Shown here: one piece after another, positions 1 through 64,000 of the stretch
Position numbering within the stretch: position 1 is the stretch's first letter
Layout of the letters: the number at the start of each line of letters is the position of its first letter
DNA from: a virus
Taxonomy: Duplodnaviria > Caudoviricetes
Direction: 5' to 3' (one strand)
Virus record (IMG/VR): IMGVR_UViG_3300020409_000014
Coordinates: 1-64,000 of that record
Length of the DNA: 64,000 nucleotides
Translations under genes and position numbers: made by a program
Notes under the pieces: model-generated
Seen by the model: only the letters and a program-made list of their open reading frames with translations
What the model was told of the DNA's origin: nothing
The model's database searches: none

Positions 1-3000
1 GTTGTGTTGCTATTGACTGTAAGAGTATCGGTGTTTGCATTACCGATAGTTACGTTGTCAGTAAACTGTGTATTGTCATTAAAGGTTGCGTCACCGTGGA
101 CTGTCAAAGTACCTGTGCCTTGTCCAACACGACCAATTATTGTATTACCATTATCACTATCAACTGCAAACTGTATCTGACCAGAAGCATTGTTGATATT
201 AAAGACTTCGTTATCAGACTGTAAGATTATAGAATCGTAGACTGTGGTTGTGCCATCTACAGTTAAAGTAGAATTAAAATCTACTGCCTGATCTACATTA
301 AGAGTTGAATCAAAATCTACCGCTTGATTAACTGTAAGGTTATCTGTAAGGGTAGTGTCTGAGTTAACTGTTAATGTATCACTAGATTGATTACCAATAG
401 TAGCGTTGCCATCTACTTGGAAAGTATTTTCTAATACTACTGCTGATCCTACAGTAAGTGTGCCTCTGATATCTGTATTACCATTTGTAGAAAGGACGGT
501 AAATTTATCATCAGTGCCGTTTGTAATCTTGAAATTCTTACCAGTGGTATCAAGTGTAATATCATCATGGAATACTGAATCATTATCAACATCCAATGTT
601 GAATTAAATGTAACAGCAGAATCTACATCAAGAGTGCTATTAAATGTTACTCCACTATCTACATCTAATGTGCCATCTGTATGTGTATTACCATTATCTG
701 TATCAATATCAAATACACTAGTGCCACCTGCAGTTTTAATCTCGAATTTTTTATTATCTGCTTGTAAAAGAAGACCATCAGTTATAGTTGTTTGTAACTG
801 AATATCAACTGTACCTTCAATAACTGTGTTACCTGTAGCACTTTCGATAGTAACCTTATCAGTAGTGCCATTTCTAACAGCGAAGTTTGCATCTATGTCA
901 ACAGTGCCATCAATCTCAACGTTACCATTCAAGTGGGTTGTGCCACCGACGTTAAGATTTTCAGAAATACCTGCACCACCAGTTACAACTAGTGTACCTG
1001 TTGTAGGTGTCTTCCAAGTAGATCCTGTATTAGTTGTTAATCTGAGGTTACCACCAATGATAGCAGCGTCAGTCCCAGTAAATGTTTCAGAAGAGTTGGT
1101 CGCATTGTAGAGGAAGCGATACCCGCCAGTGCCAGACCATATATTGCTGTCTGCATAATCTTCGTCCCACCCGAAGAATCCGAATCTTTCTTGTGTATCA
1201 TAATATCTAAATTCTACACCACGGTCTAAGTTATCATCTGATACAAGAGTATCTTCACCACCTAGAGTGATGATAGGATCTTGGACTGTTATTGTAGTTG
1301 AGTTTACAGTTGTAGTTGTGCCATCTACTTGGAGATCTCCACGGACTCTAACAAGACCAGTAGCACCATCATCGTCATTAGGATCAATTATCAACGTAGA
1401 GTTGGTAGTTGAAATAACGTTGTCTTGGAAATGGAAGTCCTCTACGTTGACTCTATTGGCAACGTTTGTGGCATTGATAGTAATATCATTTTCAGAAGTG
1501 ATATTGATAAGAGCATTACCACTACCTGCATTTGTCGCATTAATTAATAGAGTGCGATCTTCTGTTGTATTTTGTGTATGTTGGAAAGTAAGATTACCAT
1601 TACCAGTCTTGTCTAGAGTCTGGTCGATTGCACCATCTAAAGTAATATCTGGATCAGAGAAGTAAGTCCTTACATTAATATCAACTTCTCCTGCACCACC
1701 ATCAGTGATAGTTAAACTATTACCTTGTCCTGTGTGATGATGACACCAATAGTATAAACTTGCAGGTGCATCAGTCTGCACTAAAATTTCTGCGACACGA
1801 GTTGTAGCAGCATCAAAACCACTTACATACCCTGCCATAGTAACGACAGCACCATCTAACTTATAGGTAACACCCATCATGTAATGACCATTACCATTAT
1901 GGTCACCATCAGATCCTGTGCTAAACATCAGTGGATGATTCATTCCACCGTATACTTCGTTGCTATTATCAGATTGGTCGAAGACGTAAGTTACTCCTTT
2001 CTTAAGACCAATGCTAGGTTTCTCTACAGCATCTAAGTAAAATACACCTGTGGACTGTCCACCAACATTATCTACACCAACTGTAACTGCTATGTTAGTG
2101 ATTAACTGTTGAGTCCCACCACTACCATCACCAGTATTATTAACACCAAAGAGTAGGTTACCAGTTGTATCGTTTACCTTCGTATAATTAAGATAATTAA
2201 ATCCTCTATAACCAGTAGTTGATGTTAACTCCTGATCTAATTCAAAATCCTCTTTTGTATTACCATCAGCAAAAGAGATTCTATTATTTTGTAGTTGTAG
2301 ATTATCTACTCCATTCTCAGCGATGGTTACAAAACCACCTTCATATCCACTTGCAGGATTCCATGCTGTTACATCAAAATCCTCTTGATTGAAAGATGCT
2401 AAACCCTTTTGTGGGGTTACAGCAGTTCCCAAATAACGCCAAGACCCTGTGTCGGAGGTGTCCGTGTGTGTAGGCTCACCGCCTCCAGAACTGATAGCAG
2501 CGATAGCCTCATACAAGCGATTACTTGCATTTTTGACTTTTGCATAGCGAGCGTAAGTTGTTGCGTTGTCGAATGCACTCACCTCACTACCTTGTGTAGC
2601 GGTAGCGATCGGAATGGTTAATGCTTGTGTTAAACGACCATATCTATCTACTGTAAATTCTGTTGTGTTTACAGTTTCGTCGTCGGGTAAATTTACCGAT
2701 ACTAGTGGAGTGTCTAAGTTACCTGTAGGGTTGTAGTAACCAACGACAACTGTGGTATCAGCAAGGTCAATAAATGGGTTATTACTTTGACCGTTACCAT
2801 TATTAATTACTAAACGACCAGATCCACCTGTTAGTGTCCTAGTTGTAATTGTACCTTCTGCTTGACGTGACATCAAACCAAAGGATGTCATGTCTGCTAT
2901 AGATTGTAAATCTGTGTCCGCTGCCTGAGCGTCAGCAATACCATATTCTGATAAAGTTGTTGGGTTAGTAGCAGCAGTAACACGACCACGAGAGTCTAGT

Positions 3001-3437
3001 GTTAACTGTGTATATGTCCCTGTAGCATCTAAATCATTAGCATCATAATGAGGTAAGCCTGGTTGATAATTCAACTCAGCAGTAATGGTTAAGTTTGCAG
3101 ATCCATCAAAAGTACCACTACCAGACATGTCACCACCAAGAGTGATCTGTCTTGCGTTTGCTAATCTAGTTGCTGTTGCTGAGTTACCTACCAGAGATCC
3201 AGTGATTGCACCTGCCTCAAAGTTACCGTCAGCATCCCTCTTAACAAGAGTGTTCGCAGTATTAGATTCCGTTTCTAGTGGACGCTCATAGCGTAAACTA
3301 TTCCACGGAGTAACACCGTCACCAATTTTTATTCTAGACGTGTCAATCTCGATACCTAACTCACCCTGAGCAAGTATCGGGTTAATGTTTGCCCACTGCT
3401 GAGCACCATCACGTCTTAGTTGTAGTCTATTTGCCAT
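1..3437 (-). CDS. Large tail fibre / fibre-like structural protein, truncated at the window edge (absent from the ORF track)
   Basis: Translated by hand from ATG at 3437 (MANRLQLRRDGAQQWANINPILAQGELGIEIDTSRIKIGDGVTPWNSLRY, an Mtd_N-type fibre N-terminus); frame appears open to base 1; contains CBM-like, cupredoxin-like and TLDVD beta-repeat segments; late promoter upstream. Confidence 0.88.
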   Translation of the reverse strand, partial: MANRLQLRRDGAQQWANINPILAQGELGIEIDTSRIKIGDGVTPWNSLRYERPLETESNTANTLVKRDADGNFEAGAITGSLVGNSATATRLANARQITLGGDMSGSGTFDGSANLTITAELNYQPGLPHYDANDLDATGTYTQLTLDSRGRVTAATNPTTLSEYGIADAQAADTDLQSIADMTSFGLMSRQAEGTITTRTLTGGSGRLVINNGNGQSNNPFIDLADTTVVVGYYNPTGNLDTPLVSVNLPDDETVNTTEFTVDRYGRLTQALTIPIATATQGSEVSAFDNATTYARYAKVKNASNRLYEAIAAISSGGGEPTHTDTSDTGSWRYLGTAVTPQKGLASFNQEDFDVTAWNPASGYEGGFVTIAENGVDNLQLQNNRISFADGNTKEDFELDQELTSTTGYRGFNYLNYTKVNDTTGNLLFGVNNTGDGSGGTQQLITNIAVTVGVDNVGGQSTGVFYLDAVEKPSIGLKKGVTYVFDQSDNSNEVYGGMNHPLMFSTGSDGDHNGNGHYMMGVTYKLDGAVVTMAGYVSGFDAATTRVAEILVQTDAPASLYYWCHHHTGQGNSLTITDGGAGEVDINVRTYFSDPDITLDGAIDQTLDKTGNGNLTFQHTQNTTEDRTLLINATNAGSGNALINITSENDITINATNVANRVNVEDFHFQDNVISTTNSTLIIDPNDDDGATGLVRVRGDLQVDGTTTTVNSTTITVQDPIITLGGEDTLVSDDNLDRGVEFRYYDTQERFGFFGWDEDYADSNIWSGTGGYRFLYNATNSSETFTGTDAAIIGGNLRLTTNTGSTWKTPTTGTLVVTGGAGISENLNVGGTTHLNGNVEIDGTVDIDANFAVRNGTTDKVTIESATGNTVIEGTVDIQLQTTITDGLLLQADNKKFEIKTAGGTSVFDIDTDNGNTHTDGTLDVDSGVTFNSTLDVDSAVTFNSTLDVDNDSVFHDDITLDTTGKNFKITNGTDDKFTVLSTNGNTDIRGTLTVGSAVVLENTFQVDGNATIGNQSSDTLTVNSDTTLTDNLTVNQAVDFDSTLNVDQAVDFNSTLTVDGTTTVYDSIILQSDNEVFNINNASGQIQFAVDSDNGNTIIGRVGQGTGTLTVHGDATFNDNTQFTDNVTIGNANTDTLTVNSNT

Positions 3438-3469
3438 TGCTTAAAGGATCCTTGCAACTGCACACTATG

Positions 3470-3697
3470 TTATTCTGGACTATTTATGTCCTCAGTGACC
3501 TCTGTTGTTGCAGCTAGTTTCTCAGGTGATAGATATTCTAATGTTTCGATTGCACCTAATAGTTTAAGTGCTGTCTGCTCGTTTTGACGAATTTTGTCAG
3601 TCAATTCTTTGTTTTCACCAATCAACTTTTCGTAACGAGTCTTGAATTGATCAAGAAGCTCTTCCTTAGAAAGAGATTCAGTTTTAGTTGCTGTCAT
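3470..3697 (-). CDS. Small coiled-coil hypothetical protein
   Basis: 75-aa ORF with heptad pattern, overlaps the upstream ORF. Confidence 0.75.
   Translation of the reverse strand: MTATKTESLSKEELLDQFKTRYEKLIGENKELTDKIRQNEQTALKLLGAIETLEYLSPEKLAATTEVTEDINSPE
3481..3487 (-). promoter_or_regulatory. T4-type late promoter (ATAAATA)
   Basis: ATAAATA on the minus strand about 45 nt upstream of the fibre start. Confidence 0.65.
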
Positions 3698-3929
3698 TTT
3701 GTAGCTCCAATAATGATTTGAGTAGACCTTTAATATCCTTTAGATCTGATTTTACTTCATCAACTTCAGTTTGTAAAGTCTCTATTGTGACTTCCTGTTT
3801 TGCCCGCTTGTTATAGGCATTCATGTATTTTTCGTATTCTGATGTATTGTTGTTTACGATGGCATTTGTCAGGGGATCACGATACCAACCCTCTTTTCCA
3901 TCAACAGGAATGAGTTTTCTAAAGTCCAT
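3684..3929 (-). CDS. Hypothetical protein with C-terminal coiled coil
   Basis: 81-aa ORF (RDPLTNAIVN motif, then heptad-rich C-terminus) directly after the DUF4815 gene. Confidence 0.8.
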   Translation of the reverse strand: MDFRKLIPVDGKEGWYRDPLTNAIVNNNTSEYEKYMNAYNKRAKQEVTIETLQTEVDEVKSDLKDIKGLLKSLLELQNDSN

Positions 3930-3932
3930 AGC

Positions 3933-3961
3933 TTGACAAATAATAAAATAATAAGTAGACT
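3933..3961 (+). promoter_or_regulatory. Sigma70-type promoter pointing antisense into the DUF4815 gene
   Basis: TTGACA (3933-3938), 17 nt, TAGACT (3956-3961), intergenic. Confidence 0.5.
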
Positions 3962-3997
3962 AAGCTTGTCGGTTTTCGGGATCGAAGTTTAGGTACT

Positions 3998-6900
3998 TTA
4001 AGTAGCGAGTGCTGTAGACCTAAAGTCAATAATCTGAGGGACAGATGCTTGATTTCTAGACCTCATTACAATCTTCACTTGGAAAGCGTTGAAATTAAGT
4101 CCAGTTGCTTCGTAAGAATAATCTCTAAATTCAAAAACGTCCGACGCAGGAATTGCAACCTTAGGTTGTATCTCTACAAAGTTGATTGTATCAGGATCAA
4201 CTTCACTTCCTGATTCAAAAGTCTTAATATAAACTCTTGTTTCAGTCCCTTGTGGGCGATAGCAACCAAAATCAATCTTAAGTGTGCGTGAAAGTTGAGC
4301 AAGGTTTGCTATTCTTGTGAGATAAACGGCGTCGTTTTGATCTCCACTAGGCTCTAAGGATACGTTTGCAGTAGATTCAATCAAACTGTTGATACCAAGA
4401 GGTTGAGGACCACCTGGCCAGTAGTTGATTCTATTACTGATCGTGATAAGAGATGTCCTATCAAGATCCACATATGGTGAGACGTTAGGATTCTCAGTAT
4501 TTAATGTGCAGTCAAGAGATATACTTTTATTACCACCCAACTTATTATCCTCATTAACCTTAGAGCAGATCATCTGAGGAGTTGCGAAGTAATTTTCTGT
4601 ATTTAGTGTGATGTCATAATATGCACCGTTGTTAACGAAGGATGCTTGATCCACAACCGCCGTGCCATCTCCAACGGAGGTGCTGCTAGTAGTATTTACA
4701 CGAGAAACAATACTTGTTTCTGGGAATACTAAGTTGGCAACTGATGGACGTAGAGTCTCAAATTGATAGTTTTGAGATGCCATTGCCATGAAACCACCAC
4801 CTCTAATACCGTTGTTAGCAACGGATGTAGTATTCAATAAGTAATGATCCATCCATGGATCTTCTATTCCATCATGTACCTTGTTGATTTCTGTAAGAGG
4901 AATACCATCAAGGTTATAACAAACTACAGGTGATCCAGTAGGATGATCTTGGTCAGCGGTGCCGTTAGATCCTCTACCAGACGTTGCAACTGTAACCACT
5001 TTACCATCTGTAGCGATAGCAGAGTATTGAATAATCTCACTACCGATCATTAAGTAACCAGGATTTAGGTTACCGATCGCTTGTCCATTAACTTGTGTAT
5101 GGAATGCTATTGCACTCTCTACGTTAATAGATGTAGCACCTGCTGCCAACGAAGAAGTCAATGTTGTTGGTGGAATTTCTGAGATTATACCTTTGACGTC
5201 AACATTGTTGGTACGTTGGTGCATACAATGATTCTTGTGATACACGAGGACTTTACGATCCTTCGCCTGATATGATGGTGCCGAAACAGGGTAGTTATTC
5301 CTTGTGTCTCCACTATAGGCAACAGAGGTAATAGTAGCAGTGACAACCCCGCCATTCTCCGAGAGAGTGTCTGCAAGGTCGAAGTCTTTATCAACATAGT
5401 TTACATACAATACAGGATTAGTTGCAGTACTATTATCAGGTAGAGTATCACCTGTCGCATAGTATGCTGTAACTCTTGCAGTAGAATTGGATGTAGATCC
5501 AGTTATAATGTCGTTTGTTGTAGTTGCAGTACCTGTTGCAGGATTAGGTCTAGGTGAGAAGTCACCGTTAGACACTGTAGACAACTGGAAAATCGCGGTC
5601 GCCTGAGACGATACGATTCCTTGGAATGCATTATTACTTGCATCTAAGAAACCTGCAGACCATATACCTGATATATCATTGATAGTAATAGTATTAGGTG
5701 ATGCTGTTGAATCAAATGCTGACACTGTGCCAGATGCACCTGATGGTGACTGAGTTAATCTAGCACCAACTGTGTAGTCAAATGATCCTGATGGTAGAGT
5801 CAATACTTGCTCTGGTTGAATAGTAACTACTGGGTTATCTACTAATCTAGTATAACCACCATTGGTCTCACCCATCTCAACGTTTTCGAGTGTTACTGTG
5901 CCAGTTACGTTAGTATCGAATGCTGCTTTATAAATTGTAAACTTAAGATCCTCATATTGGTCAGCAGTCCAAGTAGATGCGTTTTGTGATTTGAATAACA
6001 CACCTGCATATGGTTGCTCAGATATTGTCCTGTTACCTGATTTTTCTACGTCACCCATTCTGGATATCCAGACTTGATATTCGTTAGAGTCAGATAGTAA
6101 TACGAAACAATATTCAACCGACTGTTTAATATAAACAGGAGATCTAAATGTAAATCTTGTTGGAATCAATCCACTTTCTGATATCTCAACATCTGCAGCG
6201 TTAACTGTAATATCAGATAGAGGTAAGATATCTTTAGTAGGATTACCATTCTCCATAGTCCTTATCTGCATGGAAAGAGGAATGTTGGAGTCCTTAGTCC
6301 TAAAGAATAGATCAACAGAGGTAATCATAATACCACCTTCTTCATCCACAATGAATGATTGTGCAAGAGGGTCATACCAACCAATCTGTCTAGTCTCAGT
6401 CCTAGTAGAGTTTGTTAATACTCTTTCATCACTAACTGTGTCACGGACGATCTCAGCATTTCTAATTGCAAGAATGTTTTCTCTAACAGTCTGCAATGTA
6501 CCTGTTGCTCTGTATTCTACGTCAGCAGATGAGTCAACTGTGCCAGGTGTCCTTTCATTTGAAGCACTAGTTGTCAATCTAATAGTCCTTGTACCTGTTG
6601 ACCAACGTGGGTTGGAGTCAATTTTAGGAGATGGAATATAGAAAGTGCCTTTAAAGTTACCAACGTTGTCAGTCAATAGACGACGGTCTTTAACATATGC
6701 AGCAGCACCTGAGGTTAGACCTACAAGCAATTCACCAATTTTAACGTTACCTTGGAATTCACCGTTGGCAGTAGACGCCATCTCATCGACGTCAATATTT
6801 AATATGTTGGTGTTAGATGCATATGATGAAGGTAATGTTGCAGCACCTGTGCCATATGGTGTAGTTACATATGCGTCATCTGCTGCAGCAACTTTTATCT

Positions 6901-9900
6901 TCACGCCACTCTCAATACCAACAACAGTCTCACCTACCACAAATGGTATTTGGTTACTGTTATCAATCGTGCTGTCAGAAGGTTGGTTAAATGTATTAGC
7001 ACCTGGTGCAGTTACAACTTCGTTAATGATATTACTGTTACTACCTGTCTTGTTTAACTCAATTACTTTAGGTGTAATGTATGCTGTAATATCAACTCCA
7101 TCAAAGAATGCATATACTCTAGTCCTTGGTTTCATTCTATAAACATCAAATGCAATGTTTCTAGATCTGATCCATGGGACAGCAGTCTGTGATAATATTG
7201 TGTCACCCATAGATTTTCTTTCAATCTTAGGTACAATTCTTGTCCTAATACCTTGTCTAGACTGATTCTCTGTGACTGCAAATGTGCGTCTTTCGTGAAT
7301 AAATTCAAGACCTTGATGTCTTGTGCCGACCCAAGTACCTCCACCACTATGACTACCAGTCCTGTTAATGATGGTATCTGTAGAAATTAAACTTTCTCCA
7401 ACCCAGTTAGTTTCCCAACCACCCCATTGGATAGGTGCAAAACCTGTGTTAGGATCAATATTTAATTCATTTTGTACTGATGAGAAATCTCCTTCTACAT
7501 TCTCTACTCTAGCTGGAAGTCTATTTGTTTCGATCCAGTCGTCTGATGTAGGATTAAGATCAATACGCCCGATGAAAGTAAAGACGTTAAATGGGTTAAC
7601 GTTCTCGGATCGCGAACAATAGGGCTGCTTAACGATTTCAACATCTGTATATGGTAGCATGCAAATGTTTGCAGGAGTTGTTGTAACATTAGTTGATTTT
7701 GTTTGGTTAATTTTTAGAGGGACATTCTGTGTGAAGTGAGAAGGTCTCAAGATTCCTTCTTTGAAATCTAGAGAGCATTTATAATCTGCACTATTAACAT
7801 CACCAATCTTATGATCAGTAAAGTCATCTACAACAAAACCATTCTTTAATCTATCAAAACCATTCTCGTCATAAGAAGCGGTATTTTCTGCTTTAACTTC
7901 TAATAAAGATAATGCAGTATAATATTCAACGTTGGTGAGACGTTTCTCCATATCACCAATGTCTTTCATCGTATAACGCTTGATGATTTCTTGGTTAATT
8001 GTTGAGTCACGCTCAGGATCAAACATATATGCTCTATGCTTCAATGTCGCTAGACACATAGCATTTTGCATATTGTCGGGTGGTTGTGGATCTTCGGAAG
8101 AATTACCTTTAAGTAACTGTAACTTGTTATCGTGAGTTAGGAATAGTTTATCTGTCCTAGGTAGGTAGTAATCAAAGTCACAACGGAATTCTGTTTCTGC
8201 CTTAGGAATATCAAACAATGTCGCTGCTGCTGCAGCACCTGCACCCTGTCCAGTAGTAGAGAATTGTCTTGCATCAAAGTCAAGAGTTGCACAAGTAACC
8301 TCGAAAGGACTACCAACTGTACCTTGTCCTGTTGCTAATTCACCAACTGCAGGTCTAAAGTCAATCTGATCTCTAACAGTTTGACTAGATCCTTTAAGTA
8401 TAGGTGAAGGAATATCTGAAAATTCTATACCAGTATATGATTGACCAGAGAAATAATCTCCTGATGCTTCATGAATGAAGTAGTCAAACACTGCCATCAA
8501 CTGTCTAGTTGGAGGAGTTGTGCCAGGTTTTCTTACTAGACGTGATACATCATAGAAGAATGGGTTTTGTGCTTGATTTAATTCATATTGATTTGTGATA
8601 ACTTTAGATCCTTTTTCAACAGATCCGTCAGCATCATCAATAGTTGCAGTCAATACGTTATTATCAGCGTCTACACCTGTTACTGTTTCGCCAGGACTAA
8701 ACGAGGATCCGTTAAGATCAACATTATAAAGTCTTAGAGTTGAGTTGATAAATGATACAACTATTGCTCTTGCTCCACTTGTGCCTCCTGTGATAACTGT
8801 GCCAGGTGCAAAGAAAGTTGCCTCTGAGAGTACAATGTAAGGTATCTTGGGAGGGTTGTCATCTGAGGATTCATAGACTGCGTGGAGTTTATATACATCG
8901 TTGAGACCGAATGAGATCTCAGTGTCTTCGATTCTTGTGCCATAAAGTCCTCCATATAGTAGACCAAATCTTTGGACGTCTTGTTGTTTTGCAGTCCTAG
9001 TGATTTTCATAGCACGCATCTTAGATGCGGTTTTAATTTTTCTAGAAACAATATTCTTAGATACCAGTGCAGTCAACTTAACTGTGGTAACATTTGTCAA
9101 ACCACCAATAGTGATAGACTGTCTGTCAGCACCATAAGTAACTGTCAATGCACCTGAGTCTGAAAGTGCTTCAATGTCTAAGTTTTGTCCTACAGAATAT
9201 GCAGATCCTCCCTCAGCGAGGACAGTAAGAATATAATTATCATCATCTAACGCAGCAAACTGCTCAGATTCTGGAAGTGCAACAGTTAAACCACCTGATA
9301 CAACAGTCTTGTTATCAAACGTCCTAAAGACAAAGAATGATTCATCACTAATAGATTTGATTGTCTTCTTAGGCATATCTTGAGACAACTGACCTGCAGG
9401 TATATTTTGTCCATATAGATATGGTCTATATCTTACAACAGTTGTATATGTGCCATCAGTTATAGATCCTTTTGTTAGACTAGTATCAACTGTAGCAGTC
9501 TGTGCTTGATAATCAAAGACATAAGGTGTAACACCTGTGTTGTTTTGAGATGTTAGGTTGATAGCATTCTTAACTGCTTTTGTAATCACAAAAGTTTTTT
9601 CACCCTCAGGAGATGATAATCCATCAGGGCATAATACATCACCTGGTCTGAGGTCTTGCTCAAACTTAGATCCATTTGTACCTGTAATCTTAGGGGGAGA
9701 TCCGTTTAGATCAACAGTAATAGATGCACCTCTGATTGCTTGTCTATCATTAAGTAAGAAGTTAGCAAGGAAACTTACAATAGATGATGCGTTATAACCT
9801 ACAGCAGATCTTGCGTCAATAACTTTGTATGTATGGACAGCATCCAATGTGCCAACAACTCTACCATCTCTAGTGATTACTTCACCGTCAACGAAGTTAC

Positions 9901-11434
9901 CTGATACTTGCTCTAGAGAAACTCTTGTGCCAGAAAAATCAGAAGTTACAAATCCAGTTGCACCTGATATACGTCCAACAAGTTTATCACCTGTTGAGAC
10001 AGTAGTATTACCTGCAACAAAGTTGATACCTGTATACATCTGGATATCCATCATATACATGTCAAAGATACCTGCTCCTGATTTCTGTAGTTGCACACAG
10101 CGAGCACGTCCGATTTTTTGTCCAGATATACTAGCACCAGTATTAAGACCCCAACCGTCATATAGATCTACGATTTGGTAAGCATCTTGGACACCCTCAC
10201 CAGTAAAGTTTGGCCATCCATATACGTCGAATACTTTTACATACTGACCCCATTCTAAAGGAATGATAGTGTTTTGAATTGCTTCAAAATCTCTTGGTTT
10301 TGGTAGATCAACATACTGAGGTGTTAGAAACTCTGTCCTATAACCTTTAATATATGCACGACCTGGTGATACCTCGATTGCAGCCCATTCTTCCGATGCT
10401 GCCTGACCTTCTCTAGATGATTGACCTGGTGTATATACACCATGATTGAAACCATCATTAAGATGTTCTCTTAAACTGACATCAAATGTGTCAATTACAT
10501 AGTCACCAGACTCTTCGTATGTCCTTCTCGCAAGTGACTTTTCAAGTTGTGAGTAAGCACTTGTATTAACAAGTTGCTCAACTTTAGAATTTCTGATTCT
10601 AACCAATTCGATGAAGTTTTTATCAGTCTCATCTGTAATTGGTTTCTTAACAAGTGTAGTAGATATCTTAAATCTATGTCCACCTGGTGCTGAGTAGTTT
10701 GATGTGCCTGCAGCATTATCGTTTAGAGACGTATCATCTTCTGGGGTAACAATAGATTCTGATACTTCTAGACCAATTCTGTATGACGGATTGTTTGTAT
10801 ACTGGTCAAGAATAATGTAAGCACTAGGGACGTTTACAAAATGTCCACGAATAAAATATATACCTTCATTAATATATGCTACAGCAGCTACTGCAGTTGC
10901 ATCAACAGGTAGTAACTGAGCAAATGGTGATCCAATCTCAATAAGAGTTGTGCCGAAAGTTAATTCAGACTCAGATATTAACTGCTCGTTTTCTTGGAAA
11001 CCACGGATGTTTGTCTCAGATACAGTGTCACCAGAGTCAATATACTTTACATATAGTGTAATGTATCCTCTAGTAGATTCAGTAGCAGGGATTGAGTATA
11101 GGACTTTTGCACGAATACCAGATGTAAGTCCAGATATAATCTTTCCACTTAGTTGAGTACGATATGTCTCAACGTCTACTCCCAAGAATGCTTGTTGTAA
11201 GACGATTGCTTGTACGTTTAAGTCATAACCTACTTGACCAGGTATGACCATTGCACCTTCTTTAAAGAAGTGCTGACCCATATTCTCAATCTGATTCTGT
11301 AGAATCGATTGCATTGTTGTTAGCTCTCTTGCTTGGATTGGGAATCCAGGTCTATAGAGCACTCGATAAAAATTCTTATCTTTATCGAAGTCGTCGAAAT
11401 ATGGACTAATGTTTAGGTTGGTATTCTGTGGCAT
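3998..11434 (-). CDS. DUF4815-family virion structural (baseplate-associated) protein
   Basis: 2478 aa; N-terminus MPQNTNLNISPYFDDF...FYRVLYRPGFPIQARELTTMQSILQNQ typical of this family; immediately downstream of gp8. Confidence 0.87.
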   Translation of the reverse strand: MPQNTNLNISPYFDDFDKDKNFYRVLYRPGFPIQARELTTMQSILQNQIENMGQHFFKEGAMVIPGQVGYDLNVQAIVLQQAFLGVDVETYRTQLSGKIISGLTSGIRAKVLYSIPATESTRGYITLYVKYIDSGDTVSETNIRGFQENEQLISESELTFGTTLIEIGSPFAQLLPVDATAVAAVAYINEGIYFIRGHFVNVPSAYIILDQYTNNPSYRIGLEVSESIVTPEDDTSLNDNAAGTSNYSAPGGHRFKISTTLVKKPITDETDKNFIELVRIRNSKVEQLVNTSAYSQLEKSLARRTYEESGDYVIDTFDVSLREHLNDGFNHGVYTPGQSSREGQAASEEWAAIEVSPGRAYIKGYRTEFLTPQYVDLPKPRDFEAIQNTIIPLEWGQYVKVFDVYGWPNFTGEGVQDAYQIVDLYDGWGLNTGASISGQKIGRARCVQLQKSGAGIFDMYMMDIQMYTGINFVAGNTTVSTGDKLVGRISGATGFVTSDFSGTRVSLEQVSGNFVDGEVITRDGRVVGTLDAVHTYKVIDARSAVGYNASSIVSFLANFLLNDRQAIRGASITVDLNGSPPKITGTNGSKFEQDLRPGDVLCPDGLSSPEGEKTFVITKAVKNAINLTSQNNTGVTPYVFDYQAQTATVDTSLTKGSITDGTYTTVVRYRPYLYGQNIPAGQLSQDMPKKTIKSISDESFFVFRTFDNKTVVSGGLTVALPESEQFAALDDDNYILTVLAEGGSAYSVGQNLDIEALSDSGALTVTYGADRQSITIGGLTNVTTVKLTALVSKNIVSRKIKTASKMRAMKITRTAKQQDVQRFGLLYGGLYGTRIEDTEISFGLNDVYKLHAVYESSDDNPPKIPYIVLSEATFFAPGTVITGGTSGARAIVVSFINSTLRLYNVDLNGSSFSPGETVTGVDADNNVLTATIDDADGSVEKGSKVITNQYELNQAQNPFFYDVSRLVRKPGTTPPTRQLMAVFDYFIHEASGDYFSGQSYTGIEFSDIPSPILKGSSQTVRDQIDFRPAVGELATGQGTVGSPFEVTCATLDFDARQFSTTGQGAGAAAAATLFDIPKAETEFRCDFDYYLPRTDKLFLTHDNKLQLLKGNSSEDPQPPDNMQNAMCLATLKHRAYMFDPERDSTINQEIIKRYTMKDIGDMEKRLTNVEYYTALSLLEVKAENTASYDENGFDRLKNGFVVDDFTDHKIGDVNSADYKCSLDFKEGILRPSHFTQNVPLKINQTKSTNVTTTPANICMLPYTDVEIVKQPYCSRSENVNPFNVFTFIGRIDLNPTSDDWIETNRLPARVENVEGDFSSVQNELNIDPNTGFAPIQWGGWETNWVGESLISTDTIINRTGSHSGGGTWVGTRHQGLEFIHERRTFAVTENQSRQGIRTRIVPKIERKSMGDTILSQTAVPWIRSRNIAFDVYRMKPRTRVYAFFDGVDITAYITPKVIELNKTGSNSNIINEVVTAPGANTFNQPSDSTIDNSNQIPFVVGETVVGIESGVKIKVAAADDAYVTTPYGTGAATLPSSYASNTNILNIDVDEMASTANGEFQGNVKIGELLVGLTSGAAAYVKDRRLLTDNVGNFKGTFYIPSPKIDSNPRWSTGTRTIRLTTSASNERTPGTVDSSADVEYRATGTLQTVRENILAIRNAEIVRDTVSDERVLTNSTRTETRQIGWYDPLAQSFIVDEEGGIMITSVDLFFRTKDSNIPLSMQIRTMENGNPTKDILPLSDITVNAADVEISESGLIPTRFTFRSPVYIKQSVEYCFVLLSDSNEYQVWISRMGDVEKSGNRTISEQPYAGVLFKSQNASTWTADQYEDLKFTIYKAAFDTNVTGTVTLENVEMGETNGGYTRLVDNPVVTIQPEQVLTLPSGSFDYTVGARLTQSPSGASGTVSAFDSTASPNTITINDISGIWSAGFLDASNNAFQGIVSSQATAIFQLSTVSNGDFSPRPNPATGTATTTNDIITGSTSNSTARVTAYYATGDTLPDNSTATNPVLYVNYVDKDFDLADTLSENGGVVTATITSVAYSGDTRNNYPVSAPSYQAKDRKVLVYHKNHCMHQRTNNVDVKGIISEIPPTTLTSSLAAGATSINVESAIAFHTQVNGQAIGNLNPGYLMIGSEIIQYSAIATDGKVVTVATSGRGSNGTADQDHPTGSPVVCYNLDGIPLTEINKVHDGIEDPWMDHYLLNTTSVANNGIRGGGFMAMASQNYQFETLRPSVANLVFPETSIVSRVNTTSSTSVGDGTAVVDQASFVNNGAYYDITLNTENYFATPQMICSKVNEDNKLGGNKSISLDCTLNTENPNVSPYVDLDRTSLITISNRINYWPGGPQPLGINSLIESTANVSLEPSGDQNDAVYLTRIANLAQLSRTLKIDFGCYRPQGTETRVYIKTFESGSEVDPDTINFVEIQPKVAIPASDVFEFRDYSYEATGLNFNAFQVKIVMRSRNQASVPQIIDFRSTALAT

Positions 11435-11436
11435 CG

Positions 11437-12972
11437 TTAGAATTCGATTACGACTTTGATATCCTCAATTTGGTCGCCCGCACGAGTGATTGGTCCTCTA
11501 TTATCTATGTAAATAATCCGACCGCTATTTGGTTGGATTTCTGGATCTGCATAACCGTTAGTAAATGCCATACCCAAATCATATTCAGTGTTGTTAATCA
11601 CTCTGGTAGAGGATCCAGAGACGATAGGGAAGTTGATGTCTGGGTCACCTGATGTACCTGAGATAGATCCCACAACTGGGTTACCTCCATCAAACTCAGT
11701 CAAACTACCAGTAATCTCAGGGAAAATACCGTCGATTCTATTCTGGTAATACTTCAATACTTTTGTTGTGCTATTCCATGAAACAACACGACCTCTAGCA
11801 GTTACCTGCTGTCCACCAACTGTCCTAGATTGTGTTACGATCTCGTCAGTTGTGTAGTTACCTGTAAATGTAGGAGAGAATATAACTGCCTTTGTACCTG
11901 ACAAAGTTAATTCTGCAGTCAATTCATTTGTGCCATATCTAAATGGATTAAGTAACAAACCAATACGACGATAGTCGTTATCAGTTGGGAAGTCACCTGA
12001 TCCCTCAGCGTATGTAAACTTGGTGTTGATCATTGTCCTATATCCACCTAACTCTGTGTCAGGTGCTGCACCATGACCTACAGATGGAGGAATGATAACT
12101 TCAACAGATGCACCAGATCCTGCTCCTGCTCCGATACCGTTGATCTCATCAATGATAACTGTCCCGAATGTATATCCTGATCCACCAGATGTAACAGTAG
12201 CAGTAACAAGTTTACCACCGTCAACCACTAGTGATACACGTCCACCAATACCGTCTCCTTTAATAGGGACGTTTTCGTAGGTGCCGTTGTTGTAACCAGT
12301 ACCTGAAGATCCGATAATAACCGTATCAATCTCTCCACCAACAGCATCAGAGATAACAGCAGTATCTTCCAAAACTGGCATATATTCATTAGAGAAGAAT
12401 TTTAAAACTTGTCCAACAGGAATAGTATAGAGATATTTCCAACGATAACCATCAGCAGTTGTGATGATAGATGTTGAAGTACCTGTAGGCTCAACAGTGG
12501 AAGGTTTTCCGTTAGGATCACTAGGAGACGTGCCGTTGAATATACACTTGTATACCTGATAAGATGAGTTAACAACATAGAAGTCTGCATCATAAAGTTT
12601 AGTAGCACCTGATGCAGCAGTCTTTGTAGCAGAATAGTCATGTCTATACATGTCATAGACGTAACCTAATCCACCAGTAGTTTGCTCGGGAGGAATCCAA
12701 TTTATTCTTCTTACAACTTGTATTGTGTCATTTGCTAAAACTCTCTTTAGGGAGATCATGTCAGAAAAGTTGTCAGCAAATTCCTGTAGCGAATCCGTTG
12801 GATCGGGCGGGTCATTCTCATTATCCCAGCTTTGAGGTCTGCCAATGAATACGTACAGTCTGTCTCTGGATGCTCCTGCTGCTAGATCGGATTGAGCCGA
12901 GTCAGGACCTTCCAGAGATTTAATGAATCTCTTGGCAGTAAAAATTCTAAACTGGTCGGTTAGTAGTGCCAT
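11437..12972 (-). CDS. gp8: Baseplate wedge subunit gp8
   Basis: 511 aa; LYVFIGRPQSW, MISLKRV, VVRRINW, YDMYRHD, VYKCIFN, DGYRWKYLYTI motifs. Confidence 0.92.
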   Translation of the reverse strand: MALLTDQFRIFTAKRFIKSLEGPDSAQSDLAAGASRDRLYVFIGRPQSWDNENDPPDPTDSLQEFADNFSDMISLKRVLANDTIQVVRRINWIPPEQTTGGLGYVYDMYRHDYSATKTAASGATKLYDADFYVVNSSYQVYKCIFNGTSPSDPNGKPSTVEPTGTSTSIITTADGYRWKYLYTIPVGQVLKFFSNEYMPVLEDTAVISDAVGGEIDTVIIGSSGTGYNNGTYENVPIKGDGIGGRVSLVVDGGKLVTATVTSGGSGYTFGTVIIDEINGIGAGAGSGASVEVIIPPSVGHGAAPDTELGGYRTMINTKFTYAEGSGDFPTDNDYRRIGLLLNPFRYGTNELTAELTLSGTKAVIFSPTFTGNYTTDEIVTQSRTVGGQQVTARGRVVSWNSTTKVLKYYQNRIDGIFPEITGSLTEFDGGNPVVGSISGTSGDPDINFPIVSGSSTRVINNTEYDLGMAFTNGYADPEIQPNSGRIIYIDNRGPITRAGDQIEDIKVVIEF

Positions 12973-12995
12973 TTAGTTATAGGTCTCCCATACTT

Positions 12996-13002
12996 TATTT
13001 AT
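12996..13002 (-). promoter_or_regulatory. T4-type late promoter (ATAAATA)
   Basis: Upstream of the gp8 start at 12972. Confidence 0.65.
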
Positions 13003-13009
13003 GGAGTTT

Positions 13010-14854
13010 TTAATCGTCCTCATTTCGGACTCTGGTTGTATACTCAGTAAAGATGTGCACACCTGTTGCACCTGATCCTTGACCTTGTATAGTTTCACCT
13101 GCAGCAAACTTACTTGCTGTGTTAGATGCAGTAATATTCTTTACGTTTAAGAAAAATTCTCCTGTCCTTTCCCCTGCAGTAATACTTACAAAGGTTGCAG
13201 TAACACCGCTAGATTGACCTGTTATGATCTCATCAACAGCATATGCAGAAGCGTTTCTATCTCTAACAGAGATTACACCAAGAGATATATGGGTGTCTCC
13301 ATCACCCAAAACTCCTGCTGTAACTACTGTTGCAAGTTGCGGTGGGTTTGCTCCGTCGTATAGTTTATCCGCTGCTTGGAATAAGGTGATATTTTGTCCA
13401 CCTAATTCTTCCTCAATACCATATTTAGATGATGCTATACCACCATCTAGGTTTGTATCATTCTCATATTCTGTGCCAGTATTTACTAGATCGATAATAC
13501 CGTCACCAACTCCGTCTAATTCATCATCATCTTCAAACGCTTTGTTTAAGATTGCTGATAACGGATCAGTAAAAGTAACAATATCGTTACCTGGACTGTC
13601 TATAATAACGTGTGGTGATACACCTGTGCCACTAGATTGTGCACTACCACCAACAAACTGTATAGATGCAGTCTTATCAGCAGAGTTACCACCATCAATA
13701 AATGCTAATTCGTCAACCTCAAATGTTAGATATAACTCATGAGCAATAGGATCCCAATCGTATACAATAGCAACCCTACTTGTCGCACTAGCAACAAAAC
13801 GTTTTACTTGGTCGGTAACCGCAAACGAATATTGAGAAACTCCTTGAGCATCGTCTTGCAAGTTGTCAAGAGTAACCTTTTGGTCAAATCTAAAGTTGAC
13901 ACCCCTGTCGAGTCCAGTAAAGGAGGTTGCAGTTTTACCTGTATATCTAACGATTTCTTTCCCGACCAAGAATTTACCTGAGCCTGGATACGCTGCAGTA
14001 GTCTCGACATTAATGGTGCTATCACTTGGTGCCACATTTGAAATGAGACCAGTAAGATTATAAACGACACTATTAAGAGATTGTCTATTCCTCTGCCTAC
14101 GAATGAGATTGGTATCTCTAGCAAATATAACTTTAGGACTATTAGTATACCCATTACCTTGGTTAGATAGATCTATACTAGTAATGGCACCCAAGTCAAT
14201 ATCAGCACTTGCTGCTGCTCCTCTACCACCTCCACCAATAATCTGCACAATAGGTGCAGTCTCAAAAAATTCACCTTGGTTAGTTAGGGTAATTGATGTA
14301 ACCTTACCAAACTGGTTGGGTGTAACTGTACCTGTAGCACCATCTCCACCGCCACCACCAGATATAACAACGTTAGCATCATTGAGGTCATAGTTTCTAC
14401 CTTCTCGGGTAATAACTAAACCTGTCACACCACCAGTAACAGGGACTAATTCTGATCCAGAGCCACCGCCACCTTCAATAACAGCACTAGTGCCGTCAAA
14501 ATAATTATCACCCAGAGTTGTCATCTGGATATAGTCTATTCCACCAGTTTCATTCAAAAAAACTTTGCCTCGTGCACCAAGACTACCTGCATCTGTTGAT
14601 TCGATCTTTAAACGTAGAGGGTCATATCCTTCGCCAGGATCTAAGATCTCAACAGCAAGTATTCTATTGTCTTGGATTATAGGTCTTAAAACTGCCTCTC
14701 TTAGAGGTGTCCCTGCATTCTGTATAGTCAGTTTTGGAGGGTCATTAGCATCATATCCGTCCCCACCACTTTCGACAAAAATCGCCCTGACTCCAAACAC
14801 ACTGTTGAATTCGGGTCTAATAATTGCACCAGAGCCAGGAACTGTACGTGTCAT
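13010..14854 (-). CDS. Virion structural protein with VrlC-like GxGY beta-repeats
   Basis: 614 aa; repeated i.i.xxGxGY...P.v.i.GGGG.GA.a units; within the baseplate cluster. Confidence 0.8.
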   Translation of the reverse strand: MTRTVPGSGAIIRPEFNSVFGVRAIFVESGGDGYDANDPPKLTIQNAGTPLREAVLRPIIQDNRILAVEILDPGEGYDPLRLKIESTDAGSLGARGKVFLNETGGIDYIQMTTLGDNYFDGTSAVIEGGGGSGSELVPVTGGVTGLVITREGRNYDLNDANVVISGGGGGDGATGTVTPNQFGKVTSITLTNQGEFFETAPIVQIIGGGGRGAAASADIDLGAITSIDLSNQGNGYTNSPKVIFARDTNLIRRQRNRQSLNSVVYNLTGLISNVAPSDSTINVETTAAYPGSGKFLVGKEIVRYTGKTATSFTGLDRGVNFRFDQKVTLDNLQDDAQGVSQYSFAVTDQVKRFVASATSRVAIVYDWDPIAHELYLTFEVDELAFIDGGNSADKTASIQFVGGSAQSSGTGVSPHVIIDSPGNDIVTFTDPLSAILNKAFEDDDELDGVGDGIIDLVNTGTEYENDTNLDGGIASSKYGIEEELGGQNITLFQAADKLYDGANPPQLATVVTAGVLGDGDTHISLGVISVRDRNASAYAVDEIITGQSSGVTATFVSITAGERTGEFFLNVKNITASNTASKFAAGETIQGQGSGATGVHIFTEYTTRVRNEDD

Positions 14855-16326
14855 ACTACTACTATGTCACCTATCATTGATGTGTGTGATGGAATACCAC
14901 ACTGATACTTGTAAGTTGTGCCTGCACTCAATGTTTGTGGCACTGTCCAGAATTGGACTCCTGATTGAGATCCACTAACACCACTGACTGCAGATCCATT
15001 TTGGGATACATTAATTTCAAATGGATGTGAGGATCCTGTTGTGTTATTAAATCTATAAGTAAATCCTCTATAGACATATATTGTAGGATTGTCAGATCCA
15101 GTTGGTAAACCACCACCATTAAATCTATAACCAGCTGTTGCATTACTAGTGATTATGAAACTAATAGTTGGAGATTCGGTCGCAATCCATGCCGATCCAT
15201 CATAGACTAAGTTGTCATTCTCACTTGCTGAAGGGAATGATGCAGTGTTTGTAATTGTAAGAGTATTGCTTGAAACAGCAGTTGTGATACCTGTGCCACC
15301 TGCAATAGTAAATCCAGAGTTACTTGCAACAGCAGTATAACTTCCAGTGTCACCTGATACAGATTGCAATACATTCTGCACAATGTTAGGTGAATCGTTT
15401 GTTATAGTAATAGCACCTGCGTTGAGGTTAGTGCTAATACCAGTGCCACCCAAGAAGTTAAGAGTGTCAGTAGTTACTGTTGCAGATGTGCTACCATTGT
15501 CAGCACCAAACGTTTCAAATAGATTTTGATCAGGATCACCAAGTGCTCCTGTCATAGTAATTGTAAGAGTATCTCCTACCAATGCAGTGGAGATGTTTGT
15601 GCCACCTACAATATTAAATGTGTCATTTGCAGCAGACGCTGTTGTTGTGCCAGTGTCACCTGTAAATGTTTCAAATAGGTTTTGTGTTGTGCCACCACCA
15701 CCTGTTGCTGTCTCATCATTAGCAGGCTCCCATTTTGAGGATGTGCCATTCCATTTCAATACTTGACCGTCAGAAGGTCCTCCATTTACTGTAGTATCTA
15801 CATCAGTTAGTATAGAAATACCATCAGTGGCATCAAGAAGTTGTGTCCAACTGCTGTGTGCAACATATGCTTTTCCTGTGCCATTTACATATCCAAGCAT
15901 ACCTTGATGTGCAGTAACATCAGGAAGATCGCTCAATAATGCATAAGGAGATGTCCACTTTAAATATCCATCTGCACCATCTACATATACCTTTCTACTA
16001 CCTTGACTACCTGCTTTGAATTCAATATCTCCTGTTGTATCTGGCTCAATAACAATATTGCCTGCACTCTCAGAAATAATTTTAAATGCTTTAACATTAA
16101 GGTCTGCACTTAGAGAATCGAAGTGTGATTCTGTAAACGCAGTGCCAGTCCATCGCAACACTTGATCATTAACAGGTGCTCCGATATTAACTTGTAAGTT
16201 GGTATCATTTCCTAGGTTAGTATATAACTCATCAATGACGCTATTTAATTTGATAGCACCATCTCTCAGGGTATCACCTGTGCCGTCATTCGCAGCTGAT
16301 CCAACATTTAGATTTTGCTTAGCCAT
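14851..16326 (-). CDS. gp9/gp10-like baseplate-fibre connector with C-terminal cupredoxin-like domain
   Basis: N-terminal ANDGTGDTLRDGAIKLNSVIDELY is the T4 gp9/10 N-terminal signature; C-terminal SHPF...YQCGIPSHTSMIG. Confidence 0.72.
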   Translation of the reverse strand: MAKQNLNVGSAANDGTGDTLRDGAIKLNSVIDELYTNLGNDTNLQVNIGAPVNDQVLRWTGTAFTESHFDSLSADLNVKAFKIISESAGNIVIEPDTTGDIEFKAGSQGSRKVYVDGADGYLKWTSPYALLSDLPDVTAHQGMLGYVNGTGKAYVAHSSWTQLLDATDGISILTDVDTTVNGGPSDGQVLKWNGTSSKWEPANDETATGGGGTTQNLFETFTGDTGTTTASAANDTFNIVGGTNISTALVGDTLTITMTGALGDPDQNLFETFGADNGSTSATVTTDTLNFLGGTGISTNLNAGAITITNDSPNIVQNVLQSVSGDTGSYTAVASNSGFTIAGGTGITTAVSSNTLTITNTASFPSASENDNLVYDGSAWIATESPTISFIITSNATAGYRFNGGGLPTGSDNPTIYVYRGFTYRFNNTTGSSHPFEINVSQNGSAVSGVSGSQSGVQFWTVPQTLSAGTTYKYQCGIPSHTSMIGDIVVV

Positions 16327-16348
16327 GGTAGGTAGTTTTCTACAGTGT

Positions 16349-16355
16349 TATTTAG
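16349..16355 (-). promoter_or_regulatory. Late promoter variant (CTAAATA)
   Basis: 23 nt upstream of the 16326 start. Confidence 0.5.
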
Positions 16356-17932
16356 GTTGCATCGTATGTAACTGACGTGGTGTCATACTTCACTGCAGTA
16401 GATGAGAAGTCAGTATCGCCTTGTCCACCACCTATTCCTGATACAGATAACGTTGCAACGTTAGACATTAGTGGTGAGTTACTTGCATTATTAGCGGGTG
16501 CAGGTCCTCGTAATTCAACTTTATACTTGTAGTTGGACATGTATCCCAACGCAGTAAATGATAGTGAGTTGCTTGTTGCACCAGTAACTTGTGCGTATGC
16601 AAATCCATCATCAGTTGATCTATACCATTGATATGAAATAGGTCCTGGTATAGGAGAGACATTTGCTTGGACTGTAAAGGTAACAGTTGTATTGACAGAT
16701 GCCGTAGCACTTTGAGGTTGTGCAGTAATTTGCAGCGTAGGTGTAACAGGAGGTGCTCCACCGTCTCCACCTTCTTGTGCAGGAGGTGCTGCTGCTCCAT
16801 TGTTTGCAGGTTGATTTATACTCTCTCTAGTCATATTCCCAACCATATATGGGAATGCTGCTTCTCCTACAGAGTCAATAGATATAAAATATGCATAAGT
16901 CCCATTTGGAAATTCTGGGGTTACACAGTATCTACCATTGTGAAAATCTAAATCACCTAGACCATCAATATATTCCCAGTCCTGCACTAAAGATCCTGCA
17001 GGAGGGTTTTGTGCAGTAGTGCCATAATCAGGTCTTCCTGCTATTTCAATATTTCTTGTCCTATAACTCGAGGACATAAAACGAGTTGTTTGTGATGCAG
17101 TAAACGGCACGTCATATCCAAAAGGTCCGTATACTGGAAATCCGTCAAAGCAATATCCTAAGATTTTACTATGACCATCAGGGTGACGCATATTGTCACC
17201 ATTAAACTGACTACTACCATAGTAGTCATTATAGTTTGCCATAGCAGAATTCTGCTTCCAACAATCTATAAAATGAGTATCATGATAATGATATTGTCCT
17301 GTTGATTCTGGGTGTCCACCACAAGAATCTTCACCAAAATCTACAGGTGAATTAGGATAATGTGCATTCCATTGAAATCCTACAGGAGGGTTACCACCTG
17401 CACCTGCACTAGGATTATAGAATACAACTCCATTTGCAGCAATACCTATAGCACCAAGAGGAGTTTCTATACGTCCATTTCTTTGATCATAATATGTGTA
17501 TGTGCCTGTTGGTATTGTTTGTGAATCTGCAACAATAAGATCTAATCTTTGGTCTGTGGCGAGCCAGCATTCCCCTGCAATGGACGTAAATGTTGTCCCT
17601 CTAAATATAAATCGTTGTTTCCTACCGTCAGAAAAGATAAAGAAAAGATGATCGCCAGGAGCAATAGTTTGGGCAGCAAATAAAGCATTGTCATTAACTG
17701 ATATATTTACAGAGATAACAAATCCACTTTGGAAGTATGTGTTATCATCAAATGTCCTCTCAACACCAAACTCACCACCACGATATCTAAACGTATGTGC
17801 AAATGCCTGCTCTGTAACCGCATTAGGATTATTCAGATTAGGAAACGTGCCATAACTTACTGGATCAGGTAGACCATCACCAGTTACGGCAAGTTGTTTA
17901 GTTGCTGACGTGTATGTTGCTGTAGCGGTCAT
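16352..17932 (-). CDS. YHYH-domain protein with C-terminal Ig-like domain
   Basis: GAIGIAANGVVFYNP...DSCGGHP...QYHYH...HSKILGYCFDGFPVYGPFGY; C-terminal ITAQPQS...TFTV...SYQWY. Confidence 0.85.
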   Translation of the reverse strand: MTATATYTSATKQLAVTGDGLPDPVSYGTFPNLNNPNAVTEQAFAHTFRYRGGEFGVERTFDDNTYFQSGFVISVNISVNDNALFAAQTIAPGDHLFFIFSDGRKQRFIFRGTTFTSIAGECWLATDQRLDLIVADSQTIPTGTYTYYDQRNGRIETPLGAIGIAANGVVFYNPSAGAGGNPPVGFQWNAHYPNSPVDFGEDSCGGHPESTGQYHYHDTHFIDCWKQNSAMANYNDYYGSSQFNGDNMRHPDGHSKILGYCFDGFPVYGPFGYDVPFTASQTTRFMSSSYRTRNIEIAGRPDYGTTAQNPPAGSLVQDWEYIDGLGDLDFHNGRYCVTPEFPNGTYAYFISIDSVGEAAFPYMVGNMTRESINQPANNGAAAPPAQEGGDGGAPPVTPTLQITAQPQSATASVNTTVTFTVQANVSPIPGPISYQWYRSTDDGFAYAQVTGATSNSLSFTALGYMSNYKYKVELRGPAPANNASNSPLMSNVATLSVSGIGGGQGDTDFSSTAVKYDTTSVTYDAT

Positions 17933-20900
17933 GCGTCGTCGAAGATTTGATCAGGAGTGAAGTTAGAGATCACCGTGGATCCGATCTGGACAGATAGGAT
18001 AGCGGAGAAGGAGTAAACAGGTGTTGCTCCCGCTGCAGTTATCGCTACTCTGTATTCATCACCATCATCTTGTTGTGTGGTGGAGTTAGTAGGATATGCT
18101 GCTTGGTTTCCACCAATAATGTTAGACCAGACAGTTGTGCCGTAGTCTTTCTTCTGCCACTGATAGTTGAGTGTAGTAGTATTTAGTTGACCATCGGATG
18201 CCCTTACAAAGTCAGCAACCACGGTGAATGTTGCAGTTTGACCTTGGTTAACAGTCACGTTAACTGGGTTGATATTGATTCTAATTAAACCAGGATCAAC
18301 AACGATTGGATTACCCTGTTGATCAATACCCTCACCTGCATAGATGTCGAATCCATTATTTACAGGTGATCCTGTAGGTGTAACAAAATCATCCTCAACA
18401 GTTGTTTCAGCAGCAACTATAGGTAGTGAATATCCACCACCAGTTGCTTTTACGTCGATCCTTTGGATACCCATCATAGGCACCAAACGACCATCGAAAC
18501 CAGTAGAGGAGATAATCTCAACGTTAGGTTTAGATGTATAACCATCGCCAGGATTGGTTACAGTAGCAGAAATAATTTGTCCACTAGTAATATTTGCAAG
18601 TGCCTCTGCGTTTCTACCCTTAACTGATCCTGTATATTCAAATGTAATCAAGGAGTTAGAAGATTCAATTAGAGCAACTTCTCTTGGGAATTCTTCACCC
18701 TCGATGTCTAATTGGTCACCTGCCTCAATCGGTGGGACAACAGTTGCAGATATAACGTCAGCATCAGATCCAATGTAAGAGAATCCAACGAAGGTTGCTC
18801 CTGCTCTTGGGACTTCAGCAAAGATTATTCTAGATCCAACAATCTCATATGACACACCTGGCTCCTGTATGATACCGTTGAGTGATACGAGTATGTTGTT
18901 TTCTGGTAAGATCGTTGCAGATGAGACACCTTCTGTCAATGTCAATGAGTAGAAGATTCCATCTAACTTTAAGTTAAAGGAAGATCTTAGTGAATCAAAT
19001 TCAAATCCAATATCATCAAGTTGTCTTAGTTTACCAACATAGTATCCAATAAACTCAGATCCAATCTCAGGTGGCTCTGTAAACTGTATCTTGTCAGAGA
19101 ATGCAGTGTATGCATTAATAGCACCTGGTGGTTGTAGAATACCATTAACGAAGATGAGCATGTGTCCTGCAGGATCTGGGAAGTATGCTTGTCCATTCTC
19201 AACAGATAGTGAGAAGTTTTGCTGCACACCGTCAAATCCTCTGAAGTAACGATCAACACGTCCGACCAATGTCCTTGCATCAGATACAGCAGCTGACCAT
19301 CCATCGTCACCCTTAATAGTCATGTTGTCATAAAACTCACCGACTGCCTGCTCAACCCATATTCTTGCAGTAATACCTTGCTGCTCAATCTTAGAAATCT
19401 TAGCGTAAGAAGTATATGTGTTTTGAGTTATGTTAGTTACATTGGAGTAGATAACAGGGAAGTTTGTGCCGATGTCAAACTTACCAATGAATATACCTGC
19501 GTTTGTTAACTCACTCACAGATGCACCTGTGCCTACAGGTTGGACATTACCAATCCACATCTTATGTGGTATTACAGGACTCACATTGTTATTAGGAGCT
19601 TGATACTTAGTTACAACCGCTGTTAAACCAGGATTCTTAATAACAGTACCTATGAGCATATTAACTTCATCACCAACTTCAAATGTAGCAGCAAGACCTG
19701 CCTCAATAAATGTAGATCCAAGATCTAATTCTATAACCTCTGTGCCGTGAATAATATCATTTACTTCTGCAACTCCACCTGGTTGGTATATACCCTTAAC
19801 ATCTAGGATATAGTCAGTAAGACTACCATAGATGATGTCACCAGTCTCCCATCCAGATTGAATGGTCTCAACATCCATAACAACACGACCACCATCGTTA
19901 CCAATAATCGCACCTGACTTATTATCGTAGAATACGATATCTGCCTCAGTGTTATCTGCCTTCTTGAAGATCTTATCTCCAACAGCATATGCACCAAGAT
20001 CAACGTTAAGGAGTAGACGATCTGTTATAGCAGTAATGTCTGCAGTTGTTGAGCTGTCTAGTCCAACAAGAGTATCTCCAACTGCCCAGTTAGGTCCTGT
20101 CTTATCTACAACTCTTAGGATAATTTCTGTGTTACCAGTGTTATAGTTTTGCTGTAATATCTTACCTACAGCAGTTGCATCACCAGACTTGAATACATTT
20201 TCACCATTAGTGAATTTAGAAACGCCAGGATCTGATGGGTTGCCAAGTTTAACATATAAGAATGTTTCTCTGACAGATGCTTGGTTAAAGGACTGTGACC
20301 CAATCTCAGCAAATACATCAGATTGTGTGCCGTAAAGGACATCAGCATCAAGGAATCCACCTGAGTATGGAGTCTCTACATCAGGATTACCATATGTTGT
20401 AGTTGCTCTATTAATACCAGATCTTACAAGGACTTGGAAGATATGAGATGATGCTGCAGTATCGTCGAATTCTAATGCTCTAAATCTACCATCATGAGTT
20501 GGGACAGCACCTATTTCAAAGAATGTTGCCTCAGCATTTAAGATATAATATAAAGATTGACCTGTTGTGCCACCTAGTGTGCCACCACCTGCAGGAATGT
20601 ATTGTACAACATCACCACGTCTGAAGAAGTTAGCACGGTAAATTCTGACTCTAAACTCTGCTCTATCATACCCTGCACGAACTGTGGGAGTAAGAGATAC
20701 AAGAGCAGGATCGGTATTCCAGTCAAATCCTTCGTTGTATACAACGTGTCTGTTGTGGACGTCAGTATTAGCAATCCATGTAGTCTTCGCCTCAGTAGAG
20801 AATTTAGATTGCTCAAGTGCAAATTCAAATACGTTAATACTAGAATCCATATTGAATTCTGTTGCTTCCTGATCCCATTCTGTTCTAAGAGCAGGAATGT

Positions 20901-23900
20901 AAAGTCCAGGATCTGCAACGTAAGGAATCCAACCTGCACCGTCAGGAGCATATATGATTGACTTACAATATTCTCTAACACGAGTCATGTGATAGATTAG
21001 ATGTGTCCTAACAATTCCTGTATAGACAATCATATTTCCATCACCATCAAACCAGTTACTGATAGAATCAAATGCCTCAGCATTACCACCTGTAACAAGG
21101 TCATAAATTACAGCATGAATTATTTGATCTGCAAAGTCTGCATCACCTGCGTAACTAGGATAGAATGCAACAGTTTGATCATATGCTCTCTTTTTAATAG
21201 CAGGTTTGTTGAAGAGTATCATCTTCGCTGCCATCTTATTACTTGTTGATCCACCTGATAAGGTCTCATACATGACCTTATACTTCTTCTCAATCTCTAG
21301 TTTGACATCATAACACTTACCTGCATTATAGAGATTAGATGTAGGTGATGTAGGAGCAGTCTCTGTGACAGTTGTGCCATAGTAAGTAAGACCATTTCCT
21401 GCTACAGCAGCGTCAATACCACCTTCAAGAATTGCCATCAAAGTATTGATTGCAGCAGCTTGAGTAGGACAGGTTTGATTCCACTGTGTTGCTTGATTGT
21501 CAAATGTGACAGATACATCTCTAAGTGGGACATCTCCACTATATTTTGTTGGCCAGATGTTTGGTAGTGTTGGGGTAAATGATCCAGATAGACCATTAGG
21601 ATATGTTGTTGTATCAGATCCTGTAGGATCATTTATAGTATCAGTAACTATACTAATAAGTCTATTAACTTCGGTATCTACATCAGAGTCACTTATAGCA
21701 CTCATATTTCCTTCACCAGTTACCCACTTATCTTCAATGTCAGTAATTGGGACAAACTCAGCACCGTTTGTTGCATGTCTAGAAGGTGTAGTGCCTTGGT
21801 ATATTTGCTTGGCAATATCTCTAGCAGTATTTGTAATCCAAGTTACTTCATTTACAACGCCTGCGATATGTTGAATAACTCCATTCTCAACATAGTATCC
21901 TGCACCAAGTGCAACCATGTTGTCACCACCATATTCTAGGTTGAATGTATGCCACGCAAGCACATCAGCAACGTCATGGACACAATCAATAGATCCTGCT
22001 GCAGTAATACAATTATGTGTAGCACTTACAAATGCATGAGTATATTGCTGACCTGCAGGTGATGCACCAACGTTAACTGTTACAGTGCCACTCTGTTTTA
22101 TCAATGCACCAGATGTTGCACTTACAAATGTATGAGGATATTGCTGTCCAACTTGTGAAGGATAAACATTAACTGCAATATTGTCATCATCAATCTTAGT
22201 TACTATCAACCACTTATTATTAGCAGGGTCAGTAGATCTTGGATAATCGTGGTTTGTGCTGTTTCCATCTTGTGTGCAAGTAAATCTAATACCATCTGTT
22301 GCAATCTTAATTCTATTTCCAGTTACAAGTCCATGACCTGCAGATGTAATTGTCAAAATACCAGTTGTTTCTTGGTATGATGCATTTGTAATATTTGCAG
22401 TCCCAGTGCCAACAGCAGTTACAGCAACTGTCTTATTATAGTAAGGATCAGTTGTCCTAGGATATGAATGATTAGATGCATTATTATCCTGACTGCATGT
22501 AAATGTCAATGAGTTAGGAGCAATCATTAAACGATTACCAACATTGAATACATGGTCAGGAATTGTCATTACCATGTCACCAGTTGCAGAGTTGTAAGTA
22601 ATGTTTGTAGGTGTTAGTTTTTGTCCACCAAAATCATCACCCCACTTAATAGATCCTGCAAGTGCACTCTGGAATTGGTGAGTATACTGCTGACCTTGTG
22701 GTGATGCTCCAACGTTTATAGTAATGGTTGTTTGTGATATATCTTCTACAAGAATATTCTTTTCATATACAGGATCAGTTGTCCTTGGATATGGATGATC
22801 TGTTGCATAGTTATCTTGTGAGCAACGTAATGTAATACCTAGAGGAGTAACTCTAACTGTGTCACCTCTTTGGATATCGTGCTTACCAATGGTAACGACC
22901 ATCTTACCATTTGTAGAATTATAATTTACATCTGTAGGAGTGAATTCTTTTGTCCACAATGCACTAGATCCACCATTGATACTTAATGAAGGATACTGAT
23001 CTAATCCACGACGGACTGCCTCTTCTGCAATAAATCTAATGTTTCTTTCAATAGCACGAGCAGCATATATTCTATTGTTAGATGCACCATTACGCTCATA
23101 ACTTGAAAGTTGGAAAGTTACTTCGTTATGACCAGGTAAACTATCACGACCAAATCCATTTCTAATTGTTAGGATTGCCATATCTCTAGCAATCTTAAAT
23201 ACAGCTTTAGATGCTTCTGTTTCACCTTCGATGTGTTTAATACCACCGTCAGATCTTACATAAAGTTTACCAATTCTATAGGTTTCAGAGTTACCACCAT
23301 GACGTAAATCATGAGCAACACCTGCCAAGATGTCAACAACATCATCTTCACAATCTACAGGGTTGCCAGTTGGCACAATAAATGATCCATACTTAGAAAG
23401 GTCATTCATTGTAGAAACTGCTTCCTTAGCAATTATTCTTGCATTGTCATCAATTAAATCTGCAGCATCAAGGAATTTATTAGATCCAGTCCTTGTTTGA
23501 TCAAACTGTTTAGGATCGTAAGTAATTGTCTCATCTCTAAATGCTAATCTTGAAGTATATATTGGTGAGTAATATTCATCTTGATAAGTTGCACTAACAC
23601 CAAGAGAAGCAGAAGTTTCGCCTGGTGACATGAGTAAATTATTAATTGCTTTCTTTGCGAGCATCTCTGTATAGTGAATCGCATCAATCATTGGATTCAA
23701 TTCATCAGTAATGTAAAGAATCTCATTATCACTATTCAAATAACTATCAATAACCTTCTGTGTTTCAGCATTACCACCCATAATGATGTCACCAATGACA
23801 GCAGGTAATACATGATCCTTAAGGTCACGCAAACACTTGGTGTTGTTTGGAATAGTTAAGAATTGGACTGGGACACTATTAATTGTCTTAGTATAAAGTG

Positions 23901-26900
23901 CATTGATATGACCAACTGCTTCTTCTGCAATATAATCGCGGTTTTTCCAAATAAGTGCACCTGCATCTCTGAATCTATGTCCAGTAGGAGCAAGGACGTC
24001 AGCGATGTAATCACCTAAAGTATCTAATTGTGTTTCTACTTGAGTTGTGCCAGACAGTGCATGTGGGACACGAAGTTTAGTTGTGTATGTGCCAGTGAGG
24101 GTAGTGTCAGATGTGTTAATTACATACTTACAAAGTTTTACAACTTCACGCCATGCATATAGAGTTTGTAGTAACTCTTGACCAATATACTCAATCTCAC
24201 CACCTCTTGTGCGGTAGAAACGAGCAGTAACGATAACGTTATAGTTACCACCTTCTCTTAGATCTTTTACAATAGCAGGTAAGATATAATCTCTAGTATC
24301 TCTAATACAAACATTTGTGCCACTCATTGTGCCACCTGCACCATAAGTATCGCCAGGTATTGTAAAGTCAGGGAAGAATGCCTGCATGATTCCAACTGCT
24401 TCCTCAGCAATCCAATCACGGTTAATATCAATTATATCTGCAGCGTCTCTATAAATTTCTCTACCAAGATCTACCTCCTCAATAGTAATACGCTTATTGA
24501 GATAATCAATAGATTTAAGTGTAGATGATGAATTTGTTAAACCAGTAAGTGTAGCGTATACCTCAGTTGTAGAAACTACAAATGGTGCTTCTCCATTAAT
24601 ACCAAGGACAATACTACTATTAGTAAAGTCAGGATCTGAAGGAGGAGTAATTGTAGCACCTTCATAATCACCAACACCTTTCTTAACGATAAGATTATCA
24701 AGGTTACCTATAAACTGTTGACCGTTAGAAACATCTTTACCAAGAGCAAATCTTGCAAACTCGTATGTGTTTGTATCGCTGTAAGTTGTTTGCTGCACAC
24801 CATCAATATAGATTGAAGTTACAGCAGACTTTCTAACAACAGCAATATGATGCCATCTAAGTGCAATAAGAGTATTTGTAGATGTAATAAGAGTGCTGCT
24901 ACCATTAGCGAGGATAAGTTGACCACTTCCATTCAATACTAGACTTAGACCTGTTGAGGTTGTTTGTGGACGTCTCATATCAAAGATAATCTGATTACCT
25001 GATATTGCGTCAGCACGAAGTCTCATCTCAATAGTAAAGTCACCTGTGCCAAACTTAAAGTCATTTCTTTCTGTCTGGACAATCTGTCCAGTGTTAGGAA
25101 TTCTAACTGATTTTGTGTTATTAGAAAGAGCTGATAATATTGTAATATCATCTATGGTGCAATTAGAATTAACTAGAGTAGAGTTAGTTACATATTCTCC
25201 AATACTGAATGTGCCAGTAGCGTTACCACCATATATCCACTTAAGACCATTGTTAGATCCTTTAATAGGAGCAGATGCATTAGTTGTAACACCTTTAAGG
25301 TTTTCGCCAGGTAGGAATAAACCTCTTGATGGATCTTTAAATGCATATTTTGTAACACGAAGAGTTTCACCTGCACTATAACCACCATCAGTGATTGTCC
25401 TTTCAGTAGGAGCAGTCCTTGTGGCGTGTGCCATATTGTTGTTGGTATATGCAGTTGTGTATACACTCATAAGTGTATTAAATGCAGATACAACAGTTGC
25501 ACAACCATTAGTATCTGAATTAACAGGTGTTAGATCTGTGTCAAACCACTGTCTCTTACCATGTATTCCTGTGGCAGCAAATCTAGGATAGTAGTAATCA
25601 CCAAATGTCTTAGATACAAAATGTAAGTAATGTAATCTTACTGTGTCTCCATTAGATAATGTTGGAGTATAACTTTCTGCAAGTTGAATAGAAAGTGTGC
25701 CCCCTGCAACGTCATAAGTTGCTAAAGCAATGTCTGCAGTGTTATCTAATGTTACTGCGTTACTTGTAGCACTTACAAATGTATGTGTATAGTTACCACC
25801 TGTGATAACAGCACCAAATGCTGCACTTTGGAAGACGTGCTCATACTGACCTTGTGCAGTTGCAACACCTACGTTTACAGTAATAGTGGTAGATGTTGTA
25901 TCTGTAATTGTTATTGCAGTATCATAGTATGGGTCAGTTGTCCTTGGATAAGCATGATCAGTTAGATAGTTATCTTGAGAGCATCTAAAGACTAATGATT
26001 CTTGTGCAATTTTGATAGCAGTGCCTGTCTCTAATTTGTGCTCACCAATAGTCATTACCATCACACCGCTAGATGGACTGTAGGTGATAGCAGTAGGAGT
26101 AAATGTTATCTCAGGAGATGCACCAACGTTAACTGTAATAGATGTGTTTGCAACAACAGATTTAACTTCTAGAGGTTTGTTATAATATGGATCTTTTCCT
26201 GCTCTAGGATATGTCTTGTTAGAAGATCCACCATCCATTGTGCAATTAAATGTCAAACTATTAGCAGCGATAGAAACAAATCTACCTGCAGTAATATTAT
26301 GAGATCCAATAGTTAATACTAAGTCACCAGTTACAGGATTATATGTTGCACCAGTTGGTGTAAATTGTGGTGGTGCCACAACCATCTTACCGTTACCAAC
26401 ATAAGTTAATGAGTCACCTGCATTCAGTGTGACAGTTGGGACTGTCACATCAAATGTCCTAGTGGCGTTGTTTACGTTAGCAACTGTAAATGTATCTGTG
26501 CCGTTTTGTATGACACTGCCTGCAATAGTCTGTGCTTCAGCATATATTCCATTAACTTGTGATGCAGTTGTAGGAGAGTCATCATAAGCAATAGCATAAG
26601 TTGCAGCATCATATACTCTACTGTTTCCACCATACTTAATATCATAAGCAATCGCTTCAATTACATCTTTGATATCGTCTGTGCAATCAGCATCAGTTTG
26701 GTGAGGAGTAAATCCTGGATTAGCAGTCTTATAAATGTGAAGTGCTTCTGCAGCAATAAATTCTTTGTTATTAAGAAGAAGGTTTGCACCATCAATATTG
26801 AGACTACCTTGAGGCACTGGATCAGCAAATACACCAGTAATCTTAGGACCTCCTGTGCCCTCAGATGTATATGAAGTTGTGCCTGTAAGGTTATGTGTAT

Positions 26901-29900
26901 TTTCTGCAGTAACAGAGTGAATAACAATGTCAGTTAAGAATGTAATATTCTGTTGAATATCAGCACAGTTACTTAAACTCTGAGCATTACCAGATGAGTA
27001 ATTAGGATCATAAGTATGTGCAGGAGCAGATCCACCGTAAGTTATAGGATCGTTTAAGTTATATCCTTCGTTACCAATATCTTTTACATAGAGCAAGTTG
27101 TTGATAGCATAAAACATTGTGTCTCTTGCTTTCAATATTGCAGTCTGTGATTCAGCAACTTCACCATAGAATCCGTTAAGAATAAAGTTACCAGTAGTAT
27201 CAAAATATTGCTCTGCAAAGTTTTGAGAATTAAACTCACCACCTGAGCTTAAATCATCAGCAATAGCATCTATGAATAATCCTAAGTCACGACGACATTT
27301 TTCTTGACCTATAGAAGTTGTAGGCTCAACTTCAGTAGGAATATCATTTAGATTACCTGCAGCTATTGCTTCGTTTTGCCATGTCCAGATAGTAGTAATT
27401 GCAGACTGCACGTCGCTACAATTATCAGTAGTAGCGTTATCTGTATTGCTGCCTGGAGTCGCATACGGAGATCCTGGTGATGGGTCTGCTGTGATTGAGA
27501 GGTCTGCATAATAAGTTGCTTCGTCGGTTGAATTAGTTGCACTGAATACACCAGTTAACTGGTTTGTAATAGCAGCAAGACATAAGTCTTTTGCTTTCTC
27601 TACAATGAATAATAACTCAGCACTTGCTCTACTATAGTTAAGTGTAGTTGAATCTGAGAAGTATTCATTAATCCACTTCAAGGAGTATTGGTTACCACCT
27701 GAGTGAATATCTAATGCAAGAGATTCTATCCATAGTCTAACATCATCTAGGTAACCTTGCTTGTCTCCTGCAGAAGTGCCAGTGAAAGCTGTTTTTTGTA
27801 GATCATATGCTCTTAAAGATATTGCATCAATATTCTTAAGAATCATACGATATGCATCTCTAAATCTTGATGTTGTGTTAGTCTGCACATCGCCAGGATA
27901 ATAGAAATCAGGATGCTCTACTGCAACCCAACGCTCTGCTCTGTCAATAATTTCTTGTCTATTTCTACCAATACTTCTAGCACCGTCATTTGCTCTGTTA
28001 CCTGCATTACCTACAAGGTTTGCATAGAATATTGCTTTGTTTCTTAGAGCATCACCTTTAGCAAATGTGCCACTAGAAAGATTATCGTATTCAATCTCAG
28101 TGCTTCTAACTTCTTCAAAGTCTAAGAAATCTTCATTGATTCTAGCCTCTGCATCGTACAATTGTACTGGTGTAATACTTGACTGAGAAATATCATCAAG
28201 TATGACATTAGGATTCTGAATAGCAACAAGTCTTTCGTAGATAAGACCGAAGAATGTAGATCCTCTGTTAATGATTAGAGTGTCAACAGGTTGACCAGTA
28301 TTAGGATCTAGATATGGACTAATAAATGTAATCTGAGCAACGATCTTAGAGTTACTTGAGTAGATGTATTCGTTTAATTTAATATCAAAGATACCAGTTT
28401 CAAATCTTGAAGTACCTGAAGTCTTACTTAATAGTAATGTGTCTGTTGCATTACCTTGTGCATCAAGGTTTGTTTCTTCAATGATTGCTATATCACCGTC
28501 AAAGTTAGTGATTGTCTCTTGGAATTTAAAGAGACTTTCAGTGTTGATAAGATCTACACTTCCTACAACAGCATTGAATAATGTTGTCCTCTTAATTATT
28601 TCACTGACTGTGAAAGGTCCGTCAGTAATGTTAATAACATCAATATGGAATGTCCCTGAGTCAATAACAGTTGCATATGCATCAGAAGACTCACCATTAA
28701 CTTGCTGACCCATCTCAGGGAATATACCCTGTGGGTTTACTAATGTAATTCTGTAAACTGGTATAGTTGTAAATCTAACAGCTCTATATCTAACCTGTGA
28801 TGCTGCTTTTGGTGGCTCAGCAAATACAATTTGATTACCAACAATTTGATATGATGTGCCAGGTGCTTGGATAACACCATTCAATGTAATCATCAACTGA
28901 TTACCTTTAACAATTACACCTTCACCTTCTACAGTGATTGGGAATGATTTTAATATTCCATCAAAATCATCAGATATATCATCAATCTTCTTAACGATAG
29001 AAGTTAAGATTTCCTCAGATGATGTTAATCTTCTACTTCTGAATAATACCTCAGTATTGTTGTAGTCAGTATATACTGGCTCAGCAGCACCAAATGATGT
29101 GATCTGGTTTACGTTAGTATACTCATTAATATTAACTTCTTTAATAAATTCTGTGCCAACCTTTCTACCAGATACGTCTTTACCACCAGTTAGTGATAAC
29201 TGACCAAACATCTTAAATCCTGTAGGATGGTTGTTGTCTAATACTTGCTTCTTCCATCTTGTAATAGGAATCTCAGATGTAATAACATAAGAGAATGACT
29301 GATAGAAGAAACTATCTTGAATCTTCTGGACAATCTCAGATGGTTTACCAACATCATCGATGAATCTACCAGGTGTTTGTGTAATTGAGTCAATATTCAA
29401 TACACCACGAGCAATGCTTAAGTTATCGATAATACCAGATGCTTTAGAAACCTCACCTGATACTTTTTCACCTTGGACAAAGTTACCTGTATAATCAACA
29501 ACCTTAAGAATCTTAGGACCTATCTGCCAACCAGTATTGGTAGAAACAAAACCTGTTGCAGATGCTTGCTCAGGACTATTACCTTGGAAAATTTTCTCAC
29601 CTTCTAGGAATCTAGATGTTGCAACAACAGCAGTAGCAGTACCTCCAAACACCTCAGTTAAGAGAGTTTGTCGTCCCTCACCCTGTGTTAGGAAGGTAAT
29701 AAAGTCACCAGACTGTGCGGCTTGTAACGTTAATCCGAAGCGTAATTGATCAGATTCTAACTGATCAGCAATAGCATAGTATATCTGTCCTTCAACTAAT
29801 TGAGTCAAACCTGCACTACTTGGTTTTGGTAGTATACCAGTTGTAGATCCTATACTATCAGCACGCAACTGAATAGCAGCACCTGTTGTAATACCATGTG

Positions 29901-32900
29901 GGAAGTTAAACTGTAGATAGTTAAGATCTAAGTTAACAACATAGTTAAATTCTGATTTTAGAGTTACAGTTGGCTCAGATGAATATCCTTGACCTGGATT
30001 CTTAATAAGAATCTCATTCAAACGATTGTTTTTGATAACCGCTTCTGCCTCAGCACCTGATCCACCACCACCTTCGATTACAACTGCAGGAGCAGATGTG
30101 TAACCAGAACCTGGATCAGTTATGGTAATCTCAGTTAGTATTGAAGTATTAAAGAGTTGTAGGTTAACAGGGAATGTAATCTCAGGACGTAGAGTGTAGT
30201 CATGTGAATATCCAAATCCAAACTCATTGTTTTTAAGTCTCTTAATCTTACCGATATTTTTACCAGTTAGGAATACAGATGCACCACTACCTTCATCAGG
30301 AATTACAACTGCTAATGCAGCACCAGATCCTGCAAGTTGAGGTCCTAAGATACCTGTGATACTATCAACGTCTATACTTGCAGTTGTATAACCTTTACCT
30401 GGATCTGCAACAGATACATCTGAAATTGTGCCTGATCCAATCTCTTCATCAAGAGTAACAGTGATAGTTGCTAAACCACCTTCACCATCTCCATCGATAG
30501 GCACGTTATAGTAAACGCCAGGTTGATATTCTGTACCTCCTGAGGTTATAGTAATACGCTCAATCTGTCTGAATGATGCAATATCAGATATAATAGGTAA
30601 CTTCTGATAGAATCCACCTGGTGATACTAGTTTAATAGTATTGATAGGTCCTATTGCTTTTACAGATGTTGTTGAATAGAATGAGAATGGATTGCCGTTT
30701 TCGTCATCTTGGACTTCAGCAGATGAGGTTTCTGGCTCAAGTAGTAATGGGAATTTGAATTCAGTATTGTTGACAATTTGTGATATAGTAAATGTGCCAT
30801 CATAAGGTGTCTTAATAATATCAATAAATGAATTTGCACCAACAGGAGACATTGATCCAATTCTAGATGGATCAAAGTAGTAAGAAATATTAGTTACATT
30901 ACCAATAGCAGAGAATTTAACATATGGTCTTAGACCTTCTGCTTGGACACCTGGTGTCCCAACTCTAGTAATATTATTAAAGGAGTATTCCAACTTATAC
31001 TGGTTATCCTGTGCAAATGACAGATAGTAACCGAAGTTAGATGCATCACCAACATCAAAGACATATTGATGCTCTCTAATAAATGTTAGAGATGGATGTT
31101 TAGCAAATATATTAACATTGCTTATACTGTTTTGATTGAATACAGGATCACCTGCAGCAGTATTTCTTAGTCCAAATACAAATTCTCTACTACCAAATAC
31201 TTCACGAATAAAGAATGACCCGTTGTATTCTGTAGTATTAAATCCTTCAGTAAATATAATTTCATTAGCTCTGTAATTATGAGGTGTCACAGATGTTGCA
31301 TAAACAAGATCTGATCTTGCATCACTAACTTTCTTAATATCTTTCTTAAGAGTTGTAGTTAACTCAACTTCTTTAACAGATGCAAATCCAGTTACCTTAA
31401 CAACCTTATATGCATCAGTGCCTTCATCATCAACAACAATATTTCCAGAGTTGATAGCAATAACATCGCCAGGTATGTAAGATGATGCAGGTTGTACCTT
31501 TCTAATCTTAACTGAGTATTGTCCATCACTGTATTGTTGGAATCTAGCATAGTCAGATAGTGGTTGCTCTGTAGATTTCCATTCCCATGTTACGCCACCA
31601 TCAGACGCTGTGCCAGTTGTATGTACTGGTGCAATGGTGCCTGATGTACCTGCAACTGTTACTTCATATATGTTACGCTGCCAATAAACTTGATATCCTA
31701 CAGGGAAATTAACTCCCTGATCCCAACGATCCATATCCATTCCTCTGTATTGAGGTTTGGGGTATGGCTCAGTTTGAATGTCAATGTTAAACTCACCTGC
31801 ATTTCTAATAAACACCCATGTAACAGAACCGTCACTTACAGCACCAGTAGTGTGTGTTGGGGGAGTTACACCAGATGTGCCACCTGATTGTGCCTCGTAT
31901 ATCTTCTTAGCATAGTATACTCTGTCAGCAGTAGCATATGCAGTACCTGTGACCCAAATATTTTCTTCCTCAACACCAATAAATGTTTGCTCAGGTATTA
32001 TGTTTATATCTGTTGCTTCTGTAGATCTTAATAGATCAGTAGTATTGAATGTGCCGAAGATCTTACCAATCTTATACTTATTACCTAGACCAGGATTTGT
32101 TGTAGTGCCTACAGGAGTTTCTACAATCGTGCCGTATGCTTGGACTACACCAAGAGCATTGTATTGCTGAAGAATTGCACCTTTAGTAAACTTAACATCT
32201 TGGTTAAGAGTATATTCAAGGATGTTATCAATCTTACTGTAAGTTGCATCTTTAATATAGAATTTAGGCACAACGTTTGCAGTAACAAACATCTTCTGAC
32301 CATTCTTAACAGGTATAGTAGAAGACTTAGATGCAAACTGCTCTCTGTTGTTTGTCCATGTGTACGTTTGTACTGGTGTGTATACACTGGGCGAATCTGA
32401 GAAGTCAAGTAGTTGTAGACCACCTGCTCCAACATCCCACTGATCAATAGAAGGTAAACCTGCATCTGACCATGTGCCAGTTGTCCACTCACTGATAGTA
32501 AGATTAGAATAGTTAGTAGGTGTAGTTAATGTATATGTGCCTCTTCCAGAAGTATGTGCTCTGTCAATCTTAATAGCAACCACGTCACTGATTTCATGTG
32601 ATAGTGGGTATTTGGTTGTAGGAGGAGTAAAGGTTGACTCAAACTCATCAAGTTTAGATATAATCCAATCGTCAATATGACCAATAAATGCCTTAGTTGC
32701 AACTGATGGCTCAGTGCCACCTAATCCAACAGACGCCATATTAACGTCAATTAGAGTTTGATATGTAACTGCAAGTGTGCCATCATAGTAAACATTGATT
32801 TCCCATACACCTGATCCAGTGTTTTCTTTAACAAGTGCAATATGATGCCATGCTGCAGCAGCAAAGTTTCCCCAGTAAGTAGTCTCTGTAGAAGAAGCAA

Positions 32901-35900
32901 CTACACTACCATTTACCTCAAGAATAATTTTACCGAAGTTTGGATCAGATGAGATACCCATAAGGTATGCAGAAACACCAGAGGTGCCATTTACTTCAAC
33001 AGTGTCAAAGAAGTGTGGAGTATTACCTGCTGCATATGCAGTGGTATTCATACTAAACCATGCTGCAGTAGTCCAGTTTTGACCTTCCCATGCTAAACCA
33101 GATGCAGTAGCACGGTTTGCTGCTTGGAATTTGAGTGATCCAGTGCCATACTTATAATATGATGTATCTACCTCAGCATCAGCAGGTGTTTGAATTGTAA
33201 GAGTAGATATAGTCTGTTTAGTTGTATCATAGTCTAAATCAGCACTATTATCAAATCTATAGACTGCAAGTTGATTAGGAATCAATCTTTCAGCAACAGT
33301 GATGATATCACCAGAATTATCAACTGTAGATGTCTTACCAACTTGTCCAACAGAATCAGTTGTTTCTATTAATGATTCTTCTTTTATTGTGCCATCATAC
33401 TTAAGTGAAGATACAATATTAGTTTTTCTGTCTTCGTCATAATCTATAGCAGCAGTTATGACAACATCTCCAAATACATCGATATGTAGACCAGTATTCT
33501 TAATAGAGACGTAATTTCCTTGAGGAGTTAATGATTTACGGAATAACCAAGGTTTTGGTAATGTAGCACCTTGGTTATTCGTATAAGTTGCATTTGTGTC
33601 TCCAAGAGGAATTTTACCAAGTTGAATTCTTTCAAATTTACCATTTGCATTATTAAAGACATCATATAAGAAAAATACGTCATTATACTCGTCAATAGTA
33701 AATCTTGGGTTTCTTGCATAACCACCAAGAGCAGGGACTTGTTTTACGAAGTCAACATTGATATTTGACCCATCATATGAGAATGTGCCGTATATCATGT
33801 TATCAGTTGTCTGGTTGACACCTACAAACATAAATGTGCTATTTGAAACCCATCTAATCTGTGTAAGATCCTCATCACCATTTGGAGAAGATATTTTACG
33901 CTTCTCTTTTAGATCTCCATCATTATTAGATTGAATGATCCAAATATCATTTGCATCTATTGCCTGAGTATCAGTATAACCAACAAGGTAGATATTGTTA
34001 TTTTCGTCAAGAGCAATGTCAGTAATATAGTCTCTACGTTGTCCACCAGATATACCTGCGATAGACTTCTGCCACTTTAAAGTACCTGTAGGATTGTTTT
34101 GTGCATCCCTTTCTGACTCATATTTACCAAACCAGACATCTGGATTATAATTGGCGTTATCGGGGTCATATGTTTGGCCACCAACATATATGAGGTCGTT
34201 TTCTTGTGAGTCATCAACGTATAGACAAGTAAATTCAAGTTTCTTAGTGCCTGCATTATTTGGAAGCAATGTCCTAACCCACTGCACCTCACCAAGGTCA
34301 TCAAACTTGGCAATGAAACCAACTTGATCATTATCGATATCTTCTACTAAAGATCCACAAATATAGTAGTCTCTATTAACTGTTGAGTAACTATCGAATA
34401 TGGTAACGTTACCACTGTCATTCAAATACTCTGATAACCAATAACGTGTTTTAGTATTTGACTGTGGATGTGATACTCTGATTTGTGGGACATTAGTTGT
34501 GCTATAACCATTACCAGAGTTTACAATATTAAATGAGCTTGCAACACCTGCAGCGTCTAAGTTGATAGTAAATTCAGCATCAACACCACCTGAGTCATCA
34601 ACCAACTCATATGTTGGAGGTATTAACTCACTATATCCAATACCTTCTATATCTACTGTAACACTCTCAATACCATCTACAACTTTTACAGTAAACTCTT
34701 TATTTGTATTTGACGTAATAGGAGTGCTATCTACAATAACTTCATCACCTTGAGAAAGATCATGGTTTTCAGAAGTTGTAATAACACCATATGGTCTATC
34801 ACCAATTATTTCCTTGACATATGCACTTATAGGGACACCTTTAATACTATCAATAATTGCAGAAGCACCAAATCCACCAGTGCCTTCATTATCGAAGAAT
34901 ACGGTATCATTTACCTGATAAGATCTACCAGGATTCTCAATAACGAAACCATCAATTTGTGCAGTTTCAAACTGAGTAACAGTCTCTACATCGATGTCAA
35001 CTTTAGACTCAAGTGAGACTTGTGGGAAGTAATCATATATCTGTAGTGTAGGCTCCTCTTGTAACTGTAATATCTCTTGTTGCTCATTAGCATCAATAAT
35101 ACCATCTTGGTTACTATCTTGAATCTCAAAGATGATAGGATAACCTTCTATCTCAGTTGTTAAAACATCTGCCTCTTGGTTTGGTAAACGCTCAACATCT
35201 ATGTCCACATTCTCATATGGGACTCTATATCTTACAACATCAGCAGGAATATTTTCTTGGACTGCACCTTGACTTAAATTCCACTCATCTGGAAGTGAGT
35301 TAAATGCAGGACCCATAATGTATGGGAATAGTGGTAAACCATCTGAAGATGCATCAATAGTAACGAAGTATGCATATGTGCCATCAGGATACTCAGGTGT
35401 TTTACAGAAACGACCGTTATATTGATCTAGGTCACCTTGTTGGAAAACATACTCATAGTCAGGTACAAATGACCCTGCAGGATAAGTTGCTAGTAGAGGA
35501 CCGTCAACTCTAGCAGGATTTGGGTTTGCATCTGATAATACTATCTCAGGTTTAAGTTGATATGATGTGCGAAGTCTTCTTACACCACTGTTTTGATCGG
35601 TTGGGTTTGCATATCCATAAGGACCGTAGATTGGGTTTCCATCATATGCCCATCCTAAGATTGGAGAGTGTTGGAAGTTAGTTTCAATTTCTTGGAATTT
35701 TCCTGTTTCTTGATCTAAGAATACATTGTCTCCAACAACATAACGTAATTCTTTTGGATCTGAGAGGTGAGCATATTCTCCACCATACTGGTTGTTAAGT
35801 CCAGTAAATACATATCCTCTTGCTATATCATACTTGTTAGAAAGCTCATATTCAAAGTTTTTATTCCACTCAAATACCTGTGCAGTGAATGTTGCCAATT

Positions 35901-38900
35901 CACCAACAGCGTCTAGTCTTACAGTAGTTGTACCTTGGATATAGTTAATACCTCTGTTGGATATGGAGATACCAATTACTTTACCCTTGTCTTCCCCAGT
36001 TGTTGCAATGGTTGCTTTTGCAACAGCACCAAATCCATCACCATTGATTACAACTCTTGGTGCTGTTGTATAACGACGACCAGAGTTAATAATAGCGATA
36101 GATACGATTCTACCATTCAATACGATTGGTTGTGCTAATGCACCTTCACCAGATGTAACAGATACAGTGGGGAGAGATGTGTATCCTGATCCACCACCTG
36201 TTAATGTAACAGCAGAGATAGGACCTCTGATATTAGCAGTGGCTGCAGCACCACTACCGCCACCCCCAGTAATAGTAATAGATGGTTGTGATGTGAAGCC
36301 ACTGCCAGGATTGCTTACTAAGATTCTTGTTATAACACCATTAGTAACAACCGCAGTTGCAGATGCACCTGATCCACCACCACCAACGATAGAGATCAAT
36401 GGAGAAGATGTATAATCCTGTCCTCCTGCAGTTACCTCAAATGAGTCAACACTACCATTAACTGTAACAGTAGCAGTTGCACCACTACCTCCACCACCTT
36501 CAATAAGGACTTCTGGGGGAGATCCTGCATCATAGTTAAGACCTGAGTTAGCAACAACAATACCAGTCAAAGGACCGAAAAGAATTGACTCTTCTGACTT
36601 ATAGCACCATATACTTACACCATTAACCCAAGCACCTATTGCACTGTTAGCAGCAATCTGTTGTCTCTCAGAAACGGTATTTACAGTCCTAGGGACTCTA
36701 ATAAGTTTTCTTTGGTTGCCAGGTATCAATGCAGACCCAATAAAAGGTCCTATCTTGTAGTTTGGAAGACCAGACGCTGCAACGTAGACATAATCGGCAT
36801 TAAAGAAGGAATTCTGAATATTAGTCGTAAATTCAGTAACAACGTTGTTAATTGCAGTCTCAGTAGACTTACCTCTGTTAAGATCGACTGAAAGTAAGAT
36901 ATTACCAACAGGGACGATATCAGTTGCTGTTGCAACTCTATATGAAAAATTAAAGTCGTCAATACGAGAAGAAACTTGGAATGTGCCGTTAAAGACAACT
37001 GGGTTAGCACCATATACTGTAACGGTGTCTTCTACCAATAATCCATGAGGTTCTTCGGTTGTTACGGTTGCAACTTGTGATGCACCGCCAGGATCGATTG
37101 TAGAAACCCTAACAAGTTTTTTAACGTTGTAAAACCAAGATTCTAGTCTTTCTTCACCAACAGAGTCTGATCCGAGCGATGCAACTTTTAATTTATCGCC
37201 AGGTAAGTAATATGACCCTGTATCGTCTAATACTGTGCTTCCTGCTTCGGCAATACCCAAAACACGCATTTTAACTTCGGTAGAAGTGCCTCTATTAGCG
37301 TAAATGAAGATATTAGAAGTAATAGTGGTGCCAGGATCCCAATCTTCAACAATACCGTTATTTGATCGAGTACATTCAATAAATTGGTTAAGTGACTTCT
37401 CTTTATACAAGACTTCTTCATTATCGCCAATAAAGAAGGTGCCGTTTCTCTCTGGCCATCCAATAGTCGAGTCAACGGTTACAATTTGCCCTGTAGTGGA
37501 TAATGGCTCAACTAGATTAGTAATATAAGGTATTTTAAATGTGCCAGTAAGTGTTTCTTCAGATATTACCAATTCATAAATTGTATCTTCACCTTTGATG
37601 ATAGAAATTGCATTTTCAACTAATGCTGATGCATTCTTGACATTTTGATCAACCTCATCTGCATATTGAATAACTTCTGCGTCAATTAGGTTAGCAGCGT
37701 CACCAGATACAATCTGAGTCCTTAAAATAGTGTCTACAGTCCATGTAGCAGCAGATGGAGAGATAATCTGCTCTTTAGGATATGAAACCTCAATCTCTTC
37801 ACCAAAAAGAATCTTGAAAAGGTATTTTGCACCTAATGCAGTACCTTTAGCAAGATAGAAGTCCCTGATATTCTTAATTACGTTAACAGGGTTAACTTTA
37901 CTTGGATCTAGATTTATAGTCGGTAAATATTGCTTTCTAAACTTCTCAAATAACTGATAGATGAAAATAGAGTCAAGGTTGTGGACTACTGACCCTATGG
38001 GGTGTGTGCTAGTAGCAATTTGACTTTCTTTTGCAAAAATTTGGTTTCCATACTCATCAAAGTCAACAACGTTAGAAACACCACGGACAATACCATTAAA
38101 TGCACTAGGCACATAGTTTCTACCACTCTCTTCAATTACAAATCCAGTAACTTCGTCATATCCGACATTTACAGATGCTTTTGCTGCTTGAGGCTCAGCA
38201 ATGTAAATTGTAGGAGGATTTGTTTCACTATATCCAGTACCAAAGTTGGTAATGTTGATGTCTGTTAACTCACCGTTGAATATAGTCGCTGCAGCAGTTG
38301 CACCTGTGCCTCCAATAGGATCACCGTATGCATCTTTGCGATCGTCAACAATATAGACAGATGGAGCGTCAGTATAACCTCTACCACCAGTCAATAACTC
38401 AATATCTGTAACAGCACCACTAGATACAGTCACATCTAAGACTTGAGCACCAACAGGATCGATTACACGGCATCTAGGAGGACTTGTATACCCTCTTCCT
38501 CTATTAATGATAGTAACTAGACTTAAACTACCTTCTGCAGTTAGAGAGCACTCTGCGATAGCGTTGATACCACCATCAGGAGCAGGATCAATGTATATTG
38601 TAGGAGGGTTAGCATAATTAAGACCTGGTGAGGTAACTGTAATGCTATCTACGTTAAGTCTACCTTCAGAGTCAATAGTTGCATCGCTAATAGTTGCACC
38701 GCCAGGATTATTGAAGGTAATAACTGGCACAAAGTCATAACCAGATCCAGAATCAGTAATTCTAACTGAATCTACCATTCCAGTGGTATCATTGACTGTC
38801 AAAGCAACCCTTGCAAGTCTACCATTAGGATTACTAGGTGCAGTAACTAAAGGAATAGGAGGATTGTAAGATGTATAACCTTGACCACCAGAAATTAACT

Positions 38901-39960
38901 GAATATCTTTAATACCTGCAACTAAACTGTGTGCAGTAGCATATTCACCAGTAGTAGCAGTTTGGACATTTACTCTAGGAGCAAAATCAAGTCTATATCC
39001 CTTACCACCCTCTTTAACTAAGATATTATCAATCTGATTGTCTACAACATTACATACAGCTGTTGCACCACTACCAAAGGATGCAGGAACAAATTCAATC
39101 GCTCTAACATGAAGAGTATCTTGACTACCAAGAGCAAACTTAGTAACAAGAGTATCTTGATAAACATTAAACTGCTCAAAAGGTTTCTGTAATTGTCCTG
39201 AGCGGTTGACAATTAGAGAAACATCAGAAATTGGAGTATATGCAGATCCATTTACTCTTAGAGGATAATATTTTGTGCCTTGCCATTCTGAGAATGGGAC
39301 AGGATCCATTGTAACAATGGTTTTATCAGCAAAACCTATAAGATATACAATCTTCGTAAAACCTTGGTCATCGCCTCCTAGAGGTGCTCTAGGGGGCACT
39401 GTGAAGATGATATTGGTGCCACTAACAGTGTAATCTACTGTAGGTCTAAGAGTTACATTATAGACAGTAACTATTAGGTGATCTACAGACGCAGGACTAA
39501 CTGGGTTACCCTGATACTTTAATGGAAATGTAGTTTGGACGCCATCAAACTCGTAATATGGATTTTCTAGTGCTTGCTCTTTCTTCTTAAATTCATGTGG
39601 TGCAATACCAGGTGTCATGATAGCATCAGGACCTCTGGTTACCGATTCATAGTATAAGATCTCATTATCAATCTTAATACTACCATTTCTTTCCTGATAT
39701 CCGTCAATATCTTCGACAACAATCTCTGTGTCATTCAAACCTATTGCTTGAAGCACACTTGTCTCGGATGTTAAGACATTTGACTGATAAGTGTCTAAGT
39801 CAAGATAATCGAGTACATTATTAAGGATGTCGTAGGGTCTACCTACTTTCTCCTGTGATTTGTAGTATTCTTGTAGTAGTTGGACAAAGGCACGGTCTTC
39901 TGATTTAATAAAATCAGGTAACTGTTGCTCAACTCTGTCAGAAACCTGTACTCTAGACAT
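17929..39960 (-). CDS. gp7: Giant gp7-like baseplate wedge initiator (7343 aa, multidomain)
   Basis: Directly downstream of gp6; N-terminal VEQQLPDFI...FVQLLQEYY and internal FYLAKGT...YLFKILFGEEIEVSYP; one 22-kb ORF. Confidence 0.85.
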   Translation of the reverse strand: MSRVQVSDRVEQQLPDFIKSEDRAFVQLLQEYYKSQEKVGRPYDILNNVLDYLDLDTYQSNVLTSETSVLQAIGLNDTEIVVEDIDGYQERNGSIKIDNEILYYESVTRGPDAIMTPGIAPHEFKKKEQALENPYYEFDGVQTTFPLKYQGNPVSPASVDHLIVTVYNVTLRPTVDYTVSGTNIIFTVPPRAPLGGDDQGFTKIVYLIGFADKTIVTMDPVPFSEWQGTKYYPLRVNGSAYTPISDVSLIVNRSGQLQKPFEQFNVYQDTLVTKFALGSQDTLHVRAIEFVPASFGSGATAVCNVVDNQIDNILVKEGGKGYRLDFAPRVNVQTATTGEYATAHSLVAGIKDIQLISGGQGYTSYNPPIPLVTAPSNPNGRLARVALTVNDTTGMVDSVRITDSGSGYDFVPVITFNNPGGATISDATIDSEGRLNVDSITVTSPGLNYANPPTIYIDPAPDGGINAIAECSLTAEGSLSLVTIINRGRGYTSPPRCRVIDPVGAQVLDVTVSSGAVTDIELLTGGRGYTDAPSVYIVDDRKDAYGDPIGGTGATAAATIFNGELTDINITNFGTGYSETNPPTIYIAEPQAAKASVNVGYDEVTGFVIEESGRNYVPSAFNGIVRGVSNVVDFDEYGNQIFAKESQIATSTHPIGSVVHNLDSIFIYQLFEKFRKQYLPTINLDPSKVNPVNVIKNIRDFYLAKGTALGAKYLFKILFGEEIEVSYPKEQIISPSAATWTVDTILRTQIVSGDAANLIDAEVIQYADEVDQNVKNASALVENAISIIKGEDTIYELVISEETLTGTFKIPYITNLVEPLSTTGQIVTVDSTIGWPERNGTFFIGDNEEVLYKEKSLNQFIECTRSNNGIVEDWDPGTTITSNIFIYANRGTSTEVKMRVLGIAEAGSTVLDDTGSYYLPGDKLKVASLGSDSVGEERLESWFYNVKKLVRVSTIDPGGASQVATVTTEEPHGLLVEDTVTVYGANPVVFNGTFQVSSRIDDFNFSYRVATATDIVPVGNILLSVDLNRGKSTETAINNVVTEFTTNIQNSFFNADYVYVAASGLPNYKIGPFIGSALIPGNQRKLIRVPRTVNTVSERQQIAANSAIGAWVNGVSIWCYKSEESILFGPLTGIVVANSGLNYDAGSPPEVLIEGGGGSGATATVTVNGSVDSFEVTAGGQDYTSSPLISIVGGGGSGASATAVVTNGVITRILVSNPGSGFTSQPSITITGGGGSGAAATANIRGPISAVTLTGGGSGYTSLPTVSVTSGEGALAQPIVLNGRIVSIAIINSGRRYTTAPRVVINGDGFGAVAKATIATTGEDKGKVIGISISNRGINYIQGTTTVRLDAVGELATFTAQVFEWNKNFEYELSNKYDIARGYVFTGLNNQYGGEYAHLSDPKELRYVVGDNVFLDQETGKFQEIETNFQHSPILGWAYDGNPIYGPYGYANPTDQNSGVRRLRTSYQLKPEIVLSDANPNPARVDGPLLATYPAGSFVPDYEYVFQQGDLDQYNGRFCKTPEYPDGTYAYFVTIDASSDGLPLFPYIMGPAFNSLPDEWNLSQGAVQENIPADVVRYRVPYENVDIDVERLPNQEADVLTTEIEGYPIIFEIQDSNQDGIIDANEQQEILQLQEEPTLQIYDYFPQVSLESKVDIDVETVTQFETAQIDGFVIENPGRSYQVNDTVFFDNEGTGGFGASAIIDSIKGVPISAYVKEIIGDRPYGVITTSENHDLSQGDEVIVDSTPITSNTNKEFTVKVVDGIESVTVDIEGIGYSELIPPTYELVDDSGGVDAEFTINLDAAGVASSFNIVNSGNGYSTTNVPQIRVSHPQSNTKTRYWLSEYLNDSGNVTIFDSYSTVNRDYYICGSLVEDIDNDQVGFIAKFDDLGEVQWVRTLLPNNAGTKKLEFTCLYVDDSQENDLIYVGGQTYDPDNANYNPDVWFGKYESERDAQNNPTGTLKWQKSIAGISGGQRRDYITDIALDENNNIYLVGYTDTQAIDANDIWIIQSNNDGDLKEKRKISSPNGDEDLTQIRWVSNSTFMFVGVNQTTDNMIYGTFSYDGSNINVDFVKQVPALGGYARNPRFTIDEYNDVFFLYDVFNNANGKFERIQLGKIPLGDTNATYTNNQGATLPKPWLFRKSLTPQGNYVSIKNTGLHIDVFGDVVITAAIDYDEDRKTNIVSSLKYDGTIKEESLIETTDSVGQVGKTSTVDNSGDIITVAERLIPNQLAVYRFDNSADLDYDTTKQTISTLTIQTPADAEVDTSYYKYGTGSLKFQAANRATASGLAWEGQNWTTAAWFSMNTTAYAAGNTPHFFDTVEVNGTSGVSAYLMGISSDPNFGKIILEVNGSVVASSTETTYWGNFAAAAWHHIALVKENTGSGVWEINVYYDGTLAVTYQTLIDVNMASVGLGGTEPSVATKAFIGHIDDWIISKLDEFESTFTPPTTKYPLSHEISDVVAIKIDRAHTSGRGTYTLTTPTNYSNLTISEWTTGTWSDAGLPSIDQWDVGAGGLQLLDFSDSPSVYTPVQTYTWTNNREQFASKSSTIPVKNGQKMFVTANVVPKFYIKDATYSKIDNILEYTLNQDVKFTKGAILQQYNALGVVQAYGTIVETPVGTTTNPGLGNKYKIGKIFGTFNTTDLLRSTEATDINIIPEQTFIGVEEENIWVTGTAYATADRVYYAKKIYEAQSGGTSGVTPPTHTTGAVSDGSVTWVFIRNAGEFNIDIQTEPYPKPQYRGMDMDRWDQGVNFPVGYQVYWQRNIYEVTVAGTSGTIAPVHTTGTASDGGVTWEWKSTEQPLSDYARFQQYSDGQYSVKIRKVQPASSYIPGDVIAINSGNIVVDDEGTDAYKVVKVTGFASVKEVELTTTLKKDIKKVSDARSDLVYATSVTPHNYRANEIIFTEGFNTTEYNGSFFIREVFGSREFVFGLRNTAAGDPVFNQNSISNVNIFAKHPSLTFIREHQYVFDVGDASNFGYYLSFAQDNQYKLEYSFNNITRVGTPGVQAEGLRPYVKFSAIGNVTNISYYFDPSRIGSMSPVGANSFIDIIKTPYDGTFTISQIVNNTEFKFPLLLEPETSSAEVQDDENGNPFSFYSTTSVKAIGPINTIKLVSPGGFYQKLPIISDIASFRQIERITITSGGTEYQPGVYYNVPIDGDGEGGLATITVTLDEEIGSGTISDVSVADPGKGYTTASIDVDSITGILGPQLAGSGAALAVVIPDEGSGASVFLTGKNIGKIKRLKNNEFGFGYSHDYTLRPEITFPVNLQLFNTSILTEITITDPGSGYTSAPAVVIEGGGGSGAEAEAVIKNNRLNEILIKNPGQGYSSEPTVTLKSEFNYVVNLDLNYLQFNFPHGITTGAAIQLRADSIGSTTGILPKPSSAGLTQLVEGQIYYAIADQLESDQLRFGLTLQAAQSGDFITFLTQGEGRQTLLTEVFGGTATAVVATSRFLEGEKIFQGNSPEQASATGFVSTNTGWQIGPKILKVVDYTGNFVQGEKVSGEVSKASGIIDNLSIARGVLNIDSITQTPGRFIDDVGKPSEIVQKIQDSFFYQSFSYVITSEIPITRWKKQVLDNNHPTGFKMFGQLSLTGGKDVSGRKVGTEFIKEVNINEYTNVNQITSFGAAEPVYTDYNNTEVLFRSRRLTSSEEILTSIVKKIDDISDDFDGILKSFPITVEGEGVIVKGNQLMITLNGVIQAPGTSYQIVGNQIVFAEPPKAASQVRYRAVRFTTIPVYRITLVNPQGIFPEMGQQVNGESSDAYATVIDSGTFHIDVINITDGPFTVSEIIKRTTLFNAVVGSVDLINTESLFKFQETITNFDGDIAIIEETNLDAQGNATDTLLLSKTSGTSRFETGIFDIKLNEYIYSSNSKIVAQITFISPYLDPNTGQPVDTLIINRGSTFFGLIYERLVAIQNPNVILDDISQSSITPVQLYDAEARINEDFLDFEEVRSTEIEYDNLSSGTFAKGDALRNKAIFYANLVGNAGNRANDGARSIGRNRQEIIDRAERWVAVEHPDFYYPGDVQTNTTSRFRDAYRMILKNIDAISLRAYDLQKTAFTGTSAGDKQGYLDDVRLWIESLALDIHSGGNQYSLKWINEYFSDSTTLNYSRASAELLFIVEKAKDLCLAAITNQLTGVFSATNSTDEATYYADLSITADPSPGSPYATPGSNTDNATTDNCSDVQSAITTIWTWQNEAIAAGNLNDIPTEVEPTTSIGQEKCRRDLGLFIDAIADDLSSGGEFNSQNFAEQYFDTTGNFILNGFYGEVAESQTAILKARDTMFYAINNLLYVKDIGNEGYNLNDPITYGGSAPAHTYDPNYSSGNAQSLSNCADIQQNITFLTDIVIHSVTAENTHNLTGTTSYTSEGTGGPKITGVFADPVPQGSLNIDGANLLLNNKEFIAAEALHIYKTANPGFTPHQTDADCTDDIKDVIEAIAYDIKYGGNSRVYDAATYAIAYDDSPTTASQVNGIYAEAQTIAGSVIQNGTDTFTVANVNNATRTFDVTVPTVTLNAGDSLTYVGNGKMVVAPPQFTPTGATYNPVTGDLVLTIGSHNITAGRFVSIAANSLTFNCTMDGGSSNKTYPRAGKDPYYNKPLEVKSVVANTSITVNVGASPEITFTPTAITYSPSSGVMVMTIGEHKLETGTAIKIAQESLVFRCSQDNYLTDHAYPRTTDPYYDTAITITDTTSTTITVNVGVATAQGQYEHVFQSAAFGAVITGGNYTHTFVSATSNAVTLDNTADIALATYDVAGGTLSIQLAESYTPTLSNGDTVRLHYLHFVSKTFGDYYYPRFAATGIHGKRQWFDTDLTPVNSDTNGCATVVSAFNTLMSVYTTAYTNNNMAHATRTAPTERTITDGGYSAGETLRVTKYAFKDPSRGLFLPGENLKGVTTNASAPIKGSNNGLKWIYGGNATGTFSIGEYVTNSTLVNSNCTIDDITILSALSNNTKSVRIPNTGQIVQTERNDFKFGTGDFTIEMRLRADAISGNQIIFDMRRPQTTSTGLSLVLNGSGQLILANGSSTLITSTNTLIALRWHHIAVVRKSAVTSIYIDGVQQTTYSDTNTYEFARFALGKDVSNGQQFIGNLDNLIVKKGVGDYEGATITPPSDPDFTNSSIVLGINGEAPFVVSTTEVYATLTGLTNSSSTLKSIDYLNKRITIEEVDLGREIYRDAADIIDINRDWIAEEAVGIMQAFFPDFTIPGDTYGAGGTMSGTNVCIRDTRDYILPAIVKDLREGGNYNVIVTARFYRTRGGEIEYIGQELLQTLYAWREVVKLCKYVINTSDTTLTGTYTTKLRVPHALSGTTQVETQLDTLGDYIADVLAPTGHRFRDAGALIWKNRDYIAEEAVGHINALYTKTINSVPVQFLTIPNNTKCLRDLKDHVLPAVIGDIIMGGNAETQKVIDSYLNSDNEILYITDELNPMIDAIHYTEMLAKKAINNLLMSPGETSASLGVSATYQDEYYSPIYTSRLAFRDETITYDPKQFDQTRTGSNKFLDAADLIDDNARIIAKEAVSTMNDLSKYGSFIVPTGNPVDCEDDVVDILAGVAHDLRHGGNSETYRIGKLYVRSDGGIKHIEGETEASKAVFKIARDMAILTIRNGFGRDSLPGHNEVTFQLSSYERNGASNNRIYAARAIERNIRFIAEEAVRRGLDQYPSLSINGGSSALWTKEFTPTDVNYNSTNGKMVVTIGKHDIQRGDTVRVTPLGITLRCSQDNYATDHPYPRTTDPVYEKNILVEDISQTTITINVGASPQGQQYTHQFQSALAGSIKWGDDFGGQKLTPTNITYNSATGDMVMTIPDHVFNVGNRLMIAPNSLTFTCSQDNNASNHSYPRTTDPYYNKTVAVTAVGTGTANITNASYQETTGILTITSAGHGLVTGNRIKIATDGIRFTCTQDGNSTNHDYPRSTDPANNKWLIVTKIDDDNIAVNVYPSQVGQQYPHTFVSATSGALIKQSGTVTVNVGASPAGQQYTHAFVSATHNCITAAGSIDCVHDVADVLAWHTFNLEYGGDNMVALGAGYYVENGVIQHIAGVVNEVTWITNTARDIAKQIYQGTTPSRHATNGAEFVPITDIEDKWVTGEGNMSAISDSDVDTEVNRLISIVTDTINDPTGSDTTTYPNGLSGSFTPTLPNIWPTKYSGDVPLRDVSVTFDNQATQWNQTCPTQAAAINTLMAILEGGIDAAVAGNGLTYYGTTVTETAPTSPTSNLYNAGKCYDVKLEIEKKYKVMYETLSGGSTSNKMAAKMILFNKPAIKKRAYDQTVAFYPSYAGDADFADQIIHAVIYDLVTGGNAEAFDSISNWFDGDGNMIVYTGIVRTHLIYHMTRVREYCKSIIYAPDGAGWIPYVADPGLYIPALRTEWDQEATEFNMDSSINVFEFALEQSKFSTEAKTTWIANTDVHNRHVVYNEGFDWNTDPALVSLTPTVRAGYDRAEFRVRIYRANFFRRGDVVQYIPAGGGTLGGTTGQSLYYILNAEATFFEIGAVPTHDGRFRALEFDDTAASSHIFQVLVRSGINRATTTYGNPDVETPYSGGFLDADVLYGTQSDVFAEIGSQSFNQASVRETFLYVKLGNPSDPGVSKFTNGENVFKSGDATAVGKILQQNYNTGNTEIILRVVDKTGPNWAVGDTLVGLDSSTTADITAITDRLLLNVDLGAYAVGDKIFKKADNTEADIVFYDNKSGAIIGNDGGRVVMDVETIQSGWETGDIIYGSLTDYILDVKGIYQPGGVAEVNDIIHGTEVIELDLGSTFIEAGLAATFEVGDEVNMLIGTVIKNPGLTAVVTKYQAPNNNVSPVIPHKMWIGNVQPVGTGASVSELTNAGIFIGKFDIGTNFPVIYSNVTNITQNTYTSYAKISKIEQQGITARIWVEQAVGEFYDNMTIKGDDGWSAAVSDARTLVGRVDRYFRGFDGVQQNFSLSVENGQAYFPDPAGHMLIFVNGILQPPGAINAYTAFSDKIQFTEPPEIGSEFIGYYVGKLRQLDDIGFEFDSLRSSFNLKLDGIFYSLTLTEGVSSATILPENNILVSLNGIIQEPGVSYEIVGSRIIFAEVPRAGATFVGFSYIGSDADVISATVVPPIEAGDQLDIEGEEFPREVALIESSNSLITFEYTGSVKGRNAEALANITSGQIISATVTNPGDGYTSKPNVEIISSTGFDGRLVPMMGIQRIDVKATGGGYSLPIVAAETTVEDDFVTPTGSPVNNGFDIYAGEGIDQQGNPIVVDPGLIRININPVNVTVNQGQTATFTVVADFVRASDGQLNTTTLNYQWQKKDYGTTVWSNIIGGNQAAYPTNSTTQQDDGDEYRVAITAAGATPVYSFSAILSVQIGSTVISNFTPDQIFDDA
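21050..27995 (-). repeat. About 8 dispersed helical protein repeats in gp7 (DAa.li..Nr..Ia.eA...CxRD...i..Dl..GGN)
   Basis: Copies visible in the translation; Cys codons at 27295, 26683, 24307, 23833, 23350, 21982. Confidence 0.85.
22165..26370 (-). repeat. Five ~80-100-aa beta-rich repeats in gp7 (C..D.....H.YPR..DP)
   Basis: Copies at about 26125-26365, 25865-26105, 22710-22950, 22410-22620 and 22165-22395. Confidence 0.88.
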
Positions 39961-39963
39961 AAC

Positions 39964-42087
39964 TTAGAAGCAGTCTTCTATATCGGGATAAGTGAATGTA
40001 TCCGTGGGGTAATCAAGTATATTTAGCTCTCCACCACCAAAGTTAAATCCACTGAAATTATTAGGATCGAAGATAGGGACTGATAAGTCATTGATCGTAT
40101 AATCTATTGGATTTACGTCTGGGTTGAAGATAATTGGGTCTGTGCCTGCAGGAGGCTCAAGTGATCCACCGCTAGGGTAGACAACCACTGGAATTCTGTT
40201 TGTATCGTCAGGTGTTAGTGCAACGTTTAGAGGTCCTACACATACTTCACCAGTATTGTAATTGACTGACCCGACATTATTATTTAAGATTACTTCTGCC
40301 TCATCTTTAACAGTAACTAACATCATGTTACCTTTACCGTCATCTCTTAAATTTACAGGGACAAGAGTTTGTGAAGTAGTAGAGTCAAAAACTGCAGTAT
40401 CTACTTGGACAACACCACTAGTTAGATTGGCATTATTAAGAAGACTTTCAGTATATCCAGTTGCATAGAATGTGCCTGATTTAACTACAGAGAAGGTTGG
40501 TTTACATGTGCCGTCAGACCCATCTGTGCCGTCCCCTGAGGTGCCGTTTCCATCGCCAGTGCCATTATCATCACTAGTGCCAGAATAGTCGCCTGGACGG
40601 AATAAAGGGTTGTTAAAATCTAGACATTGGTTGAATACTTGACCAAACTGGAATGTATCAAGATTCTGACCTAGAGTAATCTGAGTTGTGCTACCTGAGA
40701 TAGCAGGATCAGAGTTATCGACTACTCCTGCATACTTAGATCCTTCAAATCTGTTGTTGAATCTATTTGCAGCATTTTGTGCGTTGTAATCGTCGATATT
40801 TTTTAATACTTTAGTCCTTAGGTCATTAGAACTAAGATTAGTGTCATTACCATTATAGTAAACGTAAGATTTAGGAATAACATAGAGAGTTGTAGGATCA
40901 ATGATGATCGGATCGATAGCACCGATCGAATAATCTTTTAATTGATTCTTAATTCTGACTTTTGTAGTCTCATTCAACTTAGATCCAGTCTTAGGTCTAA
41001 CTGCAACGTAAACTTTTCCATAAACAGGAGGATTTAACTTCTCACCACCATATGCAACCACTGATCGTGATTGTGGATAGAGTTGTCTTACTAGATTCTC
41101 AAAATCTCTCTCTGTTACTGCTCTGTTTTGTGTTGTATACAATCTAGGAGCATTATACTTGATTGATACAGGTGATTCTCTGTCTTCACCGTCTGCTGCT
41201 TGGTTTTCAGTAACAACACTAATAGCATTGTTGCTAATTATGCGTCCTTCGCTGTCATTTGCTGTCCCAATGAAAGTAAAGTCTCTTGCACCGTTTGCTT
41301 CTTTACCAACTGTCCTTACATAGTCAATTTTTACAAATTCACCGTCAACTAATTGTCTTCCTAACACTCCATCACCAAAAATTACCTTATAACGTAAATC
41401 ATCAACTTCTTCAAGGAAGTAAATACGAGAATTACTGTCTAAGTTAACAGATGAGGTTGCTCTATTGTAAATATCAATTTCTGATGACTGCACAGAAGGA
41501 GATATGTAAACAATCATCCTTTCAGTGTCTACATCTTCACTAGGAATGATGTATTCTTGTCTTTTCGTGTTATTAACAACAAATGAGTAAGTAAGAAGGT
41601 TACCTTGATATGTTGCGAGACATCTAAACGTCGCTTTACCTGTAGATTGGTCAACAGGTGCTTGGACTTGAGTTAGAATTGTAAAAATATAGTCATCAAA
41701 GTTATTTTCAGCACTAAACGAGTCACCTTTGTTAATTGTAACCTGCTCAGGGTAGGTTAGACCGTTTGCACCGATTAAAGTCTGCACAGTTACTGTCACA
41801 AACGCTTTTGGAGACTTTACACTACGAGGAGTGTAGTTAAGTTGCTTAGCAACCTTAACAATATTGTCTCTGACAGTAGATGTTTCTAAGAATGCCTCAT
41901 TTAGAGACATGTTTGCATTAAATGCAGTATAGTATGTGTTATAAGCAAGAATGTCTAGAAGGTAAGACGCAGCAGATCCCTCAAAGTCATAATCAGTAAA
42001 CTCTGATCGAGTCCTGAGGTATGATCTTATCGATTCCTTGATTTCAAAGAAATCTAAGGAGGTTAATTCTGATGGTACTGCAGCCAT
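39964..42087 (-). CDS. gp6: Baseplate wedge subunit gp6
   Basis: LDFFEIKESIRSYL...FTDYDFEGS...LLDILAYNTYY...NEAFLETS..RDNIVKVAKQLNYTPRS; APRLYTTQNRAVT. Confidence 0.95.
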   Translation of the reverse strand: MAAVPSELTSLDFFEIKESIRSYLRTRSEFTDYDFEGSAASYLLDILAYNTYYTAFNANMSLNEAFLETSTVRDNIVKVAKQLNYTPRSVKSPKAFVTVTVQTLIGANGLTYPEQVTINKGDSFSAENNFDDYIFTILTQVQAPVDQSTGKATFRCLATYQGNLLTYSFVVNNTKRQEYIIPSEDVDTERMIVYISPSVQSSEIDIYNRATSSVNLDSNSRIYFLEEVDDLRYKVIFGDGVLGRQLVDGEFVKIDYVRTVGKEANGARDFTFIGTANDSEGRIISNNAISVVTENQAADGEDRESPVSIKYNAPRLYTTQNRAVTERDFENLVRQLYPQSRSVVAYGGEKLNPPVYGKVYVAVRPKTGSKLNETTKVRIKNQLKDYSIGAIDPIIIDPTTLYVIPKSYVYYNGNDTNLSSNDLRTKVLKNIDDYNAQNAANRFNNRFEGSKYAGVVDNSDPAISGSTTQITLGQNLDTFQFGQVFNQCLDFNNPLFRPGDYSGTSDDNGTGDGNGTSGDGTDGSDGTCKPTFSVVKSGTFYATGYTESLLNNANLTSGVVQVDTAVFDSTTSQTLVPVNLRDDGKGNMMLVTVKDEAEVILNNNVGSVNYNTGEVCVGPLNVALTPDDTNRIPVVVYPSGGSLEPPAGTDPIIFNPDVNPIDYTINDLSVPIFDPNNFSGFNFGGGELNILDYPTDTFTYPDIEDCF

Positions 42088-42497
42088 TACGTCCTCTCTA
42101 GTATAAAGTCGATCTCTTTAAGGATTCTTTCTCCTACGATTGTATATTCAACTCTAACTTCCAATGAGTTAGTGTCAAAACCGTCTTGCACATTGACAGA
42201 TGTCACTCTGATACGTTTTTCGTATCTGTCTAGAGTGCTTTGTATTTCATCTTTGATTGCCTCACCTGTAAAAACATCATAAGGCTCAAATAGTAGTCCA
42301 GTTACTCTAGATCCGACATCATACTGAAAGGGTTTCTCACCAATATCGGTTTTAATCAGATTTAGGACTGCCTGCTTGATTGCATTCTCATTTTTGACAG
42401 CACCAAAGTCGCGGCTATTAGGATTTGCTTTGAAAGACATTGCAAAATCTCTAAAACCACGACTTATGTTTTTATCTGATCGAATTCTGTATGACAC
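42087..42497 (-). CDS. gp25: Baseplate wedge subunit gp25
   Basis: 136 aa; NENAIKQAVLNLIKT..GEKPF...GS....LLFEP...IQSTLDRYEKRI. Confidence 0.93.
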   Translation of the reverse strand: MSYRIRSDKNISRGFRDFAMSFKANPNSRDFGAVKNENAIKQAVLNLIKTDIGEKPFQYDVGSRVTGLLFEPYDVFTGEAIKDEIQSTLDRYEKRIRVTSVNVQDGFDTNSLEVRVEYTIVGERILKEIDFILERT

Positions 42498-42541
42498 TAT
42501 GCATTAATAATGAATTTTGCCATAATATAGGTTACGTTTAT

Positions 42542-42548
42542 TATTTAG
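42542..42548 (-). promoter_or_regulatory. Late promoter variant (CTAAATA)
   Basis: Upstream of gp25, overlapping the stop of the 46-aa ORF. Confidence 0.5.
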
Positions 42549-42685
42549 CCTTGTCCACGATACTTTTTACGAGGCTTATTTCTTGAGGTAGCAGACAATT
42601 TACTATTTTGACTTTTACCTTGTCTAGTTTTCTTTGGTCTTGTATCTACTCCGCCAGATACAAAAGCGTTTGATCGTGTTGCCAT
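42545..42685 (-). CDS. 46-aa highly basic protein (not in the ORF track)
   Basis: MATRSNAFVSGGVDTRPKKTRQGKSQNSKLSATSRNKPRKKYRGQG; fills the gap between PAAR and gp25. Confidence 0.8.
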   Translation of the reverse strand: MATRSNAFVSGGVDTRPKKTRQGKSQNSKLSATSRNKPRKKYRGQG

Positions 42686-42703
42686 AATAATTTAATAAGT
42701 TTA

Positions 42704-43234
42704 CTAACCTGCCCATACATTCATCGAGCCATATGCTACGACTGATGAGCAAGGATACGAGAAGCCAGGAAATCCGACTCCTAGTGGGTCTAACTGTCTA
42801 GCAATCAATCGCTTGAGTGCAAACACAGTTAAGGTTGTAGGATATAGAGTCCTATCATGTCCAACACCTCTATCCTCTGTCGTTAATACCGAGCAAGGGT
42901 AGGGCGTTGGTTTCGGACATAGTGATTTACCACATGGGCACATATGGATCACTATATTCGTACATGCAGATGGGTGTACAATGAATTTATCACCCGCCAA
43001 CATGATGGGGAAACCATTGACTAATACTGTAGCACGATTTGGTGCTAAAGGTGTCAAAGGTATTAGACTAAGAGGTGGCCACCAACAAGTATATTCCTTA
43101 ATACGAATAGTCCTTGTCCTCGGGATAGCTCCGCAAGACTCCGTGCTGTGGATTGTGGGAGGTAAGCACAACCCATGTCCAGAATCAGGTAGACCATTGA
43201 TAGCAGCAACTGGTTTTAGAAATCCAAATCCCAT
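42704..43234 (-). CDS. PAAR-like spike-tip protein (gp5.4-like), Cys-rich
   Basis: GHGLCLPP, TVLVNGFPIMLAGDKFIVH, HDRTL..TTLTVF...IARQLDPL, PCSSVVAYGSMNVWAG; next to gp25. Confidence 0.8.
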   Translation of the reverse strand: MGFGFLKPVAAINGLPDSGHGLCLPPTIHSTESCGAIPRTRTIRIKEYTCWWPPLSLIPLTPLAPNRATVLVNGFPIMLAGDKFIVHPSACTNIVIHMCPCGKSLCPKPTPYPCSVLTTEDRGVGHDRTLYPTTLTVFALKRLIARQLDPLGVGFPGFSYPCSSVVAYGSMNVWAG

Positions 43235-46200
43235 TATCCCTGTCCCTCTAATTCTCTGCCATCCAGATATGGGTATTTATCTTGGCACTCGTCGAAGAAT
43301 GGATTACCTAAGTTTTTAATACTTCTTGCCAGTGCATTTGTGCCACCAGTCAGATAATTCATTATTTGCATCTTGCCTGTGTAGTCACCCATCTTGATCC
43401 TGTAACGCTCTGTTTCCATACGTTTAGGGTCAACGGCAATAGAGCAGTCTGCAACGTGTGCTAGTGCATTACAGGTGTTGCACAGACCACCTCCTGAGCC
43501 TGGCCAATTACTACTTATAGTATTGTTTCCATTTGCTCCTGTATTTGTTGCTGAAGGCGGGGTGATCTCGTAGTAGGTTTGTCCTGCAAGCGGATTTCCG
43601 TTGTCGTCCCATCCGCAGTAGACATCAAGGACTCCATTCGTGTTACTTCCCTTACGCACATATCTATCCCAACAATCGTGAGGAATATTGGTAGGGTCAC
43701 TTGGACAACTCCCGCCATTGACTGAAAACTCAGTATAGCTTTGAGATCCTGGTGTGGGGACTCCATCGATTAGTGTACTCCAATTAGAAGTGGTGTCCGT
43801 AGGACTGCCATCTAGGTTGTTTCCTAACCACAAACTAAATTGTTGTGCTCTAGAATAGTTACTACGGTTATAATCATATGTATTTTCGTCAAGTCCGATT
43901 GGGACGTATTCTATACTATTGTTACTACCACGATAACAGCGACCTGGCACGTTACCTCGGGTGCAACTCCATGTTTTATACCCACCTGCAACATTTCTTT
44001 TAGGTGAAAGTTTGGGTTTTGGCAAAGTATTCAAGAATTTCATGAATGCTTGACCTTGATTACCTATTGTCTTTCCGTCAAATGAGAGTGAAACGGTAAA
44101 TTCTGCTTTTTCATCATGCGGAGCACAGTATTTCCAAGGTAAATACCCAAATGCTTTCCGCGATGCCCTAAATTCGTCTTGCACTTCGCCGTAAAAGTTG
44201 GATCTTGGGTTTTCTTCCGCTTCCATATACGCACAAGGCATCTGAAACCACTTTTTGATGTTGTGAATCACTGGTTGATCGACAATCATGCACCTATTTC
44301 CGTTAAAACTTCCGTAGAGACCACTAAATGACTCGCTGTCCGCACCAGATTGCTGCAATCCACCTAAAATATCGGAATATACACCGCTAGAAAACTTCTC
44401 TGCAGCGGGAGATGAGGTTTCATTAGGTCCTAACATCATTTGTGGAGGCTCTTGTGCACTCAAATTCTCAAAAGTCTCTACAGGAGGCATTGCTTCGACC
44501 AAAGGAAGACCCATATCTATCTGTATACAGTCCGCAGGGAGGTTTTGACACAATACTGTCTTACCTTCTGGGTCAACTTCTGCGTATTCCATGTATGTAA
44601 TCGGAATATTGCTAGTGTAACCCTTATTTACCTCTGCCATTTCGTCTGTAACTACGTCACTACTGAGCGGATTGCCCTCAGTCTCGAAATCAAACATCTC
44701 TTCGATGTCAATTTTAGAGGAATCTAGTGTAGGCTCGTCTAATTTTGTCTCTACATCTATAGAAAGACCTGATTCTGCGATGTAAACCTGTGGAGGGAAG
44801 TGTGGATCGTATCCAGATCCACCATCTATCACGTCAATACGCTTAATAATACCTGATTTAGTGATTCTTCCGACTCTAATCTCTGCATTACGGAATTGTT
44901 GCACCGTATCAAACTCTCTTTCCTTCCTATTTTGCAACACTTGGAGCTGCCTACGCTCAAATTTGTCTAAAGATATCTTCTGCTCACCTATTTCACCAGT
45001 AGAATTATACTCTGGGAAGGACTTTACAGGTGATCCGTAGTCTCTAAGGAAGGCACCACGCATCTGACGTGCTGTATCTGTGCTACTAAACTCCTCTAAC
45101 TGACCAGGCTCCGCTACAGTTACGGTAGGATTGCGATATCCGACCCCACCATTGATAACTTTGATCTCAACTATCTTACCTTCAGTGTCTACAATCGCTT
45201 CTGCCTCTGCTAAATCGAGTGTGCGTGTCGGTATAAGTGCCTTTGGATCTAATTTTACCTTGTAGTATGAGATATTTTTCTCAAATTCATACACTCCAAA
45301 GAAGGCTGCCTTGTCTTCTATGCCATATCCTGCTAAAACTTGTATAGTTGCGACAGGAGGTGGGTCTTCACCTTCGTCTACAGGGTAAGGTCTGCTCGAA
45401 AACTGCTCTTGATAGGTAAATTTCTTGCCTCTCTTGCGTCCATCCGCTGTTAATTCCATATATCCCGCATTCATTTTGCCACCGAAGTAGAAAATGCCCG
45501 CAATATTCCATCCGTTTATCTGCTCACCCTTCTTAAATGTGCCAGTTGTCGTCAAATATTTGAAAAATATCCTTGTAGTGTCTGTATCCGCAGTCCTAAA
45601 TGACTCTTCTACGCCAGATCCCGCAGGTCCTGAGACATCTATGCGTGTCCTAGTCGTTTTCCACGAGTCTTCACGGATCTGATAGAAGTGAGAATACCAT
45701 TCTTCGTTAACAACACAAGTATTATTGTTGTTTTGACGGTGATTTGGGCAACAACCTGCATCTGAGAGTAGATATTGTATTCCAAATATAGGACCATTCC
45801 ACGGATATGACGTGTCATACAGATAATACATGTATTGTGAGTCATACGCAGTCTGGAATCCTAGGAATCTAGGCACTGCTCCTTTGACTGCACCGTTTAA
45901 TCCATACAACCACTCGAAGTTTGCGTCTCCATCTGCCTGCACACCACCTACAATACCTGCATTTCCCGACTCACCAAACCCTGCAACACCTGGTGTGCCT
46001 ATAGGTTGACCAAATGCATTCGTCCCAAAGGAGTTTTTCCTATAAGACTTGTAACTAAACGGACTACTACTGTTAGTATCCCATGTATACCAACCCGATT
46101 TGTCAATACACTGACCAGTAGGACCTATTTTACCTACATCTTTAAACTCATTGTCCGATGCATCAGGGTTTTCTCCTTGAAAAACATACCCAAAGATACC

Positions 46201-46905
46201 CTGATATACATATTGACCTGCTCTCGCCTCTGCAGGGGCGATAGGACCGCCACTCAGGTTAACTTCTGCTGCAGGATTGATAGTATAGAAGTCATCTTCT
46301 GGGTCATAGAAGTAATGATAGAGGGGCACAGCGGTCTCTCCTGTCCCTGCATAGGCATTTGCATCACTTTCTGACGTAAAAATATATCCTAGAGTCCCTA
46401 CAAGGTAGTATGGTTTACCATTATTACTACTAGGAGGTGTATTTGATAGTGATAGTTTTGTATTATCGTCTCTTTCTCCTCGATACCAGATATAAACAGG
46501 CACAGAATTTGCAACTTGAGTATTCATCAAGTAAAAAACAGGGATCTGTCCCTGTCTAGGCTCTGGATTATACCCTCTTAATACTTTTTGCCACGACTCA
46601 TTATCCCCAATAGCATGCTCTTTCGTCAACTCTGGGGTTTTTGCGTATTTGTGATCGTCTTTACTACCTCTATAGAAGCGATAAACAGGTTGTCTACCGT
46701 CATCACAGTTTGCAATGCAGGTTTTCTGCTCTTCTCCTATGTAATGCACTATATCTTTGCCTAGTGGCATAGTGCCAGGACCTTCTCCTTGAAACTCGAT
46801 CTCATAAGATTCGTTGTTTGCTTCGTCGAAGAAGGGTTTTACATAGTCTTCACCGTCTATGGGGTTGGGAAACGATCGTTTAGTAGATAGGATGTAGCAA
46901 GCCAA
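43234..46905 (-). CDS. Large hypothetical, probably virion-associated protein
   Basis: 1223 aa; three PVYR/PVYI/PLYH-type repeats near the N-terminus, two VrlC-like GxGY units, Cys-rich C-terminus; late promoter upstream. Confidence 0.8.
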   Translation of the reverse strand: MACYILSTKRSFPNPIDGEDYVKPFFDEANNESYEIEFQGEGPGTMPLGKDIVHYIGEEQKTCIANCDDGRQPVYRFYRGSKDDHKYAKTPELTKEHAIGDNESWQKVLRGYNPEPRQGQIPVFYLMNTQVANSVPVYIWYRGERDDNTKLSLSNTPPSSNNGKPYYLVGTLGYIFTSESDANAYAGTGETAVPLYHYFYDPEDDFYTINPAAEVNLSGGPIAPAEARAGQYVYQGIFGYVFQGENPDASDNEFKDVGKIGPTGQCIDKSGWYTWDTNSSSPFSYKSYRKNSFGTNAFGQPIGTPGVAGFGESGNAGIVGGVQADGDANFEWLYGLNGAVKGAVPRFLGFQTAYDSQYMYYLYDTSYPWNGPIFGIQYLLSDAGCCPNHRQNNNNTCVVNEEWYSHFYQIREDSWKTTRTRIDVSGPAGSGVEESFRTADTDTTRIFFKYLTTTGTFKKGEQINGWNIAGIFYFGGKMNAGYMELTADGRKRGKKFTYQEQFSSRPYPVDEGEDPPPVATIQVLAGYGIEDKAAFFGVYEFEKNISYYKVKLDPKALIPTRTLDLAEAEAIVDTEGKIVEIKVINGGVGYRNPTVTVAEPGQLEEFSSTDTARQMRGAFLRDYGSPVKSFPEYNSTGEIGEQKISLDKFERRQLQVLQNRKEREFDTVQQFRNAEIRVGRITKSGIIKRIDVIDGGSGYDPHFPPQVYIAESGLSIDVETKLDEPTLDSSKIDIEEMFDFETEGNPLSSDVVTDEMAEVNKGYTSNIPITYMEYAEVDPEGKTVLCQNLPADCIQIDMGLPLVEAMPPVETFENLSAQEPPQMMLGPNETSSPAAEKFSSGVYSDILGGLQQSGADSESFSGLYGSFNGNRCMIVDQPVIHNIKKWFQMPCAYMEAEENPRSNFYGEVQDEFRASRKAFGYLPWKYCAPHDEKAEFTVSLSFDGKTIGNQGQAFMKFLNTLPKPKLSPKRNVAGGYKTWSCTRGNVPGRCYRGSNNSIEYVPIGLDENTYDYNRSNYSRAQQFSLWLGNNLDGSPTDTTSNWSTLIDGVPTPGSQSYTEFSVNGGSCPSDPTNIPHDCWDRYVRKGSNTNGVLDVYCGWDDNGNPLAGQTYYEITPPSATNTGANGNNTISSNWPGSGGGLCNTCNALAHVADCSIAVDPKRMETERYRIKMGDYTGKMQIMNYLTGGTNALARSIKNLGNPFFDECQDKYPYLDGRELEGQG
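43274..43280 (-). promoter_or_regulatory. T4-type late promoter (ATAAATA)
   Basis: 40 nt upstream of the PAAR start. Confidence 0.6.
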
Positions 46906-46906
46906 A

Positions 46907-47209
46907 TCAACCTAGACGCTCTTCCAACTTATTTAGTCGTGAATACAGATCGTCCAATACCTCTTTGATATTCAGATGCTTCTCATACCCTTCTGGTTTA
47001 TACTGAATCATATCAGGACCAGGTTTAGGATACTTACGGATGGCATCCTCACAGATAGCAGTCCTTTTCGCAAGATTCTCGATTCCTTCGCCGACCTTTT
47101 CTAGGCAGAAAGCGATTTTTTCGATATCGTCCATTCCTGCCGTTGGCAGAGGTTGAGTCGGATTTGAAGGATCCCCATAACTAATAGGACTTGATGATTT
47201 AACTGGCAT
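46907..47209 (-). CDS. Hypothetical protein, coiled-coil
   Basis: 100-aa ORF tightly packed with neighbours. Confidence 0.75.
   Translation of the reverse strand: MPVKSSSPISYGDPSNPTQPLPTAGMDDIEKIAFCLEKVGEGIENLAKRTAICEDAIRKYPKPGPDMIQYKPEGYEKHLNIKEVLDDLYSRLNKLEERLG
46930..46936 (-). promoter_or_regulatory. Late promoter variant (CTAAATA)
   Basis: 25 nt upstream of the 46905 start. Confidence 0.5.
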
Positions 47210-47229
47210 GTTTCACGATCGCGATTTTT

Positions 47230-47394
47230 TTATTCGTCAACGGCTTTCAATATAATGGAGCCGTCTGTTTCCTCAGTATACTCTAGTTTGGTGCCTGCTT
47301 TCCATCCCATCTCTTCCCATAATTCAACTGGCAGTGTGATGAATAAATCGCCATAGTCATCGTCTTCTATTGTTAGAGTATATCTATTACTCAT
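47230..47394 (-). CDS. AbrB/MazE/SpoVT-type DNA-binding protein (not in the ORF track)
   Basis: 54 aa MSNRYTLTIEDDDYGDLFITLPVELWEEMGWKAGTKLEYTEETDGSIILKAVDE; G.l.i.lP...re.lG...G..l...dG.iil pattern. Confidence 0.75.
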   Translation of the reverse strand: MSNRYTLTIEDDDYGDLFITLPVELWEEMGWKAGTKLEYTEETDGSIILKAVDE

Positions 47395-47419
47395 TAGTAG
47401 ATGTTATGCTTGATACATC

Positions 47420-47899
47420 TTATGTAGACTTACCACGAATTGCACCTACGCATGTCTCCATATAGAAACTATTACCAGGTGCTTTTAAGTCTGTAATCTG
47501 AGACTGTCCCCTATAAGGATGATGTAGCATAAACCCATCACCCAGATAAACACCTCCATGGTTAGGTGCTTGCCCATGTCTCTTAGTATAACCCCCTTCT
47601 AGAGGCGTATACCATAGTCTAAAGAGTATTATATCATCTTTCTGCAAAGAGTCAAGTGATGCTTTCTCCCACATCTCACTCTTCATTACATATTCTCCTT
47701 CTTCCGTGTTAATAGCATCATCAGTAAAAGCATATATCTGATCTAACTTGGTAAAGTCTCTTAGATCACGATTGCAATACAACCGATAGTATTTTCTTAC
47801 ACAATGGTAGCAACTCCATGAATGAATACTTCGCCACTCCTCTCCGAGTAAGTGTGAGTATTCCTTCTCAATCTCTTGTTGTTTCAGTCGTCTACCCAT
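47420..47899 (-). CDS. NlpC/P60 (C40) family cysteine peptidase/amidase
   Basis: WSCYHCVRKYY (catalytic Cys), LQKDDIILF, NHGGVYLGDGFMLHH (His, His). Confidence 0.8.
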   Translation of the reverse strand: MGRRLKQQEIEKEYSHLLGEEWRSIHSWSCYHCVRKYYRLYCNRDLRDFTKLDQIYAFTDDAINTEEGEYVMKSEMWEKASLDSLQKDDIILFRLWYTPLEGGYTKRHGQAPNHGGVYLGDGFMLHHPYRGQSQITDLKAPGNSFYMETCVGAIRGKST

Positions 47900-48024
47900 G
47901 CGACCTCTCAGGGGGATTTTTATATTGGAAAAATTTTTTCATATCGATAAAACAAATCACTCGCTTTGGGATACTTTTGTAGGTTAGGGAAGTAGGCATT
48001 TTTATATATCGGATTATTAGATAT

Positions 48025-48054
48025 AAAAAAAGATCAACATTTTACTGTTGATCT
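48025..48054 (-). terminator. Rho-independent terminator closing the early region
   Basis: AGATCAACA (48031-39), 6-nt loop, TGTTGATCT (48046-54), followed by a 7-nt T-run on the minus strand. Confidence 0.8.
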
Positions 48055-48069
48055 GTTTCTGTGTGAGTC

Positions 48070-48306
48070 TTATACAAGATTGTTGAGATAATCCTGTGTG
48101 ACCTCTTCGCATTGGGGTAGGTCTGTGTATCCACCTCTGAGCCATTTGTTTATGTGCCTGGATGTGGTGGTGCTCCAGTACTGCTCTGTCCTTACATACC
48201 CTCTACCAAATACATAAGCCGCTACTGGTGTGCGATAACTGAAAAATACTCTTGCGTTGTCTGTCTCGATTTCAGTTTGGTTTGCTGCTATTGGTGTTAG
48301 TTGCAT
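48070..48306 (-). CDS. Small hypothetical protein
   Basis: 78 aa, VFFSYRTPVAA...WSTTTSRHINKW; own early promoter. Confidence 0.85.
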   Translation of the reverse strand: MQLTPIAANQTEIETDNARVFFSYRTPVAAYVFGRGYVRTEQYWSTTTSRHINKWLRGGYTDLPQCEEVTQDYLNNLV

Positions 48307-48329
48307 GTGTGCCCCTGTTTGTTTATATT

Positions 48330-48390
48330 ATTATAATAACCTATATTCCTGGTGCTGTGTATATGTGTGTGCCACTTATTCAACTGGTAC
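48330..48390 (-). promoter_or_regulatory. Paired-box early promoter, copy 1
   Basis: Plus strand GTGCCAC-N8-CTGGTAC (48369-48390); TATAAT -10 at 48330-48335. Confidence 0.75.
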
Positions 48391-48564
48391 ATCATAACAC
48401 ATCCCTTCCAGGATCATATACTCACATAGTGGTGTATACTGTGTTAGACTCTCATTTAACCCATAATCTATTAATTGCTGACACATGTCTATTAGCTCAT
48501 CAGGTGGTAATCCTCCACTCTCATATATGTCTAATAATACCGTGAGTTTGTGCGGTATAGTCAT
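48376..48564 (-). CDS. Small hypothetical protein
   Basis: 62 aa; stop codon lies in the box spacer. Confidence 0.75.
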   Translation of the reverse strand: MTIPHKLTVLLDIYESGGLPPDELIDMCQQLIDYGLNESLTQYTPLCEYMILEGMCYDVPVE

Positions 48565-48731
48565 ATTTGTCTGCTGTGTCTGTTTGCATCATCTAGTGCT
48601 TGAGACTGTGATCTAAATGGGCCGTACTTAGTACACCCCAAATAATCATACTGCCAGAAGTATTTCCTGGACTTTTCCCATATTTTGATATTAACAGGTG
48701 GACTAGTAGGAAGTTGAAAAACCTTACTCAT
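48561..48731 (-). CDS. 56-aa hypothetical protein (not in track)
   Basis: MSKVFQLPTSPPVNIKIWEKSRKYFWQYDYLGCTKYGPFRSQSQALDDANRHSRQI; ATGA overlaps on both sides. Confidence 0.75.
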   Translation of the reverse strand: MSKVFQLPTSPPVNIKIWEKSRKYFWQYDYLGCTKYGPFRSQSQALDDANRHSRQI

Positions 48732-48874
48732 ATAGACCCCTCCGCGTCCCCTTCCGTGGGCTGTGGAAAACTCCCTGAGAAAACCTTTTCATTCCTTCTA
48801 GGTTTTTCTAGTTGCTTCGCTCTCTTCATTAGGTCATTATACTCTGTAAATGGCGAAGTAGCATCAAAAGGCAT
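48728..48874 (-). CDS. 48-aa hypothetical protein (not in track)
   Basis: MPFDATSPFTEYNDLMKRAKQLEKPRRNEKVFSGSFPQPTEGDAEGSI; downstream of a consensus promoter. Confidence 0.65.
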   Translation of the reverse strand: MPFDATSPFTEYNDLMKRAKQLEKPRRNEKVFSGSFPQPTEGDAEGSI

Positions 48875-48912
48875 AAGTGGGCAAAAAGAGTCAAAAACTT
48901 AACTTCCTAATT

Positions 48913-48941
48913 ATTGTAGGCGATCTCGGGCAAAAAGTCAA
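48913..48941 (-). promoter_or_regulatory. Sigma70-type early promoter
   Basis: TTGACT-17 nt-TACAAT. Confidence 0.75.
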
Positions 48942-49095
48942 CCCCCATGTGCAGGTTGTGGTAGTGTCCTCGTATTACTTGACAAAAAAACTTCGCTGTG
49001 TTACGCTCTTAGACAACTGAAAGATACAAGACGTAAGTATATTTATTTTCATATTTTTATTGTTTCTCACATTGTCTCTTTTGCCTGTGGAAAAC

Positions 49096-49728
49096 TCACT
49101 TATCTGGTATAAAATTAACTGTCATGCTTACACGATCGTCATAGGGGTTACCCTCGTATCCGTGTGTCATACTGGACGGATAAATGATAAGATCGCCTTC
49201 CTTCATTGGGACGGTTGCTTCAGTCATATTAAATGCTGTATAATCCTTATTAGGGAATTGCATAACAGGATAATAACTCCCTGCTACATTCCTTCTAAAC
49301 TTTAAAGGCGAATGTCCCTCTTGGTAGTTTATGAGTAGGGTTGCTGAGTAGATACAATTAGAATGCTCATGTGGTGCATACAATGCTCCCTTAGATGCTA
49401 ATTCAAGATAAGCGTCAGATATGGCAAAATCGAGGTCATAGTTATATGCTCCCTCGTTGTAGTCTCTGCAACTCTTTAGCAAAAAATCGGCGACGCTCGC
49501 ATTGTCTTCGAGAATTGTGTTTCTTTTTCCAATTTGTGATACATTGTGAGTTATTGCTAATCGATCATGCTCTGGTCGGATATCTTGAGTTTCTATCCAT
49601 TTAAAGATTTCTTTTTTAACTGTAGCAAAATTGGGGCAACTATAGACGCCTACTGGTAGGGCAAAAAGTGCATAAATTTCTGACTTGCCTGCCTTGGGTA
49701 GTGAGTCGCTTAAGGGATTAGAGTCCAT
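49096..49728 (-). CDS. 2OG-Fe(II) oxygenase-like protein (TIGR02466 / HxH type)
   Basis: APHEHSNCIYSATLLI, EGDLIIYPSSMTHG, RVSMTVNF. Confidence 0.85.
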   Translation of the reverse strand: MDSNPLSDSLPKAGKSEIYALFALPVGVYSCPNFATVKKEIFKWIETQDIRPEHDRLAITHNVSQIGKRNTILEDNASVADFLLKSCRDYNEGAYNYDLDFAISDAYLELASKGALYAPHEHSNCIYSATLLINYQEGHSPLKFRRNVAGSYYPVMQFPNKDYTAFNMTEATVPMKEGDLIIYPSSMTHGYEGNPYDDRVSMTVNFIPDK

Positions 49729-49747
49729 AAAAAATTTGGCGTCCGCA

Positions 49748-49900
49748 TTAGTGCGGAATTGTGCGGATTACTAAATCAGGTGGTAGTATTATCTTAACTG
49801 GTTTAGTATTCTTATGTATGTTAGTTTTTTGTGCCTGCTGTCCTCTGATTGCTGTCAAAGTGTCGAGGTCTGTAAGAATTTCCTGGAAAATGTCATTCAT
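49748..49900 (-). CDS. Small hypothetical protein
   Basis: About 50 aa from MNDIFQEIL; start uncertain. Confidence 0.55.
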   Translation of the reverse strand: MNDIFQEILTDLDTLTAIRGQQAQKTNIHKNTKPVKIILPPDLVIRTIPH

Positions 49901-49904
49901 AGTA

Positions 49905-50042
49905 TTAATTATAACCTGCTTCCTGTATTTTGTCAAATACTGCTTGCTGTTTCTCAGTTAACTCAAAATCCATATCCCTTAGAATATCGTAGAGTTTGAT
50001 TGCTTCATATTGCTCATCATATGATAGACTTAAATTAATCAT
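49905..50042 (-). CDS. Small hypothetical protein (paralogue family)
   Basis: 45 aa MINLSLSYDEQYEAIKLYDIL...AVFDKIQEA. Confidence 0.7.
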   Translation of the reverse strand: MINLSLSYDEQYEAIKLYDILRDMDFELTEKQQAVFDKIQEAGYN

Positions 50043-50046
50043 GATG

Positions 50047-50259
50047 TTAACCTCTAATTTCGTATTCAATGTATTCAACAGGATAACCAATAAAATTGCA
50101 AATTTGCTCTTTTAGGTCGTTATCGTCCTTCGCTCTCCATCTACCTAGACATCTTTGGTGCATTACATACTCCTCTTGGGGTGTATATTGCAAATCTGGG
50201 TCTCCGTCTCCTACTTCGCTGAGATATAGGTCAAGATCGGTCACTTTGTATAAATGCAT
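50047..50259 (-). CDS. Small hypothetical protein
   Basis: 70-aa ORF, packed. Confidence 0.75.
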   Translation of the reverse strand: MHLYKVTDLDLYLSEVGDGDPDLQYTPQEEYVMHQRCLGRWRAKDDNDLKEQICNFIGYPVEYIEYEIRG

Positions 50260-50261
50260 AA

Positions 50262-50429
50262 TTAAAAGTCCTCGATTGTGAGATTGTTTACTGCATCAAA
50301 TACCTTATCCTCCATTGAGTCAAATGTATCTGTGTCATATAGGTCACTTCTGTATTTCATGCTTTTAGGATGACTTAACAGTTTTGTGAGTGATTGATGC
50401 TCTTCGATTGTGAGATTGATTTGTGGCAT
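50262..50429 (-). CDS. Small hypothetical protein (paralogue family)
   Basis: 55 aa MPQINLTIEEHQSLTKLL...DTDTFDSMEDKVFDA; TAATG overlap. Confidence 0.75.
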   Translation of the reverse strand: MPQINLTIEEHQSLTKLLSHPKSMKYRSDLYDTDTFDSMEDKVFDAVNNLTIEDF

Positions 50430-50554
50430 TACTGAGCGATCTCCCAAAAACGTGAATTTGCGATTTCTTCCGCTTTCGCTTCGTCTCCATTGACTTCTAC
50501 AAGTGCTTCCTCGTAGAGTGCTTCAATTAGATCGGTGTTTGCTTGGCAACTCAT
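50429..50554 (-). CDS. 41-aa acidic hypothetical protein (not in track)
   Basis: MSCQANTDLIEALYEEALVEVNGDEAKAEEIANSRFWEIAQ. Confidence 0.7.
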   Translation of the reverse strand: MSCQANTDLIEALYEEALVEVNGDEAKAEEIANSRFWEIAQ

Positions 50555-50701
50555 TTAGTCATCCTCCACTATAATGTTTGTTTGAATTTCAAAAAGAAAT
50601 GGTGTTTCGTTAGTCTCTCTAACGTATGCTTCCATTAAGAGATCGGTAATTGTTTCTCTCTCCCGATCGGTAAGCAAGTCGTAAACGTCAACTGTCTTCA
50701 T
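50555..50701 (-). CDS. 48-aa hypothetical protein (not in track)
   Basis: MKTVDVYDLLTDRERETITDLLMEAYVRETNETPFLFEIQTNIIVEDD; coupled stops and starts. Confidence 0.7.
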   Translation of the reverse strand: MKTVDVYDLLTDRERETITDLLMEAYVRETNETPFLFEIQTNIIVEDD

Positions 50702-50910
50702 TTTAGATAAGTCTCCGTAGCGTTAACAACTGCATCAAACATATTATCAAATGTTTGTGTGTCGATTCTAGGTCTCTGGTCATAACCTCTGTCATATGCA
50801 TCACATAGTAGGTTATAAAGCATTTCGTATTGACCTATGGTAAGATCAATGTTTAAACCTTTTTTGTTAGAAATTTGTCTTCCGTAAGGTCTGACTCTAG
50901 TAGTTGACAT
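50698..50910 (-). CDS. Small hypothetical protein (paralogue family)
   Basis: 70 aa; NIDLTIGQYEMLYNLL...DTQTFDNMFDAVVNA. Confidence 0.78.
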   Translation of the reverse strand: MSTTRVRPYGRQISNKKGLNIDLTIGQYEMLYNLLCDAYDRGYDQRPRIDTQTFDNMFDAVVNATETYLK

Positions 50911-50938
50911 TTTTAAAAACCTGTTTGTTTATACTATT

Positions 50939-50996
50939 ATTATAGTGCTTAATTGTATGGTAGTGTGCAAGTATGTGCCACTAATACAACTGTCAC
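50939..50996 (-). promoter_or_regulatory. Paired-box early promoter, copy 2
   Basis: GTGCCAC-N8-CTGTCAC (50975-50996); TATAAT at 50939-50944. Confidence 0.8.
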
Positions 50997-51016
50997 AAAT
51001 AGGGTTGACATTTTCA

Positions 51017-51352
51017 TCATAGGTATTCTATCTCTCCATTTTCAACTGCATCCATGTATTCAACAAAATCGTTATGTGCCTTTTCTTTTGTTTCTTGCCA
51101 TTGATTCCAACATAATCGGCGGTTAATGTCTAGCAACTTGCCTAGGTCAACTCCCTCGAGATCAGTCCACTCTGAAACATAACCTATTTGACTTTTATCA
51201 TATCCTCCACTACTGTAGGATGGTGCACTAAGGAAATTAAAAGCAATGTCAATAAAGAAGTGCCTGCCAAATTCCTCGCTCTCAATAGTCTGCATAGGAA
51301 TAAACTCTGTTTCTGTGGTTAGAGTGTTTTCAAAAATGTAAGTAGAATTCAT
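51017..51352 (-). CDS. Hypothetical protein
   Basis: 111-aa acidic ORF. Confidence 0.8.
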   Translation of the reverse strand: MNSTYIFENTLTTETEFIPMQTIESEEFGRHFFIDIAFNFLSAPSYSSGGYDKSQIGYVSEWTDLEGVDLGKLLDINRRLCWNQWQETKEKAHNDFVEYMDAVENGEIEYL

Positions 51353-51357
51353 TAGAC

Positions 51358-51528
51358 TTAATCGTAGAGTGGATAATAGACTTCTGTGTCAACTGCGTGC
51401 TTCATAACCTCATAGGTCGAAAATTCGGGGTCTGATAGGTCTTTACACGTTGAGAGTATGTTAATAACCTCTTCCATGAGATTTACTATCATTTTCTCTT
51501 TTGGTGTGCTTTTGTAAGTTTTTCTCAT
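51358..51528 (-). CDS. 56-aa hypothetical protein (not in track)
   Basis: MRKTYKSTPKEKMIVNLMEEVINILSTCKDLSDPEFSTYEVMKHAVDTEVYYPLYD. Confidence 0.7.
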   Translation of the reverse strand: MRKTYKSTPKEKMIVNLMEEVINILSTCKDLSDPEFSTYEVMKHAVDTEVYYPLYD

Positions 51529-51668
51529 GATACTGATTTAAGTTTGTCAAAGTGTGGATAAAATAGTTGATCAAGTATTTTCTCGGATAATACTTCTTCC
51601 TCGTCAGTCATTAAGCATCTATAATGTCTGAATGCTGAATAGATCAGTAAATACTCTTCTCTAGTCAT
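51525..51668 (-). CDS. Small hypothetical protein
   Basis: 47 aa from MTREEYLLIYSAF; overlaps neighbours. Confidence 0.65.
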   Translation of the reverse strand: MTREEYLLIYSAFRHYRCLMTDEEEVLSEKILDQLFYPHFDKLKSVS

Positions 51669-51849
51669 CTTGAAAGTCCCTCTCTGATTCGATTGATTGC
51701 ATAAATTGAGAAACAAATTTGTCAACTGTCTCTCTGATCTCCCACCTTGGGGACGGTATTAGATCGCCTTCCTCTCCAAAATAATAAAATTCTTTGTTGA
51801 GATTGTTGATTAGGTCGATTAGTGCTAATTCGTTTTTCGTGTAATCCAT
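51661..51849 (-). CDS. Small hypothetical protein
   Basis: 62 aa from MDYTKNELAL. Confidence 0.65.
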   Translation of the reverse strand: MDYTKNELALIDLINNLNKEFYYFGEEGDLIPSPRWEIRETVDKFVSQFMQSIESERDFQDD

Positions 51850-51892
51850 TTGATTTAAGATTGAATTGTGTAAATTGTCTGCACATAGGGGA

Positions 51893-52348
51893 CTACCTAT
51901 AGTATAGGTGTCCGCCTGCCCAGTCAACTTGCTTATAGTCATGCATCATTGCTCTGTGTGACATGATTCTCATATCAAATCTGACTCCCTTAGCGGGTGC
52001 CTTCCATGATGATGCCTTATAAACTTCGCCTGTTTTCTTGTCAACAAAACTATTGACTGATCTCTGTCTATACTCTTTATGAGTATCAGACCACTCACAT
52101 TGCACAATTTTATAGTATTTCTTGCCTGCTACTGCTTCAAATTTCATTAACTTGTCTGTGCCATTGCGAATTGCTTCAAGTTGCTCCTCTGCATATGCTG
52201 ATAAGTCTTCTCTGCTTCCTGTGTATCTTGCTGAGTTGTTTCTCAACATATTGACTTTATAATGTCTGAAGTTATCCTCTAGTGCTTCAGTATAGAGGTC
52301 AACCCAATTAGGAATGAGTTTTTCGATTGTTGGATTTGAAACAGTCAT
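51893..52348 (-). CDS. Conserved phage hypothetical protein
   Basis: 151 aa; GKKYYKIV...SVNSFVDKKTGEVYKASSWKAPAKGVRF; own early promoter. Confidence 0.85.
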   Translation of the reverse strand: MTVSNPTIEKLIPNWVDLYTEALEDNFRHYKVNMLRNNSARYTGSREDLSAYAEEQLEAIRNGTDKLMKFEAVAGKKYYKIVQCEWSDTHKEYRQRSVNSFVDKKTGEVYKASSWKAPAKGVRFDMRIMSHRAMMHDYKQVDWAGGHLYYR

Positions 52349-52371
52349 GTGATTAATTTGCTTATACTATT

Positions 52372-52429
52372 ATTATAGTGGTTAATTGTGCGGTAGCACA
52401 TAATTATGTGACACTAATAAAAGTGTCAC
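52372..52429 (-). promoter_or_regulatory. Paired-box early promoter, copy 3
   Basis: Perfect inverted repeat GTGACAC-N8-GTGTCAC (52408-52429); TATAAT at 52372-52377. Confidence 0.82.
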
Positions 52430-52434
52430 AATAC

Positions 52435-52824
52435 CTATTGCGGTATTGCGAAATCTACGTTTATTCTTGCTCCTAACTCACTATAGTGCTTAGTCAAGAA
52501 GTTTTGATATCTCTTTGCATTAGTGCCTAGGCATCTATCGATCGCTCTACCATTAAAACTGATCTCTTCAACTTCCCATTTATCATTTTTGATCATGTCA
52601 TCTATTGACTGATCTGGGTTATACTTACCACCATGAATATTATAGTATCTGTCATCAATGTCTGCCATGTAGTAAACTGTAGCGATCTCTTGACCATCTA
52701 TTTTGATCACACTTGAGAAGTTGTTACCAGTCTGATACGAATTCAAAACAGTTACTCCGTTTCGTAATGACCCTGATTCTCTCTTGTTGATCAAGTATAA
52801 AACTCTTGTTTGAAATCTGTCCAT
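52435..52824 (-). CDS. Hypothetical protein
   Basis: 129-aa single-gene cassette between two promoter elements. Confidence 0.8.
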   Translation of the reverse strand: MDRFQTRVLYLINKRESGSLRNGVTVLNSYQTGNNFSSVIKIDGQEIATVYYMADIDDRYYNIHGGKYNPDQSIDDMIKNDKWEVEEISFNGRAIDRCLGTNAKRYQNFLTKHYSELGARINVDFAIPQ

Positions 52825-52850
52825 GTTGGTAACCTTGATTGATTACTCTT

Positions 52851-52908
52851 ATTATAGTCCTCTGTAATGCGGTATAGTGCTCTTGTGTGCCACTAAATCA
52901 ACTGTCAC
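52851..52908 (-). promoter_or_regulatory. Paired-box early promoter, copy 4
   Basis: GTGCCAC-N8-CTGTCAC (52887-52908); TATAAT at 52851-52856. Confidence 0.8.
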
Positions 52909-53816
52909 ACCCCATTGATACGTTTTTCTGCTAATTCACTATAATCACTATGCAATTCACATCCGAGGTAATCACGTCCTAATTGTTTACTTACCATTGC
53001 TGTGGTGCCACTACCCATAAATGGGTCGAGGACTAGATCGCCTACTCTACTCCCTGCCAAAATACAGGGACTAATCAAGTCAGGTGGAAATACTGCAAAA
53101 TGTGCTCCCTTATATGGTTTATTGGTTACTGACCATACTGATCTCTTATTCTTCTTTGGATAACTCTTAGTTAGTCCAGTATGGGGTTGTAATCCAGTCC
53201 CCTTATTGTGATACTTACCATTAACCCTATTTCTCACTCCCCAGTCTTTAGCATCCTCTTTAATTGCTTCATTGTCATAAAAGTATTTCTTACTCTTAGA
53301 GAATAAAAAGATATACTCATGAGACTTTGTGCATCTATCTCTTACTGATTCTGGCATTGGATTAGGTTTATGCCAAATAATATCTTGCCTTAAAAACCAT
53401 CCATCCTGACGTAAGGCGAATGCGAGCATCCAAGGAATTCCAATTAAATCTTTTTCTTTTAATCCCTCTAACTTATTACCACGTTTATTACATTTATCAG
53501 GTAAATCTTGCTTAGTCTTACTTACTGACTGTTTAGGATATGACTGACCTTTTCCTGGTCTATAATTATAATAACTATCCCCAATATTCAACCATAATGT
53601 GCCATCATCCATTAAATTATCTCTTACCAGTCGAAAGATATCCACCATATTATTAATATATTCTTCGGGTGTTTCTTCCTGACCTACTTGATTCTCTTCT
53701 CCACCATAATCCCTTAATCCATAATAGGGTGGACTAGTTACACACATTTGTGCCTTATATTGCCATAATTTTGGTAGCGTCTCTCTGACGTCTCCATAAT
53801 ATATTTTATTTCTCAT
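52905..53816 (-). CDS. Beta-class amino (N4-C/N6-A) DNA methyltransferase
   Basis: CVTSPPYYGLRDY (motif IV) precedes VLDPFMGSGTT (motif I); IIWHKPNPMPESV. Confidence 0.92.
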   Translation of the reverse strand: MRNKIYYGDVRETLPKLWQYKAQMCVTSPPYYGLRDYGGEENQVGQEETPEEYINNMVDIFRLVRDNLMDDGTLWLNIGDSYYNYRPGKGQSYPKQSVSKTKQDLPDKCNKRGNKLEGLKEKDLIGIPWMLAFALRQDGWFLRQDIIWHKPNPMPESVRDRCTKSHEYIFLFSKSKKYFYDNEAIKEDAKDWGVRNRVNGKYHNKGTGLQPHTGLTKSYPKKNKRSVWSVTNKPYKGAHFAVFPPDLISPCILAGSRVGDLVLDPFMGSGTTAMVSKQLGRDYLGCELHSDYSELAEKRINGV

Positions 53817-53923
53817 CCGTATAAATGTATGTTGTAATGTTTTCTAGTTGGTTTATATACTGGTTTAGGTTTTCTCTTAACTTGTAAGTAAATCTTTAAT
53901 AGTTTGTCTGTTTTAAGTTGCAT
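53813..53923 (-). CDS. 36-aa basic peptide (not in track)
   Basis: MQLKTDKLLKIYLQVKRKPKPVYKPTRKHYNIHLYG; ATGA coupling to the MTase. Confidence 0.55.
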   Translation of the reverse strand: MQLKTDKLLKIYLQVKRKPKPVYKPTRKHYNIHLYG

Positions 53924-54146
53924 CTATATTTCTCTCCTCTGGAAAGTTAATAGGTGTGAAGTCATCCCACTTACACTTGTAAGAAGTGATTAGGGGTGAT
54001 GCATAATCACCACTCTCATAATCAATAACGTATGAGCAATGTGCATCAAGATATGACTGGACTTCCTCGCATACATGATACAAATTGATCTCTGCATCCT
54101 TATTACACTTAACTCTAAGTGTGATCTCTAAAAATTGGTCGCTCAT
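53913..54146 (-). CDS. Small hypothetical protein
   Basis: 77-aa ORF. Confidence 0.75.
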   Translation of the reverse strand: MSDQFLEITLRVKCNKDAEINLYHVCEEVQSYLDAHCSYVIDYESGDYASPLITSYKCKWDDFTPINFPEERNIDAT

Positions 54147-54370
54147 GATGGGTTAAAAAAGTTGATAGATTCAATAAGTGTTAATTCTTTATGATTATAT
54201 ACTGTCTCTCTATCTCCATTGTCATCAATTAATACTGTCCAGTTTTCAGTCGGTGTAAATCCTTTTCTGTCAGTATCATCCTTGATATAGTTAATCAAAA
54301 CAGTATATATTCTGTTGTTATAACTGACTTTATCGCCAATTCCGATCTCTTTTACATTATTATATTTCAT
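54143..54370 (-). CDS. Small hypothetical protein
   Basis: 75 aa from MKYNNVKEIGIGDKV. Confidence 0.72.
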   Translation of the reverse strand: MKYNNVKEIGIGDKVSYNNRIYTVLINYIKDDTDRKGFTPTENWTVLIDDNGDRETVYNHKELTLIESINFFNPS

Positions 54371-54636
54371 TAACAACATACCTCTCTATTTTCAACAATT
54401 TCCATCCATAATAGACTTGCTTTTTTGGGGTCATCTTCCTCTACATATTCCTTGAGATCGTCATAAATGTGCTCATCAACATTGTCAAATAAATGTCTCT
54501 TGAATTCATCCTCTTGCAATTCTTCAACAGACTCAAATATGTATGTTTTTGCCAAATCAATTATGTCATCTAAAAGCATTGAATTAACATAGTATTCGAC
54601 AAATTCCTCTTTAATTTTATCTAATTTTGCATTCAT
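54370..54636 (-). CDS. Small acidic hypothetical protein
   Basis: 88 aa from MNAKLDKIKEEF. Confidence 0.75.
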   Translation of the reverse strand: MNAKLDKIKEEFVEYYVNSMLLDDIIDLAKTYIFESVEELQEDEFKRHLFDNVDEHIYDDLKEYVEEDDPKKASLLWMEIVENREVCC

Positions 54637-54797
54637 GATAAACCCTCCCATATTGAAATAAATGTGGTAATCCAGTCAGCATTCTTAACTGACATTGATG
54701 ATAAATCTTGCTCATCAGCACTCAATAGTGGTAGATTGTGATCTGTGCAATATTGCACATATACGTCACTTAACCAGTTGATTTGATTGTCATTCAT
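54633..54797 (-). CDS. 54-aa hypothetical protein (not in track)
   Basis: MNDNQINWLSDVYVQYCTDHNLPLLSADEQDLSSMSVKNADWITTFISIWEGLS; overlaps both neighbours. Confidence 0.72.
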   Translation of the reverse strand: MNDNQINWLSDVYVQYCTDHNLPLLSADEQDLSSMSVKNADWITTFISIWEGLS

Positions 54798-55060
54798 TAT
54801 GCATGCTCCTTGAAAATTGCTTGAATTCTGTTATAGTCAACCGCTCTTGCTTCAATAACCTGATCTCTAACTCTCTCTCTGTCTAGTGAGTCTCCACCAC
54901 CCCATGTGACGTGGGTGCCTTCTTCACATAAATCTAAAACGTTGAGAGTTGCAAGTGCTAACTCTTGTCTTGTCAATCCTTGAATAGGATATAAACAGTC
55001 AGGATGCTCTGGACTGTAGAATGATTCACAATAGTCTAGGAATTCTTTGAAGTTGTGCAT
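54797..55060 (-). CDS. Hypothetical protein
   Basis: 87 aa; first gene after promoter copy 5. Confidence 0.8.
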   Translation of the reverse strand: MHNFKEFLDYCESFYSPEHPDCLYPIQGLTRQELALATLNVLDLCEEGTHVTWGGGDSLDRERVRDQVIEARAVDYNRIQAIFKEHA

Positions 55061-55080
55061 GAGTGATTTGCTTAACTATT

Positions 55081-55141
55081 AATATAATAACAAAAAAGCA
55101 TACAGTAGTGTGTTACTGTATGCCACTATCTGAAGTGTCAC
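55081..55141 (-). promoter_or_regulatory. Paired-box early promoter, copy 5
   Basis: ATGCCAC-N8-GTGTCAC (55120-55141); TATATT -10 at 55081-55086. Confidence 0.7.
55092..55123 (-). terminator. Terminator embedded in promoter copy 5
   Basis: 10-bp stem GCATACAGTA/TACTGTATGC, 6-nt loop, T6 tail. Confidence 0.8.
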
Positions 55142-55274
55142 AATAGTCCTTGTCAACCTGACATAACTCTTCATATAATCTATTGTTTCTCTCTGATCGA
55201 TCGATCTTAAGAGTTGTCCTAATTAAATTCAAAAATACAAATGCAATAAAAATGTAGATTAAATATGGTCTCAT
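55113..55274 (-). CDS. 53-aa single-TM protein (not in track)
   Basis: MRPYLIYIFIAFVFLNLIRTTLKIDRSERNNRLYEELCQVDKDYCDTSDSGIQ. Confidence 0.65.
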   Translation of the reverse strand: MRPYLIYIFIAFVFLNLIRTTLKIDRSERNNRLYEELCQVDKDYCDTSDSGIQ

Positions 55275-55315
55275 GATATTAGATGATGTATGGATTATTA
55301 TAGCATATTATAAAA

Positions 55316-55549
55316 CTATATGCCAACATCCTTATCATTGAGTTGCTTATAGTATGATTTAATTATTGTTTCTTCTTCATTCTGATTGTCCCACTTACTA
55401 GTCAATTTCTCTAATTTATTGCTGACTGACCTATTCAATTCATTATGACCAAAATCATGATACTCTCGATCAATAACCTCTATAATATACTTCCACTCAT
55501 TATGAGTAAAGTATTTAAGGATAGCATTGTAGTCTAGTTTGTTATGCAT
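55316..55549 (-). CDS. Hypothetical protein
   Basis: 77 aa from MHNKLDY. Confidence 0.7.
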   Translation of the reverse strand: MHNKLDYNAILKYFTHNEWKYIIEVIDREYHDFGHNELNRSVSNKLEKLTSKWDNQNEEETIIKSYYKQLNDKDVGI

Positions 55550-55550
55550 T

Positions 55551-55721
55551 TTAGTATGATGATTCAATAGTTATTAAATCTTTAGGTGTGTCTTTAACTC
55601 TTGCATAGGTTATATCGTCAGTATGATATGACCTATAAATTCGTCCCCATATGAGATCGAATTCTTCTTTGTTTAAGTTTTTAAAGATACATTGATCTTT
55701 AAAATAAATGTGATAAGTCAT
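55551..55721 (-). CDS. 56-aa hypothetical protein (not in track)
   Basis: MTYHIYFKDQCIFKNLNKEEFDLIWGRIYRSYHTDDITYARVKDTPKDLITIESSY. Confidence 0.75.
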   Translation of the reverse strand: MTYHIYFKDQCIFKNLNKEEFDLIWGRIYRSYHTDDITYARVKDTPKDLITIESSY

Positions 55722-55902
55722 TTAAGTCCTCTAAAAACATCCATTGATACTCTGATTCCTCGGGGTCAACATTGTTAACGATAAACTCATTAAAGATTGC
55801 ATCACTATTACCAATATTATTATTATTTACATGATGCTGTAGTCTATTCATGTATGTTACTCTCATAGATGAGAGAGCGAATTCAAGGAAATTAGTATTC
55901 AT
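55699..55902 (-). CDS. Small hypothetical protein
   Basis: 67 aa from MNTNFLEFAL. Confidence 0.65.
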   Translation of the reverse strand: MNTNFLEFALSSMRVTYMNRLQHHVNNNNIGNSDAIFNEFIVNNVDPEESEYQWMFLEDLNDLSHLF

Positions 55903-56377
55903 TGTATTGTGGAAAATAATTAATATTAATAACACATCTATCTTGATGGGATGATGTGCCATAATGGTAGGTATCGGATGGGAAAATCACTATCCTACCA
56001 CGTTTTGATTCAACCTTAGTCTCTCCTACTACTGTGTAACCATCATTATCATTTACATAATAAATGCCAGTCAATGCATTAGGAAATTTGTGGTCGATAT
56101 GTGGTTTATTACTATAGCATACTTCAGTCCTTAACTGCAAGTTTGCTTTAATCTTAATAAGTGCACATGCGTGTAGCGTAGCAAGTAAGGGCATAATTGG
56201 TCTGCAATTAGATTGCTCAAAACCATTGTTGTAAAACATATGCACCAGTTGTGATCTTGAATTTACATCAGTCGATACTATCCTACGACAGTATGACCAT
56301 GCGAATGTATTACCAAACAAGTGATTCTCTATCTCTTGCTGAGTATTCACATCAACAAAATCATCAATTACTTTCAT
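55892..56377 (-). CDS. 2OG-Fe(II) oxygenase
   Basis: PHIDH, LTGIYYVNDNDGYT, RGRIVIFPSDTYHYG, RCVININY. Confidence 0.88.
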   Translation of the reverse strand: MKVIDDFVDVNTQQEIENHLFGNTFAWSYCRRIVSTDVNSRSQLVHMFYNNGFEQSNCRPIMPLLATLHACALIKIKANLQLRTEVCYSNKPHIDHKFPNALTGIYYVNDNDGYTVVGETKVESKRGRIVIFPSDTYHYGTSSHQDRCVININYFPQYNEY

Positions 56378-56511
56378 TTGTCATTGTTTAATGGACTATT
56401 GAAGTAGTCACGATTAGCAACAAATAATACTGCTAGTGCTACTACAATACCACCAAAACCTAACCACAAAATAGGCGAATGTGGAAAGTCATAAAATGGG
56501 ACGTTTTGCAT
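56374..56511 (-). CDS. 45-aa single-TM protein (not in track)
   Basis: MQNVPFYDFPHSPILWLGFGGIVVALAVLFVANRDYFNSPLNNDK; ATGA coupling. Confidence 0.68.
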   Translation of the reverse strand: MQNVPFYDFPHSPILWLGFGGIVVALAVLFVANRDYFNSPLNNDK

Positions 56512-56594
56512 AATATTTAAAAAATAGAAAAAGCAAGAAAGGTATCCCTAAGCACTTTTGAATGTTAGCATTCTTGCTTACTAATATTATACCA

Positions 56595-57131
56595 CTATGC
56601 AACTAGTCGTAGTGGGATATCTTGTGACAGTTCATTATCTGTTACATCATATATTGACCCGAGGGTTACTCGTATGCCAGTATCAGGCGGTAATCCCATG
56701 TGGTATAGATGACTAGGGAATATAATCGCTTGACCCATATTAAATGGGACTCGCTTAACTACTTCGTTAGCATCATTGTAAAATACTGTGTCTCCTGACT
56801 CCCCTGCTACATGATATACAACTGACATGAGACTTGACATATCTCCGTCGTTATGTATCTGACTCTCCATATTTGGAAATTGCACATTTAATAGTGTCCT
56901 TAAAGTCTTGGCATGTAGTCGGTGCTCCATGAGAGCATTAAAGTATTTGATAAACCACTCATCCTCATAACCTACAAATTGTCCATTCTGCACTATCATT
57001 GTGCCAAAAAAACGTGCCCTATCATAGTCAGCATATGGACTGTTTGTCCATCTAACTGGGTATTCACTTAATCTACTTGCAACTGAGTCAACTAACCAGT
57101 CATCAAATAGACCACTAACAACTTCGATCAA
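56595..57131 (-). CDS. 2OG-Fe(II) oxygenase
   Basis: IHNDGD, SVVYHV..SGDTVFY, GQAIIFPSHLYHMG, RVTLG. Confidence 0.87.
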   Translation of the reverse strand: MIEVVSGLFDDWLVDSVASRLSEYPVRWTNSPYADYDRARFFGTMIVQNGQFVGYEDEWFIKYFNALMEHRLHAKTLRTLLNVQFPNMESQIHNDGDMSSLMSVVYHVAGESGDTVFYNDANEVVKRVPFNMGQAIIFPSHLYHMGLPPDTGIRVTLGSIYDVTDNELSQDIPLRLVA

Positions 57132-57325
57132 AAACCTTTACCTCGCTTTTTAGGTTTATCTATTACTTCAATTCTATCTATAAACATTCGTTTATTCCAC
57201 CACGTCTCTTGGACTTCGTGCCATGATTCCATGACTTTTGTGCTCTGATCGGTGCATATAATTCTATAGTGATGCCTATCGTAAGGTTTATCACTTGTCT
57301 GTGTGAAGTAATCGGGTAGCGTCAT
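57128..57325 (-). CDS. Small hypothetical protein
   Basis: 65 aa, ends RGKGF. Confidence 0.78.
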   Translation of the reverse strand: MTLPDYFTQTSDKPYDRHHYRIICTDQSTKVMESWHEVQETWWNKRMFIDRIEVIDKPKKRGKGF

Positions 57326-57540
57326 AATCTGTCGTTTAGTAATTGAATTTGCCAGTTATCATCCCCACCGTCTAGTCTATCAACCCAAAACCAGAAGTCA
57401 GGATAGTCAGGTGCTGAGCAAAATACTCTGTGTCCCCTGATCTCCTCAACAATTACCTCATTCTTATTGTTGAGATACTTATTGAATATGTGTTGTGCCT
57501 TATTTGACTTAGGCACTACAAGTGCTCTGTTTTTAAGCAT
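57322..57540 (-). CDS. Small hypothetical protein
   Basis: 72 aa; VVPKSNKA...FWFWV. Confidence 0.78.
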   Translation of the reverse strand: MLKNRALVVPKSNKAQHIFNKYLNNKNEVIVEEIRGHRVFCSAPDYPDFWFWVDRLDGGDDNWQIQLLNDRL

Positions 57541-58375
57541 AGTCTAGTCTAGTGAGTAAGTTGTCTTTAAATGGTTGCATTCGATCAATACACATTTTGT
57601 GATATGTTTCATCTATCTCAAAACCTATGTATTGTCTATTTTCTTCCGCTGATACTTGTGCTGTGGTGCCTGCACCCATAAATGGGTCGAGGACTATATC
57701 ATTGACACCTGACCACGTTTTAATGTGACCTCGTGCCAACTCCTCAGGCATTGTTGCAGGATGTTTATAGGATGCTTTACTACTTTGTCCAAAACCACCA
57801 CTATTTTTAATTCTCCATATGTTTGTCCTTACTCCCCACTCCTTAATAGCGTTACTCTTACGATTAGGGTCATGTGTGGTGCCATCCTTCTTTCGTGATG
57901 TAGCATTGCCCCATGATGTTATCCCTGCCCACTTGTTTTTCTTATCTTGTATCAAGTTGATTGTCTTGGGACGTCCCTTAGATAATATGAAACAATACTC
58001 AAATACTTGAGTATATCTTACTGAGTTGACTCCACTAGCGAATGCTGTGCCTGTTTTCTCATAGATCATTGTGTCATGTAATCTCAACCCGAGATCCATA
58101 AAGTGTAAACATTGACGAAAACTAGATCCAGTTTCAGACCCCTTGATCGTAGCGTCGTTAACATTCCACATTATGACCCCACCGTCCTTGAGCACTCTAA
58201 CTAATCCCTTAGCAACATCCTTGAATACATCAAAATCCCACTTGCTACTATCGTTGTATGTCCTTAGATCATCATATGGTGGGGATGTTACCACCAAATC
58301 TACTGACTGCTCATCCATGAGTTGCATACCTTCTATGCAATTCATTAAGTAAGTGTTGTTAGTTGATATCTTCAT
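57533..58375 (-). CDS. Beta-class amino DNA methyltransferase (second)
   Basis: LVVTSPPYDD (motif IV), HPATMPEELA, VLDPFMGAGTT (motif I), IGFEID. Confidence 0.93.
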   Translation of the reverse strand: MKISTNNTYLMNCIEGMQLMDEQSVDLVVTSPPYDDLRTYNDSSKWDFDVFKDVAKGLVRVLKDGGVIMWNVNDATIKGSETGSSFRQCLHFMDLGLRLHDTMIYEKTGTAFASGVNSVRYTQVFEYCFILSKGRPKTINLIQDKKNKWAGITSWGNATSRKKDGTTHDPNRKSNAIKEWGVRTNIWRIKNSGGFGQSSKASYKHPATMPEELARGHIKTWSGVNDIVLDPFMGAGTTAQVSAEENRQYIGFEIDETYHKMCIDRMQPFKDNLLTRLDYA

Positions 58376-58973
58376 ATACTGTGTGGATAAATTTTTGTGT
58401 CCTTCTTACACTACCAAAGATAGGTGTAATGCACATTTTGTCTTCGTTGTGGACTCTAAGAGTAGAGAATCCATTGTTGTTTTTACCAGTCTTGGTTACT
58501 GAGTCAGTCCATCCAGTTGCGTCATTCATTTTAAGAGATAAGTCAACAATACAAGCAAATACACTTGGAAAGTCATTTTCTCTCTGTGTAAACTTGATGC
58601 AAAATATCTTGTCAACCTTAGTCTTACTATGATTGTTACCAGTAGCGAATGATGATGTGCTACTGCCGAGTGACATTTTATTCTCGATCTCGTGCTCTAA
58701 TAGTATAGCATCATAACCTACAGTCTCCTCAGTAATGTAGTCAACATTCAATTCTTTTGCTGCATCCTCAAGTGCAGGATTAAATATGTTTGCAAGAAAC
58801 TTAGTCTTGTCAACTGTATTGTCTGCACCAAAGAATGAGTCTAGGTCTGGTTTTTTACCACCACTACCGATCTCTAACATTTGTGCAACTCTACTAGTTG
58901 TCAATTCAATCGCTCTTGGGATAATAAGTGATAATGCATCACTTAGTTGTTTGTTGTCTGCTCTGAGTTTCAT
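58359..58973 (-). CDS. Putative PD-(D/E)xK endonuclease (candidate Type II REase)
   Basis: GYD-x7-IENK motif (GYDAILLEHEIENKMS); overlaps the MTase by 17 nt. Confidence 0.5.
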   Translation of the reverse strand: MKLRADNKQLSDALSLIIPRAIELTTSRVAQMLEIGSGGKKPDLDSFFGADNTVDKTKFLANIFNPALEDAAKELNVDYITEETVGYDAILLEHEIENKMSLGSSTSSFATGNNHSKTKVDKIFCIKFTQRENDFPSVFACIVDLSLKMNDATGWTDSVTKTGKNNNGFSTLRVHNEDKMCITPIFGSVRRTQKFIHTVYEDIN

Positions 58974-58996
58974 GTGATTAATGTCTGAATACTCTT

Positions 58997-59053
58997 ATTA
59001 TACTAGTTAACCATGCGGTAGTGTATAATAGTGGTCAGTTTCTCAACTGACAC
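58997..59053 (-). promoter_or_regulatory. Paired-box early promoter, copy 6
   Basis: TGGTCAG-N8-CTGACAC (59032-59053); TATAAT at 58997-59002. Confidence 0.72.
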
Positions 59054-59164
59054 ACTCATTCTATGATAACCTTGTGCAACCAATATCTGACCAGTAACAA
59101 CAGATACTGTTGCTACTCCCCAGAATATGTAATACCACTTTGATTTAATTTGATACCTTTTCAT
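59003..59164 (-). CDS. 53-aa single-TM protein (not in track)
   Basis: MKRYQIKSKWYYIFWGVATVSVVTGQILVAQGYHRMSVSVEKLTTIIHYRMVN. Confidence 0.72.
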   Translation of the reverse strand: MKRYQIKSKWYYIFWGVATVSVVTGQILVAQGYHRMSVSVEKLTTIIHYRMVN

Positions 59165-59166
59165 AA

Positions 59167-60387
59167 TTATATTAGGGCGGTAGGTGCCACTCCTTGAATA
59201 AAGATTTCATCAACAACTCTTTGTAGTCTCTTGACTACTGCACTACCATAGTTATTGTGAATTGGGACTGTTAAGTAACCAGTTGGTTTTTTATAAAACT
59301 GACATGCACCTGCAGGAATGCGTCCCTCAGCAATATTACGAGAGTCCTCTTTGTGCATTCTGATCACTCTACCAATAGTTTGTGCCATTGCAACAATATT
59401 AAGATTTCTCAATAATATACAATGGGTTAGACCATGCACATTGATACCTTCAGATAATATGCTGTAATGCATAACAACAAATTTCTTGTTGTCATCCTTA
59501 CCCCAGTCAGACAATGTTTCCATGAATACTTCACGATTAACTTTCTGATCATTGACATATGCACCATACTTTGATGTTACATGCAAATAGTCATAACCTC
59601 TGAGTCTCAACTGAGATAATAGAGTTGTATGACCTATCATATTACCTAACTGTGCACTACTAGGGACTGCGATCAATACTTTACTAGCGTGATCTTCATC
59701 AAGTCCATCAAGTATCTCAGCAACTGTGTCTGTGTGTGTCTCGTGCATAGTATCCTTCTCTAGTGTGCGATTAGAATTAAATGGCACAATAGTTGGCGAT
59801 ACAATACTACCGTTAGCGATCAACTCTGGTGCAGGGACTGACTCTAATACATGTCCATACACATATGTGTTATTCATACCACGAGTATAGATACCCTCTT
59901 GCTTACGAGCACTACGAGGTGTTGCTGTGAAAAAGTAACACTTCTTTGCTTCAAGACTAGCATCCATAGTTTTAGGGAAAAATCCTCTAGTAACACTATT
60001 GTGTGCTTCATCAAAATAGATACAGTCAATAGCAATGTCACTATCAAGTATCTTATGTAATGAGTGATATGTAGTGAATATAATATTATTGTCATCACTA
60101 TTACCAATAAAATCAGCAATTTTGTCTGACTTAGTTGTGCTGTAATAGTGTGTCTCTCCTGAGTGCACATGAATTACACGTCCCTTGACATGCTCCATGA
60201 AATCATCACACAACTGCTGAGCAAGTAATATGCGTGGTGCAACCACAACAATATTACCAGTAACCTCTTTAGCGTGCTGTATCATGATGAATGTTTTACC
60301 ACCACCAGTAGGCACAATAACTTGTCCTTTATCTGATCTGCTCATAGCATTTAATGCTCTTTGCTGATGTGGGCGAAGTGTAATCAA
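59167..60387 (-). CDS. SF2 DEAD/DEAH-like (ResIII-type) helicase; likely TTG start at 60387
   Basis: LRPHQ (Q motif), PTGGGKT (Walker A), VVAPRILLAQQ, FDEAH, TATP, LSEGINV, QTIGRVIR; the track start (60438) lies upstream of the -10. Confidence 0.9.
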   Translation of the reverse strand: MITLRPHQQRALNAMSRSDKGQVIVPTGGGKTFIMIQHAKEVTGNIVVVAPRILLAQQLCDDFMEHVKGRVIHVHSGETHYYSTTKSDKIADFIGNSDDNNIIFTTYHSLHKILDSDIAIDCIYFDEAHNSVTRGFFPKTMDASLEAKKCYFFTATPRSARKQEGIYTRGMNNTYVYGHVLESVPAPELIANGSIVSPTIVPFNSNRTLEKDTMHETHTDTVAEILDGLDEDHASKVLIAVPSSAQLGNMIGHTTLLSQLRLRGYDYLHVTSKYGAYVNDQKVNREVFMETLSDWGKDDNKKFVVMHYSILSEGINVHGLTHCILLRNLNIVAMAQTIGRVIRMHKEDSRNIAEGRIPAGACQFYKKPTGYLTVPIHNNYGSAVVKRLQRVVDEIFIQGVAPTALI

Positions 60388-60408
60388 TGTATTCGTGTCG
60401 TTGAAATC

Positions 60409-60464
60409 ATTATAACACAAAAATGGGGTGCTGTGCACCCCTCAGACAGTTATTTAATTGGCAC
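60409..60464 (-). promoter_or_regulatory. Paired-box early promoter, copy 7
   Basis: CAGACAG-N8-TTGGCAC (60443-60464); TATAAT at 60409-60414. Confidence 0.68.
60419..60441 (-). terminator. Terminator-like hairpin embedded in promoter copy 7
   Basis: GGGGTGC-ACA-GCACCCC followed by ATTTTT. Confidence 0.68.
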
Positions 60465-60529
60465 AAATAGGTGGGACGAAACAAACATAATAAAGAATGT
60501 TGTTTCGCCTCTAATATAATAGCATATAA

Positions 60530-60856
60530 TTATCTCTTGTCAACCTCTGGTAACATATCATTTCCAGGATGATCGTCGATCTTCCCTTTGTATGACTTAC
60601 CATATTGCTTAATTGCTTCGACTTCTACGTCTCCCCATTGGTTAGGATATACACATATACAACATTTATTATATTTCCTTCGTGCTCCCTCTGGATTTAA
60701 TTTCTTCCCTACACAAATAGTGATATACTCATCACTAACAAATTCAATAGTCCCCTCTAGACCATCAAATTTTGCTTTACGTCCTACCTCTAGATGTTTC
60801 ATAATGTTTCGTAACTCTATTCGGTCGGCATTAGATATGATAAGTGGGATTGTCAT
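60530..60856 (-). CDS. Hypothetical protein
   Basis: 108 aa; EGTIEFVSDEYITICV...CCICVYPNQW. Confidence 0.8.
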   Translation of the reverse strand: MTIPLIISNADRIELRNIMKHLEVGRKAKFDGLEGTIEFVSDEYITICVGKKLNPEGARRKYNKCCICVYPNQWGDVEVEAIKQYGKSYKGKIDDHPGNDMLPEVDKR

Positions 60857-61025
60857 CTAATATCTCTTGTTTAAGATGTAGTTTGTCAATAATTTGTGAG
60901 ATCAAATCTAAATCTCCTTGGGGCACTCCGCTGTAGTCCTTATACATTTTTGCTTGATAGACAAACAAACATTTTCTAATCAGATTTTTCTCGCTCTCTT
61001 GTAAGATTTGATCTTTAGCAAACAT
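60831..61025 (-). CDS. Small hypothetical protein
   Basis: 64 aa from MFAKDQIL. Confidence 0.65.
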   Translation of the reverse strand: MFAKDQILQESEKNLIRKCLFVYQAKMYKDYSGVPQGDLDLISQIIDKLHLKQEILDDNPTYHI

Positions 61026-61069
61026 GAGTCCCTCCATCATTATCAATATTTAGTATAACTAACCACAAA

Positions 61070-61786
61070 TCACTTTGTCCAGAATAACAGGGTTTGCTCA
61101 TACATTAATTCTTTGACTTTAGAGGGATTCATCCCTGCTACTCCTAGATCATCCTCTGTGTATGGATGCTTAAGTTTACTTGCTACATCCAATAACTCAT
61201 TACGTTGCTCTATCCCCATAAACTTGAATGCCATCATATATCTATTCCATAAGAAATATGGTGTAGGTGTGCGTCCTGAGTGTGGTATTCTACCATCAAA
61301 AATGACCACTCTACCTGGTTTTGGGACGACTGCGTGGACTATATCTAACTTATCATCATAAAATATAGTCTCCCCACCATAATTAGGTATCCAATACTCA
61401 TTCATATAAACTATCATAGTGCATTGATTATCACACCAGTATGGTGCATCACAATGTATGCGTGGTGCATCCCCATGCTTGAGCACATTCATGTATGCAC
61501 TATATAATGTTTCTCTGGCAGGTACGGGCACATGTGAGCATGCTTCGAGTCTGTCTAACACCCATTGATATAGATGATGACCTGAGCATTGATCGAAAGG
61601 TTTACTTCCATGATGATCTACTGAATAGAAATCATGTGTATAATATGTCCCTCTAAGATCAACCTCTTCCATGTTAGTTTGTGGCAAATCTTGGCGTCCA
61701 TGATAATAAGGTAACTCTATTGCTTGACGACACAAATCACTATCCAATATATCTGTGTCATATATTTTAATTAATGGATGCTTCAT
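61070..61786 (-). CDS. 2OG-Fe(II) oxygenase (prolyl-hydroxylase-like)
   Basis: PRIHCD, TMIVYMNEYW..NYGGETIFY, PKPGRVVIFDGRIPHSG, RYMMAFK. Confidence 0.9.
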   Translation of the reverse strand: MKHPLIKIYDTDILDSDLCRQAIELPYYHGRQDLPQTNMEEVDLRGTYYTHDFYSVDHHGSKPFDQCSGHHLYQWVLDRLEACSHVPVPARETLYSAYMNVLKHGDAPRIHCDAPYWCDNQCTMIVYMNEYWIPNYGGETIFYDDKLDIVHAVVPKPGRVVIFDGRIPHSGRTPTPYFLWNRYMMAFKFMGIEQRNELLDVASKLKHPYTEDDLGVAGMNPSKVKELMYEQTLLFWTK

Positions 61787-62496
61787 TCTATAAAACCAAT
61801 AGTATTATTAAACTCATCATATCCTCCTCTGTCTATGTTAGTCATTTCATATGCTGTGACATTCATAGTCATGACATATCTATTGCTATCACTATTGTTT
61901 GCCCCTGTCCTATGCTTTAACCAACCAGGAAAATATACAACATCATTTGTTTTTACTGGTATATCTATCCAATGGTCTTGTCTAGGCATTTCATAACCAT
62001 CATCAACAGGTTCTGCATACTTAAATATATGCAAAGGGTTAAGAATTTGCAGGTTACCACTACCTTCTGGCACATCTAAGTATGCACAAATTGCAACGGT
62101 GACATTGTGGTGATGATGCTCTAAGGTTGTTGCCTTGGGTGGGTGTCTATTAATCCAACTCTCTGTCATATTACGATAGACACCTTTAAGTGACCACATA
62201 TCCCAAACCTGATCAACAATACTAGGAATATGATTGTTAGTCAGATCATCAAATACTCTCCACCCATGTGGGGGGTCATGACGACATCTACCAACTGACG
62301 AGACACCACCAACTTCTAGTGCTGAGTTTTTGTATATTGAATTAGGACTCTCTATAAAATCTAAAAACACATCCGTCTCTCCCTTGATATCTTTCCAAAT
62401 ATCTGAGAGATTATAATGTGATCGAAATATGAATGGATATGGATTAATAGATGTTATACCATTTCCAATCGACTGGTCTGGTAATGCTGTGAGCAT
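61783..62496 (-). CDS. 2OG-Fe(II) oxygenase-like (TIGR02466 type); likely start at 62496
   Basis: ESWINRH, LEHHHH, AYLDVPEGSGNL, VYFPGWLKHRT..N.S...RYVMTMN. Confidence 0.87.
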   Translation of the reverse strand: MLTALPDQSIGNGITSINPYPFIFRSHYNLSDIWKDIKGETDVFLDFIESPNSIYKNSALEVGGVSSVGRCRHDPPHGWRVFDDLTNNHIPSIVDQVWDMWSLKGVYRNMTESWINRHPPKATTLEHHHHNVTVAICAYLDVPEGSGNLQILNPLHIFKYAEPVDDGYEMPRQDHWIDIPVKTNDVVYFPGWLKHRTGANNSDSNRYVMTMNVTAYEMTNIDRGGYDEFNNTIGFIE

Positions 62497-63166
62497 GATA
62501 TAAAGAGTAGTGGTGGACTGGGATGCTGAGAGATATTCTCTCTTCGCTTGGTTGTGCTTGATGATAACAACGTGGTGGTATGTATAATGCGTCCCCTGCA
62601 TTTAACTCCACATCTATGGCAGGTGTAAAACTATCATAGTCAACCTGTGCATCACCTGGCGTTGCTTGAGCAACAAATGTTGCTCTCCTCTCATTAAATA
62701 CTTTCCATTTAGTTTTACCTCTCAACTGGACTATGAAATTATTAGGCAAGTCCTCATGTATATAGAAACTATTTGACTGACCCATCCCACAATATATTTG
62801 AAACTGACTATCTCCTGAGAATATCTTAGACCATTGATCTACCATGTCCATGATCTTCTCACTTCTAAATGAATAGTTATTGATAATAAATGTGTGTCCC
62901 TCTTTGAATAAATGAAATAGCTCGCTCTTCTCTTCCCATCCTTGTCCTGCCCATGATCTTGGATGCTTTTGTGGGTTTATCTTTTGTATCTCATGTTTAC
63001 TTACTACATCTATGTCAAAGAAATTGGGCAAATTAAGGCAATATTCGACATCTTTCCATGTGCATATATCATCACACTCTTTCTTATCTAAGACTTGCTC
63101 ATAATAATATGGCAAATCCTGATCCCAATTTCTATCAAATAATTTAAGCGGAAGTAAGAATGTCAT
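62444..63166 (-). CDS. JmjC / Cupin_4 family oxygenase
   Basis: FYIHEDLPNNFIVQLRGKTKWKV...LNAGDALYIPPRCYHQA...RISLS. Confidence 0.85.
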   Translation of the reverse strand: MTFLLPLKLFDRNWDQDLPYYYEQVLDKKECDDICTWKDVEYCLNLPNFFDIDVVSKHEIQKINPQKHPRSWAGQGWEEKSELFHLFKEGHTFIINNYSFRSEKIMDMVDQWSKIFSGDSQFQIYCGMGQSNSFYIHEDLPNNFIVQLRGKTKWKVFNERRATFVAQATPGDAQVDYDSFTPAIDVELNAGDALYIPPRCYHQAQPSEERISLSIPVHHYSLYHAHSITRPVDWKWYNIY

Positions 63167-63818
63167 GTGGCATCCCCCTAAAATTAAAATTCAATACTAT
63201 TCTATACTGATTGATCTTTGGATTAGATGATGCGTGGAATCTATTACCATTAAACAATACAAACTTATTTTCTTCTGGTCTGTGTCTCTCTGCTACTGTG
63301 TAATTCTGTGTAAATATATCATTGATACGTTTGTTTACGTCTCCATTGGGGTTATCGCATTGATCAAATAATACAGTATCTCCATCACTATCGTGGAAAT
63401 AATATATACCAGTCATGTGCTTACTATCATGATCTGTATGTGGTGTATTATAATCTTCTACAACATGATTATGATGTAGCATTGCTAATCTTAATCTAAA
63501 CAATTCAAATGTGCCACGTCCTAACCTATCTTGTAAAGTATCTACGATAGGGATAAAGAGATCATAATAATTTGAGACTGGTTGTCCATCATGAAATAAT
63601 ACATGAGTCCATCCCACACTAGTTTGTTTAGGTGGCGATTTCAGATCGGTGTCATCAGTATTAAGATTAACGTTACCAAACTGATAATTATATCCACTAC
63701 CAAACGTAACATCATGTGGTAGGAAATACCAAGGAAATCCCCTTGACGTCATTGTATCTATTAATCTATTCAGATACGTCTTCGTTAAAAGATTCGATAG
63801 ACTTCTGGATACTACCAT
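63144..63818 (-). CDS. 2OG-Fe(II) oxygenase; likely start at 63818
   Basis: FPWYF, PHTDHD, TGIYYFHDSDGDT, FVLFNGNRFHASS, RIVLNFN. Confidence 0.87.
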   Translation of the reverse strand: MVVSRSLSNLLTKTYLNRLIDTMTSRGFPWYFLPHDVTFGSGYNYQFGNVNLNTDDTDLKSPPKQTSVGWTHVLFHDGQPVSNYYDLFIPIVDTLQDRLGRGTFELFRLRLAMLHHNHVVEDYNTPHTDHDSKHMTGIYYFHDSDGDTVLFDQCDNPNGDVNKRINDIFTQNYTVAERHRPEENKFVLFNGNRFHASSNPKINQYRIVLNFNFRGMPHDILTSA

Positions 63819-64000
63819 AATTAATATGCTTAGAGTATAATGTAATGTTAAATGAATATGATATTCTCTCTTCACTACTTTTATTTGTTTCGACCTTATG
63901 TAACATGTCTGCAGGAAATATAAACAACTGATCTGGTTTAGGGTCGTATGCAGCTACTTCATAATTTAATGGATTTGTGCCATTATCATAGTTATGTCCT
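63766..64000 (-). CDS. C-terminal part of another TIGR02466-type oxygenase (truncated, not in track)
   Basis: Hand translation ...PKPDQLFIFPADMLHKVETNKSSEERISYSFNITL...; stop TAG at 63766. Confidence 0.8.
   Translation of the reverse strand, partial: GHNYDNGTNPLNYEVAAYDPKPDQLFIFPADMLHKVETNKSSEERISYSFNITLYSKHINYGSIQKSIESFNEDVSE

What the first reader, a model, noticed from the sequence alone, without database searches (positions are those of the whole stretch)
21420..27425. Second cysteine in register with beta-Cys155, the T-type lyase site
Seen: several repeats end in a helix that starts with Cys: DNCSDVQSAITTIWTWQNEAI (27418), SNCADIQQNITFLTDIVIHSV (26964), NGCATVVSAFNTLMSVYTTAY (25501), QTCPTQAAAINTLMAILEGGI (21469). 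Established (from memory): the phycocyanin beta helix H reads GDCSAL.SE...YFD.A..AV, and CpcT/CpeT lyases load this Cys. Inference: the repeats derive from beta-type subunits and could be the missing substrate of phage CpeT. The alternative is a structural disulfide with the first Cys.
Basis: inference. Interest (0 to 1): 0.75.

Follow-up and report, generated by a model that had tools for sequence, protein, structure and literature searches.

The report
Second bilin-type cysteine in phage baseplate
A giant baseplate protein of a marine cyanobacterial virus is built partly from copies of the light-harvesting phycobiliprotein fold, and some copies carry a second conserved cysteine, with its partner aspartate, where algal beta-subunits bind a second pigment, so the virus particle itself may carry pigments.

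Summary
These Cys are kept in 74/78, 68/87, 59/67 and 64/65 aligned homologues.

The ORF is the gp7-position baseplate protein of a P-TIM40-like cyanomyovirus. It holds about 8 phycobiliprotein-fold units:
- The unit profile hits almost only phycobiliproteins in PDB sequences.
- hhalign against beta subunits gives 96% probability, E 3e-9.
- The AF2 model gives Z 16, rmsd 2.1 A over 138 residues against beta chains.

The first Cys sits on Cys84, with Arg86 and Asp87. The second Cys falls on beta-Cys155.

New here: units with the second Cys have Asp at the beta-Asp39 position in 99% of cases, against 30% otherwise. Beta-Asp39 is the residue that holds the beta155 bilin. An intra-unit disulfide is unlikely, because the two sites lie about 39 A apart in phycocyanin.

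The CpeT link stays circumstantial. CpeT and the units co-occur in 27 of 28 genomes, but only 3 contrasts are phylogenetically independent, and there are counter-examples (P-SSM4, S-SKS1). C6164 is not securely placed.

No pigment has been shown. First-stage readers of this scan noted the same repeats on this stretch.

The parts
17929..39960 (-). Giant structural ORF (7343 aa) at the T4 gp7 position: baseplate wedge protein of a P-TIM40-like cyanomyovirus
   Evidence: 88% identical over the tested part to PTIM40_99, which lies between the gp6-like and gp10-like genes. Homologues are named 'baseplate wedge initiator' or 'virion structural protein'.
27310..27939 (-). Unit U0 (res 4008-4217). First site is Tyr4070 here (Cys in 63/77 homologues). 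Arg4032 and Asp4035 mark the beta-Asp39-like position. The last helix starts with Cys4181.
27418..27420 (-). Cys4181 codon: second-site Cys of U0. Its helix (res 4177-4201) also superposes on helix B of U1.
26836..27447 (-). Unit U1 (res 4172-4375). Asp4183, first site Cys4222-Arg4224-Asp4225, second site Cys4332.
26965..26967 (-). Cys4332 codon: second-site Cys of U1. It maps to beta-Cys153(155) by the structural ranges.
26434..26844 (-). Unit U2, N-terminal part (res 4373-4509). Asp4390, first site Cys4426-x-Asp-Asp.
25441..25518 (-). Last helix of U2 (res 4815-4840), starting with Cys4820 (codon 25501-25503). It follows a beta-rich insert of about 300 aa in the G-H loop.
23980..24582 (-). 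Unit U3 (res 5127-5327). Canonical unit with first site Cys5218-Arg-Asp. Its last helix has no Cys.
   Evidence: AF2 pLDDT 83.7. Foldseek's top 50 are all phycobiliproteins. VIA Z 16.0, rmsd 2.1 A over 138 residues.
23506..24030 (-). Unit U4 (res 5311-5485). First site Cys5376-Arg-Asp. No last helix aligned.
23026..23574 (-). Unit U5 (res 5463-5645). First site Cys5537-x-Asp-Asp.
21544..22107 (-). Unit U6, main part (res 5952-6139). First site Cys5993-x-His-Asp, with its own Cys-less last helix near residue 6089. Its N-terminal helix lies at res 5609-5681, before an insert of about 300 aa.
21313..21483 (-). Two consecutive Cys-led helices, Cys6164 (codon 21469-21471) and Cys6216 (codon 21313-21315). 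Both are conserved (64/65, 59/63). Their assignment to a unit is uncertain.
20752..21351 (-). Unit U7 (res 6204-6403), degenerate, with no first-site Cys.

Best explanation
Shown:
- The region is a string of about eight phycobiliprotein-fold (globin-like, PF00502-type) domains inside the giant gp7-position baseplate protein of a T4-like cyanophage.
- Nearly every unit keeps the Cys84-x-Arg86-Asp87 bilin-attachment motif.
- A subset of units has a second conserved Cys at the N-terminus of the last helix (helix H). In this window these are U0, U1 and U2 (Cys4181, Cys4332, Cys4820). This is the position homologous to beta-Cys155.
- In those units the residue homologous to beta-Asp39 is almost always Asp. 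Beta-Asp39 is the residue that H-bonds the pyrrole nitrogens of the beta155 bilin.

Inferred:
- These units carry a second thioether-linked bilin in a beta155-like pocket, formed between helix B and the G-H loop/helix H.
- The bilin would be added in the infected cell before virion assembly, by a T-type lyase (phage CpeT where present, or the host's CpcT/CpeT) or autocatalytically.
- The baseplate would then leave the cell pigmented. A plausible use is light sensing for adsorption.

Cys6164 does not fit this scheme securely.
For: Fold and homology:
- PF00502 scores 27.7 bits against a cut-off of 22.2 on residues 4101-6300. It is precomputed on many homologues.
- A profile of 49 units searched against PDB sequences returns 57 phycobiliproteins among the top 60. 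The best E is 1e-4, with the unit Cys on Cys84 in 'KC.RD.G'.
- AF2 model of U3: pLDDT 83.7. VIA Z 16.0, rmsd 2.1 A over 138 residues, model 24-185 on chain 31-177, mostly beta chains.

Register of the second Cys:
- hhalign of 145 two-Cys units against CpcB/CpeB gives probability 95.9% and E 2.7e-9. The first Cys falls on Cys84, the second on Cys155 and the unit Asp on Asp39.
- The register is unchanged with the second Cys masked.
- In the U1 model, the range ends put Cys4332 on beta-153 and Asp4183 on beta-39.

Conservation:
- In unit instances the first Cys is present in 94%, Asp87 in 97% and Arg86 in 71%. The commonest class of unit has a single Cys.
- The second Cys is kept in 88-98% of aligned homologues at three sites and 78% at the fourth.

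Coupling:
- Asp at the Asp39 position is present in 99% of units with the second Cys and 30% without. Per cluster the counts are 86:2 against 49:123.
- Arg three residues upstream is present in 82% against 19%.
- Arg4032 and Asp4035 are kept in 75/75 and 74/75 homologues.

Established knowledge:
- Beta-Asp39 H-bonds the beta155 bilin, and the beta84 and beta155 bilins lie 38.7 A apart (PMC6614406).

Context:
- CpeT and the units co-occur in 27/28 complete genomes.
- The roles of phage cpeT, pebS and pcyA are unresolved (PMC3037559).
Against: - No chromophore has been shown, and no report of pigmented cyanophage virions was found.
- Helix H is not significantly similar to beta helix H on its own. 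The local hhalign alignment stops at helix G, and confidence in the H region is low.
- The G-H loop is not alignable with the beta146-152 loop.
- Coordinates of the models were not available, so no Cys-Cys or Cys-Asp distance was measured.
- The U1 model is of low confidence (pLDDT 63.9).
- The Asp-Cys coupling is partly confounded by subfamily structure, and it is weak at U2 (Asp4390 kept in 52%).
- P-SSM4 and P-SSM3 carry CpeT, yet their units lack both Cys. S-SCSM1 has CpeT but no second Cys. S-SKS1 has a two-Cys unit without phage CpeT.
- P-SSM2 and S-SSM7 have pebS and ho1 but no units (PMC3037559).
- The helix bearing Cys4181 may be helix B of U1 rather than helix H of U0.
Confidence: 0.4

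Rival explanations
1. Structural disulfide. After lysis into oxic seawater, the second Cys bonds to another Cys and stiffens the helical array. The partner could be the first-site Cys of the following unit, or the next Cys-led helix. No pigment is involved.
For: - Every second Cys has a conserved Cys 41-94 residues downstream: 4181/4222, 4332/4426, 6164/6216.
- Cys6164 and Cys6216 head two consecutive helices, and both are conserved.
- Virions are extracellular.
- Cys-less units exist in P-SSM4, so Cys is not needed for the fold.
Against: - Within a unit the two sites correspond to positions whose bilins lie 38.7 A apart in phycocyanin. The unit keeps that geometry (rmsd 2.1 A).
- The first Cys is 94% conserved, and most units have only that one Cys. 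The first Cys is therefore not kept as a disulfide partner.
- Cys4181 is kept in all 13 homologues whose U0 first site is not Cys.
- Cys4820 has no conserved Cys downstream before the laminin-G domain.
- A disulfide does not explain the 99% coupling to the Asp39-equivalent.
Confidence: 0.25
2. Inherited relic or plain helix cap. The Cys and Asp are leftovers of a beta-type phycobiliprotein ancestor, or they serve local packing, with no ligand. The units are only rigid building blocks of a long baseplate fibre.
For: - Tandem arrays of 15-20 units in metagenomic proteins mostly lack the second Cys.
- Units without any Cys exist.
- No pigment has been reported.
Against: - A free Cys kept in 78-98% of homologues that are only 30-57% identical is hard to explain by drift. 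Neighbouring helix-G Cys drift freely.
- The Cys column is 42% Cys against a 0.4% background.
- The full Cys84-Arg86-Asp87 motif is kept at 94/71/97%.
Confidence: 0.15
3. Another ligand or chemistry at the Cys-Asp pair, such as a metal, redox sensing, or a covalent link to a different cofactor or to another virion protein.
For: - Cys, Asp and Arg co-vary.
- The nearby inserted beta-modules carry conserved Cys and His.
- First-stage readers noted metal-like sites elsewhere in this genome (unchecked).
Against: - The pair sits exactly where beta subunits hold a bilin.
- One Cys and one Asp do not make a usual metal site.
Confidence: 0.1

Closest known systems
Phycobiliprotein beta subunits (CpcB, CpeB, cryptophyte beta; Pfam PF00502)
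   Same: - Same globin-like fold from helix A/B to helix H (Z 16, rmsd 2.1 A).
- Cys84-x-Arg86-Asp87 motif.
- In a subset of units, a Cys at the N-terminus of helix H in the register of Cys155, together with Asp at position 39.
   Different: - The units are fused head to tail inside a 7343-aa virion protein instead of forming free 17-20 kDa subunits in alpha-beta trimers.
- No clear X-Y hairpin.
- Helix F is replaced by a short beta bridge.
- The G-H loop is much longer (first-to-second Cys spacing +110 against +71). In some units it holds whole inserted domains.
- Sequence identity is only 13-19%.
- No chromophore has been shown.
ApcE (core-membrane linker) phycobiliprotein domain and smURFP-type single-domain bilin binders
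   Same: A phycobiliprotein fold embedded in a larger multidomain protein, or used alone. ApcE attaches its bilin without a lyase (from memory). Both appear among the structural matches.
   Different: These are cellular light-harvesting or engineered proteins with one bilin site. Here there are many tandem units in a phage baseplate protein, some with two candidate sites.
CpcT/CpeT T-type lyase and its beta-Cys155 (153/158/165) site
   Same: The candidate second site matches the T-type site in position and in the Asp39 partner. A CpeT-like gene is present in P-TIM40 and in 20 of the 21 unit-bearing genomes tested.
   Different: No transfer has been tested. CpeT also occurs in phages whose units lack Cys (P-SSM4, P-SSM3), and a two-Cys unit occurs without phage CpeT (S-SKS1).
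T4 gp7 baseplate wedge protein
   Same: Gene position between gp6-like and gp8/gp10-like genes. Weak match to the Baseplate_wedge profile near residue 700. Homologues are annotated 'baseplate wedge initiator'.
   Different: The protein is about seven times longer than T4 gp7. Most of its length is added domains: YHYH, beta-propeller repeat, laminin-G, phycobiliprotein-like units and Cys/His beta-modules.

Membership tests
Phycobiliprotein fold family (PF00502) | Significant profile similarity to the family | tested here: met
   - PF00502 scores 27.7 bits against a cut-off of 22.2.
- The unit profile against PDB gives best E 1e-4, with 57 of the top 60 being phycobiliproteins.
- hhalign against beta subunits gives E 2.7e-9, probability 95.9%.
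Phycobiliprotein fold family (PF00502) | Globin-like helical fold, helices A/B, E, F', G, H in the same topology | tested here: met
   - AF2 model of U3: pLDDT 83.7, pTM 0.82.
- Foldseek's top 50 are all phycobiliproteins.
- VIA Z 16.0, rmsd 2.1 A over 138 residues, model 24-185 on chain 31-177.
Phycobiliprotein fold family (PF00502) | Cys84 attachment site with Arg86 and Asp87 | tested here: met
   Cys is present in 94%, Arg in 71% and Asp in 97% of 1540 aligned unit instances. The Cys aligns on Cys84. In the window it is present in U1-U6 and replaced by Tyr in U0.
Phycobiliprotein fold family (PF00502) | N-terminal X-Y helical hairpin and alpha-beta monomer / trimer assembly | tested here: inconclusive
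   Most structural alignments start at chain residue 21-34. Only a short helix precedes helix A in the U3 model. Assembly cannot be tested here.
Phycobiliprotein fold family (PF00502) | Covalently bound bilin chromophore | not testable with these tools
   Needs spectroscopy or mass spectrometry of virions or of the recombinant protein.
Beta-type subunit with second site (beta-Cys155) | Cys at the N-terminus of helix H in the register of beta-Cys155 | tested here: met
   - hhalign puts Cys on Cys, and the register is unchanged with the Cys masked.
- Spacing is the same: C-x-x-hydrophobic-x3-I-x2-hydrophobic.
- U1 model range ends map Cys4332 to beta-153, 158 or 165 depending on chain type.
- Helix H similarity alone is not significant.
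- Cys6164 is not placed.
Beta-type subunit with second site (beta-Cys155) | Asp39 in helix B facing the second bilin | tested here: met
   The unit Asp aligns on beta-Asp39. It is Asp in 99% of units with the second Cys against 30% without. The role of Asp39 is taken from PMC6614406.
Beta-type subunit with second site (beta-Cys155) | Beta-specific G-H loop (146-152, Thr149) covering the bilin | tested here: inconclusive
   The units have a long G-H loop (23-45 residues or more) with a conserved 'D.TIT.D' stretch, but it does not align with the beta loop.
Beta-type subunit with second site (beta-Cys155) | Closer to beta than to alpha subunits overall | tested here: inconclusive
   - The best chain per PDB entry is nearly always beta.
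- Two-Cys units score 50 against beta and 38.8 against alpha.
- All units together score 35.7 against alpha and 30.4 against beta.
- The best HMM hits in PDB are alpha chains.
Substrate of T-type lyase CpeT | Lyase gene in the same genome | tested here: inconclusive
   There is no PF06206 match in the 74.5-kb fragment, which is about 40% complete. The nearest complete relative, P-TIM40, has a CpeT-like ORF scoring 32.6 bits against a cut-off of 21.
Substrate of T-type lyase CpeT | Lyase-dependent bilin transfer to this Cys | not testable with these tools
   Needs in vitro or E. coli co-expression assays.
T4 gp7-type baseplate wedge protein | Gene order gp6 - gp7 - gp8..gp10, and similarity to wedge profiles | tested here: inconclusive
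   Synteny is met in P-TIM40. PF23786 scores only 15.4 bits against a cut-off of 27. It is precomputed on many homologues.

The most novel reading that the evidence does not exclude
T4-like cyanophages build bilin-binding phycobiliprotein domains into their baseplate and tail-fibre proteins. Some units hold two pigments, one at the Cys84-type site and one at the Cys155/Asp39-type site. These virion proteins, not host antennae, would be a main client of the phage-encoded CpeT, and perhaps of pebS, pcyA and ho1. The pigmented baseplate would act as the photoreceptor behind light-dependent adsorption.
Probability: 0.25. Interest if true: 0.95.

Novelty: new variant of a known kind. Interest (0 to 1): 0.78.

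Why it matters
Two questions about marine cyanophages have been open for years.
- Why do the phages carry a lone T-type bilin lyase (cpeT) and bilin synthesis genes, even when the host lacks phycobilisomes? PMC3037559 calls this role 'unresolved' and 'a mystery'.
- What makes adsorption of some cyanomyoviruses depend on light, independently of host photosynthesis? PMC6628666, citing Jia et al. 2010, points to unknown light-sensitive receptors or tail fibres.

A virion protein made of phycobiliprotein domains, with intact first-site motifs and a coupled Cys155/Asp39 second site in some units, gives both questions a concrete target. That target can be expressed, mutated and measured.

If the sites are not pigmented, the result is still useful. 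It would show the phycobiliprotein fold recruited as a structural repeat in phage fibres. It would also show that the Pfam 'Phycobilisome' hits on these giant proteins are true homology.

Tried and rejected
- phmmer of residues 5160-5700 against PDB sequences found nothing. A profile was needed.
With a single protein it returned only relatives at 90-99% identity.
I used range ends of the structural alignments and a published inter-bilin distance instead.
- The U1 model is of low confidence, and its Foldseek E-values are not significant.
- In one search I used residue 4097 as the first site of U0. That was wrong: the site is Tyr4070. That row is void and was redone.
- tblastn with the divergent P-TIM40 CpeT finds only 170 phage records and is not a usable census.
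- The raw CpeT/unit association (Fisher about 7e-6) was rejected as proof. A gp6 tree put five of the seven 'neither' phages in one clade, leaving 3 independent contrasts (sign test p 0.5).
- The Gasper et al. 2017 paper on phage CpeT is not held. What that lyase transfers to is therefore not cited.
- Literature searches for phycobiliprotein-like domains in phage structural proteins found nothing. The library is incomplete, so this is not proof of novelty.

Full report
**What is there.** The finding lies in a single ORF, window 17929-39960 on the minus strand, 7343 aa.
- Over the tested part it is 88% identical to PTIM40_99 of cyanophage P-TIM40 (host Prochlorococcus NATL2A). That gene sits between the gp6-like and gp10-like baseplate genes, at the T4 gp7 position.
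- Homologues are giant (4-8 kaa) proteins of T4-like cyanophages, annotated 'virion structural protein' or 'baseplate wedge initiator'.
- A tblastn of three units against 50,697 phage records hits 356 records, all of them cyanophages.

**The observation.**
- The four motifs start at residues 4179, 4330, 4818 and 6162.
- Cys is rare in the protein: 29 residues, of which 21 lie in residues 4127-6332.
- I built a unit HMM from 464 non-redundant units. In 1751 unit instances from 270 proteins, the column at the start of the last helix is Cys in 327 of 779 aligned cases.
- Across homologues the four Cys are kept in 74/78, 68/87, 59/67 and 64/65. Cys in helix G drift.

**The units are phycobiliprotein domains.**
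- Pfam PF00502 scores above its cut-off on the region.
- A profile of 49 units (window plus five metagenomic arrays, A2) was searched against all PDB sequences. It returns 57 phycobiliproteins among the top 60, with best E 1e-4. Profile positions 17-80 fall on residues 32-104, and the unit Cys falls on Cys84 within 'KC.RD.G'.
- The AF2 model of unit U3 (pLDDT 83.7) finds only phycobiliproteins among the first 50 Foldseek hits. VIA-align gives Z 16.0, rmsd 2.1 A over 138 residues, model 24-185 on chain 31-177. The best chain of almost every entry is a beta subunit.
- Across units the first Cys is present in 94%, Asp87 in 97% and Arg86 in 71%. The commonest class of unit has exactly one Cys, so this Cys is not kept as a disulfide partner.

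**Register of the second Cys.**
- I fetched real CpcB/CpeB and CpcA genes from cyanobacterial genomes. I compared their profiles with 145 non-redundant units that have both Cys.
- Against beta subunits: probability 95.9%, E 2.7e-9, 160 aligned columns. The first Cys falls on Cys84, the second on Cys155, and the conserved unit Asp of 'R..DA..LI..N' on beta-Asp39.
- Against alpha subunits the score is lower (38.8 against 50).
- With the second Cys masked the register does not move. Confidence there is low, however, and the local alignment ends at helix G.
- The heptad spacing is the same in both: C-x-x-hydrophobic-x3-I-x2-hydrophobic.
- In the low-confidence U1 model, the range ends on PC-beta (model 7-180 on chain 34-172) put Cys4332 on residue 153, which is Cys155 in consensus numbering. 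They put Asp4183 on residue 39. On 177-aa and 184-aa phycoerythrin beta chains the same reasoning gives residues 158 and 165.
- From memory, 153/155, 158 and 165 are the numbers of the T-type lyase site in those chain types. I did not check that against a paper.

**New evidence for a working second site.**
- The column that best separates units with the second Cys from units whose last helix lacks it is the Asp39-equivalent. It is Asp in 99% against 30%.
- Counted per loose sequence cluster, the numbers are 86:2 against 49:123.
- An Arg three residues upstream follows the same pattern (82% against 19%).
- In phycocyanin, beta-Asp39 H-bonds the protonated pyrrole nitrogens of the beta155 bilin (PMC6614406).
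- In the window, Arg4032 and Asp4035 of U0 are kept in 75/75 and 74/75 homologues.
- The coupling is weaker at U1 (Asp4183, 63/78) and weak at U2 (Asp4390, 52%).
- Subfamily structure inflates these statistics, but the asymmetry is what a two-residue site predicts: Cys almost never occurs without Asp, while Asp often occurs without Cys.

**The disulfide alternative.**
- In phycocyanin the beta84 and beta155 bilins are 38.7 A apart (PMC6614406 Table 3). The unit keeps the fold closely, so a bond between the two Cys of one unit is unlikely.
- Cys4181 is kept in all 13 homologues where the U0 first site is not Cys. These include this window, where it is Tyr4070 (which corrects).
- Bonds between neighbouring units cannot be excluded without coordinates.
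- Cys6164 and Cys6216 head two consecutive helices 52 residues apart. They lie outside any well-defined unit and may be such a pair.
- The helix carrying Cys4181 superposes on helix B of U1. It may serve both units.

**The CpeT link.**
- The record holding the window is a 74.5-kb fragment, about 40% complete, with no CpeT match. P-TIM40 has a CpeT-like gene.
- I scored 28 complete genomes for CpeT (PF06206) and for the unit profile:

| Pattern | Genomes | Which |
|---|---|---|
| Both CpeT and units | 20 | |
| Neither | 7 | P-SSM2, S-SSM7, S-SM2, S-CRM01, P-TIM68, S-TIM5, Bellamy |
| Units only | 1 | S-SKS1 |
| CpeT only | 0 | |

- The raw association is strong. On a gp6 tree, however, five of the 'neither' phages form one clade together with S-SKS1 and S-SCSM1. 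That leaves three independent contrasts, two of them concordant.
- Counter-examples exist:
  - P-SSM4 and P-SSM3 have CpeT, but their three units have neither Cys.
  - S-SCSM1 has CpeT and no second Cys.
  - S-SKS1 has a two-Cys unit and no phage CpeT, though its host has lyases of its own.
- P-SSM2 and S-SSM7 carry pebS and ho1 without any unit (PMC3037559).
- CpeT as the loader is therefore a reasonable hypothesis, not a result.

**Verdict.**
- The homology and the beta-155 register are supported for Cys4181, 4332 and 4820, and are uncertain for Cys6164.
- The best-supported function is a second bilin site, at moderate confidence.
- A beta-type origin and CpeT loading remain open.
- I found no paper describing phycobiliprotein domains in phage structural proteins, although Pfam already marks many homologues.
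- First-stage readers of this scan noted the same repeats on this stretch. Their notes were not used as evidence.

Noticed in passing
window 22165-26370 (res ~4560-4700 and ~5700-5910): Five beta-rich modules carry the motif 'TF.C.QD....H.YPR..DP.Y.K'. Their Cys (4573, 4660, 5713, 5822, 5895) are kept in 92-100% of homologues. The modules are inserted into loops of units U2 and U6. P-SSM4 has the same modules ('LTF.CTKDGN..TH.YPR.TDP').
   Followed up: partly
complete genomes of 28 cyanophages: CpeT and the phycobiliprotein-like units co-occur in 27 of 28 genomes: 20 have both and 7 have neither. The genomes without units cluster in one clade on a gp6 tree.
   Followed up: yes
L017, L018, L021, L019 (metagenomic contigs): Proteins of 3400-4800 aa consist largely of 15-20 head-to-tail phycobiliprotein-like units. 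phmmer matched up to 33 stretches in one protein. Nearly all units have the first Cys and mostly lack the second. Each gene is followed by a conserved gene of about 128 aa.
   Followed up: partly
P-SSM4 NC_006884 56.5-79 kb (L208, L235, L236): The orthologous 7312-aa protein has only three recognisable units. All of them lack both the C.RD motif and the Cys-led helix, although the phage encodes CpeT.
   Followed up: yes
window 21313-21483: Two consecutive conserved Cys-led helices (Cys6164, Cys6216) lie 52 residues apart, outside a canonical unit. They may form a disulfide-linked helical hairpin or a degenerate unit.
   Followed up: partly
window 35350-35796, ~33970-34047, ~24690-25085: The same giant protein holds other domains: YHYH (res 1389-1537, E 9e-30), a beta-propeller SBBP repeat (res 1972-1997) and a laminin-G/ConA-like domain (res about 4960-5090, E 2e-15).
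   Followed up: no
S-SKS1 NC_020851 15.5-19.5 kb (L226): A 928-aa ORF holds a single unit with both Cys, in a phage without CpeT. The genome also has a T4-like gp6.
   Followed up: partly
L014:1246-1728 (P-TIM40 cpeT): The P-TIM40 CpeT-like protein is only 25-29% identical to the CpeT of other cyanophages. Its start is a GTG in the longest ORF.
   Followed up: no
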